A stretch of 64,000 nt of DNA, taken from Macrostomum lignano (taxonomy: Eukaryota). Below are positions 1 to 64,000 of this stretch, piece by piece (positions within the stretch are counted from its first letter, which is position 1; each line of letters begins with the position of its first letter). Both the position numbers and the translations under genes were made by a program. The notes beneath the pieces are model-generated. The model was not told the DNA's origin. It searched no databases and was given only the letters and a program-made list of their open reading frames with translations. Where the stretch lies: the NCBI GenBank assembly GCA_002269645.1, contig NIVC01001485.1, forward strand, positions 62,001-126,000, given 5' to 3'.

Positions 1-501
1 ATACCTAATTTTTGGGGTATGTAGCGGATATGAGTATAGAGGCTATCGATGTACATATAGACTCCGACCCGTATTATTCAAATCTGTCTCTGAGAATGTA
101 CATTGGAAATATACATTACGATGTGAGCTATACAATTAGTTGACTCATTTGGATGAGGTTGTACATGTAGTAGGGTTTCGAGTTGTAATCTTGGTGGGCG
201 CGGGCCGTCTGGGGATGACACTGTACATGTGGATTAATGCACATGTACATATAGAATTGGGGATAGACAATTTGGGATAGGGATTAATGTACATGGAATT
301 AATGTACAATTTGAGATAGATAGGGATTAATGTACATGGAATTAATATGAGCATATGGATTATTACAACTACATATTGAATCACGCTTAGGATAGCGTTT
401 TTGTATACTACTTACTTCATTTTCGGATAGTAGTATAATTTGCGTTTTTTGCGTCAAAACATCTGAAAATCGACAACAATCTGCGTCCTACGTAGTAACG
501 T

Positions 502-3500
502 TCACTTGTACGTCAACCTGTCCGGGCATTTTCGGTTCCTCTGCGAACGCCGCGCCTGAGGAGTTGGAGGAAGCGGCGGCTGCGTGGGCGGCGGCGGCGC
601 GGTCGGTGGCTGTGTGGGCGGAACTTCTGCCTCAGCCGATTCGTAGCGCAGGTCGTCATTCATTGGCAGTTCCGTGCTTCCTGAGGTCCGCGGTTCGACG
701 CCTGCAGAGGCTACATGGTCGGCGTGGCGGCGTACAATGCGATCATCAGGCAGCCGGCACTCGTAGGACAAAGGTGCTGTTTGTCGGCTGAGGTAGCGGC
801 TGATGCTGGCTGGCAGCCACTTCTGCTGACCCGTGAAATCCCGCACTACAACGTCGTCGCCTTCCCCGAAGGACCTCGCTCTGGCGCGCCTGTCGTGTTG
901 TAGCTTCTGTGCCTCCTGTCGTCGCGTGACCGCAGCCGAGACGTCCGGACGTACCAGATCCAGCAGTGTTCGCAGAGGCCGGCCCATCATCAGCTGGCTC
1001 GGCGGAACGCCAGTCGTGCTGTGCGGAGTCACCCGGTAGGTCAGCAGGAACCGAGCGAGCCGAGTCTGCAGAGCCGCCGGCCGTCCCTTCACCAGAGCCG
1101 CCTTCACCGTTTGTACCGCGCGTTCCGCCAGGCCGTTGGACGCCGGATGATAGGGCGACACCTTGACATGCCGGATGCCATTGCTGCTCATGAAGCTCTC
1201 CATCTCTTGACTCACGAAGTTGGGCCCGTTGTCCGTCACCACGACCTCCGGCAGGCCCAGCTGGCTGAAAGTCCGCCGGAGCCGAAGCGGCTTGTGGTCA
1301 CTCTTCAGCTGGAAGTTCCGGCCGTACAGATAGGTGTTGAATCGCTTGACGCCGAAAATAACTGCCAAGGCCTCCTTCTCCGTCTGGGAGTAGTTCTTCT
1401 CCGCATCGGCCAGAGTGCGGGACGCAAACGCGATGGGCCGCTCCACGCCATCTATTAGGTGGCAGATGACCGCGCCGAGACCGTAGGGCGAGCTGTCGCA
1501 CTCCAGGATGACCTCTTTACCGGGGTCGAAATGCACTAGCGTCTGAGAGCTCAGCAGGAGCTCCTTGCAGCGGTGAAACGCACTCTCTTGCGGGCTGTTC
1601 CATTGCCAGGCAACGCCCTTGTCCAATAGGCGGTGCAGCGGAGCGAGCACGCTGGACAGGTTCGGCAGGAATCGTCCATAATAATTTATGAGCCCCAGGA
1701 AGCTGCGGAGCTGGGTGACGTCCTGGGGAGCTGGCGCCTCGACGATCGCGCTGACCTTGCTTTCCAGCGGGTGGAGACCGCCGGCGTCGATTCGGTGGCC
1801 CAGGTAACTCACGGACTCCTGCATGAACCGGCACTTGTCAGCTCGGCACTTCAGCCCAGCATCTTGTAGGCGCTGCAAAACAGCTTCTAGGTTCTCCAGG
1901 TGCTTCTCGTCATCAGTTCCTGTCACCAGCAGATCGTCGATAAAAGCCGCCGTGTGCGGTCTTCCTTGAAGCAAGCCGTCCATTGTCCTCTGAAACATGC
2001 CGACTGCCGGTGAGATGCCGAACGGCAACCTGGTGTACCTGAGCAACCCTTTGGAGGTGTTGATGGTGCACAGACGCTGTGATTCTGAGTCCAGGGGCAG
2101 CTGCTGATACGCCTGACTGAGGTCTAGCTTGGTGAATTTCTGGCCTCCCGTTAGCTTTGCGAACAATTCTTCAATTCTGGGCAGCGGGTAGGAGTCCTGC
2201 ACAACGTCTTGGTTCACCGTGCGCTTGAAATCCGCGCAGATTCTGACGGAACCATCCGCCTTGAGCACCGGCACGATAGGAGACGCGTACTCGGAGTTAG
2301 AGACAGGCTGCAGAACGCCTTGCTCGATCTCCCGGTCAAGCTGCTCCTCCACCTTGGACTTCAAAGCGAACGGCACCGTCCGAGCTTTGAAAAATTTGGG
2401 CTGTGCACCTGGTTTCGTCCGCAATTTCAGTGGTTCGCCTGTGTAGCAACCGAGTCCGTCCGAAAATACTGCGCTGTACTTTTGCACCAGCTGCTCCACC
2501 TGCTGATTGCCCTGAGCCGGCAATTCTCGCTCTCGCAGCTCCTTGATGCTTCTCCAGTCCATGGTTAGCTCCGACAGCCAGTTCCGCCCGATCAAGCTGG
2601 AGCCGCTTCCTGAGACCACCACCAGCGGTAGCAGTTTCTGTTTATTTCCTGGAATCTCCACAGTGACGCTCAACTGTCCCAACACGTTGACAGGTTAGCC
2701 GCCGTAGTTCCGCAGCCGAATCGTGGTCCCACCGAGCTTAGGGATACCTCCGAGAAGATCCTGGTAGACTTTGGCTGAGATCAGCGACACCGCGGCGCCA
2801 GTGTCGATCTCCATCTGGCAGGACACGCCGTTGATCAGTACCGTGGTCAAGTAGGGTGGCACCTTGGCTGCAACGCTGGGCACGGTGTTAAGGGAGCTGC
2901 AGTCCTCGTCTTCTGCTTCTTGCACGGCGCCCACGCGGGGCTTGGAGTCCGCACCCGATACTCCGGCGCCTCTACGGCAAGCAGCTGCGGTGTGCCCGAG
3001 CTTGCCGCACTTGAAGCATGCCTTCTTGATGAACGGGCACTTGTCCGCCAGATGTCGAGTCGACAAGCACCGGAAACACTTCTGTGGAGCTCGACCGAAT
3101 CCGGTCGCCTTGGCCTGGTCGACTCGATCGACTGAAGCAGCCGCCGCAGGGCCAGCCGCCTCCTGTGAGCTCCTGACGACCGTGCAGCCTTTAGCCGCCA
3201 GCTCCACCGCTTGAGTGATCTTCAGCGCCTTCTCTAGATCCAGCTCTGGCTCCGACAGCAGTCTGCGCTGGATCCGATCGTCCTGGATGCCGAGCACCAG
3301 CCGATCCCGGAGCATCGACTCCAAGCTGTTTCCGAACTTGCAATCCACGGCCAGACGCCGCAAACTGGCCAGGAAATCCGCCACTGACTCGGTGCTGGCC
3401 CGCACGCGCTGATAGAAATGAAAACGCTGCACAATTTCAGAAGGCTCCGGCTTCCAGTGCTCCTTTAGTTTTTGGCAAATGTCTGCGTAGCTAGTCTCCG

Positions 3501-3699
3501 ATGGCTTCCTCGGGGCCAGCAGGCTGCAAATCAGCTTGAATGTCTCCTTGCCACAGACACTGAGGAAGACAGCTCGCTTTTTGTCTTCGGACTCTATGTC
3601 GCTTGCAATGAAAGCTTGCTCCACTCTTTCCTTGTACTGCAGCCAGTCCTCATTTTCAGGCTCAAATGGACCGATGCTACACAGTAGGCCCGTGGCCAT
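502..3699 (-). pseudogene. gag-pol polyprotein with in-frame TAA inside the protease (2697-2695) and an in-frame deletion spanning RNase H end to integrase core (~1285)
   Basis: The two ORFs are in the same frame, 9 nt apart (LRNYGG*PVNVLGQ). DHKPL is fused directly to RLRRTFSQLGLP, so the integrase HHCC finger and first catalytic Asp are missing. Confidence 0.85.
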
Positions 3700-3717
3700 T
3701 AGTCACCTCGTCGCCAC

Positions 3718-3947
3718 TGTAGCAAAGTCTGTGTGGCTTGCAGAGAGGAATCTTAGAGCCGGCCAAGCCTAGCTCTCTCAATAAATACCAGTTTATTTTC
3801 CAGCCTGACTAGGCTGACCAATCAGCCGCTACCTCTGTCGTGTTCGCGCTCCAGAGTACGCACATGCGCGAGTACAATCCGAGAGAGAGAGAGAGAGACA
3901 GCCCCCCATCCCCCACTCTGCACAGAAAGCTAAACGCAGTCATCACA
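3718..3947 (-). repeat. 5' LTR (~230 bp) of the Gypsy element, with adjacent PBS at 3716-3707
   Basis: Minus strand reads TGTGATG...GCTACA, followed after 1 nt by TGGCGACGAG (PBS-like), then the gag ATG. No second copy is present in the window. Confidence 0.8.
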
Positions 3948-3949
3948 AT

Positions 3950-5050
3950 ATCGACTTACTGAATGCATCAAGTGGTTTCTACACAAAAATACCCCAATAG
4001 TTGTGCTCGTACATGTACATGATTGACTGCTTGAAGTAATGAAATTGCATATTTAAATATGTGTCTAAGTCACACTGATGGAACTCTAAGCAGCTATGAA
4101 TTAGTGCCCACGAAAAGTCAGTGACCCAAATAATAGGAATATAAGGTTGTCGAAGCGATGACAATATGTTTAATATGCTGTGTCTTAGCAGGCGAAGGAA
4201 GGTTGATATAGAGGCAACGCTGTGGTCATTCGTAATGCAGTCGGCCACAGAATTCGATTTAATCAGACTTGATGCAGTGGTTACAACTGAGTACAAATAT
4301 AATTTACCAGGAGCCGTGCACGACTTTATTATTGAGCCTGTCAAGTCGATGTGTAGAACTAAAGGGCTGTTCTGCCGTAGCGCCGCTAAAAGATAGTCAA
4401 TTTGCTGGCCGGAATACATTGCCATACGAAGGGGATCAAGGGCAGCGTTCTCTTATTCCTGGTAAGCGTGAGTGCGGATACTGCTCTAGAAGGCCATTTT
4501 TTGCACGATGGAATTCTTTATCCATATTACTATGTAGTCTGTCATCATTTCTTGATCTGGTAATGACTCGTCTTAGAACGTTTTTTGACTTACAGGAGTC
4601 GAAATTCTTAGATAGCACATGAGTCATATGTGCCTCATCAAGCATTAGTTTTCGGTGAGCACTGCATGCTTACTCCATGACGAGAGACTATAGATCTGAA
4701 GCGATTCTCTTCTACCGCTGTTATTATTCGTCTAAATGAAGGCGACGCAGCATTTTTGTGACAAAATTATAGTCCCTCTCCTTTCACATCCCATTTCCAT
4801 AGGTGACTACTCTGAGGTGGACTTTTCATGACGAAGCTATAGGTTCTACCACAACCCTCGATTTTACAGGATGCCTTAACAGTCCAGAAATTACTATTAC
4901 ATTTTCTTGACAATGGTGACGTTATGTGGTTGTAGCCCCTCATTCGAAGGCAGCAGGATGACAGCTTGCGCAGGGATAAACATAATGCCTCATTAAGATC
5001 GCAGCCTTACTGAACAAAAACTGCAGGGATCCATTTCTACTTTCTCTCAG
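3950..5050 (-). mobile_element. Decayed MULE/NOF-FB-like transposase fragment
   Basis: ORF 4425-3979 has LHIDLTGSII...LYSVV...VADCITNDHS...VTDFSWALI, resembling the MULE DDE core of NOF-like proteins. Upstream broken frames give CCLRMRGY...SRK...FW...C...C..Y.F and DDRLH. Family assignment is from recalled motif similarity. Confidence 0.6.
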
Positions 5051-5229
5051 TTGTACTTTCTCTATTTCAGACTGCTCCAAGGTGAACATTCCGGTGACAA
5101 TATTATTCGATGCATTTGTGGAGTCGATTTCAGATTTCGATTATCAGACTGCTCCAAGGTGAACATTCCGGTGACAATATTATTCGATGCATTTGTGGAG
5201 TCGAACAAGAGTCCTTAATTCGGTGAAGA

Positions 5230-5940
5230 CTATGGATGACTACTTTTTTGTTGCGACTGCTCACACCCATCATCACTGATTGTCTCAAGTACATGTACTT
5301 CGTTCGGTGCACAAGGCGTCTGATAATCGTCTGATAATGATTCCGTTCGTTTCACAACCTGATATTCTTCTGATTTGTACAGTCGGATCGCGTCCATCCA
5401 TTTGGCCGATATAACTGTCTGCACCTGGCGGTTGAATAGTTAATTAAGGTTCCATTGGATTCAGTTTGCCAATTGTTGCAAGTCTCGAATCAAAACTGGC
5501 GTATGCATAATGAATGCGCGAACGGAGAAGTTTGGGGCAATAAAAACTGTCTGTCTTTCCGTCTGTATCAAGCACGAAGAGGGAAAGCCAGAGAAGACAG
5601 AAGGCGGATCTTTCGGTCTTTCATGTCGACCATTCTTCAACATGGGGTGTCACTTGGCCAGTGCTTTTGGCATATTTCCATGTGTTCAGTCCCTTTCTAG
5701 AATGGTAAACTTTGTCGCAGTGGTTATTTTCAACAAAGTTTGTAATAAATTCATCCACGCATACCAGCTAGCGTATGGTCGCTTAGAATTAACATCCTTC
5801 TTACCTAAAAAATATTTGGTAGGGTTTGTCTCCAACGCTCCCGTTCTCGTGCATCTCAAGGAAGAGCAAAAATCGTTGTTCGGCTTTCTTCTGAGTTATA
5901 GTTTGATCTGCAGTTAAAGACGCTGCACTTTCTCGACATT
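5230..5940 (-). pseudogene. THAP-domain / P-element-like transposase relic
   Basis: Manual minus-strand translation from ATG ~5940: MSRKCSVFNCRSNY...IFALP*DARERERWRQTLP, then a GTAAG..TTCTAG intron, then MEICQKHWP(fs)MLKNGRHERPKDPPSVFSGFPSSC (C2CH THAP signature). ORF 5424-5230 KWMDAIRLYKSEEYQVVKRT resembles the P-transposase insertion domain. Stops and a frameshift are present. Confidence 0.7.
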
Positions 5941-6791
5941 TTTCACAGTCGCACAAGAGTTGGGGGCTTTTTATTTGCCCTCACACCTCTTTAGACTGAA
6001 GAGTTGCAGTTGGAACGGCCATAGAACACTGCTTTCAAACGAGCCCACAACTTTTTTCACCATGATTTGGCTTGTTTCGCGTCCCAGTAGTTTTAGTTGT
6101 CCCTGTACTAGGCCTACGCATAAAAAGAATGTTAATCAGTTAGTCTATTCTTCCCCTAACCAACATAAATTTAAATTTACATTTTAATTAGGACATCGTA
6201 CTGTACATGAAAACGACAATATGTAAAGACGAAAAGTGCCACATTTTTTCGTTTTGTCTTATTACTACGGGCTACGCGCCTCGAGATATGCAGTTTATTT
6301 CGTATAAAGTAAACACTTTAAAAAGAATAAACAACAAGTAGCGAGTATTGTAAAGAGGCCTATAATAATTTGCTGTTTATAAACATAATTTTTTTCACTG
6401 TTTTAATCTATTTCATTTTTTTATTAGTTTAAATCAAAAGACGATTGCTATTTGTTGTAATCCAAGAAAATTTTAAACACGGATTTTTCTTTACGAAGAT
6501 TGACATGATCTATTCGTATAGATCTATATATAAAGAATTCTTATATTAAAAAACTATATCGTAGTACTAATCCAGTGTCCTAATCGTAGGCCTACGTGTT
6601 AGTGAAACTGTATAGTGTGAGTTGGTGAATCTGTAATTGAATCGTACTGGACGATACATTTTTTAAGTTTCATAACTAATAAGTCATAATTCAGAAATTT
6701 TTTGTCAATTATGAGTAACAATGTTTTATAGGCCCTAGGTTTTTGTTTGGTCTAGGTAGTGTAGTAGGCCTAGTTACTCGGTAGAAAGTGG

Positions 6792-7174
6792 CCTGGGTTT
6801 TTTTTCGTCCGAAATCCAGTTGCCAAATGGCAACTGGAGCTCAAAATCCAGTTGCCAATGGCTATTTTTGGTTGCCCATTGGCAACTAGGCCTAGCCAAA
6901 TTCTTGAGGATAAATATTTCCAAGACACTAAATTTTGAGTAACATGTACAATGTACATATTATACTAACAATAAAAATAACAAACTAACAATTCCATCAT
7001 ATCATATCAATTCATATGGTGCTTTTTTACACTTACAAAAACAATTTTTGCAATTGGCAACTGGCACGGGAAAAATAAAATGAAGTTGCCAGATTGGCCT
7101 TTGATGCCTAAAATCCAGTTGCCAATGGCTTTTTTGGGTAGCCAGTGGCTACCGTATGGCCTAAAAAACCCAGG
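6792..7174. mobile_element. MITE-like element with CCTGGGTTTTTT / AAAAAACCCAGG ends
   Basis: Short inverted termini and repeated internal CAGTTGCCAA/TTGGCAACTG motifs at both ends. No clean TSD. Confidence 0.45.
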
Positions 7175-7191
7175 AAGTTGCTGGCCTAACC

Positions 7192-9092
7192 GGCATTCTT
7201 TCGGATGACGATCACCTGAAAAGTGACGATCACCAATGTAAAAGTTCTGGGTAATTGAAATTGAAAGTAAGAAAGCGAGTCAAACATATTGTCCAGAAAT
7301 TAAAAAACCCAACATTGGGGCTATCAGTCATGAATCGTGTATTTTGTAGTAACCGCCACGTGTATTAAATCAATTTCAGATGGAACGATCGTCTTCCGAA
7401 ACTACAGCTTGGAAATTCTAGAAAAAAATTAGTGTCTCAAAGTTTAACATCTAGTGAACGTAAGTCAGTTTCGGAAGATGATCATTTTAATATGAAGGTA
7501 GCCCTGAAATGATCGCGTTCCGAAAGTACAGAGTTTTTATTGTCTTAGGAGCAGTAATCATTTCATTCAACAGACAGAAGTTCAAAGTTGAGGCCAAAGA
7601 GGCGCTCATCCAAAACCCGTGGAGCACCATCCAAGGGGTAGACGTGCTTTAAGTCCTGGAAGAACTCATGGACAAACTGTTTCATTTCTTTGTTACGGTG
7701 GGAGCAGTACATTAGCTCGACTAGGTATGAAGCGAAGTGTAGTGCACTAGTTCCACGCATGTTCTTAAATTTGGTTTTTGCAGTATCCCAAAAGCCCTCA
7801 ATGCGATTCGTGTGTACGTCTTTCTTCTTGCCATTTCGTAATTCGTTCAATAGTTGTCTTAAAGTGCTCTTTGTGGCAGACAACCCAGTGACTATAACCC
7901 ATGTGTTCCAAGTCAAGGTAAGCAGACCAGCCGTCGCTGAATACAGTCGTTCCGGGGAGAATGAACTTCTCAATTAAAGGTAGAAGAGTTTCTTTTGACC
8001 TGTTTTCAACAGGCCAAATGACAGTACGGCCATTGTGTCTGTTTGTCATGCCAAAAATCCAAATTTGTTGGCCCAGTTTCGCACCTCGGTTATATTTCAT
8101 CTTTCGGCCAAAGAGGGACTCATCTATTTCAACGATGTGTCCAACACCGCCAAGAGAGATCGTATCTCGACGTGTCTTGAACCATTCACACATTACGTCT
8201 CGAATGAAATGGCCCCATTGCACGGCTGCCTCCGCTTCAATGCCGTACATGGCGCGCAGTGAACTCTGGGTTATAATATGGATGCACCCCCCCTCAGTTT
8301 TGGAAGGCGATCATTCTTAATGTAATTTGTACATTGTAATGATCGTCAACCGATAGTACATGGCTTACCTTTGCAGAGTGTTCAGAAGATAACCAATGCA
8401 GTACCCAATGAGTTTAGAATTCTCGAAAAAAGTTCCCCTTCTAATGTAGACTCTTTTTTCATGTGCTCCAAATGGCGAACCAGCTCCCTTCTTTCACCGG
8501 AACACGACACCGTCTGTCGAATTATGGGCCTTGACAATGTTCATTGACAATGCACAAATAGGGCAGGGCATTGTTTCCGGAAGCAGTCCTTCTCTTTGAA
8601 GAAGGCCAATCTAGTTTTCAGCTGTAATAAAGCGCCATGACATGGGACACACCAGTTCCTTGATATGCTCCAGTGGCTTCAAATCAACAAACAAGCCGGC
8701 ACATTCAATTTTCCGTTCTTTGGCAGGTTTTGAGCATGCCATAGTGAGTGCTACTGAAATATGAGAAAGAAAAGCTATAGTTTCGGATCACAATCATTTG
8801 TATTCAAAAGTATCATTGAAATGATCGCATTCCGAAACTGATTATATACACATCCATGACAGAAATAATGCTATTGATGTTGCTGGTTTTAAATTGGAAA
8901 GTTTCTCTGTTTTTCTGTAGTTTCGGATCGCGATCCTTTCTATTCAAAACTTATATTGAAATGATCGCCTTCCGAAACTAATTATATAGTTGCCGTTTTA
9001 CCATGATTTCTACAGCACAGTATACCATTTTCATAGGTGATCGTCAACCAAAACTTGTAAGAAACAGAATGATCGTCATCCAAAAGAATGCC
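7192..9092 (-). mobile_element. Merlin (IS1016/ISXO2-like) DNA transposon with complete ends and disrupted transposase
   Basis: TIRs GGCATTCTTT(C/T)GGATGACGATCA. Exact 8-bp TSD GCCTAACC at 7184-7191 and 9093-9100. Transposase motifs VEIDESLF, YNRG, WIFG, SDGWSAY, H..HF, VHTNRIEGFW (ORFs 8250-7798 and 7973-7563, frameshifted). N-terminal exon from ATG 8742 has in-frame stops. Confidence 0.92.
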
Positions 9093-9934
9093 GCCTAACC
9101 TAGGCCCTAGTCCTATGTTGCCTATGTCTATGATATAATATGTTGATCAATTTTTAATTAGTATAGTAGGCCTAGTTTGGCTATAATAGGAGTGGAACTC
9201 TGTTTAGAAAACTGATTACTTTGGTGACAATCAGTTTGATGATAGTCAAGTCAGTTAGTCACTTTGGTTATATCCATTGCAATGACAAGTTAGGTAGGCC
9301 TATTTGTCTTTGGGGCCAATTGTGTAAACCTATATATATAGAACATTTTTACATTGCCTAGCTATGGTATGGTGTAGGACCAAGACCGTCACATACCAAG
9401 ACTTGGTAGAGCTAGAGGGGAAATTTGGCTCAATGTATTATTAGATAGGCCCTAGTGCTAAAGAAGAAATGAATAGGTAATAGATTATAGAGCCAGCAGG
9501 ACAAGGCTGTTAGAAAAGAGCCTATGAAAGGAATAACAATGCTAAAGGATTAGTAGCTCTCTCTCAATACTAGTAGGGCCTAGGCCTAGCCAACAATGGC
9601 TGTAGCAGTCTTAATATATGGCAGTCTAAGTCATGTACCATGGCTGTCTATTATTTAGGCCCTTACAAGTTTGAATTGTTTTATAATAAAATTAAAAAAT
9701 CAATGATAGAGTTTTTATTAATAGTTATCATATCTTTCTTTTTCTTTAATTTTTAATTTATTAATATTAACTGAGATTTGATTTTAGGTCTTATTTTACA
9801 CATATTTCAATTTGTTAATTGAGTCCAGATCATGTTAAATGCATGTCGGAATGCTCTAAACCAATGTATGCCAGTGCCAATTAGATATACACCAGTGCTA
9901 AACAAAAGGATGCCAAACTAGGCCTAGGCCTAAT

Positions 9935-10181
9935 CCCTATTGCAGCCAAGGTCTGAACCGCGCCAGACGCCCCCCTTTCCCGCGCCAGACATCTACCCGT
10001 ACTGCGCCAGGGCCAGTCCCCAGGATCAGTGATTTGGTTCAATTAGTCAGTCAATGGCTCGCCGCGCGCCGCTGCCACACGCCACGCCACCACGCGCCGC
10101 GCCGCCGCCGCGCGCCGCGCCGCCGCCAGGCCAATCCATGCCAGACGCCGTCCACGAAAATGGCCATTGGCTGCAATAGGG
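9935..10181. mobile_element. 247-bp MITE with 14-bp TIR and 8-bp TSD
   Basis: CCCTATTGCAGCCA ... TGGCTGCAATAGGG, with TSD GGCCTAAT at 9927-9934 and 10182-10189. GC/CpG-rich interior made of CGCGCC(A/G) repeats. Confidence 0.85.
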
Positions 10182-11347
10182 GGCCTAATATTACAGAAAA
10201 AAAACATTTTTTATATTAAAAAATGCACTTCAAAAAATTAGGCCTAAGTCTTCAATGTTTTTTAAACTTTTGTAGCATGCAAATGTATAACATTTCTTTT
10301 TGGCACATTAAAATTTACTTGTCATTTTGCAATAAAAATAAATATGAATTTATGTCTTTATAATATTATGTCTTTTCACAAACTTTTCTCAACAAAACAT
10401 GCCCTACTATCATGCCAGGCTCTATTTATGCCAACTATTGCATACCAACATGCCCTTTTTAGTATATAATACCCAAATACACATCAATGCACATTATAAT
10501 TTTTAGGCCAAACCAAATGTATGCTATAATTTTTTTGGCATGATATATGCTTTTTGGAGTATAGATTGAGATTTGGTCCTAATATTATACTTAATGCATA
10601 ACTTACTTAACATGTACTTTATTTGCAATTGGCATTCAATTTGTGCAATGGATACAATAAAATCTTTGTATAGTCTACTTTGAGATGTGTATTTTACAAT
10701 GTTCTTGAGTATATATAGAAATTTGTATATGTTTTTAATTACTTTTAAAAAACAAATAAAAAGGTAATAATGATATAATAGATAGATTTTATACATTTTT
10801 GGCACCAAAGTAACCTGTCACCAAAATGGATATCACCAAAGTGATTATCACCACTGACTATCATCAAAGTGATTATAATTCTCTGTTTAGACTTTAGATC
10901 TTTTCTTCTATCTAAATTATACTTAGGTAAAAATACTCTATAGATAATAAATTCAAGTATAGTCCTAATAAAAATGAAGCAGTAAATTATAGGTTATTTT
11001 GTGCTAGTCATTCCAGTATACTTTCTAATTCTACATATTAGTTTGGGATTTGGAAGATCCTATAGATATAGTTTTGTAGAGCCTACTTATTTCTGGCATA
11101 AATTTGGTTTAGCAATTAGAAGTAGTATATATATAGCATAATATGTCTAGGTTTACCGCTTTATAAAATTGGCTAGGCCTGTTTATTAGCATTTTATACT
11201 GTCTAGTCTAGGCTTATCTACAAGATATGTATTAATTTTATTTATTAATATAAAAAGCCTTTAAATAATTGGTTATATATATATTGCCTTCTAATCTATG
11301 GTAACTGTATAGGTTTTGAATGGTTCTATTTTCCACTATGATATACA

Positions 11348-11687
11348 TGCCCAACACCTGTCCAACCTGTTTGAACTGGATAGGTAAAATGGCCACTGGC
11401 CAAGTTAATTAAAGACAAAATAAAATACACAAAAAAACAAAAAATGGAGGAAGGAAGAAAGAAAGAAAAAGAAGAGAAAAGGAAAAGAAAGGAGGGAGAA
11501 GAGAGAGAGGGGAAAGAAGAGAAAGAAAGCGGAAAAGAAGAAAAGAGAAAAAAAGGCAAGAAAAGTCATATAAAAAGTGACAATTAAGTTGCAATTGAGG
11601 GAACTAAGTCGCAATTGGGAGGAACTAAGTTGCAAATCTAGACAAAAGTAAGTTGCACCGGACAGGTGAAATTTTAAGGTTGGGCAT
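11348..11687. mobile_element. Possible degenerate MITE with a purine-rich interior
   Basis: Imperfect inverted ends TGCCCAAC..ACCTGTCC / GGACAGGT..GTTGGGCA, and internal AAGTTGCAA repeats. Confidence 0.4.
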
Positions 11688-12165
11688 ATATGTATTATAA
11701 TATAGCCATGATGGCTTTTAATGCTAGAAAATAGTCATATTGCAAATCAAAGTTATATTATACTTACAAATATATAGCTATGATAGGAAGTTATAGATAT
11801 GGAGGTTTTTTAGCCATGGATACAGATATGGATATGGTTATAATAGGAATATATATGGTTATGTAGGAACATTTCCTATATCTAGTTTCTATATCTAATA
11901 ATACCACTCAATTAAGATTTGAAAAACCATTAAAACTATTGATTTGATGAGGGTAGGGTTAGGGTAGTAGAAATATATTATGAATATTGCTAGTTTCAAA
12001 ATAAGAGGAACTTTTAACTCCCTAAAATCATCAAGGCTCAAGCATCAATATAGATCTTCAATACCATGTCTATGTTATAGTTTGGTGGTAAGGGCTAAGG
12101 TTAAGATAATTGTTTTATCACTTTTAAAAAGCTCCCAAGTCCTTAACATAGATTTGGGGACTTAA

Positions 12166-12986
12166 GGCTCATTCCATATAAGATGGACATATTTGGAAAA
12201 TAGAAAAAAAGTCAATATTTTTGCTTGCCATTGCCTAATTAGCCTATTTTTTTACCAAATGTTTATATTGTGCAATATATACAATCTAAGAATAAAGGAA
12301 TGGTAAAATGTTGGATTAGTATGTTATCAATTGGCAAAAAGTCATTTTTGTAAAAATTTGGACATTTTTCGAAGCAAAAGACATCATTAAGATTTTGTAC
12401 CTTTTAAAAACAAATAGAAAGCTTTTGAAGGTTGAAACAAACTATAGATAAAAGTATAGTACTTGCATCATCAGATAAAAGCATTGGTGACCAAATAATC
12501 TATTATATTTTTAATGTATTAGTACCTCAAAGTTACTGAATTGACAGAAAAAAATATGTTATGACCATAATGTTACGACCATAAGGCTGCCTTTTCTTTT
12601 GTATCTTTGTTGCCTTTTGAGTTTATATATTCTAATAAAAGAGTATGATTTCTAAAGATGTTCTTAGTCAAATTTTAAAAATGTATTGCAAAATATCAAA
12701 AATGAAAAATGTTATAAGACTCTATAGTTATACCATATAGTTATGACTCTATAGTTATGACATATAGTTTCTATATGTCAAAAATCCTGTCGTTACGACC
12801 ATAAGTGTCATTTAAGGTTTAATAGCATCTATACTAATGATGATATCTATATGAAACTCTATGAATATATTCTAGACAAAATAATCTTTCATTTAAAATA
12901 TTGGTTTAGTATATTCTATTATTAGATTTCATTTTATAAGTAAAAATAACCTGTCATATTACGACCATGCTTATATGGAATGAGCC
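12166..12986. mobile_element. Non-autonomous Kolobok-like element
   Basis: TIR GGCTCATTCCATATAAG / CTTATATGGAATGAGCC flanked by TTAA on both sides (12162-12165, 12987-12990). GG termini with a TTAA TSD fit Kolobok better than piggyBac. Confidence 0.75.
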
Positions 12987-13699
12987 TTAAGCAAGAGTTT
13001 CAATGCCATATGCTTGCTATGGTTAGGTGGTAGGGGCTAATGATAAGATGAATATTTTTACTTTTGATTTAAAAAAATCTCTTTAAATCCCTAGAATCTT
13101 GGAAACTAATTAATGAGTAGGCCCTCACAGAAGATCTTGCGTGATAACAAATAAAGATTTTGTTACTTTAATTATTTAATATATCAAATAGTAATAGAAA
13201 ATAGAAAAGATATGTCAAGAGAAAGGGTAAAAAGAAAAAATAGAAAAAAGAGAAAAATAAAGAAGAGAAAGAGAAAATAGAAAAGAAGGCAAATAAACAA
13301 ATCTCATTGTTTTCCCTTTGGCCTAGCAGTCTTTGCAGCTTTAGTAGCAAAACTAAATGTAGCAGCTTAGACAGAAGGCCTCTACCAGATGGTGTGGCCA
13401 GCTAGTCAAAGTTTTTACCCAATAGCAGATCAAAAGGCTGCATTAGATATGTGCCCTTGTGTAGAATTTAGCATTGGTCTTGCTGCTTGGACTGTTATGC
13501 ACTTAATGCCACAAATAGCATAGCCATAAGTATAGTGTTCAGTTGCCTGTTCAAGGCATCCATCAAGGTCTAAGTCTTAGCATTATGCAATTTAGTTATA
13601 ATAAGTTTACTAGCTAGTATCTTGGCTTAAAATACTGTAAGCTCTCTCTCTCTGTCAGGATAGCTGAGAATTGGTATCTTAGCCGGCCCCAGCTAGACA

Positions 13700-15157
13700 G
13701 AAGCAGCAGTCAGCACCCAGGTCCACACTAAAGGCACATCCATCATGACCAAGAATGCACTCAGGCTAAATGCCTGCAACTACCGTCACCTGGTGAATGA
13801 TTGGTGGGAGTCCTTGCAGTTATACTGTCAGAGTCGCACATGCTGAAGACTCTAGATGTGGGCCGTTGATGCCGACTGGAGTGCTGACTGGTAGCTGAAG
13901 CTGCGCGTTGATGCCAAGGGCTCGTAGCTTTGCAGCAGACACAAGCGTCACCTGCACTCCAGTGTCGAACAGCCACCTACACAACTGGCCGGCAATGCTG
14001 CTAGGGAGAAAAATAGAGGCAGGTTGGGCCTTGATGAGTAGGGCTGGTGATGGCCCACGGTCACCAGTCCTCAGCAGTTTTCTAAAGCCGGAGTTGGATA
14101 GGCCTTGGCATGGCGCCCTCTGCCCAAGCAGCAGTAGCAGGTGATCTGGGGCGCTGAAGCAGATTGTCAGATTGGGCAGCAAAGTGGCCAGGCATTGAGC
14201 AGTTAAAGCATTTGCCGTGGCCACCTCTTCCTTAAGCGCTGTCCCTGCTTCAACTGCCACCTCTTCCTTGAGTGCTGCCCCTGCTTCGACTGCCGCCTCT
14301 TCCTCTGCCCTGTTTTCCGCTGCACATACCAATAGCAGCAACCATGGCAGGCAGCTTTGTCAGCTGCTCCTGCATCCGGCCCAGCTGATCTGCCATTGGG
14401 TTGCTTGCTGTGGTTGCCTCTACGCTCGCCATTGCTCCCCTGTTGCCATTGATGCTCTCCAATGTTGTGGCATGGTCAGCTACCATTTCAGGACTGATAG
14501 TGTTGCAGTAAGATTGCTTCAGCAGCGATTCCCTGATGTCCTTGGGCAACAATGCCAGTAGCCAGTGACGCACCTCGCAGTCTCTCACTTGCTGGCTGTG
14601 GTCTAGGCATGCCTATAGTAGCTTCAGTGCAAAATCCCATTTTCTAGTTTTGAAGTCAGTCATGGTGCGGAAGGTGTTGTCCTTATTGCCGTAGAAGGCA
14701 ATCAGCGCCTGCTTGATGCTTTTGTAGCTTGCTTTCTTTGCCTCTTCAAGCTCCCATACAAACACCAGCACCTCTCCCGTCAAAAGCAGCTTAATCTTGG
14801 ATGCACTTTTGCTGTCATTCCACTCAGAATTATTGGCAAAATCTTCAAACATCTGCAGCCACATATGGATGTTTGAATCTGCAGAGCCAGAGAACTAAGG
14901 AGCATAGGAGGTAAGAGTGTGCTAAGTTGCTTGTCCATGATTTAGCAAATCTGAGCTGACTGACTGAATGAGTCACTGCTGCCACCAATGTAAGGCAGGT
15001 ATGTGCTAGAACAAAACAGTCTTGTAAACTGCTAAGATGCGCAGGGTTGACTATATATATTTGGGAGTCACACAAGACAGCAACAACCCCCCTCATATAA
15101 CCAATAAGATGTACATTAAGATGTACACTCATTTAGGCAAGCAGTGTACACTTGACA
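13700..15157 (-). mobile_element. Second decayed Ty3/Gypsy fragment (5' LTR 15157-14989, PBS, gag and protease)
   Basis: LTR TGTCAAG...TTACA, then TGGTGGCAGCA (PBS-like). Gag fragment WLQMFEDFANNSEWND..K..LLLTG (14864-14613) and protease WLFDTGVQVTLVS (14341-13820). Multiple stops and frameshifts. Confidence 0.8.
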
Positions 15158-16208
15158 ATACTATATAGGTTTTTATACCATTTTGAATAATTTTGGTATA
15201 TTGAACATTTAATATATAAATTTTTATATTTTATACTTATTAGTGACATTTGTCTTGACCTTAAAGTTCCATTGTAATCAAAATTTTCCCATATCTATCC
15301 ATATTGTAGCAAAATTTTACTTTATTTGTAGGGCTTATACTAGGCTAATTATAAGCTTAAGAGTATTGAAAACATATCTTGAACCTTAATAACCAGCATG
15401 CAAAATTACAATGGAATGCAAAATTGCATTTTGAGAGATGTAATTTACCTATTAACACATAATGTCATATAGATATTTTATTGCCTTTCCCATTGTCTAA
15501 AAATTGTAGAAAATTACCAAGAATAATCTAAAAATATTATTTAGGCAATATTAATTCTAACCAATTTTATTTTTAATGATTCTAAGATATCAGCTAGGTA
15601 AATTTATTAGGTTATCTATGCTAATATGATATCATATCATAAGGTCGGGGGTCCTTAACCTATGGCCTATATGCCACTTCAGTGTGGCATTTATTTTCTC
15701 TTCAATGTTGCCTATAAGCCATTTTTAGTCTAGGTGATTGTTGATATAATGACATTCAAGCTTGGGTAGGACTCTATTGTAGTTAATTGAAGGTGGATTT
15801 TTTATTTTTTAATGCACTTTGTGTAGCCTGCATATCTTGAGCTAATGTCTAATATGGCTTGCTGCCAACAGTGGGTTGGGAACCCCTGTCTTACAACTAT
15901 GTCAATTACAATATGGAGTTTTAATAGTCATAATTTCAAAAAACTATTATTTCTAGATTTCCTAATCCTCACTGTTCCTAAAATATTTTCTTGCCTACTA
16001 CTGTCAAGCAGCAATGCTCAATCAGGTTGGCATAGCAACAGTTGCTAAGGCAAAGCATTTATTGATTTTGGTGGCATCTGCTGGACTAAAGTTAGCTAAA
16101 TTTGGTGGCAATGCATCTAGACCAGCATTGTTAATGCAGTTCAATCCTGCTAACAAATTTGCCTGTTTATTGGCCAGACTGCACCTGCGCTTTGTTTGGC
16201 ACTGTCAG

Positions 16209-19200
16209 ATGCTGTGGCGCTATGCTATTGGTAGGCGCGATCAGTATCTGATGCCTGATCAGCTTAGTGTTGTGTACGAATCTGACAACTTTATTGTTAT
16301 TAATAAGGAATTTGATTTGTCTGTTAATACCGCTTCGCGTTGGTTTAATCCATTGGCGCTTAATACACAGGTAAGGCTGAGTGCAAATATTGGATTTAAG
16401 ATTCAAGTTTTAAGTGATTTTAAAACGCAAAAATATCCCATTAAACTACTTATGTTTCAGTAGTTAACTAGTTCTTTTTTGTCTAGTGGTTAGAGTGTTG
16501 GACTCACAACTGAAAGGTTGGGGGTTCGATGCCCCGATCACATCTGGAACATTTTCTATCCCTAACAAGACACTTAACTAGCTGCATTGATTCAGTTTAC
16601 CTAAAAAATGGGTGCCACTGCCAGCATTAACTGGGGTAATTGAGGGTGTGTGTGGACCTCCCAGTCCTTGGACTGAACAGTCGTACGCAGCCTTAAGATG
16701 CGCCGCGCAATAGCTGCGGCTGAGCTGTCGGTTGCATATCTTGCCCATTAGGGAAGGTGGAATTTATATCGTATTATTATTAATTACTTGCTACTATCAG
16801 TAGAATTTAAGGATATGAGTCTATTTAGCCCACATACTTAAATTTCAGTTTTTCAAAAAACGTATCTACATCAAAGATTGTCAAATTTTTTTACCTCAAT
16901 GACCAGATAGAGAACCTAAAGCATCACTGCGGGTCAGAGGAGGGGAGAGAGGAGAGAGAGAAGAGAGGAGAGATTAGACAATCGAGAGGAGAAGAGAGAG
17001 TAGGGAGGAGGAAAGGAGAGGAGAGAGTAGAGGAAGGGAGGGGAGAGGAGAGAGTAGAGGAAAGAAAAGAGGGGAGGGAGAGAAGAGAGGAGAGATTAGA
17101 GAATCAAGAGAAGAAGAGAGGAGTGAGGACATGAGAGAGAGAAAACAGAAGAGAGGAGATTAGAGAAATGAGCGCTGAGAAGAGATTAACATGGAGCCGG
17201 TCGGGTTGCTAATTGTGAAATCACGAGGGCCAGATAAAGAGAAGCTTTGCGGGCCGGAGTTTGCCGAGCCCTGCGCCTACATACCTACATAGTTCGATAA
17301 ATTTTATTATCCCCGGCAACATTGTAGGTCTTCCTAGCTAAGCACCATCGCGCAGATCCCACCGCCTATCACTGGTACAGATTCTGTCACCAGATCGATC
17401 ACGCCACTAGCGGTTTAATCCTGCTAGCCTACAGTCAAGACGCCGCTATGCGAGCTTCTAAAGCTTTTTTAAATCGTCGCGTTTTAAAACAATATTTGGC
17501 TATTGTTTGGGGTCATTTTGACACTAGAGATCACGTGACTGTTGACCGGCCAATCGGCTGGGATCGCTTAGACATTGCCGGTAGTGGAGATCTGCGCAAA
17601 CACATGGTCACAGAGACGCACTATCGTTGTTTGGATCCGAAACCTGCGTTTAGCCAAGTTGTGCCGTTAGAACGAGGCCTGTACAATGGCTTGCCCGCTA
17701 CTAAAGTGCTACTGTTGTTGAAGCATGGCAGGACACATCAGCTGCGAGTGCACACGAGTTGCATTGGTTGGTTAACAAAACTTATTGTTCTTGTTGAAAT
17801 CGCTTGCTTAGCAATTTACCGGAGGTTGAGATGTCCATTGAAACACTGCAATGAGACAGTGAGATGTCTGCTCAAAGACTGCAATGAGAGACAGTGAGAT
17901 GTCTGCTCAAAGACTGCAATGAGAGACAGTGAGATGTCTGCTCAAAGACTGCAATGAGAGACAGTGAGATGTCTGCTCAAAGACTGCAATGAAACAGTGA
18001 GGTGTCTGCTCAAAGACTGCAATGAGAGACAGTGAGATGTCTGCTCGAAGACATTAGATAGCTGGAGAGATGTCTGCTCAAAGACATTAGATAGTGAGAG
18101 AGATGTCTGCTCAAAGACATTAGATAGTGGGAGAGATGTCTGCTCAAAGACATTAGATAGTGAGAGAGATGTCTGCTCAAAGACATTAGATAGTGAGAGA
18201 GATGTCTGCTCGAAGACATTAGATAGTGGGAGAGATGTCTGCTCAAAGACATTAGATAGTGAGAGAGATGTCTGCTCAAAGACATTAGATAGTGGGAGAG
18301 ATGTCTGCTCAAAGACATTAGATAGTGAGAGAGATGTCTGCTCAAAGACATTAGATAGTGGGAGAGATGTCTGCTCAAAGACATTAGATAGTGGGAGAGA
18401 TGTCTGCTCAAAGACATTAGATAGTGAGAGAGATGTCTGCTCAAAGACATTAGATAGTGAGAGAGATGTCTGCTCAAAGACATTAGATAGTGGGAGAGAT
18501 GTCTGCTCAAAGACATTAGATAGTGGGAGAGATGTCTGCTCAAAGACATTAGATAGTGGGAGAGATGTCTGCTCAAAGACATAAGATAGTGAGAGAGATG
18601 TCTGCTCGAAGTTATTAGATAGTGGGAGAGATGTCTGCTCAAAGACATTAGATAGTGGGAGAGATGTCTGCTCGAAGACATTAGATAGTGAGAGAGATGT
18701 CTGCTCGAAGACATTACATAATGGGAGAGATGTCTGCTCAAAGACATTAGATAGTGGGAGAGATGTCTGCTCGAAGACATTACATAATGGGAGAGATGTC
18801 TGCTCGAAGACATTAGATAGTGAGAGAGATGTCTGCTCAAAGACATTAGATAGTGAGAGAGATGTCTGCTCAAAGACATTAGATAGTGGGAGAGATGTCT
18901 GCTCGAAGACATTAGATAGTGGGAGAGATGTCTGCTCGAAGACATTAGATAGTGGGCTCAAAGACATTAGATAGTGGGAGAGATGTCTGCTCGAAGACAT
19001 TAGATAGTGAGAGAGATGTCTGCTCAAAGACATTAGATAGTGAGAGAGATGTCTGCTCAAAGACATTAGATAGTGGGAGAGATGTCTGCTCGAAGACATT
19101 AGATAGTGGGAGAGATGTCTGCTCGAAGACATTAGATAGTGGGCTCAAAGACATTAGATAGTGGGAGAGATGTCTGCTCAAAGACTGCAACGAAAAGCGT

Positions 19201-19474
19201 TGAAACTCCCGCAGGCCATCCAATAGTCGGCGACGTGAAATACAGCCGACGCGAGGCCGACTTTCGCTGCCACCGCATGATGCTTCACGCCTACCGACTG
19301 CAGGCTCGATTGCCTCGTCTCAGCGAAACCATCGACTGTCAAGCTGAGGACCCGTTCGTGCCCGAATCCGATGCCAATTGGCAACCGGAGTCTGTGCAGA
19401 ACGACTACGCCGTGTTTAAAGATTGCGCCCGGATATTAGAGAGTGGCGAACAACTCACTGTTGATAAGCTGTAG
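16209..19474 (+). CDS. RPUSD1: RNA pseudouridine synthase (RluA family), RPUSD1-like
   Basis: Exons 16209-16370, 17328-17766 and 19215-19474 (861 nt, in frame, GT-AG). Motifs LSVVYESDNFIVINK, RFCHQIDHATSG (catalytic Asp), GRTHQLRVH, GHPIVGD and RMMLHA. The start could be further upstream (ATG 16134). Confidence 0.88.
16478..16782 (+). mobile_element. tRNA-derived SINE in RPUSD1 intron 1
   Basis: Pol III A-box-like TCTAGTGGTTAGAG, B-box-like GGTTCGATGCC, central CAAGACACTTAAC...AAATGGGT motif and an (ATT)n tail. Confidence 0.65.
16935..17273 (-). mobile_element. hAT-like MITE end with a polypurine interior
   Basis: Minus strand begins CAGGGCTCGGCAAACTCCGGCCCGC...GGCCCTCGTG, related to the end at 35766. 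Confidence 0.55.
17845..19190. repeat. 33-bp minisatellite (GATGTCTGCTCAAAGACATTAGATAGTGAGAGA) with 35-bp variant units, in RPUSD1 intron 2
   Basis: Direct reading of tandem units; 11-aa periodicity in the spurious ORFs. Confidence 0.95.
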
Positions 19475-19760
19475 CAAGAGTGATCGTCTATCAAGTTAGA
19501 TAGTTGGACATTTTATTGTTGTGTCTATGATGTGACCACCTACTTCAAGTAGAATCTAGATTAAATAAAAAATATGCATTTTTTTGTCTAGCTAAATTCG
19601 TTTTAGCTGTATCTAAGTGTGCAGAAATGGAATTTGGATTATGATTGCTGTGCTGACTTGTTGATTCTGCTACAAATCAACCTGTACCATTTGCAATAGA
19701 TAATCTTTTGTTTTTATATTTGTCAGTTAAGAAGCTTAGCCGACTAAAACTTAGGCTGCC

Positions 19761-20700
19761 GCCCTCCCAGACCCTCAATTTCTGGGCCAACAGCCTCCCA
19801 GATCCTCAGTTGCTGGGTCACCAGCCTTCCAGATCCTCAGTTGCTGGGCCAGCCTTCCAGATCCTCAGTTGCTGGGCCACCAGCCTCCCAGATCCTCAGT
19901 TGCTGGGCCACCAGCCTCCCAGATCCTCAGTTGCTGGGCCAACAGCCTCCCAGATCCTCAGTTGCTGGGTCACCAGCCTTCCAGATCCTCAGTTGCTGGG
20001 CCAGCCTTCCAGATCCTCAGTTGCTGGGCCACCAGCCTCCCAGATCCTCAGTTGCTGGGCCACCAGCCTCCCAGATCCTCAGTTGCTGGGCCACCAGCCT
20101 CCCAGACCCTCAATTTCTGGGCCAACAGCCTCCCAGATCCTCAGTTGCTGGGTCACCAGCCTTCCAGATCCTCAGTTGCTGGGCCAGCCTTCCAGATCCT
20201 CAGTTGCTGGGCCACCAGCCTCCCAGATCCTCAGTTGCTGGGCCACCAGCCTCCCAGATCCTCAGTTGCTGGGCCAGCCTCCCAGATCCTCAGTTGCTGG
20301 GTCACCAGCCTCCCAGATCCTCAGTTGCTGGGCCACCAGCCTCCCAGATTCTCAGTTGCTGGGCCAGCCTCCCAGATCCCCAGTTGCTGGGCCACCAGCC
20401 TCCCAGATCCTCAGTTGCTGGGCCAGCCTCCCAGATTCTCAGTTGCTGGGCCAGCTTCCCAGATCCTCAGTTGCTGGACCAACCTTCCAGATCCTCAGTT
20501 GCTGGGCCAGCTTCCCAGATCCTCAGTTGCTGGGCCAGCCTCCCAGATCCTCAGTTGCTGGGCCAGCTTCCCAGATTCTCAGCTGCTGGGCCAGCCTCCC
20601 AGATCCTCAGTTGCTGTCCAAGCCTCCCAGCTCCTCAGTTGCTGTGTGCCACCCTCCAAGATCCTCTGTTTCTGGGCCAGCCTTTCAGATCCCCAAAAAT
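19761..20700. repeat. Minisatellite family A (CCTCCCAGATCCTCAGTTGCTGGGCCACCAG, ~25-31 bp), intergenic
   Basis: Tandem variable units between the RPUSD1 3' end and the SSB-like gene. Confidence 0.95.
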
Positions 20701-20830
20701 CAGTAGCTTCCCTAATACCTCTATTAGAACATGCAGTTACTTTTGCCAAATTGGTGAATGCTAGCGAATGCTGTAGATAGAATCTGATGATCAAACATTT
20801 TCATGCATGCAAGCAATCGAGCAGTGAACA

Positions 20831-21475
20831 ATGCTCCTGTCGCCGCTATCTGCAGCTGTCAATCAGCTATCCCGTCGCGTAGGCGGCCAATCTGTTGTTT
20901 CCATGGCAACAGCTGTTCGCCTCCTGTGCAGCGGTTCAAAATCGGCCGCGGAGCAGTCGGAGCCAGAAGACCCAAGCTCGATTCCCGAGTCCAAGCAGAG
21001 CCCGTCTTCAAAAAAGTTTCGCTACAGTTTTCTTGGCGGCGATCACAACGAGATCTCCTTAGTTGGCACAGTTACCAAGGTGACAGAGAAGGAGCGAAAT
21101 AAAAGTACAGGCGCCGAGCCCTACTGCGTACTGAGCGTTGTAACGCTGCACCGTTACAAGGATCGCAATGGCCGATTCCACGTCATCAATAGCCATCATC
21201 GAGTGTCATCCTTCAACTCAAATATTATTAGAATTGCCCGGCTCACTAATCCAGGCGACAGAATCTTTGTGGTCGGCAGGTTGGAGTATTTCTTTGTTAA
21301 TCAACAACGCGTGGCCACTCTGACTCCAACTAGAATGGTGCCGATGCTGCCGAAGACGCTGAATCGAGCCCAGGACCTACTGTCGGCTAATGATTTGCCT
21401 GCAACTGATCAAGATGATGAAGATGGCTACGAGTATCAGTTTGATGCCGAACATAAGGCTGAGTCTGCCGTTTGA
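20831..21475 (+). CDS. Mitochondrial single-stranded DNA-binding protein-like (OB fold), intronless
   Basis: 214 aa with an Arg/Ser-rich N-terminal presequence-like segment. SSB-like pattern NEISLVGTV...T..RY.D..G.......HRV..F...GDRIFVVGRLEY and an acidic tail. Divergent from canonical SSBP1. Confidence 0.65.
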   Translation: MLLSPLSAAVNQLSRRVGGQSVVSMATAVRLLCSGSKSAAEQSEPEDPSSIPESKQSPSSKKFRYSFLGGDHNEISLVGTVTKVTEKERNKSTGAEPYCVLSVVTLHRYKDRNGRFHVINSHHRVSSFNSNIIRIARLTNPGDRIFVVGRLEYFFVNQQRVATLTPTRMVPMLPKTLNRAQDLLSANDLPATDQDDEDGYEYQFDAEHKAESAV

Positions 21476-21664
21476 TAATTGGTTATTTTGTTATGCGCTG
21501 ATTGCTGGAGCCATATTTTAGGATTAAAAAATATTTATGGCTATTGGAGGTTTCTTAAGTGCCATTTACAAAATCATGTCAAGTTTTTCTGTACAGTAGT
21601 GCTGTAAACAGCTTCTGTATTGCTGTCATAGACAGTGTGGCTGTACAGTAGTGCTGTAAACAGT

Positions 21665-22082
21665 GGGTCTATGAAATTTGCTTGCGAGAAGTTTGCTTGC
21701 CGAAGTTTACTTGCGGAAATTTGCTTTCCGAAGTCTGCTTGCCGAACTTTGCTTCAAAATGATTTAGGCAGCGAAATGTACAGAATCGATTCTTTGGAAA
21801 TGAACGTACATTGTACATCAATGTACATCATTTCTATATACTAAATACTTAGAATGAAGCTCTATAAGCCTAGTTTGAAAGCTTAGTGTCAAGTCAGTTT
21901 GGTTTGCAAGCAAAAGTCCCGCAAGCAAACTTCCGCAAGCAAAGTTCGGCAAGCAAAGTTCGGCAAGCAAAGTTCGGCAAGCAAAGTTCGGTAAGCAAAG
22001 TTCGGTAAGCAAAGTTCGGTAAGCAAAATTCCGCAAGCAAACTTCGACAAGCAAAATTCCTGCAAGTAAACGTCGTACTCCC
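21665..22082. mobile_element. Foldback / Mutator-like MITE with inverted 15-bp repeat arrays
   Basis: 9-bp TSD GTAAACAGT (21656-21664, 22083-22091) and GGG...CCC termini. Left array AAGTTTGCTTGCCG, right array CGGCAAGCAAAGTT. Confidence 0.8.
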
Positions 22083-23103
22083 GTAAACAGTACTGTATTG
22101 CTGTCATAGACAGTGTGGCTGTATTGCTGTCACAGATGTTTGCTCTACAGTAATGCTACACTAGTAAACAGTACTATATTACTGTCAAAGACATTAGCTG
22201 TACGCTGTAAAGTAATGCTGTAAACAGTACTGTTTAGCTGTCATCGGCTGTAGAACCGTGGCTGTTTGCCAAGCTGCTAGAACCCCAACAAGTCTCATTG
22301 TGTTACCATAGCAATAAATATTATTTTCTTAATTTTCTTATCTCAACAATTGTTAAAAAGGTAATTTCGCATTTTTTCTCTGACGTATTTATCAAACATT
22401 CTATTAATAAACAACCCAGTTTTTTTTCAAAAAAATAATTATGCAGTCTAGCAATACAATTTTCAATAGTTTTTTCTCCTTCACTAACAAGGCGCAATTG
22501 AAATTTTACTAAAAAACAAAATGGCATCAACGTCGCATTTCTTTGAAAAGGAATTATTATTCAGCAGAAGAAGGATTTAATTATTTTGTAGGTTAGTCAT
22601 AGTTTCAGAATAGACTCTGTTTTAAACTCTGGTTGCCTGTACAGTGCCACAATGCTAGCTGATGTTGCTTCAGTACTCAACTCTTCTCTCTCTCCTCTCT
22701 CTCTGCATCACTCAGTACACTGCTCTGCGATCTGCTCTCTCTGAAAGATGCAGGCAAGCTGAAAGCAAACTGCAGGCTGTGAGGCTTGTAGATGCGGTGA
22801 GCTGTTCCACTGTCTCCTTCTCTCCCTTCCCCCCCTCTCCCTCTTCCGTAAGTCTGGGTCCCCGCAACCAACCACAGTTTTTTACGTACCAGTTTTATGC
22901 GGGTTTTTTGGGGGGTGGGGGTGTGGGGGGAGAGACGAGTATGGACTCGTTCAGAACTGGAGGTTGGTGGTGTGCTTTTGAGTTCATATATATATATATA
23001 TATAAGCGCTTGGGTCTTTTTCATACTCTTGCCTTTCTGCGCTCGACTATCAAAACACACAATTACACTAAAGCTATAGTTTAGATACAGAGAGAAAGTT
23101 ATC

Positions 23104-24544
23104 ATGAACAAGCCTAAGCAATACGATTGGAAGGATAGTAATTTGGCCCTGTTTGGCTCCGACACTGAGCGGCAGGTTAAGAGTAAGATCTAAATAGTAG
23201 CTTTTATATCGTCTGTGTTTTTTAGTCTGATTCTAATTATATGCTTCTTTTCTATTTATTAATTTTGCAGAGGAATCCGCTGAGAAGGAGCCAGCGTGGA
23301 AGCCCGTTCTGGAAGCGCAGAAGCCTCAACTATATGTGTGGCGTATCGAGGTAAGTAATTTAATAGTATGCTTTCATATTATTTCCTTAAAATATCGTTT
23401 TATGCCATCGCCGTCCTAAGCTTAGCCTAAACTGCAATAATTGCCTTAACCTCATCGATAATCTCAATAGCCTAATCGATAATCTCCTTAGCCTGATCGA
23501 TAATCTCATTAACTTCATCGATAATCTCATTGGCCTCATCGATAATCTCATTAACCTCATCGAAAATCTCATTAGCCTCATCGATAATCTCCTTAGCCTG
23601 ATCGACAATCTCATTAGCCTCATCGATAATCTCCTTAGCCTGATCGATAATCTCATTAACCACATCGATAATCTCAATAGCCTAATCGATAATCTCCTTA
23701 GCCTGATCGATAATCTCATTAACCACATCGATAATCTCATTAGCCTCATCGATAATCTCCTTAGCCTGATCGATAATCTCATTAACCTCATCGATAATCT
23801 CAATAGCCTAATCGATAATCTCCTTAGCCTGATCGATAATCTCATTAGCCTCATTGATAATCTCCTTAGCCTGATCGATAATCTCATTAACCTCATCGAT
23901 AATCTCAATAGCCTAATCGATAATCTCCTTAGCCTGATCGATAATCTCAATAGCCTCATCGATAATCTCATTAGCCTCATTGATAATCTCAATAGCCTAA
24001 TCGATAATCTCCTTAGCCTGATCGATAATTGCCTTAATAACCTCTTTTATAATTGTTAAGGTCAAAGAACTCAGCACCAAACTCATATATGCATATATTG
24101 CAGAACTTCAAAGTGGTGGAATGGCCCAGAGATTTGTACGGCAAATTCTACAGTGGCGATTCTTACATCATCCTCAACGCCTACATGGAGGCTGACAAGC
24201 TCTGCTACGATGTGCACTTTTGGATTGGCAAAGAGAGCACGGCTGACGAGTATGGCACTGCCGCCTACAAGACTGTGGAGCTGGACACCCTGTTGGACGA
24301 TTTGCCTGTGCAGCACAGGTAAATAGTGTTTAGCTGTCTTAGCCGGCCTGAGTTGTCCCGATAAATTTGATTTACGATGGCCAGTGTGAGCTACTGATAG
24401 TGGCAGATTGAACTGTTGGGCTATAAACTCTGCCTGCTGTGTCTGGCTAGTAAATAAAGACAGACTGGCAGACACTAAGAGAGGACAGACAGACAGACAG
24501 ACACTAAAACAGGGCAGACAGACAGACAGACACAACAGACAGAC

Positions 24545-24577
<33 letters not shown>

Positions 24578-25378
24578 CTAAGACAGGACAGACACAGACA
24601 GACACCAAGACAAGACGGACAGACAGACACTAAAACAGGGCAGACAGACACTAAGACAGGACAGACACAGACAGACACCAAGACAAGACAGACAGACGAC
24701 CGACACAACAGACAGACAGACCGACACAACAGATAGACAAACATATACCTGTACGGGGCAGACAGGACAGACAGGATGACACTCAGACACATTTAAAAGC
24801 TAATACATAATACTCCGTCACTTGCAGGGAGGTCCAAGGCCACGAGAGTGCCCTGATGCGCAGCTATTTTCCTGAGATCACTTACCTAGCTGGCGGTTGT
24901 CCAGCGGTTTCCGCAACGTGACAACTCGCGAATATAAGCCTAGACTGCTGCACGTACGCGGCGAACGTCAGAATATTGTAGTAACTGAGGTGCCGCGTTC
25001 TCGTAAAGCTTTGGACAACACGGACGTGTACATTCTGGACCTGGGCGATCGGGCCATCCAGTGGAACGGTAGCGGCGCCAATAAGAATGAGAAATTCAAG
25101 GCAGCTCAGTACTTGTCAAATTTGAAGAGCGAGCGCAATGGTAGGCTGGCTGCCAGCACTCTGGAGGAGGACGGAACACCTACTGAGGTGAGCGACTTAC
25201 CCTGCGCTTCCATTCCAATATATAAAATATATATAGTAGCAGCAACCTATGTGTGCAAATCATTTATTTCAGCACGAGTTCTACACGTCTCTGACTGACG
25301 AGGAGGTGGAACGGGACTCTGCTAGCGGCGGCTCGCCTGGCGCTCAAAAGCGAATGATGAAGTGAGCTGATGTCAGGC

Positions 25379-25430
<52 letters not shown>

Positions 25431-25433
25431 TGG

Positions 25434-25482
<49 letters not shown>

Positions 25483-25485
25483 TGG

Positions 25486-25578
<93 letters not shown>

Positions 25579-25599
25579 TGGCAGACAGACAGACAGACC

Positions 25600-25650
<51 letters not shown>

Positions 25651-25666
25651 TGACAGACAGACTGGC

Positions 25667-25699
<33 letters not shown>

Positions 25700-26703
25700 C
25701 CCAGGCAGACAGACACCCAGGCAGACAGACACCCAGGCAGACAGACACCCAGGCAGACATATCAACCGCCGTCAATTCATTGCAGACTGTCTGATGCCAC
25801 TGGCAAGCTGAATTTCGACTTGGTTTCCACGGATTCGCTGAGCAAAAGCAACATCACTGAGGATGTAAGCGTTTACTGCCTCCATGTTTCCTTCATAGCA
25901 ACAGTAACCATAGCAACTAAATTGACTTTGTCATTGCATCTCGCAGGACGTATTCATCATTGACAACGGTTTCGAAGTGTACGTCTACGTGGGAGAGAAT
26001 GCCTCAATGACTGAACGTCACAACGCTCTGGCCTACGCTCACGTTAGTGACTAGTCTCGATATATTGTACATATGTAGTGCACTCGTAATGCACAGCAGC
26101 CCTGTTTCCTTGCTATAACATTAAGGACTAGCAGTCAAGTGTAAAAATGTCCTAATTATTTGACACTGGTAGCAAATGTGCGCGGTACTATGAAGTTCAA
26201 ATTGGTTAGAAAGTTTTCCTTGAGAAGATTTGTTGAAACCAGTCGGGCAGAAGTCAGTATTGTGCCTGATAGGGAGGCTTGGAGGCTAGGAGACTCTGGG
26301 AGGCTGGCCTAGCAACTGACACTCTGGGAGGCTGGTGGCCCAGCAACTGACACTCTGGGAGGCTGGCTCAGCAACTGAGGATCTGGGAGCCTGGTGGCCC
26401 AGCAACTGAGGATATGGGAGGCTGGTGGCCCAGCAACTGAGGATCTGGTAGGCTGGCTCAGCAACTGAGGATCTGGGAGCCTGGTGGCCCAGCAACTGAG
26501 GATCGGGGGAATGAGTGGAGAATTTCTGCGCACGAGCCACTTTACAACAGACCCTTCATATCTTTGCACCTGTAACTGTAACCCATAATTAACTCATATT
26601 GCAGAATTACCTACGCGACAGCGTCAACCCGTTGCTACCGGTTACCGTGGTGACGCCGCAGGCCCCGGCCAAGACCAAGGCCGCCTTCAACGCCGTGTTT
26701 TAG
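23104..26703 (+). CDS. Three-domain gelsolin/severin-like actin-modulating protein (1-nt frameshift at ~24897)
   Basis: Exons 23104-23182, 23271-23350, 24104-24318, 24828-25187, 25273-25361, 25786-25864, 25947-26042 and 26605-26703 total 1097 nt, one short of 366 codons. Motifs [55 protein letters not shown] and DVFIID. Confidence 0.9.
23452..24030. repeat. 21-bp minisatellite (TCGATAATCTCATTAGCCTCA) in gelsolin intron 2
   Basis: Tandem units with 7-aa periodicity. Confidence 0.95.
24455..24790. repeat. (AGAC)n-type degenerate microsatellite in gelsolin intron 3
   Basis: Direct reading. Confidence 0.9.
25375..25760. repeat. (AGAC)n microsatellite in gelsolin intron 5
   Basis: Direct reading. 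Confidence 0.95.
26280..26510 (-). repeat. Minisatellite family A, inverted copy, in gelsolin intron 7
   Basis: Reverse complement of the 19761-20700 unit (CAGCAACTGAGGATCTGGGAGG). Confidence 0.9.
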
Positions 26704-27314
26704 AGCGGAACCAAAAGAAAATTTTGTCAAACGAAATTCCAAAAAGACAATTTTTGTGTTCAACCAAGAAATTTGTTGGGACCTTGAATTTTTCATATTT
26801 ATCTAATCTTCCTTTTTGTATATCCTTTAAAATTACACATTTATATAAAAATCACCTTTATATATTGCCTTCTTGTAGCCTCTTTAACAGCTTCTAATAC
26901 GCATTATTACCGAATAAGTGTGTCGCATTGTGTGTCATTATATAAAATGAACAATTCGTATTTAACCAGTTCAACTGCGTATTTTCTTATCCACTGTTTG
27001 AAGGGCGGTACGTTTAAGAAATCTTCTTTACAGTCTGGAATTCACCAAACGTTTATTGAGCGAATTGCGCGCTGTTTCGAATTGGCTACATTCTAGAAAT
27101 TTCATTTTCACTTTTTCCAGCAGGTTTTGCTATTGAATTAGTAATATTTTTCGCAGGTAGAGAAACCCCTTAGGCTGTTTAACTTTTTTGTGGAATTGCT
27201 TTTCAATATTTCTAAAAATTCACGCCCAAATACATTGGTTTGTATTCCAGTTGCTTTGTCCGCCTCAGATTTAAATCTCAGTTTGTTCTTTTGCTATGAC
27301 AAATCAATATTAGC

Positions 27315-27742
27315 CTGACTGACTGACTGACTGACTGACTGACTGACTGACTGACTGACTGACTGACTGACTGACTGACTGACTGACTGACTGACTGACT
27401 GACTGACTGACTGACTGACTGACTGACTGACTGACTGACTGACTGACTGACTGACTGACTGACTGACTGACTGACTGACTGACTGACTGACTGACTGACT
27501 GACTGACTGACTGACTGACTGACTGACTGACTGACTGACTGACTGACTGACTGACTGACTGACTGACTGACTGACTGACTGACTGACTGACTGACTGACT
27601 GACTGACTGACTGACTGACTGACTGACTGACTGACTGACTGACTGACTGACTGACTGACTGACTGACTGACTGATTTGATTGACTGATTTGATTGACTGA
27701 TTTAGTTGACTGATTTAGTTGATTTTGATTGATTTGATTGAT
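27315..27742. repeat. (GACT)n microsatellite with a degenerate TGATT tail
   Basis: About 360 bp of perfect GACT units. Confidence 0.97.
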
Positions 27743-27744
27743 TT

Positions 27745-30700
27745 AGAAGGATCTAGTGACATACTCAGTGAAGGATCTAGTGACATACTCAGTGTAGGAT
27801 CTAGTGACATACTCAGTGAAGGATCTAGTGACATACTTAGTGAAGGATCTAGTGACATACTTAGTCAAGGATCTAGTGACATACTTAGTGAATGATTTAG
27901 TGACGGGCTTAGTGAAGGATCTAATGACATACTCAGTGTAGGATCTAATGACATACTCAGTGAAGGATCTACATGTAATGACATACTTAGTGAAGGATCC
28001 AGTGACATACTTAGTGAAGGATCTAGTGACATAATCAGTGAAGGATCTAGTGACATAATCAGTGAAGGATCTAGTGACATAATCAGTGAAGGATCTAGTG
28101 ACATACTCAGTGAAGGATCTAGTGACATACTTAGTGAAGGATCTAATGACATACTCAGTGAAGGATCTAATGACATACTTAGTGAAGGATCCAGTGACAT
28201 ACTTAGTGAAGGATCTAGTGACATAATCAGTGAAGGATCTAGTGACATAATCAGTGAAGGATCTAGTGACATACTCAGTGAAGGATCTAGTGACATACTT
28301 AGTGAAGGATCTAGTGACATAATCAGTGAAGGATCTAGTGACATAATCAGTGAAGGATCTAGTGACATACTCAGTGAAGGATCTAGTGACATACTTAGTG
28401 AAGGATCTAGTGACATAATCAGTGAAGGATCTAGTGACATAATCAGTGAAGGATCTAGTGACATACTCAGTGAAGGATCTAGTGACATACTTAGTGAAGG
28501 ATCTAGTGACATACTTAGTGAAGGATCTAGTGACATACTCAGTGAAGGATCTAGTGACATACTCAGTGAAGGATCTAGTGACATACTTAGTGAAGGATCT
28601 AGTGACATAATCAGTGAAGGATCTAGTGACATAATCAGTGAAGGATCTAGTGACATACTCAGTGAAGGATCTAGTGACATACTTAGTGAAGGATCTAGTG
28701 ACATAATCAGTGAAGGATCTAGTGACATAATCAGTGAAGGATCTAGTGACATACTCAGTGAAGGATCTAGTGACATACTTAGTGAAGGATCTAGTGACAT
28801 ACTTAGTGAAGGATCTAGTGACATACTCAGTGAAGGATCTAATGACATACTTAGTGAAGGATCTAGTGACATACTCAGTGAAGGATCTAGTGACATACTC
28901 AGTGAAGGATCTAGTGACATACTTAGTGAAGGATCTAATGACATACTTAGTGAAGGATCTAATGACATACTTAGTGAAGGATCTAGTGACATACTCAGTG
29001 AAGGATCTAGTGACATAATCAGTGAAGGATCTAGTGACATACTCAGTGAAGGATCTAATGACATAATCAGTGAAGGATCTAGTGACATACTCAGTGAAGG
29101 ATCTAGTGACATACTTAGTGAAGGATCTAGTGACATAATCAGTGAAGGATCTAGTGACATAATCAGTGAAGGATCTAGTGACATAATCAGTGAAGGATCT
29201 AGTGACATAATCAGTGAAGGATCTAGTGACATACTCAGTGAAGGATCTAATGACATACTTAGTGAAGGATCTAATGACATACTTAGTGAAGGATCTAGTG
29301 ACATACTCAGTGAAGGATCTAGTGACATACTCAGTGAAGGATCTAATGACATACTCAGTGAAGGATCTAATGACATAATCAGTGAAGGATCTAGTGACAT
29401 ACTCAGTGAAGGATCTAATGACATACTCAGTGAAGGATCTAGTGACATAATCAGTGAAGGATCTAGTGACATACTCAGTGAAGGATTTAGTGACATAATC
29501 AGTGAAGGATCTAGTGACATACTCAGTGAAGGATCTAGTGACATACTCAGTGAAGGATCTAATGACATACTCAGTGAAGGATCTAGTGACATACTTAGTG
29601 AAGGATCTAGTGACATACTTAGTGAAGGATCTAGTGACATAATCAGTGAAGGATCTAGTGACATAATCAGTGAAGGATCTAGTGACATACTCAGTGAAGG
29701 ATCTAGTGACATACTTAGTGAAGGATCTAGTGACATAATCAGTGAAGGATCTAGTGACATAATCAGTGAAGGATCTAGTGACATACTCAGTGAAGGATCT
29801 AGTGACATACTTAGTGAAGGATCTAGTGACATACTTAGTGAAGGATCTAGTGACATACTCAGTGAAGGATCTAATGACATACTTAGTGAAGGATCTAGTG
29901 ACATACTCAGTGAAGGATCTAGTGACATACTCAGTGAAGGATCTAGTGACATACTTAGTGAAGGATCTAATGACATACTTAGTGAAGGATCTAATGACAT
30001 ACTTAGTGAAGGATCTAGTGACATACTCAGTGAAGGATCTAGTGACATAATCAGTGAAGGATCTAGTGACATACTCAGTGAAGGATCTAATGACATAATC
30101 AGTGAAGGATCTAGTGACATACTCAGTGAAGGATCTAGTGACATACTTAGTGAAGGATCTAGTGACATAATCAGTGAAGGATCTAGTGACATAATCAGTG
30201 AAGGATCTAGTGACATAATCAGTGAAGGATCTAGTGACATAATCAGTGAAGGATCTAGTGACATACTCAGTGAAGGATCTAATGACATACTTAGTGAAGG
30301 ATCTAATGACATACTTAGTGAAGGATCTAGTGACATACTCAGTGAAGGATCTAGTGACATACTCAGTGAAGGATCTAATGACATACTCAGTGAAGGATCT
30401 AGTGACATACTCAGTGAAGGATCTAATGACATACTTAGTGAAGGATCTAGTGACATACTCAGTGAAGGATCTAGTGACATACTCAGTGAAGGATCTAGTG
30501 ACATACTCAGTGAAGGATCTAGTGACATACTTAGTGAAGGATCTAATGACATACTCAGTGAAGGATCTAATGACATACTTAGTGAAGGATCTAGTGACAT
30601 ACTCAGTGAAGGATCTAGTGACATACTCAGTGAAGGATCTAGTGACATACTCAGTGAAGGATCTAATGACATACTTAGTGAAGGATCTAGTGACATACTC

Positions 30701-30745
30701 AGTGAAGGATCTAGTGACATACTCAGTGAAGGATCTAGTGACAGG
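27745..30745. repeat. 24-bp satellite array (ACATACTCAGTGAAGGATCTAGTG and variants), ~125 units
   Basis: Direct reading; 8-aa periodicity. Identical ORF calls occur 1032 bp apart (28734 and 29766). Confidence 0.97.
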
Positions 30746-31022
30746 CTTAGTGACTGTCAGACCCAGCGGCGCACATGAAGTAACGGTGCCCTCAAAGCCA
30801 GATACCACAGAAGCTCTTAGGTTAGAAAATTATGCAGTTTAATTTTCATCACGTCTGCTTGATCGAATCTTTCAGACCGGTTTTTAAAAACCAAGCAAAA
30901 AGTGGAGAAAACTAATTAACAAAACTGACCAGAAGCAAGCAATCAATAAATTTGCCGATTGCAGTATCGGTCAAAGCAACTGAAAGTTTCTTGTCCATTT
31001 GATTGAATCAACAGCACACAGA

Positions 31023-34000
31023 ATGGACCGCGGAATGCATCAATACCAGCAGCAGCAACAACCAAATCTGCAGCACAACCCTTACCATGGCCTTAGCAAC
31101 GGTCGTCAATATCAACAACAGGCGCCGCCGCCTCCAATCATTGGTGGCGGAGCTGGCGAGCATTTGTTCTTCTTTAAAAAGCGAGCAGAGCGACTTGATT
31201 GGCGCCGTCTAGCCGCTATCGATGTTGATCGAATTCAGCGCGACCTGGACTTTGCCGCCCTGCAGGAGCACCTGGCCGGGGTTACTTATTGCGATGCTGA
31301 GTCAGAATTTGCTCGCTGTAACGATGCTAATTTAGTAAAGTTATTTCGACTGGCTCAGCTAATGATTGAGTATCTGCTGCATTCGCAGGTTGGTATAGAT
31401 TGTTATCGAAATTGCTTTCTGTGTTATGATGCCGCGATACTGGTTGCTAGGGCCGGTTTATTCTTATAACACTGGTTGCTAGGGCAATCGACTGTTGTAA
31501 TACTGGTTGCTAGGGCCGGTTTATTCTTATAGCACTGGTTGCTAGGGCAATCGATTGTTGTAATACTGGTTTCTAGGGGCGGTTTATCCTATAATACTGG
31601 TTGCTAGGGGCGGTTCATTCTTGTAATACTGGTTGCTAGGGCAATCGATTATTGTAATATTGGTTGCTAGGAGCGGTTTATCCTATAATACTGGTTGCTA
31701 GGGCAATCGATTGTTCATTTTGCAATCCTGGTTGGTGGTTGCTAGGATGATTACTTGTTGTTATACTGGTGGCTATGGTGACCATCGTTATGCTACCGGT
31801 TGCTAGGGCGATTACTGTAGGTATATTGGTTGCTAGCCAAATTTTCCAACAAGTCTAGCACGAATTCTCGACTTAAATTTAGGCAATCATATGCCTCACG
31901 CACTACTGCCGCCCCGATAAAAAATACAGGAGTATCTGGCGCACACGCGCGGCCAGTTGGAGCGCCAGACGGCGGAGGCGCAGGCCGAAGCGCTGGCTTT
32001 GAAGCAGCGTCTGGCCGACAAGCAGCGGGAGGCCAACGATTTGAAGCGGGAATGTCACAAGAGAAAGAAATTATTGATCGCCCAGCAACAGCTGATGGAG
32101 GCTGGGCCGCAGTCCTATCAGCGCTGTCCCTATTGTCCGAAAGCGTTTCTTAACAATACCTTTCTGCGATCGCATATTAATAGGCGGCACGGAGGGGCCG
32201 AGTATCCGCCAACTGGGGCTGGCGCTTCGTCTGGTAGGGATCTGCAGGTATGTATGCTGGCTACTAGATGTCCTTGAACTTCCAGATCCCTATTCGGGGT
32301 ATCCTTCAACCTTTTTTATCTTCTGAACTCCCTGACCAGATTGTTATCTTTAGTGTCCTTGAGCTCCCATACCATATTCCTTAGTGTCCTTGAGCTCCCA
32401 TACCATATTCTTTAGTGTCCTTGAGCCCCCAGACCAGATTCTATCTTTAGTGTCCTTGATTGATTGAACTCCCTGACCAGATTCTTATCTTTAGTGTCCT
32501 TGAAACTCCCTGACCAGATTCTTATCTCTGGTGTCCTTGAACTCCCATACCAGATCCTTATCTTTAGTGTCCTTGAACTCCCTGACCAGATCCTTATCTT
32601 TAGTGTCCTTCAGCTCCTAGACCAGATCCTTATCTTTAGTGTCCTTCAGCTCCTAGACCAGATCCTTATCTTTAGTGTCCTTCAGCTCCTAGACCAGATC
32701 CTTATCTTTAGTGTCCTTCAGCTCCTAGACCAGATCCTTATCTTTAGTGTCCTTCAGCTCCTAGACCAGATCCTTATCTTTAGTGTCCTTCAGCTCCTAG
32801 ACCAGATCCTTATCTTTAGTGTCCTTCAGCTCCTAGACCAGATCCTTATCTTTAGTGTCCTTCAGCTCCTAGACCAGATCCTTATCTTTAGTGTCCTTCA
32901 GCTCCTAGACCAGATCCTTATCTTTAGTGTCCTTCAGCTCCTAGACCAGATCCTTATCTTTAGTGTCCTTCAGCTCCTAGACCAGATCCTTATCTTTAGT
33001 GTCCTTCAGCTCCTAGACCAGATCCTTATCTTTAGTGTCCTTCAGCTCCTAGACCAGATCCTTATCTTTAGTGTCCTTCAGCTCCTAGACCAGATCCTTA
33101 TCTTTAGTGTCCTTCAGCTCCTAGACCAGATCCTTATCTTTAGTGTCCTTCAGCTCCTAGACCAGATAGATCTTTATCTTAGATTTCCTTTAACATACCA
33201 GACTAGATTCTCATCTTAGGCGTCCTTGAGGTTCAATTTCTCGTCTCACTTCTATTAAAAAGAATTTTTATTAGCATCCTCTCCTTACAATGGCACCGTT
33301 CAGACCCGCGTTGACCTGCTGTCCCAGCTGACCCGGGAGGAGCTCCTGACTCGCCTAAGCCAGCTCGATGCCGCCGCTGCCGCCTCAGCCGGCGCTGCCG
33401 AGTCGCCCGGACGGCGTCAAAGACAACTGCAGCAACAACTGGCCGAGATGCAGGCCAAGCACGAGGCCGACTTGGCCAGACTGCGCGATTCGCACGAGCG
33501 TCAGCTACGTCAGCAGCAGCAGCAGGAGCAGCAGGAGCGCGAGCGTCAACAACTTCAACAGCAGGAGGCTAGGCGTCGTACAAATCTCGGCGAATTGCTC
33601 ATGGACGACGACGAGGACAACATCGGAGATGCCGATGATAAAGTGTCGGCTCGTCGGGCAGCGCCGGCCGCTGCCGCAGCTTCGGGCAGTCCAATGCCGG
33701 CCCGACAGCCGGAGGACGATCTGGCAGCTGTGTCGGCCCAGATGCGCCGGAATCTGGATCTGCACGCGAGTTCGCGAGAGTCTCTGCTAATGAATAGCAC
33801 TACTGAGAATAGCATGGCACAGGGCGTTGAGGCTATGCGGACCAGCGGCCTGCTGGCTCGGCTGAAAGGCGATCGCGGCATTGTTGAAGGCTTGAAAAGC
33901 GAATTGGCTCAGTTGCTTGAGGAACAGCTCGAGGAGCGGGGCATTGAGCCTAATACTACTCGAATTAGCAATCGGGTGCTCAATGAGAAACTTGCGATGC

Positions 34001-35516
34001 TGGCTCGTGAACGAGAGCAGGTGGCCTTCAAGTTTAAGAATTTTGAACAGCTGAGGCGACAGCACGCTGCATCGGTGAGAATGGCATTAGCTGCATGTTA
34101 CCGATATGTATCGATGGAATGTTTCTTTAGCATATCTTGACCTACTCCCGATATGTATCGATGGAATGTTTCTTTAGCATATCTTGACCTACTCCCGATA
34201 TGTATCGATAGAATGTTTCTTTAGCATATCTTGACCTACTCCCGATATGTATCGATAGAATGTTTCTTTAGCATATTTGGACTTACTCCCGATATGTATT
34301 GATAGAATGTTTCTTTAGCATATTTGGACCTACTCCCGATATGTATCGATAGAATGTTTCTTTAGCATATTTTGACCTACTCCCGATATGTATCGATAGA
34401 ATGTTTCTTTAGCATATCTTGACCTACTCCCGATATGTATTGATAGAATGTTTTCTTATCATAGCTTCGATGTGTATCTATAGAATGTTTTTTATCATCC
34501 ATCCATTGATTAATCGACAGGTGGACGCCAAAGCGCGTCAAATATTGAACGGCACAGCAGGTGGCGCCGGGGCCACCGCCAGCGGGACGGGCACCCAGTC
34601 GCTAACCAGACTGCTGCAGCAGCAACAACAGCAGCAGCAAATTCAGCGGCCAACAGTCCGCGTCACCCATCCCGAAGATGACGAAGCCTCAGAAGAAGAA
34701 GACTCTGAAGAAGATGATGAGGAAGAAACCGAAGATGAAGAAGAAGAAGAGATTGTCCCGAACAGCAAGCAGCAGGTGCCCGCGCAGGTGCACACTAACC
34801 CGGCGTCTGGCAACGCCGCAGCCGCTACTGCCATCGAAGAATTCGATTCGGACGAATACGAAGATGAAGACGAGGACGAGTACGAGGACGAGACCGCTAC
34901 TCGAACTGCCGACCATCGTCATCCTGAGACGGCGGTGTCGGCCACCGACGGATCTAGGCGACCTCCCGGAGTGCCGGACCTTCGACTTGGCGGCATTGGC
35001 GGCGGCGGCGGCGGCGGCGGCGCGGGCGTCAATCCCACTCCCAGTCCACGCCTTCCGCGCTCCCACCAACAACAGCAGCTGCAGCACCACCTGGCTCCCG
35101 ATTCGCCAGACGCTGTACACGCTTTCGACTCTCCCGATGGCGCTGTCGGCGGCGGCGGCGGCGCCGTTATTTCGCGGCATCCTCAGCAGCGCCTACCAGC
35201 GGAGGCGTCCTCTTCCTGGGACTCGCAGGGCGACGAGATCTCCGAGTTGAATGCCGTTACTAACGGCGGCGGAGGAGCTGCCGATCTCAACGATGAAGTC
35301 AACGACCTGCTGCAGAAGCTGGGTTCCTCTGGCAACGGTGGCGGCGGCGGCTTGAATGTACGCGGCTCGGCCCAGACCGACAACAGCAACACGTTGGACA
35401 CGTCGCAATGGGCCGTCACATCCAATGTGGTTAGCACTGTTAATCCCGGCGCTACAGGCCGATCGTTGGGCACTAATAAAAGTTCAGATATTGGCGAAGA
35501 ATCCTTCGATGACTAA
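31023..35516 (+). CDS. DZIP1: DAZ-interacting zinc finger protein 1 (Iguana), ciliary basal-body protein
   Basis: Exons 31023-31388, 31930-32247, 33304-34074 and 34521-35516 (2451 nt, in frame). Dzip-like N domain (F.FKKR.ERLDWRRLAAIDVD...KLFRLAQLMIEYLLHSQEYL), coiled coil, and C2H2 finger CPYCPKAF....FLRSHINRRH. Confidence 0.9.
31436..31838 (+). promoter_or_regulatory. Tandem array of RFX X-box-like motifs in DZIP1 intron 1
   Basis: About 13 degenerate ~30-bp units, each centred on GGTTGCTAGG; four read GTTGCTAGGGCAAT. Function is inferred. Confidence 0.5.
32330..33170. repeat. 36-bp minisatellite (CTTCAGCTCCTAGACCAGATCCTTATCTTTAGTGTC) in DZIP1 intron 2
   Basis: Near-perfect tandem units with 12-aa periodicity. 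Confidence 0.95.
34101..34470. repeat. 47-bp minisatellite in DZIP1 intron 3
   Basis: CGATATGTATCGATGGAATGTTTCTTTAGCATATCTTGACCTACTCC, ~8 copies. Confidence 0.95.
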
Positions 35517-35765
35517 CTTTGTTCTCATATTTAATTTGCTTTTTTTACAATAGTTGTTTTTATTGAAATTCAAGACAGGTTTTTATATATGATACTTTAT
35601 TTTTGAACTGTCTAAACCCAACATTTTTTCACTGTATAGAGTAACTTAATTATGCGTTAGTTGAACCTTTTGGGCCATGGACAATGAAAAGCTTTCTTCA
35701 ATAGCGACCGCTAAGGATTGGATTGCGTTGCTCCCGACGCTTAATTAGCTTAGGAAATGTTATAT

Positions 35766-36521
35766 TAGGGGTCGGCAAACTCGCCCGTCACATGCGGCCG
35801 GCAGAGCCTCTCTGTCCGGCCCTCGTGTCCTTTGAAACTTTACAATAGCAAGGTTTGTCTCTTTTTAGCTCTCTTCTCTACGATCTCTTCTCTCGTCTCG
35901 TCTCCTCTCCCCTCCCTCTCCTCTACCTTCTCTCTCTCTTCTCTCCCCTCCCTCTCCTCTACCTTCTCTCTCTCTTCTCTCCCCTCCCTCTCCTCTACCT
36001 TCTCTCTCTCTTCTCTCCCCTCCCTCTCCTCTACCTTCTCTCTCTCCTCTCCTCTCCCCTCCCTCTCCTCTACCTTCTCTCTCTCCTCTGCTCTCCCCTC
36101 CCTCTCCTCTACCTTCTCTCTCTCCTCTCCTCTCCCCTCCCTCTCCTCTACCTTCTCTCTCTCCTCTCCTCTCCTCTACCTTCTCTCTCCTCTCCTCTCC
36201 CCTCCCTCTCCTCTACCTTCTCTCTCTCCTCTCCTCTCCCCTCCCTCTCCTCTACCTTCTCTCTCTCCCCTCCCTCTCCTCTACCTTCTCTCTCTCCTCT
36301 CCTCTCCTCTCCCTCTCCTCTACCTTCTCTCTCTCCTCTCCTCTTCTCTCTTATTTCTTCTCCTCTCCTCTCCTATTTATCTCTCGTCTCCTCTCGTCCT
36401 CTTTTCTCTCTTCTCTATAACTTTGTCTCTCCTTTCTCTTATCTCTCCTCTCTATTTCATAATATACGCCGGGTTCTCTATCTAGCCCTTAAGGTAAAAA
36501 CAAGGTTTCCGACTCCCCCCT
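35766..36521 (+). mobile_element. hAT-like MITE containing a (CT)-rich polypyrimidine array
   Basis: Left end TAGGGGTCGGCAAAC..CGGCC..GGCCCTCGTG and imperfect right end GTTTCCGACTCCCCCC. Same family as 16935-17273. No clear TSD. Confidence 0.5.
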
Positions 36522-37406
36522 TGTGCTATATAAAATTGCACGATTGTTGTTGGCACCCCTGGTGGAATGCCTTTGGAAGTTAAAAATGTACAAAACTACC
36601 ATCAATATTGTAAATACATCAATTTTTCCCTTTTGTTTTACTTAGCCTAATTTTATCACCAAACGCTTTGACGCTATCTTTCACCTAATGGCAGTTGCCC
36701 ATAGTGTATAATTTGATAACAGATTTAATAGCATCTATAGATTCACTTGTATTGTATTGTTGTTTTTTGCTTACCTTACTACTACCTGGTTGTAGTAGTA
36801 GCAGTAGTAGTGTATTAACATGACACGCGTTATGAAAAAAACTGTTTTTGTCTTCCTTTTCCTAATTAATTGTTAAGAAATAGATTTCTGTATTTAATAG
36901 CTTCTGTTGTTTAAAATTGAATGATTTTATCTATTATTTATTGAACTCTCTGATGTCAAATGATTACCCGTCCACCTTTGATTTGTACCTGGTCAATATT
37001 TAATAATATCTTCTCAATTACCTGTAATTAAACTGGCGGGACCATTAAAATATGTTGCTATTTCGTCACTTAGCAGTGCTAATATTTATAAATTTTCTGA
37101 ATCATACTACTCACTAATTCTTGTTATGAGTAGTTTATGCGCGCGTGTTTTCGGATTTCTGCGTCTGTCCCTTTGAATATAAAATAAATAAAGCCTCTAT
37201 TTATATTTTATCTTTTCTATTATATTAGTATTGTTTGAGTCTACTTTTTGCTTTTTGTAACTAAGTAGTACACTAAGTAGTATATATTCATATTGCAACT
37301 TATCCTGAATTTATTGCATGATAAAAAACTCATCAAGCAATTTCTACGCTATTTAACACTACTCACAGTAGTTCATTCTAGAGTGAAGTGCTTATAAAAT
37401 GCAGCT

Positions 37407-40400
37407 ATGAAGAGCGGCTCGCCGCAATTTCGCTTCGGTCTGCTGTCGTTCAACAGCGGCGGCGGTGGCGGCGGCGGCGGTGCCCGACATCCGACTCTGT
37501 TTGCGTCGCGTTCATTTGTGTTATTATTCGCGGCTATTGGGCTTATGTGGCTCTACTGCTTCACCATGTCTAGCTGGGGCGCCAGTTCTGACCGGCAAGA
37601 CTCGGAAATATTGCGACAGCAACTGCTGGACCTATCGAAAAAGTGCGCCTGTTTTCCTCTTGAGGAAATGCCCCCCCATACTCCAAAGCCCCCCCCCCCC
37701 CCTACTCACCTGAAGAATTGTCCCCTACTCACCTGAGGAATTGCCCCCTACTCACCTGAAGAATTGTCCCCTACTCACCTGAGCAATTGCCCCCCTACCC
37801 ACCTGAGGAATCGCCCCCCTACCCACCTGAGAAATCGCCCCCCTACCCACCTGAGGAATCGCCCCCCCGCGCCCGCAGATACGTGAAGAGCCTTGCCAGC
37901 GAGACTGGTGAGGTAGTGGACGGGCCATATTCAGGCCGGCTGACCGGCTACGATTTAAAGAAGACGCTGGCCGTTATGCTGCACGACATGATGAGGCGGC
38001 TGGACCGGATTGAAAATCGGCTGTTTAGCGGCGCTGGCGGAGTTAACTGCAGCGGAAGCGATTCTCGGCTGCATGAGGCGAAGGTGAGTGCCTCTGCTTT
38101 GCTGTGCCAGCCTCCCAGATCCTCAGTTGCTGAGCCTCCATCCCGCATCTTCAGTTGCTAAGCCTCCATCCCAGATCCTCAGTTGCTAAGCCTCCATCCC
38201 AGATCCTCAGTTACTAAGCCTCCATCCCGGATCTTCAGTTGCCGAGCCTCCATCCCATATCTTTAGTGGCTGAGCCTCCATCCCAGATCCTCAGTTGCTA
38301 AGCCTCCATCCCAGATCCTCAGTTGCTGAGCCTCCATCCCAGATCCTCAGTTGCTAAGCCTCCATCCCAGATCCTCAGTTGCTAAGCCTCCATCCCATAT
38401 TTTTAGTGGCTGAGCCTCCATCCCGCATCTTCAGTTGCTAAGCCTCCATCCCAGATCCCCGGTTGCTGAGCCTCCATCCCGGATCTTCAGTTGCTGAGCC
38501 TCCATCCCGCATATTCAGTTGCTGAGCCTCCATCCCGCATATTCAGTTGCTGAGCCTCCATCCCGGATCTTCAGTTGCTGAGCCTCCATCCCGCATATTC
38601 AGTTGCTGAGCCTCCATCCCGCATATTCAGTTGCTGAGCCTCCATCCCGGATCTTCAGTTGCTAAGCCTCCATCCCGCATCTTGAGTTGCTAAGCCTCCA
38701 TTCCAGATCCCCAGTTGCTGAGCCTCCATCCCAGATTTCAGTTGCTGTCTGTCATTTGCTTCCACGCACTGAAAATGTCACCTGCTTTGCATTGCCCTAA
38801 TTGAAATTCGTTTCATCCCGCAGCTTAGAGACGCAGCAATGTCCCGACAGACACAGCCGCCGCCGCCGCCACCCATTCAGGTCCAGCAGCCGGCGTCATC
38901 TTCGCTAAGCGGCGCTGCCCCCGCCCCAGCCGCTTCTGACGAAGTTGATGCCAGCATGCTGCTTAGCGGCTACCAAGAGAACTGCGAAATTCCTTTAGAG
39001 AGTAAATTTGAATATCCAGACTGCCAGGCCAAGGTTGAATGGATGATGAAGCACTGGCGAGATGATCCGTGCTATGCCAGGTATCTGCATGCGTGCTTAT
39101 TTGTTTCATTGTAGGATTCATAAAAGTACATAAAAGTATAAGTATGAAAATATTTGATTAGATATTGAAAATCCTTGAGATTAGATATTGAAAATCCTTG
39201 AGATTAGATATTGAAAATCGTCAGATTTGATATTAATAGTCATAAGATTAGATATTGAAAATCACGAAATTAGGAATTGAAAATCGTAAGATTAGATATT
39301 GATAGTCATGAGATTAGATATAAAAAATCGCGAGATTAGATATTGGAAGTCGCGAGTTTAGATATTAAAAATCGCGAGATTAGATGTTCAAAAATCGCGA
39401 GATTAGATATTGAAAATCGCAAGATTAGATATTGAAAAGTCGCGAGATTATTGAAAAGTCGCGAGATTAGATATTGAAAAGTCGCGAGATTAGATATTGA
39501 AAAGTCGCGAGATTAGATATTGAAAGTCGCGAGACTAGATATTGAAAGTCGCGAGACTAGATATTAAAAATCGCGAGATTAGATATTGAAAAAAGCGAGA
39601 TTGGATATTGAAAGTTGCGAGATTAGATACTGAAAAAAAGTCGCGAGATTAGATATTGAAAAACGCGAGGTTAGATATTAAAACTCGCGAGATTAGATAT
39701 TGAAAATCGAGAGATTAGATATTAAAAAGCACGAGATTGGATAAGAAATGCCATGTTCCACATCAACCAATCGCAGACACGGAGTGGACGGCAGCGAGTG
39801 CAGCATGAAAATCTTTCTCAGCGAAGTAGAAGAATTCTGCCCGATTCTGCCATTCCGTCAGCATCTGCTCCGTCAGAACGAGAGCGTCGCCTGGGTCAAC
39901 CGGCGCCAGCAGCTAGACAATGGCGCCGTGGCTCGAGAGAGCGCCAGGTTGAGCCTGTTAGAGCAGCTGGCTGGCGCTCCCGGTCTTCGAGAGCGCGTCA
40001 ATCAGCGCTGGCAGTCGCTGGCCAGTGCGGCAGTCGAAGGCGGCTGGCCGGATCGTTGGCCGCGGCGTCGAGTCCTGGCCCACGTTGGCTATCTGAGCCA
40101 GCCGCAGCACTGGCCGCCTGCAGAGGCCGCTCAGTGGGCGGATCTTCTAGCCGGCGTCGGGCTGCTGGGACACCGGCTGACTGTCAGCATTGATGGTGTC
40201 GGCCTGCGTCGCCAGCTGTTGAAATTGAATTACGCCAAGACAGAGTGTCAGGGCAAGAGGGACTCGGTTATCACTCATCTGGTGACGGATCTGGTTGGCA
40301 TTTTGCAGGTGTGGTTGCCGTGTATGCTGATTGACACTAAAGCAGACAGACATACAATTAATACTCCAAGATAGTCGGGCTCTATGACTCTAAGACAGAC

Positions 40401-40514
40401 AGACAGACACTAGGACACTAAGACAGACTGACAGACAGACAAACAGGCAGACAGACAGACAGACAGATACTAAAACACTAAGACAGAGGCTAAGACAGAC
40501 ACTAAGACAGGCAC

Positions 40515-40595
<81 letters not shown>

Positions 40596-40623
40596 CACAG
40601 ACAGACACACAGACAGACAGACG

Positions 40624-40679
<56 letters not shown>

Positions 40680-40736
40680 GTCAGACAGACAGACAGACAG
40701 ACAGACACACAGACACACAGACACACAGACAGACAC

Positions 40737-40771
<35 letters not shown>

Positions 40772-40776
40772 GGCAC

Positions 40777-40859
<83 letters not shown>

Positions 40860-42675
40860 GGCACACAGACAGTCAGACAGGCACACAGACAGACAGACAG
40901 ACAGACACAGACACATTCAACCCGCCTCGCCACCGCCGCCAGGTCCGCTCCGTCCTGGGCAAAAGCTTCGCCAGGTTTGCCTGTCTCTATCGAATCTTAG
41001 CTCCGTTCGGCGTCGAGCCGAAGTTCAACGATCAATCCTTTTCGTCTAGCAACGAATTGAATACGCCAGTCAGCGGACTGGACCTCAGTCCGATGCAGTA
41101 CCTCAGCTGGTTGCCATTCACGCTGGAGAATTTCTATCTCGGCTTGGCCCTGCCGCCGCCTGCATTGCCAAATATGACAAACTTGCCTAGCAGAGTCGAA
41201 TTGTTCATATTCGGTTTCGGCAATTCCGTATGGAAAGACGCCGCATTCTATCTGGCCGAGTTGCGCAAGCATTTCCGCCGGATTCACACGGCTGTAAGTC
41301 CCGAACAGCACCCGGATGTGCCGGCCTATGTTGTCAATCACGGCTTGCTGAACTATACCCAGTACAGGGGCCTGCTTTTGTCTATGGTATCTAACGGCGG
41401 TGGCATCTTTGTCGGCCTGGGATTTCCCTACGAGCATCCGGCACCGTTGGAGGCCGCGTCTCTCGGACTGCCGTTTTTGAATCTTCGATTTAAACCGCCG
41501 CTAGACCGTACTAATTCGGATTACCTGCGAGAGATACCCGTTTCTAGGAAACTGCGCTCTCAGGTATTGATTTTCTGGCATTAAAGGATTTTCCAAACCA
41601 AGTTGCTAGGTCGCCCCCCCCCCTAGATTCTCAGTTGCTGGGCCACAGGCCTCCCAGATCCTCAGTTGCTGGGCCACCAGCCTCCCGGATCCTCAGTTGC
41701 TGGGCCACCAGCCTCCCAGATCCTCAGTTGCTGGGTCACCAGCCTCCCAGATCCTCAGTTGCTGGGTCACCAGCCTCCCGGATCCTCAGTTGCTGGGCCA
41801 CCAGCCTCCCAGATCCTCAGTTGCTGGGTCACCAGCCTCCCAGATCCTCAGTTGCTGGGTCAGCAGCCTCCCGGATCCTCAGTTGCTGGGCCAGCCTCCC
41901 AGATCCTTAGTTGCTGGGCCACCAGCCTCCCGGATCCTCAGTTGCTGGGCCAGCCTCCCAGATCCTCAGTTGCTGGGCCAGCCTTCTAAGTCTTCAGCAG
42001 TAGCCCACCAAAACGAACTCAACATGAATTGCTCAAAATCGCCCCCCGCTCGCCCAGGATGCCTATCTAGAGTCGCTAGGCGAGCCGGCCTCCTTCCTGG
42101 TGGACCTGGAGGCCAAACAGCTGATCCCAGCCACCCTGGCCCGGGCAGCCGCGGCAGCCGCCGCCGCCTCCGCCAACGTGAGCTCCAGCGTGCCAAAAGA
42201 TTTCACGCCGGCCGCCTATCTGGCCCGAGTTCGAGCCCTCTTCTCGGCGCCGTCTCTGTGCCGTGTGGCGCCACTCGACGATTTGTCAACTTCCAGCTGG
42301 GCCGCCGTCAGAAATTCCACCGACGTTGCCACTGCTGCCGCAGCCGCCGCCGCCGCCGCCGCAGCCTCGGCATACTCTGGCGGAGCTGATGTACTGTTCT
42401 ACTTGGGCGTCGAAGGCCGCTCATGCTCGGAGACCTGCCTATCCGCGTCTAAACGATCCGTATGCGCTCCGGATCAGATGCGGGTGATCAATAGGCGATT
42501 AGAACTGCAGGAGAGAGGCATCCGGTGTAAACGGATCCGATACGATAATAGCCTAGTATTCCCAGCAATCTCCAAGCCCGGACATTGTCATTTCTTGTCG
42601 CACGAGCGACTGTTCTCGTGCGACGAACGCTTGAACGGCTACAGCCGGCTGTGCCCGTGCAGGCGTCTTGCCTGA
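37407..42675 (+). CDS. MGAT5: Alpha-1,6-mannosylglycoprotein 6-beta-N-acetylglucosaminyltransferase V (GT18)
   Basis: Exons 37407-37642, 37879-38083, 38824-39080, 39777-40308, 40943-41563 and 42058-42675 (2469 nt, in frame). Type II TM anchor. Motifs [46 protein letters not shown]...LSEVE..CP, E..QW.DL, FG.EP.FN, GLGFPYE.PAPLEA and RLCPCR. Confidence 0.92.
37690..37870. repeat. ~23-27-bp C-rich minisatellite (CCCCTACTCACCTGAGGAATT) in MGAT5 intron 1
   Basis: Direct reading. Confidence 0.85.
38106..38745. repeat. Minisatellite family A variant (AGCCTCCATCCCAGATCCTCAGTTGCTG) in MGAT5 intron 2
   Basis: Shares the CCCAGATCCTCAGTTGCT core with 19761-20700. Confidence 0.9.
39160..39740. repeat. 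~21-bp degenerate minisatellite (GAGATTAGATATTGAAAATCGC) in MGAT5 intron 3
   Basis: Direct reading. Confidence 0.9.
40392..40915. repeat. (AGAC)n microsatellite in MGAT5 intron 4
   Basis: Direct reading. Confidence 0.95.
41620..41990. repeat. Minisatellite family A in MGAT5 intron 5
   Basis: Same units as 19761-20700. Confidence 0.93.
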
Positions 42676-43729
42676 CTGTACTTATTTTATTTTTAATAGT
42701 AGCAGTAAGTGTTGTTTTTTAAAATGCACAGTTTAACGCCTATAGAAAAAGGATAGGTTTGGGCCATAGACAATTCGCAACTTTGTTACTGTCTATGGCC
42801 CAAACCTTTTTTTCTATACAGGCTTTCAACTTTAACTTCGGATTTCCATTTTCTGTCGCGCGCACGAAAAAATCGCGTTTCTTTACTACTCGTTGATCAG
42901 TAGAAAAACTAGCATTTTTTGTCTTTTTTCAATTGAATTAAATAAATTATCTGAATTAAAAAAATGAATAGGCAATCCATGTTTTGATTTGTAAAATTGT
43001 GTTTCCAAGTTGCCTTAGCTCCTTATAATTTCGGTAGGTTCGTTGTACAATGATGTGTACTCGTAATTGCCAGCCCTGACGGCCATCTGATAGCACTTGC
43101 TAGACTCGTCTCATTTTAAGGTTTATTTAGTTAGTTGAAAAATAATGACGGTTGTGTTTGTTTAAATTTTGTTAGTATTTAATTGCTTTTGTCAACTTCT
43201 AGAAATAGCATTCATTTTTGATACATACTACTCGACGCTTAGTTAACTATGGACAGTTTTATGCTGCTAAATAAGTTTCTTACGATACATGTCGTTAAAG
43301 TGTAAACTAGTCAGGGCTGGAAAAGGAATAGATTAAAGTGGCATGTTATGTTTTATTACGTTTTTTTATGCAGGCCTCCTATATGTGTTTTTCATTTATT
43401 GTAATTGTTCGAAGTCAGTAAGTAGACTTGCTTTTTTTAACTCTATCAGTTTCTATCTTACCTGTGATGGTTCAAATCCTCACATTGTTATTTTTTCATT
43501 AATCTATAATCTGGATTGCCATTATATTATGTGTAATTGCGAGCGCATTAAGAATGTGTATTATTTTATTAATACGGTGCCTAATTAGAACCGCGCGCCA
43601 CCTTGCCTTCTGTATCGAATTTTTCTGCTTTTTTTCTTCTGTTTGTGTAAATTATAAACTTATGCTATCTTGTCTGTCTTCGTTAAGTAAAATAGTCTTT
43701 GCTTTTATTATTTTTAGGGATGATCTCTG

Positions 43730-44600
43730 TGTAGAAACCGGTGCGCCTCTTCAAAATCTCAGGGTAGAAACCGGTAGACCTATCAAAATCTCAGGGTAGA
43801 AACCTATGGGCCTCTCATAATCTCAGGATAGAAACCAGTAGGCCTCTCAAAATCTCAGGGTAGCAACCCGTAGGCCTCATAATCTCAGGATAGAAACCGG
43901 TGGGCCTCTCAAAATCTCAGGGTAGAAACCTGTAGACTTATCAAAATCTCAGGGTAGAAACTAATGGGCCTCTCAAAAGCTCAGGGTAGAAACCTGTAGA
44001 CCTATCAAAATCTCAGGGTAGAAACTGATGGGCCTCTCAAAATCTCAGGATAGAAACCGGTAAGCCTTTCAAAATCTCATGGTAGAAACCGGTTGACTTC
44101 TTAAAATCTCAGGGTAGCAACCGGTAGGCCTCTCATAATCTCAGGATAGAAACCGGTGGGCCTCTAAAAATCTCAGGGTAGAAACCTGTAGACCTATCAA
44201 AATCTCAGGGTAGAAACTAATGGGCCTGTCAAAATCTCAGGATAGAAACCGGTGCGCCTCTTCAAAATCTCAGAGTAGAAACCGGTATACCTATCAAAAT
44301 CTCAGGGTAGAAACCTATGGGCCTCTCATAATCTCAGGATAGAAACCAGTAGGCCTCTCAAAATCTCAGTGTAGCAACCCGTAGGCCTCTCATAATCTCA
44401 GGATAGAAACCGGTGGGCCTCTCAAAATCTCAGGGTAGAAACCTGTAGACCTATCAAAATCTCAGGGTAGAAACTAATGGGCCTCTCAAAATCTCAGGAT
44501 AGAAACCGGTAAGCCTTTCAAAATCTCAGGGTAGAAACCGGTTGACTTCTCAAAATCTTAGGGTAGAAACCAGTAGGCCTTCTAAAATTTCAGGGTAGAA
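43730..44600. repeat. 32-bp minisatellite (GGGTAGAAACCGGTGGGCCTCTCAAAATCTCA) upstream of RPL35A
   Basis: About 27 variant units; the unit-variant order recurs at a ~511-bp period. Confidence 0.92.
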
Positions 44601-44714
44601 TTTGAGACAGGTTTTCGCAGCATCAATCTCATGTGCAGGGCAAAGCCGGCCAAATTACTTAAATCCTGGTCCTACACCCCCTGTTTCCAGCTAGCAGACC
44701 CCAGCCACTAAAAG

Positions 44715-45104
44715 ATGTCGAATCCAGCAGCCGAATCGGGCAGCCAGCAGAAGCTGCAGCTGCGATCACCTGGCCGCATGTACGTCAAGGCTGTGTTCAC
44801 CGGTTATAAGCGCGGCCTGCGGAACCAGCACGAAAACACCGCCCTGCTGCGTATTGAAGGCGTTGAGAAACGCCAGGAGGTGGACTTCTACCTGGGCAAA
44901 CGCTGTGCCTACGTCTACAAAGGCAAGCGTCTGACTTCGGTGCCCGGCAAAGGCAAGGAGAAGTCGCGAGTTCGCGTCATCTGGGGCCGGGTAACCCGGC
45001 CGCACGGCAACTCCGGAGCTGTCCGAGCCAAGTTCAGCACCAACCTGCCGCCGGCGGCGATGGGCAAGCGCGTCCGGGTCATGCTGTACCCGTCTCGTAT
45101 CTAA
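44715..45104 (+). CDS. RPL35A: 60S ribosomal protein L35a, intronless CDS
   Basis: [31 protein letters not shown]...[12 protein letters not shown]...[39 protein letters not shown]. Confidence 0.98.
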
Positions 45105-45993
45105 TCGATTGTTAGCGGAATTTGTTGGGACTGATATCAAACATTGAGTTAGGCTTTACAGTTTGAATGCTCCGTGTTCGAAGCGATCTGTTTTCATCTT
45201 GTCAATGATGCGATTCGACAAATAAAACTAAGTAAAATGAATGAGCCTTGCAGGCGCTCTGTGGAAGAAAAAAAGAATTTTTGAACAGAAAAAATCTGAA
45301 TTGTTTGTTGTTTTTTACATTGTAAAACAACCTGTGCCGTTGTGCGCGTCCCCTGTCCGGCCACCCTATCCCGTCATTTCATTTCCGTCCCTTCTGGCTC
45401 TGCCCCCGCCAGCCAGGCTCCCTCCCTCCCTGTTTTCCTGCCCCCCCCCCTGCCGGCGCCGCCTGGGCCACGAGGGGGGGGGGTTGAAAGCTTTTATTAG
45501 GCCTTTACATGGCTTGGAGGTGGGCGTCCCTTCTCTACCCCTACCCCTGCGCTAAGTTCTCCCGTCTACCCAGTAGCGGGCGCTGATTGGTCAGTTTTTT
45601 CTCGTCAACCCCCGCTCCCAACGCACCCAGTCGTTTGGCGCCCCGCCTCCGTCCGTTCGTTTCGCTTAATCTCACTTAGCTTACTTGATTATCTTATCTC
45701 ACTCAGTCGTGTGCGTTTTTCTTATCTGACTGTTTTTTAACTGATTAACTGGCGACAATCACACCGATCAATTGATAACGGATTGTAGTGGAGAACTGCG
45801 AAACAGTAATAGTTTGATTTCTATTCCACCCAGGTGGAAAAGTCGCGTAGCTCAGATCGTAATCAATCCTAATGGAGACCTATTCCATTATAATGAAAGC
45901 CTATGTAGATTGGTTTCCACAAGAGTTTAAATAGCTCGTACAGTTTAAAAACCAAGAAACCTAGCTCTCTAGCTGGTAGACCAATCCACCATC

Positions 45994-46620
45994 CGCTTCC
46001 GGACATTTGCCCTCCGGCACTTCCCCTCCGGCACTTGCCCTCCGGCACTTCCCCCTCGGCGGCGTTTGCCCTCCGGACATTTGCCCTCCGGGACATTTCC
46101 CCTCCGGACATTTGCCCTCCGGACATTTCCCCTCGGGGACATTTGCCCTCGGGGACATTTGCCCTCCGGACATTTGCCCTCCGGACATTTGCCCTCCGGA
46201 CATTTCCCCTCCGCACATTTGCCCTCTGCAAATTTACCCCCTCGCACATTACTCACCTCACCTCCTCCTGTACCCACCCGTCGTTCCTCCAGCACCAACC
46301 TCATCCTCCCGCCTCTTGCATCCATCAGGTTCTTCTCCAGCCAACAACTCATCCTTTTCTAGTAAGCAATATATACCCGCGCCCTACCCTATCCCCAGCC
46401 TTACCTGTACTTTTCCAGAGGGGAAATGTCCGGAGGGCAAATGTCCGGAGGGGAAATGTCCCCGAGGGCAAATGTCCCCGAGGGCAAATGTCCGGAGGGC
46501 AAATGTCCGGAGGGCAAATGTCCCCGAGGGCAAATGTCCTCGAGGGCAAATGTCCGGAGGGGAAATGCCGGAGGGCAAATGTCCGGAGGGCAAATGCCGG
46601 AGGGCAAATGTCCGGTAGCC
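45994..46620. mobile_element. Foldback / Mutator-like MITE with inverted CCGGACATTTGCCCT arrays
   Basis: 9-bp TSD TCCACCATC (45985-45993, 46621-46629). Termini (C/G)GCT(T/A)CCGGACATTTGCCC. Left and right arrays are mutual reverse complements around a ~170-bp spacer. Confidence 0.85.
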
Positions 46621-46934
46621 TCCACCATCTCGAGCTGCCGTCCAAGTCTCGTTGAAGGAATGACTGGAGGTTGGCGCCAAGCTTTGCATGTTTATTATAC
46701 AGCTGTATAGCCGATTCTTGTACACTGCATTGTGTAAATGCAATACAATTTATCTAAGAGTATGACGTGCCATAGACATTAAAGTTTAATAAAATCAGTG
46801 CTACAGTATATTTATAAACTACTCGTAAATGTAAGCTACACAATTCACATCATTGTATTGAAAACCTTTGACCTTTGAACTGCTATACTAAGTACCTTAG
46901 CTAATACGTTAGCACACGAATAAAAGCATCCCAT

Positions 46935-49900
46935 ATGCTTATCTTCGAATCCCTACTGTTGCACTGTTGGCTGTTCTTTGCACCGAGAGCACTGCGCAAC
47001 GTCTTTAATCGTCTTCTTCGACTCACCTGGCCTAGCCGAACCTACCGCGGTTTCATGCCGTCCGGCGCCGCCATTTTTAGCAATTTTGGCAGAGCAAATT
47101 CCTCAAATAAATTGAACCAATCTAGCGACCCAATGATCTGCCTGTTTCTCAACTATTCGCCAATCAACACAGTGTTCGATTGGTGCTATGCACGAGACGA
47201 CGACGGCGGAATCGAGAACGTCTATATCGGCACCCTACTGTTTAACGGCAATCGGATTGGGCTGGTGGTTAAGAAGCTGACTCGGTGTGGACCGGGACCC
47301 GGTGATTCTCCTGAGGATCAGGTGAGCGCATTGTATTGTATTGTAGTTTCCTGCAAGCTGCTAAACTGTTGTTGCAGTGGGAGCAGGGGCGTCGCCATGG
47401 ATTTAATGGTGGGGGGGGGGACAAAGCCAAGAATTCTACGTGTACGTGTACATTGTTTTCCGAATCGGTGTTGTCAGCGCTCATTTTAGCGCCGCAGGCA
47501 CTCATTTTAGCGCCGCAGGCACTCATTTTAGCGCCGCAGACACTCATTTTAGCGCCGCAGAACTCATTTTAGCGCCGCAGGCACTCATTTTAGCGCCGCA
47601 GGCACTCATTTTAGCGCCGCAGGCACTCATTTTAGCGCCGCAGGCACTCATTTTAGCGCCGCAGGCACTCATTTTAGCGTCGCAGGCACTCATTTTAGCG
47701 TCGCAGGCACTCATTTTAGCGCCGCAGGCACTCATTTTAGCGCCGCAGGCACTCATTTTAGCGCCGCAGGCACTCATTTTAGCGCCGCAGGCACTCATTT
47801 TAGCGCCGCAGGCACTCATTTTAGCGCCGCAGGCACACATTTTAGTGCCGCAGGCACTCATTTTAGCGTCGCAAGCACCAAATTTTGTCACCCTGAAGCA
47901 ATATTGATTTTCATAACGGATCATGAAGTTGGGTGGGTGGGACAAAGCATTTTAGCATGTCCCCTTACAACTTTTACTGGGGGGACATGTACCCCCTGTC
48001 CCCCCCCCCCGGTGGCGACGCCCCTGAGTGGGAGATTGCTTTCTTCAATGCAGGCCTCTGGGAATGCCTGTCGCATGTTTTGTTACACAGTCATAAAGCT
48101 AAGAAAGTTTAAATAGATTCATAATACCAATGAGTCGAGCTGTACCATTTTTATCATTTTTAGGCTCGGTAAATGTTCGATTGTAGGTAGGATATAAAGC
48201 TAACAAAGAATCATAATTTTCTGAACGAAAACTTCATAAACATCAATAGAGCTATAATAAAGACCAGACATACCAAAAAGTGAACATTGGGTCTGCCGTC
48301 TATCAAACGCAATAGCAATTTGTGTGCTGATGAAAAATGAAAATCTCCTATCTCCGTAATGGATTTTTTTAGTAAAACCTGCCTTCGAGAATTTTCTAAG
48401 AAACGTAGTTTTCCCTCCGACTTGAGTCATCCTTGATTCATGATTGTGAAACCTCGTGGCCTAGCTAGCTGATCACGTGACTTTGTCAAGGGCTAATGGA
48501 AAGGAGTGTCAGGACGTATACATGTGCAAGCACTATGCATGAATCACGTGGCCAAAAGAGAGAGCCGTCAATCTACATGTACTTTTAACTTTAAAGATCA
48601 CGTGACCAAATAAGAATTGACAACGTACAATAAGATGTCGGCCTATATTACGTAACTTAAGAGGGTTGAGGACGCGTGCAACCCTCAGTCTGAATCACGT
48701 GACTAATGAGGGGTTGATCGGATGTGCAGGCCTGCGGCCTAGATCATGTGACCAATGAGGGTTGATTGGATGTGCAGGCCTGCGGCCTTGATCATGTGAC
48801 CAATGAGGGTTGATTGGATGTGCAGGCCTGCGGCCTTGATCATGTGACCAATGAGGGTTGATTGGATGTGCAGGCCTGCGGCCTTGATCATGTGACCAAT
48901 GAGGGTTGATTGGATGTGCAGGCCTGCGGCCTTGATCATGTGACCAATGAGGGTTGATTGGATGTGCAGACTTGCGGCCTAGATCATGTGGACCAGAAAG
49001 GTCTAGAACACAATTCCGTTTACTTACCAGAGGGTCGAATATGTGTTGTAAGTTCTCGACCAGGATCAAGCCAGGACCAAGCCCACCCCTTCCCCCGCCT
49101 CACGCCCACCTCAGGTGCTCACAAAGTATCGCACCAGCCGGTTGGCTCGTTTCGACCGCATCCGCGAGGACCAATTCTCCTGCCTGTTCGAGCTGCGCGT
49201 GTGCAGCTGCGGCACCAGATTCCTAATCCGGGGCGTAGCCAATCTTCACCAGCCCGACAATCATTTCATATTCGTCATTGATGCCCAGTTAAGGCCGTTG
49301 AACCTCCTATTCTATCACAACTCCGTGGTTCCGGACTACGATCCGTTCGGCGACTCGATTTTCATGCCGCAAAAACTGGCCCCGGCGCCGGCCTTTGCCC
49401 TGCTGTGGCTGCATCCAGTCAGCTTTCGAGAGCTGTCAAGGACGGCTTTCCCAGCGACGACGTCAGTGACAGCTGCTGTTGAAACTCCAACCGAAAGATT
49501 TTTCAGTGTGCAGGTGATGATACGCCTAAATCTGGAGGCACACGTCTGAGTCTTGTACTACGAGCGTATTAACCTCTGGCCACATAGTTTTGGGGCTTTT
49601 GTGCACGAGAATTGTGTGAGGAAGCTTGTGCCGGGGTTGTCCTGCGATTTACAGCCATGAGGGCCAGCCCCCAAGGCACAGAGAGTGTACATGCCATACC
49701 AGGAACAGGGACGCCCACCAAAGAGACAGGGACGCCCACCAAAGAGACAGGGACGCCCACCAAATAGACAGGGGCACTCAGAAAGAGACAGGGACGCCCA
49801 CCAAAGAGACAGGGACGCCCACCAAATAGACAGGGACGCCCACCAAATAGACAGGGGCACTCACAAAGAGACAGGGACGCCCACCAAAGAGACAGGGACG

Positions 49901-51021
49901 CCCACCAAATAGACAGGGGCACTCACAAAGAGACAGGGACGCCCACCAAATAGACAGGGACGCCCACCAAATAGACAGGGGCACTCACAAAGAGACAGGG
50001 ACGCCCACCAAAGAGACAGGGACGCCCACCAAATAGACAGGGACGCCCACCAAATAGACAGGGGCACTCACAAAGAGACAGGGACGCCCACCAAAGAGAC
50101 AGGGACGCCCACCAAAGAGACAGGGACGCCCACCAAATAGACAAGGGCACTCACCAAAGAGACAGGGACGCCCACCAAATAGACAAGGGCACTCACCAAA
50201 GAGACAGGGACGCCCACCAAATAGACAAGGGCACTCACCAAATAGACAGGGACGCCCACCAAAGAGACAGGGACGCCCACCAAAGAGACAGGGACGCCCA
50301 CCAAAGAGACAGGGACGCCCACCAAATAGACAGGGGCACTCACAAAGAGACAGGGACGCCCACCAAATAGACAGGGGCGCCAACCAAGAGACAGGGACGC
50401 CCACCAAGAGACAGGGGTGCCAAAACTAAAGAGACAGGCGTCCAAAGCGCTATCGCTTGATGAAAACACAATCTGATTGCCACAAAACAGGCGAAAGTCG
50501 GCCGCACATTCAGCATCGCTCTGGTCAGCGTGTACATGGCCGAGCAAGCCCGCATGGACTACTTGCTGAAGGTCTACCATCGGGCCAGTCGCCAAATTGT
50601 CTGCCAGACAAACTTCTTCGAGTCCGGTTTCTCATTCTATCGGTTCCTAGTTCAGGACGAGTACATCATGTTCTTCTCGCTGATGGCCCACCTCAAGCGG
50701 TACAGAATCGTGCCGGAGCCGGAGGAAGCTGCAGACGCTTACCGCATCGAACCCTGCCTGCCGCAGGAGCTCCGGTCCTGCGTTGGAAGCCGCGCGCCCA
50801 GCCTGTGGCCGCACAAAGACTGCCAGCACAACAATTTCGTTATGGAGCTGTTCGCTTGGACGCTTCAACGAGAAGAGTTCAACCTGCGTGGCATCCTCTG
50901 CTGCAGTCTGGCCGCCTACGAACGCTGCGCCTTCCCGGACGAGCGCGTCCTGGCCCGCATGCTGCAGGTCTGCGCCGACGATCCCGGCGACAATGTCATC
51001 GTGTCCTGCCCGCTGCGCTGA
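46935..51021 (+). CDS. Uncharacterised ~438-aa protein (3 exons)
   Basis: Exons 46935-47321, 49115-49513 and 50491-51021 (1317 nt), all phase-0 GT-AG junctions (CAG|gtgagc, ctcag|GTG, CAG|gtgatg, aacag|GCG). GC-rich coding-like composition. No family recognised; start codon uncertain. Confidence 0.65.
47384..48026. mobile_element. hAT MITE carrying an internal 21-bp minisatellite
   Basis: Perfect 14-bp TIR CAGGGGCGTCGCCA / TGGCGACGCCCCTG and exact 8-bp TSD AGTGGGAG (47376-47383, 48027-48034). Internal array CACTCATTTTAGCGCCGCAGG at ~47475-47880. Confidence 0.92.
48700..48990. repeat. 48-bp minisatellite (GATCATGTGACCAATGAGGGTTGATTGGATGTGCAGGCCTGCGGCCTT), ~6 copies
   Basis: 16-aa periodicity in the spurious ORF. 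Confidence 0.9.
49705..50440. repeat. ~21-bp composite minisatellite (AGAGACAGGGACGCCCACCAA / TAGACAGGGGCACTCACAA) in intron 2 of the unknown gene
   Basis: Direct reading. Confidence 0.92.
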
Positions 51022-51054
51022 TGCTGCTGGGGACCGTCTGCCCCTCCGCCTCTC

Positions 51055-51620
51055 TCACTCTGTCTCCACTCTCCTTTCTCCCACCTCTCTTTTCCTCTCT
51101 GTCTCTCCTGTCTTCATCTCTCTCTTCTCTCCCCTCTATCTCCCCTCTATCTCCCCATCTATCTCCCCATCTATCTCCCCCTCTATCTCCCCCTCTATCT
51201 TCCTCTCTATCTTTTCTCTATTTCCCCTCTATCTCCCCTCTATCTCTTCTCTAGCTCCTCCTATTTCCCCCTCTATATCCCTCTCTATCTCCTTTCCATC
51301 TCACCCTTCTATCTCCCCTCAATCTCCCTCTCTATCCCTCTCTATCTCCCCCTCTATCCCCGCATCTATCTCCCCTCATTTCCCCTCTATCTACCCCTAC
51401 CTTCCCCTTTATCTCCCCATCAATCTCCCCTCCATCTCCCTCTCTATCTCCCCCTCTTTCTCCCCCTCTATCTCCCTTCATCTCTTCTCTAGCTCCCCTC
51501 TATCTCCCCTTTATCTCCCCCTTTATCTGCCCTCCATCTCCCTCTTTCCCCCTCTATATCCCTATCTATCTCCCCTCCATCTCGTCCTCGCTCTCTTCCT
51601 CTACCTCTCACCCCTATCTT
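51055..51620. repeat. CT-rich low-complexity tract (CTATCTCCCC-like units)
   Basis: Direct reading. Confidence 0.85.
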
Positions 51621-52148
51621 ATATCGAGTACCTGTCTCCCTGTGCGTTAGATCGCGTAGGAAAATAATTATGTTTTTACAGCACCGATTGTTGTGACTCA
51701 TGACTGCGCGAACCGTTGCTCCAGACAAGGTACTTGTAGCTGCAAAACACAAATTTGTGATAGGATTAAAAAATTAAATTTTACAGTTTTTAGACAGTTT
51801 TTAGACAGTTTTTTATTTCTCAAAGCTACACAGGATTAATAACTTCGTACAGACCAAAATTCAAGTTTTCAAGGCATTTTTTAAAATACGCAGGTACGAA
51901 ACGTAAAAACTTGCTGATGCGTGTTTTAACTGACACGCGAGGCTGGCTGCACACTTTGAGTATGAGTGCATGAATAGCAATATTATTGTTCGTCTGTCTA
52001 CGAACATTCTCTCGTCCCGTCAGGCCACAATGAACAATAGGGCTTTTTAACGCTCATATGCATAGATATATACATCTGTACAGAGCAAGCTCAACTCAAG
52101 ACTCAGACTCAAGCGACTCAAGCTCTCAAGACATCAAGACATAAGGAA

Positions 52149-55100
52149 ATGTCTGGCAGCAACACCGAGGCATTCTGCTCCGAGGTTGAGCAGCTGCTCG
52201 CATCTCTGCCTAAAGATGGAGGCCTCATCTGTCAAGCCGCGGCCAGGCAGATGCTGGCTGAGAAGCTGGTCAGAAAGCAGCGTAACCTACAGATGCCGAT
52301 CGGAGTCTGGACTGTGCTAGCTCTGCTCACTGCTGGCCTTCTGGCTCGGGCAGCGTATCGGAGCAGCTCGCCAACCTGCCTGCTGTCAGGCACCTGGCTC
52401 CAGGAGATTGCTAGGCAGCCCAGCAACTGCAGCAGCATGTGCGCCGGCCTCACCTCCGTTCCCGTGGAGACGGACATCTCGCCCGAGCGGTTCCTGCAGC
52501 TGTACGCCTACACCGGCCGGCCTCTGCTGGTGAGGAACGGCACCCGGGGCTGGCGGGCGCACCAGCACTTCAGCTACGAGTTCATCAGAGACCTGCACGA
52601 CAGGCATCCATCAGCCTACGGCCATGGACCCAATATTAAGGTAAATAATTGGGATGGTAGCTTAAGTTTGGAGTGCTTCGATTCTTCAATCAGTCGTAGA
52701 GAAATCGATATGGCAAAACTCGAGACCCCGACGCCAACTTGAACCACAAAATATTGTATATAAAACTTGACAATTCAGTAAATTAAAAATACACAGTAAT
52801 GCAACTTACAATGCCAAACATTTTCTTGATGCGCTACCTCGCAGTAAAATTGTCTCATGACTGAGCGTGCGTTTTTGGTCCAAAAAGCGTGCATTAATCT
52901 TACAGTCTATGGTCCAACCCTATGCGGCGTAGCCAAAAAAGCGTGCAGATAATGAAAAAAGCGTGCAGATAATGAAAAAGCGTGCAGATAATAGCGTACA
53001 GCGCCACAAAAAACAGCAGTTTGCAAGCAACGTGCACACGAGGCTGCTAGGAGCATACGGCTGGCCATCAGTCTTGCGAAGAGTGCCGTAAAAGTAGCGC
53101 AGGCCAACGCTCAGCTCCTCAGGTTGCGAGGTGTCCAAATCGACGCGCAGGTGCGGATACTTGGCCAAGAAATCGCGAAATTTCGCGACGTATTTAGCCT
53201 CATGCTTCTTAGACGATTTGACATCGGTCTCTTGCTCCAGCGCCCGGATTGATGCGTCAAGGTCGATCGAGGCCAAGTCGTTGTTCAAATCAGGGATGGA
53301 GTCGAATAGGCGGTTCAGCTCCTCGTTGTCGTCCACACTAGTTGATTGGAGACGTAACTGCTCGTCCACAAGCTTCTCAACGTCGGCCCACTCCAAATGG
53401 TGGGAGATCTCACCGGCCGTCATGCCGCTTCTCATGCCGTTAGGAAATAATGAATCCATATGGGGCCAAACTCACGATCAGAAGCTTGTGCATAGCATGC
53501 AAGAAGTTGTCTATGGTCACTAAGAAAATGTCTATGGTAGGAACTCCTAGCTGCAGGAACAAAAAGCGTGCAGATAATAAAGTACAGTGCTGTGACGAAG
53601 ATTTTTTTCAACGCACGCTCAGTCATGGGACAATATGCCTACGCGCACTCGAGCCAAGACTATTATCGCACTCTCGAAAGCCTAGTAGTAATCTTACATT
53701 ATGTATATTACATGTATGAAATAAATTATAGGGAAATTGACGTATCTGATACTCTATTAACAGCATAAATTCTAAATTCATTTTAACACCCTCAAACCCG
53801 CTGGCTGCTCTGCAGCCATCTGCCATCCGCGGAATGCCCGCCGCCACAGTTGTCTGTGGCCAGGACCAGCGGCACCCTGCAACTCACTCTGAGAAAACCC
53901 ACTGTGGCTGCAGAGCAGCCATCAAAGAAATAGCACTCATTTTCACACCTCATTTAGTGAATCTACGGCTGCTCTGCAGCCAACGGGTTTTCAAAGAGTG
54001 AATGCTGTGGCTGCTTGTGGGCAGAAGCAGATGTCTATGGCTGCTCTGCAGCCAACGGGTTTTCAAAGAGTGAATGCTGTGGCTGCTTGTGGGCAGAAGC
54101 AGATGTCTATGGCTGCTCTGCAGCCAACGGGTTTTCAAAGAGTGAATGCTGTGGCTGCTTGTGGGCAGAAGCAGATGTCTATGGCTGCTCTGCAGCCAAC
54201 GGGTTTTCAAAGAGTGAATGCTGTGGCTGCTTGTGGGCAGAAGCAGATGTCTATGGCTGCTCTGCAGCCAACGGGTTTTCAAAGAGTGAATGCTGTGGCT
54301 GCTTGTGGGCAGAAGCAGATGTCTATGGCTGCTCTGCAGCCAACGGGTTTTCAAAGAGTGAATGCTGTGGCTGCTTGTGGGCAGAAGCAGATGTCTATGG
54401 CTGCTCTGCAGCCAACGGGTTTTCAAAGAGTGAATGCTGTGGCTGCTTGTGGGCAGAAGCAGATGTCTATGGCTGCTCTGCAGCCAACGGGTTTTCAAAG
54501 AGTGAATGCTGTGGCTGCTTGTGGGCAGAAGCAGATGTCTATGGCTGCTCTGCAGCCAGCGGGTTTTTTCAGAGTGAGTGCACAGGCTTGAGTGGCAGAA
54601 GTGGTTTTAGCGCTATAAACAGAGAAAACTTCCTACTTTGATATAACAACGACTTAAGTAGGATGGGCACCTTGTATCTTATTTATCTAAATTCCTATTT
54701 CGCATTCCTAAAATTATGTCGTCCTTATTTAAACTTCTCCACCTCAAGTAAAAGAATTAAGCGCATTTTGCGAGTTTATCGTCTTTCGAGTCTACTTTCG
54801 TTGTCCATGCGACTGTCAGTTTGCTTTGTATTTTTAAATCCATTGAGTGGCTTCTCTGAACAACATCACCTATCAACGCATTCCAGGTAATCGATCCGTT
54901 CAACGTTGAGCTGGCCACCTTGCACGACGCGCTGCACATGTCGGAGGAGCGTCGTCGTCGTCCGTTCTACTTCGGCTGGAAGAATCTCAATCGAGGCGTT
55001 TGCCTTGAGCTGATGAACTACCACGAGCGTCCGTACTATCTTGGGCCGGAGATTGAGCACCCGGCTGCTGATTGGTTCTATATTGGCAGCGCTAGCAGGG

Positions 55101-56716
55101 CGGCTCTTTTGCATGTGAGCTTGGAAACCGATTGGAGAGACTGGAGCTGATAGGTGCTGGTGTACAGTGAGGAGTAGGGGTTGGAGAAGCTGATAGGCGT
55201 GGATGTACAGTGAGGGGAAGGGGTTGGAGAAGCTGATAGGCTCTGGTGTACATTGAGGGGTCGGGGTTGCTGCACCTAACGGCGGAGTACTGGTCAGGCA
55301 TTCCACTACAGGAAAAATACGCGACTAGACCATGGGTCCACGGTGGCATGGACTCGACTAGTCATGGCTCCCGTGGACTCGACTAGTCATGGCTCCCATG
55401 GTTGGAGAAGCTGATAGGCGCTGGTCTACATTGAGGGGTAGGGGTTGGAGAAGCTGATAGGCGTGGGTGTACATTGAGGGGTAGGGGTTGGAGAAGCTGA
55501 TAGGCGTGGTTGTACATTGAGGGTAGGGGTTAGGGAAGCTGATAGGCGTGGTTGTACAGTGAGGGGTAGCGGTTAGGGAAGCTGATAGGCGTGGGTGTAC
55601 AGTGAGGGTAGAAGGTTTTAGACAGAAGCCTTAGCCTAAAGGTGAATTAAAGCCTATTTTTACCCAATTCCATTTGAATTCCAACATTGTTTAGCAATTT
55701 GACGATCATTATTCGCATTTTTATGCAGAACAATACATTACTACGAACAATGCATTGTTTTTAGGATCGTCAAACAAAAAAACAATGCAAACAATCAGCG
55801 GTCGCAGCACGTGACAACAATTTGTCTATGGCTTGTCTATGGCGCTCGCCAGATAATCGTTGTCACGCACTGGGACCGCTGATTATTTATCCATTGTTCA
55901 CCAAAACCTGCGAGATTCTTTTTTTCAGATCGACTTTTTTTACCGGCCATCTTGGCAGGCGCAGATCGCGGGCAGGAAACGGTGGATCTTGCAGCCGCCA
56001 GTTGAATGCGAGAGCGTCTGCTCGCCTCTGCAAGTCGACATCGAGCCCGGAGATATCTGTGAGCTTATTGTGTTTTAAAACTGGTTTTGGGGTTGGTGCG
56101 GCGGTTTGGGGGTTGGTGTAATGGTTTGGGGGTTGGTGCAATGGTTTGGGGGTTGGTGTAATGGTTTGGGGGTTGGTGTAATGGTTTGGGGGTTGGTGTA
56201 ATGGTTCTGGGGGTTGGTGCGATGGTCTGGAGGGTTAGTGCGCCGGTTTGGGGGGTTGGTGCGACGGTTTGGGGGGTTGGTGCGCCGGTTTGGGGGGTTG
56301 GTGCGACGGTTTAGGGGTTGGTGCGACGGTTTGGGGGTTGGTGCGACGGTTTGGGGGTTGGTGCGACGGTTTGGGGGTTGGTGCGATGTTTTGGGGGTTG
56401 GTGCGATGTTTTGGGGGTTGGTGTGACGATTAGGGGATTGGTGTAATGGTTTGGGTGTTCCTTTGGGTTGGTGTTGGTTTGGGAATGTGATATTTGGAGT
56501 TTTGAATTAGTTTACAAAGATTTTCATAGTCAGACTTTTACTCATATTCTACTGACAGTAGACGCACGCAAACCTGTATTGATTCATTGATATACATTTG
56601 TATATGTTAATTTTTTTCACACCGTTTCAGTGAACGTCGACCCCAATCAGTGGTACCACGCAACCTACGTGCTAAATGAGACATTCAGCATCACCTTGGG
56701 TAGCGAATTTATGTGA
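52149..56716 (+). CDS. Membrane-anchored cupin/JmjC-like protein (uncharacterised invertebrate family)
   Basis: Exons 52149-52640, 54887-55114, 55929-56058 and 56631-56716 (936 nt, in frame). N-terminal TM segment. Motifs ISPERF...YAYTGRPLLV, FSYEF, FYFGWKN, RPYYL, DWFYIG, LHID (HxD), PSWQAQI.G.KRW.L.PP.EC, PGDI and WYH.T. Confidence 0.8.
52850..53633 (-). mobile_element. Crypton-like (tyrosine recombinase / DUF3504-type) truncated element in cupin-gene intron 1
   Basis: ORF 53459-52920: KSSKKHEAKYVAKFRDFL...LRYFYGTLRKTDGQPYAPSSL, the N-terminal pattern of Crypton/ZMYM-type YR proteins, cut before the catalytic core. Bracketed by 24-bp inverted repeats at 52850-52873 and 53610-53633 (1 mismatch). 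Confidence 0.6.
53958..54565. repeat. 72-bp minisatellite, ~8.5 near-identical copies
   Basis: 24-aa periodicity in the spurious ORFs. Confidence 0.95.
55130..55610. repeat. G-rich ~41-bp degenerate repeat (GGGTTGGAGAAGCTGATAGGCGTGG) in cupin-gene intron 2
   Basis: Direct reading; interrupted by unique sequence and a duplicated GGACTCGACTAGTCATGGCTCCC. Confidence 0.8.
56085..56450. repeat. 20-bp G-rich minisatellite (GGTTTGGGGGTTGGTGCGAC) in cupin-gene intron 3
   Basis: Direct reading. Confidence 0.9.
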
Positions 56717-57029
56717 AACTTGTGCCAGATTTTTAGCTACCGTCATATCGAAAACATTGTTTTATTGCTGTCTTAAAAAGGAAAAAATACAATTAATAAT
56801 TTGCTTAATGAGGTTTGCTGGGTTGCAGATAAGAAATACAAAAATACTTTTTGGGCTTCACTTGCGTTGATTTGGTGCAATTTATTCTGAACGGTTTAAA
56901 CAAGCCCTGTACTACATGAAGACAGCACATGCTGGTGGTGTGATTCAGAATAATTAGCCGTTATTAGCGTACAGAACTTTATGCACGAGCAGTTGGTTAT
57001 AATAGTAAGATAGACAGACATGTAAGATT

Positions 57030-57310
<281 letters not shown>

Positions 57311-58018
57311 AGTCAGGCTCAATGCACAAACAGAGACACTGAGGCAGACACCAAGAATACACAGAAAAAGACAGAACGATAAAGGGGGTGTGGAGGGGAA
57401 GCGGGGGTGTGGGGGCGGCGAGCCCCCCTCACATGAGACAGCTCCGCTACCCAACAGCAAAATCGAGAGGTGAGGCGGGGCGTGGATTGGGTTCTTAATC
57501 TACATATACTAAATCTCTAAAGTTTGTATTCGGAGGTCCCGGGGCGGCACCGGACTACCACAATGGGCCACCCTGGACTCCACTGTGTCGATGATGTACA
57601 GGATAACCTCGTATCGGATTGCAGCATTGCAGCAAATAACCAATCGTCTTCATTCTCTTCATAGTCTTCATTCACTAGTTATTCTACTATCTGTGGCTCA
57701 AACAGGAAGCAGTCATTAATGCTCGGATTGCAGCCAAGAGTTGAGAAGCCATAAAAGCAGCAAATCCGGAGCCGAGATGCGCAACCACAGAGTCAGTCAG
57801 TCGGAAGGCATTCCGTATAGGAAGTCGTAAAAAAGGAGGCAGTAAGCAAACGGGGCGGATAAAATTGATTGCTGCTTCTGTTGGCATCCAACGGCCGATC
57901 GAATACTAAAACCACGTGTTTTGCTGACACGTGATTTCTTATTAAACAGTCGAAGAAAAAAGGAACGGAAAAATCCAGGAAAAGTTCTGGTAGCAGAAAT
58001 TACCTTTTTGCTTTTGCT

Positions 58019-60465
58019 ATGAAGACGCCAAATAATTCGTGTCTTCTGCTGCTGATTCTGTCGTCGGCATCTGTTGCCTTTGGAGCAACCCGAGCAGACG
58101 ACTATTTCACTTCGATCTCGCACGTCGCCAAGCTCTGCTCGTCAAGGGCTCGTCTGGCCGACGCTCTGCTCAACTATGCCGAGACTGAGTCGAGTCGACT
58201 CGAACGGTTGCGACAATTTGCTGACACTTTGCGCTCCAATGACGGCAACGTGTCGGGAATTGAGCACCCGGTTGAGGCCTACGTCACTATCCGACAGATG
58301 AGCCGGGAGTGGAAGGCGCTGCTAGGCCAATGCGACTGCGCTGAGACCTACCAGCTGGTGGCCAAGTCTGCGGGGATTCGGCCGCCAGCAGAGGACGACT
58401 ACAATGGAGCCGCCGATGCGCTGCTGCGGCTGCAGGACGTCTACAGGATCTCGGCGGCTGCCATGGCCAGGGGCCGGTTGGAAGTCAACTCTAAAAAGGG
58501 AACTGGCGATGGGGAACAAACGGACAGTGGGCCTCTGATGCTGACTGGTGAGTCTTCTAGTCTGAGTAAACGCCTTATATTTATTGGGTCAAATTGAAAT
58601 GGGCAAGGGGGCTGCTAACAAAAATATTGGTGACTTTGGTGACTGTTGCGACGTTGCAAAATTAGACAGATGGTAAGATGAGAAATCAATCTATAATTTA
58701 CCTGTACAATTGATGTAATTATAGAATGTAGGGGTTCCGCCTCTCGTAAAAAGGGATGCGCCTCCTTGACCCCGCAATGCTGTTTCTCTAATTTATGGTT
58801 TCGTATAAAAATTACTTCTTATCTAATTTTTCATTGGGTTCACCGATTGCAATCAGGGTTACGGTTTTGCTGATAAGAAAGTGGGCTGATTCCATAGATT
58901 GTGAAATTGGAAAGATAAGAACCAATATTAATACTAATATTAGCCTACCCAAACTCACGATCTGATGCACAAATTTCCTATATACTAAAATCTTATCTAA
59001 ATGAAAGGGTACTTCCGCTGACCCCTAAGCACACACCCGCACATACAGTACGCGCGTACGCACTCACACTGGGTGCGCATCGGTCCAGATTCCACCCCGG
59101 TTTTCGTTGCAAAATCTCGAATCTATACTTATTACTTATACATAGCTCTCCACGATTCCAACTTCAAATAAGACTACATGTAAAAACAGAACCTCAAATT
59201 GCAGCCGAGGACGCGATCCACCTGGCCACAAGGGCATTCAACACCAGCCTGCTCTCGATCGGCATGGACTGGGCCCGGCTGCTGCTGATGTCCGACGCAT
59301 TTCCTGACTGGACGATTGAGCGAAAGCTAAGTCGGGCGCTGGATCTGCTGCAGCTGGCGGCTCAATTGGTAAGTTGAATAATTAATTGCTTAACTTTCGG
59401 ATAAAAGGCTCATTCCGGTGACTCCTGAGAACACATACAATCACACCAATACTGTACGCAGGCACAGCACTCATACACACGCTCACACAGGGTGTACAGG
59501 GGCCCTAACTGACTTTTTAATCGTCAGGCATGTACACTCTGCGCCTTGGGGGTTGGCCCCCTCATCGGGGTGATACCGCTGTGCATTTTGGTCCGATGAA
59601 TTAAATTAAATTTGCAATTGCACTAAAAACGTCGTGAAACCACTCAGAAATATAAATTTTAACAAAAAAATCCGCGACTATCTTGCGCTGGTAGGGACGT
59701 TTTATCGGTGTTCAATATGTTGTTCAAGAATGCCAATTTGTAGTGCGAATTGAAATATTTGATGTAATTTAACCAACAAAGAAAACTAAGGATCGACAAA
59801 TGAACAACGTAGAGTAGTCTAATTGCTTAGTACTCGAATGTTAATGCACAAATATGAATTTGGAGATGTTAGTAGCTTTTTAAATGCTTACCCTACAGGG
59901 GGGGCTCGTGTGCTAGTCTTACATACTAAATTTACCTTACTAAAAGCAACTGATTTTTATCGCAACCGTCGTAGCCTTCATCTCAAGGCGGCAGCCAGAT
60001 CGGCGCATTTCTCGAAAACATGTGGAACAAGACCAGCGGCAACTTGACCGGGGCAGCGGCCAAGATCTCCAGCCAGATCAAAGTCATTTCCGACGGAGAA
60101 AAGGAGACAGAAAACTATAAGGAGATCTGCCGAGAGGGCAGCCGGACCAATAATCACAGCTCCAGCCTGACCTGCCGGCTCGCAGTTCCTCATCCGTTCT
60201 TCACTCTGGCGCCGGTCAAAGAGGAGCTGCTCAACTCCGATCCCAGGGTGACCTTCCTGTACGACATCCTCACTGACAGGGAGAGCGACCGCCTGACTGA
60301 GGTCGCTGACCCCAGACTTCAACGCGCCAGAGTCAGCGGCGGTGTTTTCACCAAGATCCGGGTCAGCAAGAGCGCCTTCCTGGATGACGAAGAGGACTGG
60401 TCGGTGGAGCGAGTCAACCGCAGGTGAAGCAACCTATCTCTCTATCTATCTATCTATCTATCTAG

Positions 60466-60519
<54 letters not shown>

Positions 60520-60520
60520 C

Positions 60521-60551
<31 letters not shown>

Positions 60552-60572
60552 CTCTATCTATCTATCTATCTC

Positions 60573-60617
<45 letters not shown>

Positions 60618-60662
60618 TTATCTATTTATCTAGCTATCTATCTATCTCTCTATCTATCTATC

Positions 60663-60733
<71 letters not shown>

Positions 60734-60769
60734 TTATCTATTTATCTATCTATCTATCTCTCTATCTAC

Positions 60770-60805
<36 letters not shown>

Positions 60806-60842
60806 TTATCTATCTATCTATCTCTCTATCTATCTATCTATC

Positions 60843-60913
<71 letters not shown>

Positions 60914-60948
60914 TTATCTATTTATCTATCTATCTATCTATCTATCTC

Positions 60949-60994
<46 letters not shown>

Positions 60995-61355
60995 CGGTGA
61001 TCTTGTGTGCGTGCATTCAGCTTGATTGGCTGCGGCAAGCAAGCTCGAAAGAGCTCGCTTCGCTCGCTCTTTCTCGCTATCTACCATCTATTGCCAGGAC
61101 CTGCACCGGAGCGGTTACGAAAATTAGATTTCTCGGTAGTTGCTCGCACTCTTTTGCACTACTTGAGTAGTCTGATTTTCGAACGGCAGGCTGGTTCCAG
61201 CAGGTAGTTCCTCTGGATAAAAGCGCTTACCGCGCCCATTGGCTTTCCAGCTGCCTTAATCGTTTCCGGTGATCTTGTGTGCGTGCATTCAGCTTGATTG
61301 GCTGCGGCAAGCAAGCTCGAAAGAGCTCGCTTCGCTCGCTCTTTCTCGCTATCTA

Positions 61356-61399
<44 letters not shown>

Positions 61400-61858
61400 T
61401 TATCTATCTATTCATCTATGGGCCACAGACACAAGCAGCTATTAAATAACCATTCTCAATCGTCCCACAGGCTGGGACTGGTCACAGGGTTGAACGTTAG
61501 CGACTCGGACCCGCTGCAGCTGGGCAACTACGGCATCGGAGGACAGTACGAGCCCCACTTGGACAGCAAAGGTGTCGGCCTGGCCAAAGGCAACAGCAGG
61601 CTAGCCACCGCGCTGCTGTACATCAACAATGTTAAGCAGGGCGGTGGCACGGTGTTCACTCGGCTGGGCCTGCGAGTCCAACCGGTGAAGAACGGCGCCC
61701 TCTATTGGCACAATTTGCGGCGCAATTCTAGCGATATTTTCGACACTTTACACGCCGCCTGCCCGGTGCTGGAGGGCTCCAAGTGGGTGGCCAATAAGTG
61801 GATCTACTATATGGGACAGATGGCCAGCTGGCCTTGCGGACTGAGCCAGTTGGAGTGA
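58019..61858 (+). CDS. P4HA: Prolyl 4-hydroxylase alpha subunit
   Basis: Exons 58019-58547, 59205-59368, 59975-60423 and 61471-61858 (1530 nt, in frame). Signal peptide, FTSI, HPV.AY..I, D..GAADALLRLQDVY, LTAED, Y..ICR, P.KEE, RVSKSA.L, LQ.GNYGIGGQYEPHLD, QGGGTVF, HAACPVL.GSKWVANKW (His-x-Asp...His plus 2OG-binding Lys). The exon 3 acceptor is the least certain. Confidence 0.92.
60430..60992. repeat. (TCTA)n microsatellite in P4HA intron 3 (second short tract at 61350-61415)
   Basis: Direct reading. Confidence 0.95.
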
Positions 61859-62997
61859 CCTTCAGTTGTACCCATGCGAGTTATTTTGACGTGTTTTCAG
61901 CTCGATATTAGGGTCAAGGGAGGGTAGAGGTTGGGACTGACCGAAGTGCCAGAGACAGTAGTGAATAATTAGGAAGCTTTGGACTCAATTAAAAAGTTAA
62001 TTTGCATGTACATGCAATGCGGACAGGAGATAAATATTGATATGATGACTCTGGTGTATGTAAGTGTATATCTAAAACGCACAAAAACAACACATATTAA
62101 AAAGAGTGCAAGGCAATATAATTTTAAATAACAATGGCTAAACTGAATTTATATTTGCTTACCGTTGCAAGTTTTTTACAATTATAATTCCCATATAGAG
62201 TAAATTATGTTGACAGAAGCTGATGAAGGGGTGCAGTATGTACACAACTCGGAGAAACAGGCCATGATATACGCTATTAATAATTAAAGTGTTACAATTG
62301 CACACAGGTAAGCGTGGCTCCCGATTGCTGTTTTAATTGTGTCTCTGAACTCTGGTAATTAAAAGAGTTCCTTGAATAATTTAACTGAATACAAACAATA
62401 CACCTACAACACAGGTAGACAGTGAATGACAAAACACCTAAATAATTAGTAACATAATTATTGCATTGCCAGGACTTTGACCAACAATTATCATAAATAT
62501 TTATAATTTCATAAATTAATTAAGGAAAGTATAGGAGAGATTAAAAGACACACAGACAGAGCAGAATCGCAAACGCTGAAAAAAGAAAACAATTGTAAAA
62601 ATGCAATTCTACACCAATTTTTATGTTTCTGATCAAATTAAAATACGACTGATCAACCAGCCAGTCCGATTAAACATAGAGAGACTAACAGCAACGTTAA
62701 ACAGAAAAGAATCAACAAACAGAGGCGGGCGACTGATTAAAAAACACAACAGACAAAGCAATATGCTTTTATTAGCCGTTGAAAGCAAAAAAATGGAGAA
62801 AAAATCCTGATAAAATTGCAGCGAAACCACAAAATAAACTGACAGCACAGAGCAAGAAGACAACAATGAAAGCAGAAAGAAGCAAAGCAAAAAAATCAGC
62901 TGATTGCGAATGTAGGATCCAAAATGTATTGCGCGTCGGAAAACGTCATTACAGAGAAAGAACTCTTTCTTTTATTTGATAGTTGAATAGATAGACT

Positions 62998-63665
62998 TTG
63001 GCTGGGGTGTGTGTACTCTGGGGTTAGAGGGATAGGGCTTGGCTGGGGTGTGTGTACTCTGGGGTTAGAGGGATCGGGTTTGGCTGGGGTGTGTGTACTC
63101 TGGGGTTAGAGGGATAGGGCTTGGCTGGGGTGTGTGTACTCTGGGGTTAGAGGGATCGGGTTTGGCTGGGGTGTGTGTACTCTGGGGTTAGAGGGATAGG
63201 GTTTGGCTGCGGTGTGTGTACTCTGGAGTTAGAGGGATAGGGCTTGGCTGGGAGTGTACTCTGGGGTTAGAGGGATAGGGCTTGGCTGGGGGTGTGTGTA
63301 CTCTGGGTTAGAGGGATAGGGCTTGGCTGGGGTGTGTGTACTCTGGGGTTAGAGGGATCGGGTTTGGCTGGGGTGTGTGTACTCTGGGGTTAGAGGGATA
63401 GGGTTTGGCTGGGGTGTGTGTACTCTGGAGTTAGAGGGATAGGGCTTGGCTGGGAGTGTACTCTGGGGTTAGAGGGATAGGGTTTGGCTGGGGTGTGTGT
63501 ACTCTGGAGTTAGAGGGATAGGGCTTGGCTGGGAGTGTACTCTGGGGTTAGAGGGATAGGGCTTGGCTGGGAGTGTACTCTGGGGTTAGAGGGATAGGGC
63601 TTGGCTGGGGGTGTGTGTACTCTGGGTTAGAGGGATAGGGCTTGGCTGTGGGTGTACTCTGGAGT
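62998..63665. repeat. ~44-46-bp G-rich minisatellite (GGCTTGGCTGGGGTGTGTGTACTCTGGGGTTAGAGGGATAG)
   Basis: Direct reading, ~15 copies. Confidence 0.93.
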
Positions 63666-64000
63666 AGAAAAAAGGACGCACAATAGTAAAAATCAGTTAA
63701 GCTACATTAAATATTGAAAAAAATGTGCCGGTACAATGGTAATAAACGTGCAGCTGTACTAGTGATACATAGCAAAAGCGAGATAAGCGGCGGTGTACAT
63801 TGAATGCGCATAATCTAGCGAGATAGCTAGCTAGTTGATGTATAAATAACAATTGCAAGCTATTGCTAACCATACTACTAATAACTAGTATATAGTAGTA
63901 AATACAAAGAATGTTAAGCGAGGAAAGCGGGTTGACTTTATTTTTATTATATAACTTAATAAGAACTCTGACTAGCATTATTAAGAAAGTTAAGATCGAA

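Follow-up and report, generated by a model that had tools for sequence, protein, structure and literature searches.

We lean towards reading the minisatellite in the first coding intron of the Macrostomum lignano DZIP1 homologue as an ordinary, still-evolving intronic repeat with an RFX-like core, in a genome saturated with minisatellites. The conserved 15-mer of its unit contains what would be a good RFX-type X-box half-site, and binding by RFX proteins in vitro is therefore quite plausible. Because the genome is packed with such repeats, a regulatory role of the array in DZIP1 is possible, yet unproven. The stretch of DNA analysed, here called the window, comprises 64 kb of the Mlig_3_7 assembly (contig NIVC01001485.1), and its features are collected in Table 1.

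Table 1. Positions in the window of the DZIP1 array, its motifs and the exons and introns of the host gene.
Feature	Position	Strand	Remarks
Minisatellite, 13 head-to-tail units	31438..31854	+	30-32 bp each, unit 9 = 44 bp; TRF, manual unit cutting, wrap-around alignment, MAFFT
Conserved 15-nt block TACTGGTTGCTAGGG, head of each unit	31438..31838	+	Holds RFX-type half-site GTTGCTAGG
GGTTGCTAGG, exact copies	31442, 31474, 31505, 31537, 31599, 31631, 31662, 31693, 31737, 31798	+	
B-unit near-X-box GTTGCT AG GGCAAT	31475..31488	+	14-mer repeated at 31538-31551, 31632-31645, 31694-31707
Unit-11 variant GTGGCT AT GGTGAC	31769..31782	+	PWM; comparison with paralogous copies
fam1 arrays			MGAT5 intron; RPUSD-mtSSB spacer; beside gelsolin-like gene
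DZIP1 homologue, coding exon 1	31023..31388	+	ATG at 31023, phase 0, donor GTTGGT at 31389; translation, ORF list, Pfam, annotated CDS start
DZIP1 coding intron 1	31389..31929	+	541 nt, GT...AG; splice sites read from sequence
DZIP1 coding exon 2	31930..32247	+	End of Dzip-like_N and C2H2 zinc finger
DZIP1 coding intron 2	32248..33303	+	76% unrelated 31-bp and 36-bp minisatellites (32350-32459, 32475-33167)
DZIP1 coding exon 3	33304..34074	+	
DZIP1 coding intron 3	34075..34520	+	>80% 47-bp minisatellite (34101-34467)
DZIP1 coding exon 4, ending at stop codon	34521..35516	+	Gene end per public annotation

The identity of the host gene, as named in the original prediction, was borne out. Its product carries a Dzip-like_N domain (PF13815, E=3.7e-32) that spans the junction of exons 1 and 2 and is followed by a single C2H2 finger (zf-C2H2 matches at 187-209), which is the domain order of the DZIP1/Iguana family, and it is 52-53% identical to trematode DZIP1L. 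The four-exon model translates to exactly the 816 amino acids of the annotated DZIP1 product, whose coordinates agree with ours and which is assigned PF13815 and PF25977. DZIP1 is a basal-body gene. Placement of the array in intron 1 is right in the sense of the first coding intron, any 5' UTR exons lying outside the model, and the array occupies 77% of that intron. We looked for an intron position shared with Clonorchis; the nearest Clonorchis intron lies ~5 codons upstream, and the position is therefore not demonstrably shared. No structured RNA was matched in the intron or the window by Rfam at gathering thresholds.

The predicted tandem array is present as 13 consecutive units, a head-to-tail arrangement with a unit length within the ~10-100 bp of minisatellites. 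TRF on 31437-31704 returned a period of 31 (8.5 copies, 74% matches) and a period of 63 (88%), the latter reflecting a higher-order repeat in which units 1-9 alternate between an A type (..GGGCCGGTTTATTCTTATAA) and a B type (..GGGCAATCGATTGTTGTAA); units 1-2 duplicate units 3-4 over 63 bp, with 2 differences between them. A deletion has fused sequence into unit 9, and units 10-13 are degenerate. Each unit consists of the conserved 15-mer followed by a variable AT-rich 16-mer spacer. In the MAFFT alignment of the units, 14/195 cells of the 15-nt block depart from the consensus (7%), the figure for the remaining 16 columns being 70/208 (34%), a strong contrast that pure neutrality does not predict and that we count against our own reading. 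Exact GGTTGCTAGG occurs ten times, always on the + strand and always within the array, with no copy elsewhere in the 64 kb; the remaining three of the 13 units have GGTTTCTAGG, GGTGGCTATGG and GGTTGCTAGC in its place, so that the description of every unit as containing the motif was slightly generous. The counts given for the extended forms were exact, with four GTTGCTAGGGCAAT sites (31475, 31538, 31632 and 31694) and one GGCTATGGTGAC variant (31771). So was the remark that the array is more degenerate than its neighbours: 18% of its cells are off consensus, compared with 2-10% in eleven other arrays. We also considered that the 5' splice-site region might have seeded the array, or that the intron flanks might conceal degenerate units, and dropped both ideas when local alignments of the two flanks to A and B units proved no better than those of shuffles (p=0.2-0.96).

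How the array has behaved over time can be seen from three copies of the locus in the one assembly, paralogous copies that are a few percent diverged. The copy in the window has 13 units and the two others (L001 and L003), whose intron at the matching site measures 465 nt, have 11 each. The differences are whole-unit insertions and deletions, which makes the array a VNTR in the sense of copy number varying between copies. Between-copy substitutions number 6/150 in the core and 5/147 in the spacer (p=1.0), although with 11 changes in total the comparison has little power; the adjoining exon and the unique part of the intron show similarly few changes. By this underpowered test, purifying selection acting on the core among the paralogous copies was rejected as an explanation. 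Both the 13/11/11 turnover and a core that changes like its spacer speak for an ordinary minisatellite and against a maintained RFX cluster, the low power of the substitution test being itself a point on the other side. The 63-bp duplicate, the fused unit 9 and the differing copy numbers show that the array gains and loses whole units and unit pairs by replication slippage or unequal exchange, and its unit has two parts, the conserved 15-mer TACTGGTTGCTAGGG and an AT-rich spacer that diverges fast.

Tandem repeats make up 28.7% of the window, in 42 arrays, and in the M. lignano genome at large simple and tandem repeats account for 15% (PMC5730564). The three DZIP1 coding introns each consist of minisatellite to ~76-82%, and the repeat unit differs from intron to intron. 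Considering this repeat load, chance location of the DZIP1 array is likely, and we count the base rate in favour of the ordinary minisatellite. The window also holds an LTR retrotransposon, an IS1595-like transposase ORF and, upstream of DZIP1, a 3-kb repeat. X-box likeness is confined to two of the ~28 families in the window, and the only ciliary gene known there harbours one of them; this counts the other way. The second, fam1 (GTTGCTGGGCCAC), is a different 31-bp family that scores higher on our X-box matrix (14.9 bits) and contains 26 full X-box consensus matches; it is dispersed, with at least three arrays and a 28-bp variant in the window, in or near non-ciliary genes (Table 1).

Could a transposable element such as a Helitron or MITE with internal minisatellites have brought in the array, as one copy of a dispersed family? 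Helitron families consisting largely of minisatellites are documented (PMC12001565), fam1 is dispersed, and the window has its retrotransposon and transposase ORF. We nevertheless regard such delivery as very improbable, because neither terminal inverted repeats nor other element ends surround the array, the intron-1 flanks, which are unique sequence, are conserved among the three locus copies, and the remainder of the 64 kb contains no copy of the unit. The sole inverted repeat encountered is the internal CAATCGATTG palindrome.

RFX factors bind X-boxes (GTNRCC-N0-3-RGYAAC) and control ciliary genes. The most direct challenge to the ordinary-minisatellite reading is that the array forms a homotypic cluster of RFX sites, an intronic DZIP1 enhancer bound by ciliogenic RFX proteins whose strength would be set by the number of units. 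Its geometry would be 10-13 half-sites spaced ~31 bp apart, roughly three helical turns, with a weak second half present at four. We judge this unlikely on the sequence evidence, even though the likeness to known X-boxes is real. The 11-mer GGTTGCTAGGG in the array core recurs without a change as the strong half of the X-box GGTTGCTAGGGAAGC in the promoter of human DYX1C1 (DNAAF4). EMSA supershifts show RFX1 and RFX2 binding at that X-box, which the promoter needs for its activity (PMC5024701). With a position weight matrix built from 26 validated Drosophila X-boxes (52 half-sites), the B-unit site scores 12.6 bits (left half 8.8, right half 3.8). This equals the weakest site used to train the matrix, at the very bottom of the range of validated fly sites, and exceeds the 9.1 bits of DYX1C1 itself. 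The scan against shuffled units proposed with the original prediction came out in its favour, only 0.2% of shuffled 63-nt unit pairs reaching the B-unit score. This result, the identity with an RFX-bound human site and the far lower variability of the core than of the spacer are what an RFX cluster would lead one to expect, and all three count against an ordinary minisatellite.

The likeness is nevertheless that of one half-site. A single half-site, GTTGCY with the usual spacer bases, is found as GTTGCTAGG in 10/13 units and scores 8.8 bits, compared with 10.7 for the best half-site scored (GTTGCC). Two inverted consensus half-sites, as in a canonical dimeric X-box, are found in no unit. In the A units a second half-site is lacking (1.7 bits), and the array contains no match to the mammalian, fly or worm consensus (GTNRCC N0-3 RGYAAC, GYTRYY N1-3 RRHRAC and GTHNYY NN RRNAAC, respectively). 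The B units fail all three patterns because of their terminal T, and against GTTGCC..GGCAAC they have 2/12 mismatches. The earlier statement that these sites stand one base from the palindromic X-box GTTGCTAGGGCAAC is arithmetically right, but GTTGCTAGGGCAAC is only a quasi-palindrome, and the mismatched base is its outermost C, equivalent to G1 of a half-site, a base from which none of the 52 validated fly half-sites departs. We take the lack of full consensus matches and the T at this position as pointing to an ordinary minisatellite. RFX5 and RFX7 bind one half-site (PMC8287911), and the ciliogenic RFX1-3 favour palindromic sites (PMC8287911; PMC2375033), which argues against the cluster, as do the better-scoring X-box-like arrays at non-ciliary genes of the same window.

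Position is equivocal. Functional human X-boxes lie at -500 to +500 around the TSS by a robust definition and at -2300 to +1400 by a permissive one (PMC5838959), and the array, at +415 to +831 from the ATG, would fit if the TSS is near the ATG. This promoter-proximal placement is compatible with X-box positioning and counts against our reading; however, 39% of M. lignano genes are trans-spliced, as DZIP1 may be, and +415 is counted from the ATG and not from the TSS. The presumed promoter (30744-31022), which takes up the 280 bp from the 3-kb repeat to the ATG, contains no canonical X-box, just a half-site-like AGCAAC, and therefore offers DZIP1 no obvious alternative RFX site, a point in favour of the cluster. 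A double X-box at 26631-26655 was considered as a distal promoter site and set aside, since by eye it falls within the final coding exon of the gelsolin-like gene that lies upstream. Our literature search found no evidence for DZIP1 as a direct RFX target, and X-box presence alone does not predict RFX dependence (PMC2375033). Overall, the RFX-enhancer interpretation gains at the level of sequence, from the DYX1C1 half-site identity, the matrix score and the position, and loses as a dedicated ciliary-gene device, given the missing consensus matches, fam1 in or near non-ciliary genes and a core changing like its spacer. In the ordinary-minisatellite reading, the array would not be a purpose-built, copy-number-tuned DZIP1 enhancer, any effect on transcription would probably be incidental, and the X-box likeness may be a leftover of the seeding sequence or a trait of a wider class of X-box-core minisatellites unrelated to ciliary genes.

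Such a wider class might also be taken as the full explanation. On this view TGGTTGCTAGG, which is half or all of an X-box, would form the core of ~30-bp minisatellites that recur across taxa as a class, the DZIP1 array among them; some cause intrinsic to the repeat would keep the core, and the link to DZIP1 would be accidental. Candidate causes are a bound protein, RFX or other, that stalls replication and so leads to slippage, a misalignment-prone quasi-palindrome, or core-seeded short-tract conversion as in minisatellite "core" models. A scan of metagenome contigs for the GGTTGCTAGG-type 10-mer pattern gave at least 120 loci, which collapse to at least 62 distinct families of 27-37 bp with differing spacers, a raw count, obtained with one 10-mer, that is not comparable with a base rate. 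Since all families were selected for the 10-mer, only flank statistics are unbiased. Among the matches listed, a second half-site [CT]AAC follows the core at offset 0 in 6 families and at offset 1 in 4, against ~0.5 per other offset, so that 10 of the at least 62 families have a second RFX half-site at exact X-box spacing; a T precedes the core in 33/62, again among the matches listed. Clear X-box arrays were seen at four loci (L064, L016, L012 and L023) and X-box clusters at L020/L022. The contigs are not from M. lignano, and some carry animal genes with introns: core-sharing arrays lie in a Lon-protease intron and beside RPAP1 exons of other animals, which together with the fam1 sites indicates no specificity for cilia and favours an ordinary minisatellite, as does the failure of X-box presence to predict RFX dependence (PMC2375033). 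The same scan of viral contigs gave 1 match, too few for power.

Within the window, the DZIP1 unit and fam1 are both X-box-like and have GTTGCT(A)GGGCC alone in common, but this similarity is marginal (z about 3, not significant after ~22 comparisons) and gives no firm support to homology of the two units; moreover, the second half-site of fam1 is the most variable part of its unit. Distant common descent or horizontal transfer of the families might also underlie the cross-taxon pattern. For these reasons we consider a cross-taxon class with a repeat-intrinsic cause quite doubtful as the explanation of the DZIP1 array. We would give a similarly small chance to the broader proposition that TGGTTGCTAGG-core ~30-bp minisatellites recur in several animal phyla, their core often extended into an entire X-box (GTTGCTAGGCAAC or GTTGCTAGGGTAAC), with the DZIP1 array and fam1 as local members. 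If it were true, RFX binding or the X-box quasi-palindrome might seed and maintain TGGTTGCTAGG arrays, or might make them widespread RFX-bound regulatory or architectural elements. We found no literature report of X-box minisatellites as a known phenomenon.

Comparison with known systems places the ordinary-minisatellite reading in context. The INS VNTR and SLC6A4 STin2 are regulatory VNTRs or minisatellites with transcription-factor sites. MNS16A at TERT (PMC5438627) similarly combines a factor motif per unit, association with a gene and variable copy number. The regulatory VNTRs differ from the DZIP1 array in that their copy-number-dependent activity is known from reporter or association data, while the DZIP1 array is known from sequence alone. 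Jeffreys-type minisatellite families have unrelated spacers around a shared short core that is their least variable part. The DZIP1 array resembles them in its conserved common core amid differing spacers; their core is, however, G-rich and chi-like rather than an RFX-type half-site, and sharing across phyla is here inferred through a biased pattern search. The gypsy Su(Hw) insulator array, with 12 sites, likewise has evenly spaced conserved motifs and variable AT-rich spacers, but it resides in a mobile element; the DZIP1 array has no such context, and our data do not suggest an insulator role. C. elegans DAF-19 targets have more than one X-box per gene, for which tuning of target-gene expression has been proposed (PMC3245922). 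This precedent lends some support to an RFX cluster, although the worm genes described there have two or three distinct promoter sites and not a 13-unit intronic tandem repeat.

The outcome matters in several ways. Should RFX bind the array and the array drive DZIP1, control of a ciliary gene via a copy-number-variable repeat would be clearly exemplified, and M. lignano transgenesis permits a direct test of the array. If the cross-family X-box pattern survives controls, a conserved transcription-factor motif would be linked to minisatellite birth or persistence, and X-box scans in repeat-rich genomes would be heavily contaminated by repeats. If neither holds, the array is one further intronic minisatellite in a species whose tandem-repeat load is already documented.

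Lastly, we note how the units compare with ciliary X-boxes one by one. The array shares with these the DYX1C1 strong half GGTTGCTAGGG (PMC5024701) and a location near the start of a cilium/basal-body gene. Known functional X-boxes are single or paired, lie upstream of or at the TSS, and are usually palindromic and conserved between species, unlike the 13 intronic tandem copies, where A units lack the second half and B units have it disrupted at an invariant base. A resemblance to the X-box GGTTGCTATGGAAAC of human DCDC2 is seen in the unit-11 variant; its counterpart in the paralogous copies reads GTTGCT AT GGTGAT, and both versions, at 8.5 bits in the window and 6.2 bits in the paralogous copies, are one base short of the fly-type X-box GTTGCTATGGTGAC.

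The exons around the minisatellite belong to a DZIP1 homologue: Pfam Dzip-like_N matches across their junction (E=3.7e-32) and a C2H2 finger follows, the closest database relatives are trematode DZIP1L proteins (52-53% identity), and our gene model equals the annotated 816-aa product, so that the gene had been correctly named in the original prediction. Its placement of the array in intron 1 holds for the first coding intron, the numbering here counting coding exons; trans-splicing affects 38.8% of M. lignano genes (PMC5730564). The array itself was confirmed as described, with 13 units and TRF periods of 31 (74% matches) and 63 (88%). Four copies of GTTGCTAGGGCAAT and one of GGCTATGGTGAC were counted accurately, but the 10-mer GGTTGCTAGG, said to lie in each unit, is altered at one or two bases in three of them; the ten intact copies are all on the + strand and have no other occurrence in the 64-kb window. 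Three DZIP1 products are annotated in M. lignano (806, 816 and 806 aa), none of which was returned by a homologue search with the DZIP1 N-terminus. In Clonorchis sinensis (DF143023.1, 20184-24692) the nearest DZIP1L intron interrupts the gene ~5 codons before the point where intron 1 lies in M. lignano (fluke ..LLVEY / LLHSQNYL.., M. lignano ..LLHSQ / EYL..), and the gene spans 35 kb in the fluke versus 4.5 kb in the window.

Features of the window around and beyond the DZIP1 array
Feature	Position in window	Strand or orientation	Details
LTR-retrotransposon gag and pol ORFs	505-3702	-	RVT_1, RNase H, integrase, zinc knuckle
IS1595/ISXO2-like DDE transposase ORF	7801-8310	-	
fam1 array	19763-20679		spacer between pseudouridine-synthase gene (RPUSD) and mtSSB-like gene
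fam1 array	26305-26508	reverse	beside gelsolin-like gene
Upstream repeats	27315-30743		(CTGA)96, then 3-kb array, 125 copies of 24-bp unit GAAGGATCTAGTGACATACTCAGT
DZIP1 coding exons	31023-31388, 31930-32247, 33304-34074, 34521-35516		four-exon model = annotated 816-aa product
First coding intron of DZIP1	31389-31929		holds array, which occupies 77% of intron
DZIP1 array	31438-31854		13 tandem units, 30-32 bp, one of 44 bp (TRF and unit decomposition)
fam1 28-bp variant	38099-38747		
fam1 array	41625-41980		MGAT5 intron

Units 1-9 alternate between an A type (TACTGGTTGCTAGGGCCGGTTTATTCTTATAA) and a B type (CACTGGTTGCTAGGGCAATCGATTGTTGTAA), and units 10-13 are degenerate. Each unit is bipartite, a 15-column core (TACTGGTTGCTAGGG) being followed by 16 spacer columns, and variant cells, which are not independent, number 14/195 in the core and 70/208 in the spacer; unlike this two-part unit, the window's other arrays vary in few, scattered columns. 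Delivery of the array by a transposable element seems to us very improbable: neither inverted repeats nor element ends were found beside it, even though element ORFs do occur in the window (see table). No unit-like sequence was seen in the intron flanks, and no Rfam family matched. Many sequences in these repeats could be taken for factor motifs. The B units carry a perfect 10-bp palindrome, CAATCGATTG (31548-31557 and 31704-31713), and the arrays at 23446-24029 and 34101-34467 have ATCGATA or TATCGATA in each unit.

The RFX resemblance is real at the level of the half-site and weak at that of the full site, and the X-box likeness originally proposed stands only to that extent. No full consensus match (mammalian, Drosophila or C. 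elegans pattern) occurs in the array, and B units have 2/12 mismatches to GTTGCC..GGCAAC. On a half-site matrix built from 26 proximal X-boxes of dRFX-dependent genes (PMC2375033, Table 2), the B-unit site scores 12.6 bits, equal to the weakest training site (median 18.1 bits), against 1.7 bits for the A units. The B-unit site is broken at a base that all 52 training half-sites share. In the suggested comparison with shuffled units, 12.6 bits is attained by just 0.2% of shuffles of the 63-nt unit pair and the half-site score alone by 9.8%. The human DYX1C1 promoter X-box GGTTGCTAGGGAAGC, which shares GGTTGCTAGGG with the core, is bound by RFX1 and RFX2 in EMSA supershifts and required for promoter activity (PMC5024701), though it scores only 9.1 bits on the fly matrix, and RFX5 and RFX7 bind one half-site (PMC8287911). 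By analogy, it is therefore plausible that an RFX protein would bind the core in vitro.

That such binding would make the array an RFX enhancer of DZIP1, as its motif content might suggest, we nevertheless consider unlikely, and we lean modestly towards a neutral intronic minisatellite. The first consideration is repeat load. The M. lignano genome contains 15% simple and tandem repeats (PMC5730564), and 42 TRF arrays (score at least 100) make up 28.7% of the window. In DZIP1, each of the three coding introns consists mostly of minisatellite, and their units are unrelated to one another, so that in this genome such a repeat is to be expected there by chance. The 24-bp-unit array upstream, also found in the paralogous copies, ends ~280 bp before the ATG, leaving very little unique promoter sequence.

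Secondly, X-box likeness is not specific to the ciliary gene. Of the window's arrays, 34 have units of 12 nt or more, and X-box likeness among them is confined to the DZIP1 array and to fam1, a different 31-bp family (CCTCCCAGATCCTCAGTTGCTGGGCCACCAG). The latter, which lies at non-ciliary genes, is the better of the two, with 26 full matches to the mammalian consensus GTNRCC N0-3 RGYAAC (GTTGCTGGGCCAC, 14.9 bits), and its unit varies most in the second half-site (CCAC). Outside these arrays, a near-perfect X-box, GTTTCCATGGCAAC (20897-20910; 13/14 positions of GTTGCCATGGCAAC; by our own estimate ~0.01 such sites expected per window), lies at the 5' end of the single-exon mtSSB-like ORF (Pfam SSB), overlapping an in-frame ATG, and a second match, GTTACCAAGGTGAC (21071-21084), lies 175 bp further downstream, within the coding sequence. 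Two overlapping matches, GTTGCTACCGGTTAC and GTTACCGTGGTGAC (26631-26655), fall by eye within the apparent last coding exon of the gelsolin-like gene upstream of DZIP1.

Thirdly, the locus has paralogues. The sequenced line carries duplicated chromosomes (PMC5730564), and besides the window's own contig (NIVC01001485.1 in GCA_002269645.1, recovered at 100% identity over 27407-52675) the assembly holds two further DZIP1-MGAT5-RPL35A copies, L001 (NIVC01003742.1) and L003 (NIVC01001519.1), alike in gene order and minisatellite set but differing in array lengths (DZIP1 span 5.2 kb in both, 4.5 kb in the window; MGAT5 6.8 and 6.75 kb versus 5.3 kb). Both have 11 units in a 465-nt intron, compared with which the window copy shows additional units and one deletion fusing units. 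Substitutions over ten clearly paired units number 6/150 in the core and 5/147 in the spacer (p=1.0, a weak test with 11 changes in all). These comparisons indicate turnover, and they reveal no constraint on the core beyond that on the spacer.

A purely neutral model leaves the strong conservation of the core within the array, and a flank signal seen across taxa, unexplained, which motivates the rival readings. The latter signal comes from metagenome contigs scanned for pairs of GGTTGCTAGG separated by 19-23 nt; at least 120 loci match, and those listed are not from M. lignano. Among the matches listed, simple repeats of 8 or 16 bp account for about a quarter, and the remainder are arrays of 27-37-bp units in at least 62 distinct families with unrelated spacers; some lie in animal genes with introns (one in a Lon-protease intron, one adjoining RPAP1 exons). 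As all families were picked by the 10-mer, only their flanks are informative. Raw abundance is not comparable to a base rate. In the 62 families among the matches listed, [CT]AAC, which completes a second RFX half-site, stands at offset 0 after the core in six and at offset 1 in four, compared with ~0.5 per offset at 2-16, and T precedes the core in 33/62. Clean tandem arrays of complete X-boxes are found in L064, L016, L012 and L023, and a literature search for such X-box-core arrays found no description. A repeat-intrinsic or cross-taxon class of X-box-core minisatellites might account for these flanks, although we hold it to be doubtful, a little more so than the enhancer. In the same four loci and in L107 and L114, on contigs of several unrelated samples, GTTGCTAGGCAAC, GTTGCTAGGGTAAC and GTTGCTAGGTAAC recur as complete X-boxes with periods of ~29-33 bp, and L020 and L022 contain dense canonical X-box clusters (GTTACCATGGCAAC, GTTGCCATGG) adjoining TGACGTCA-like palindromes.
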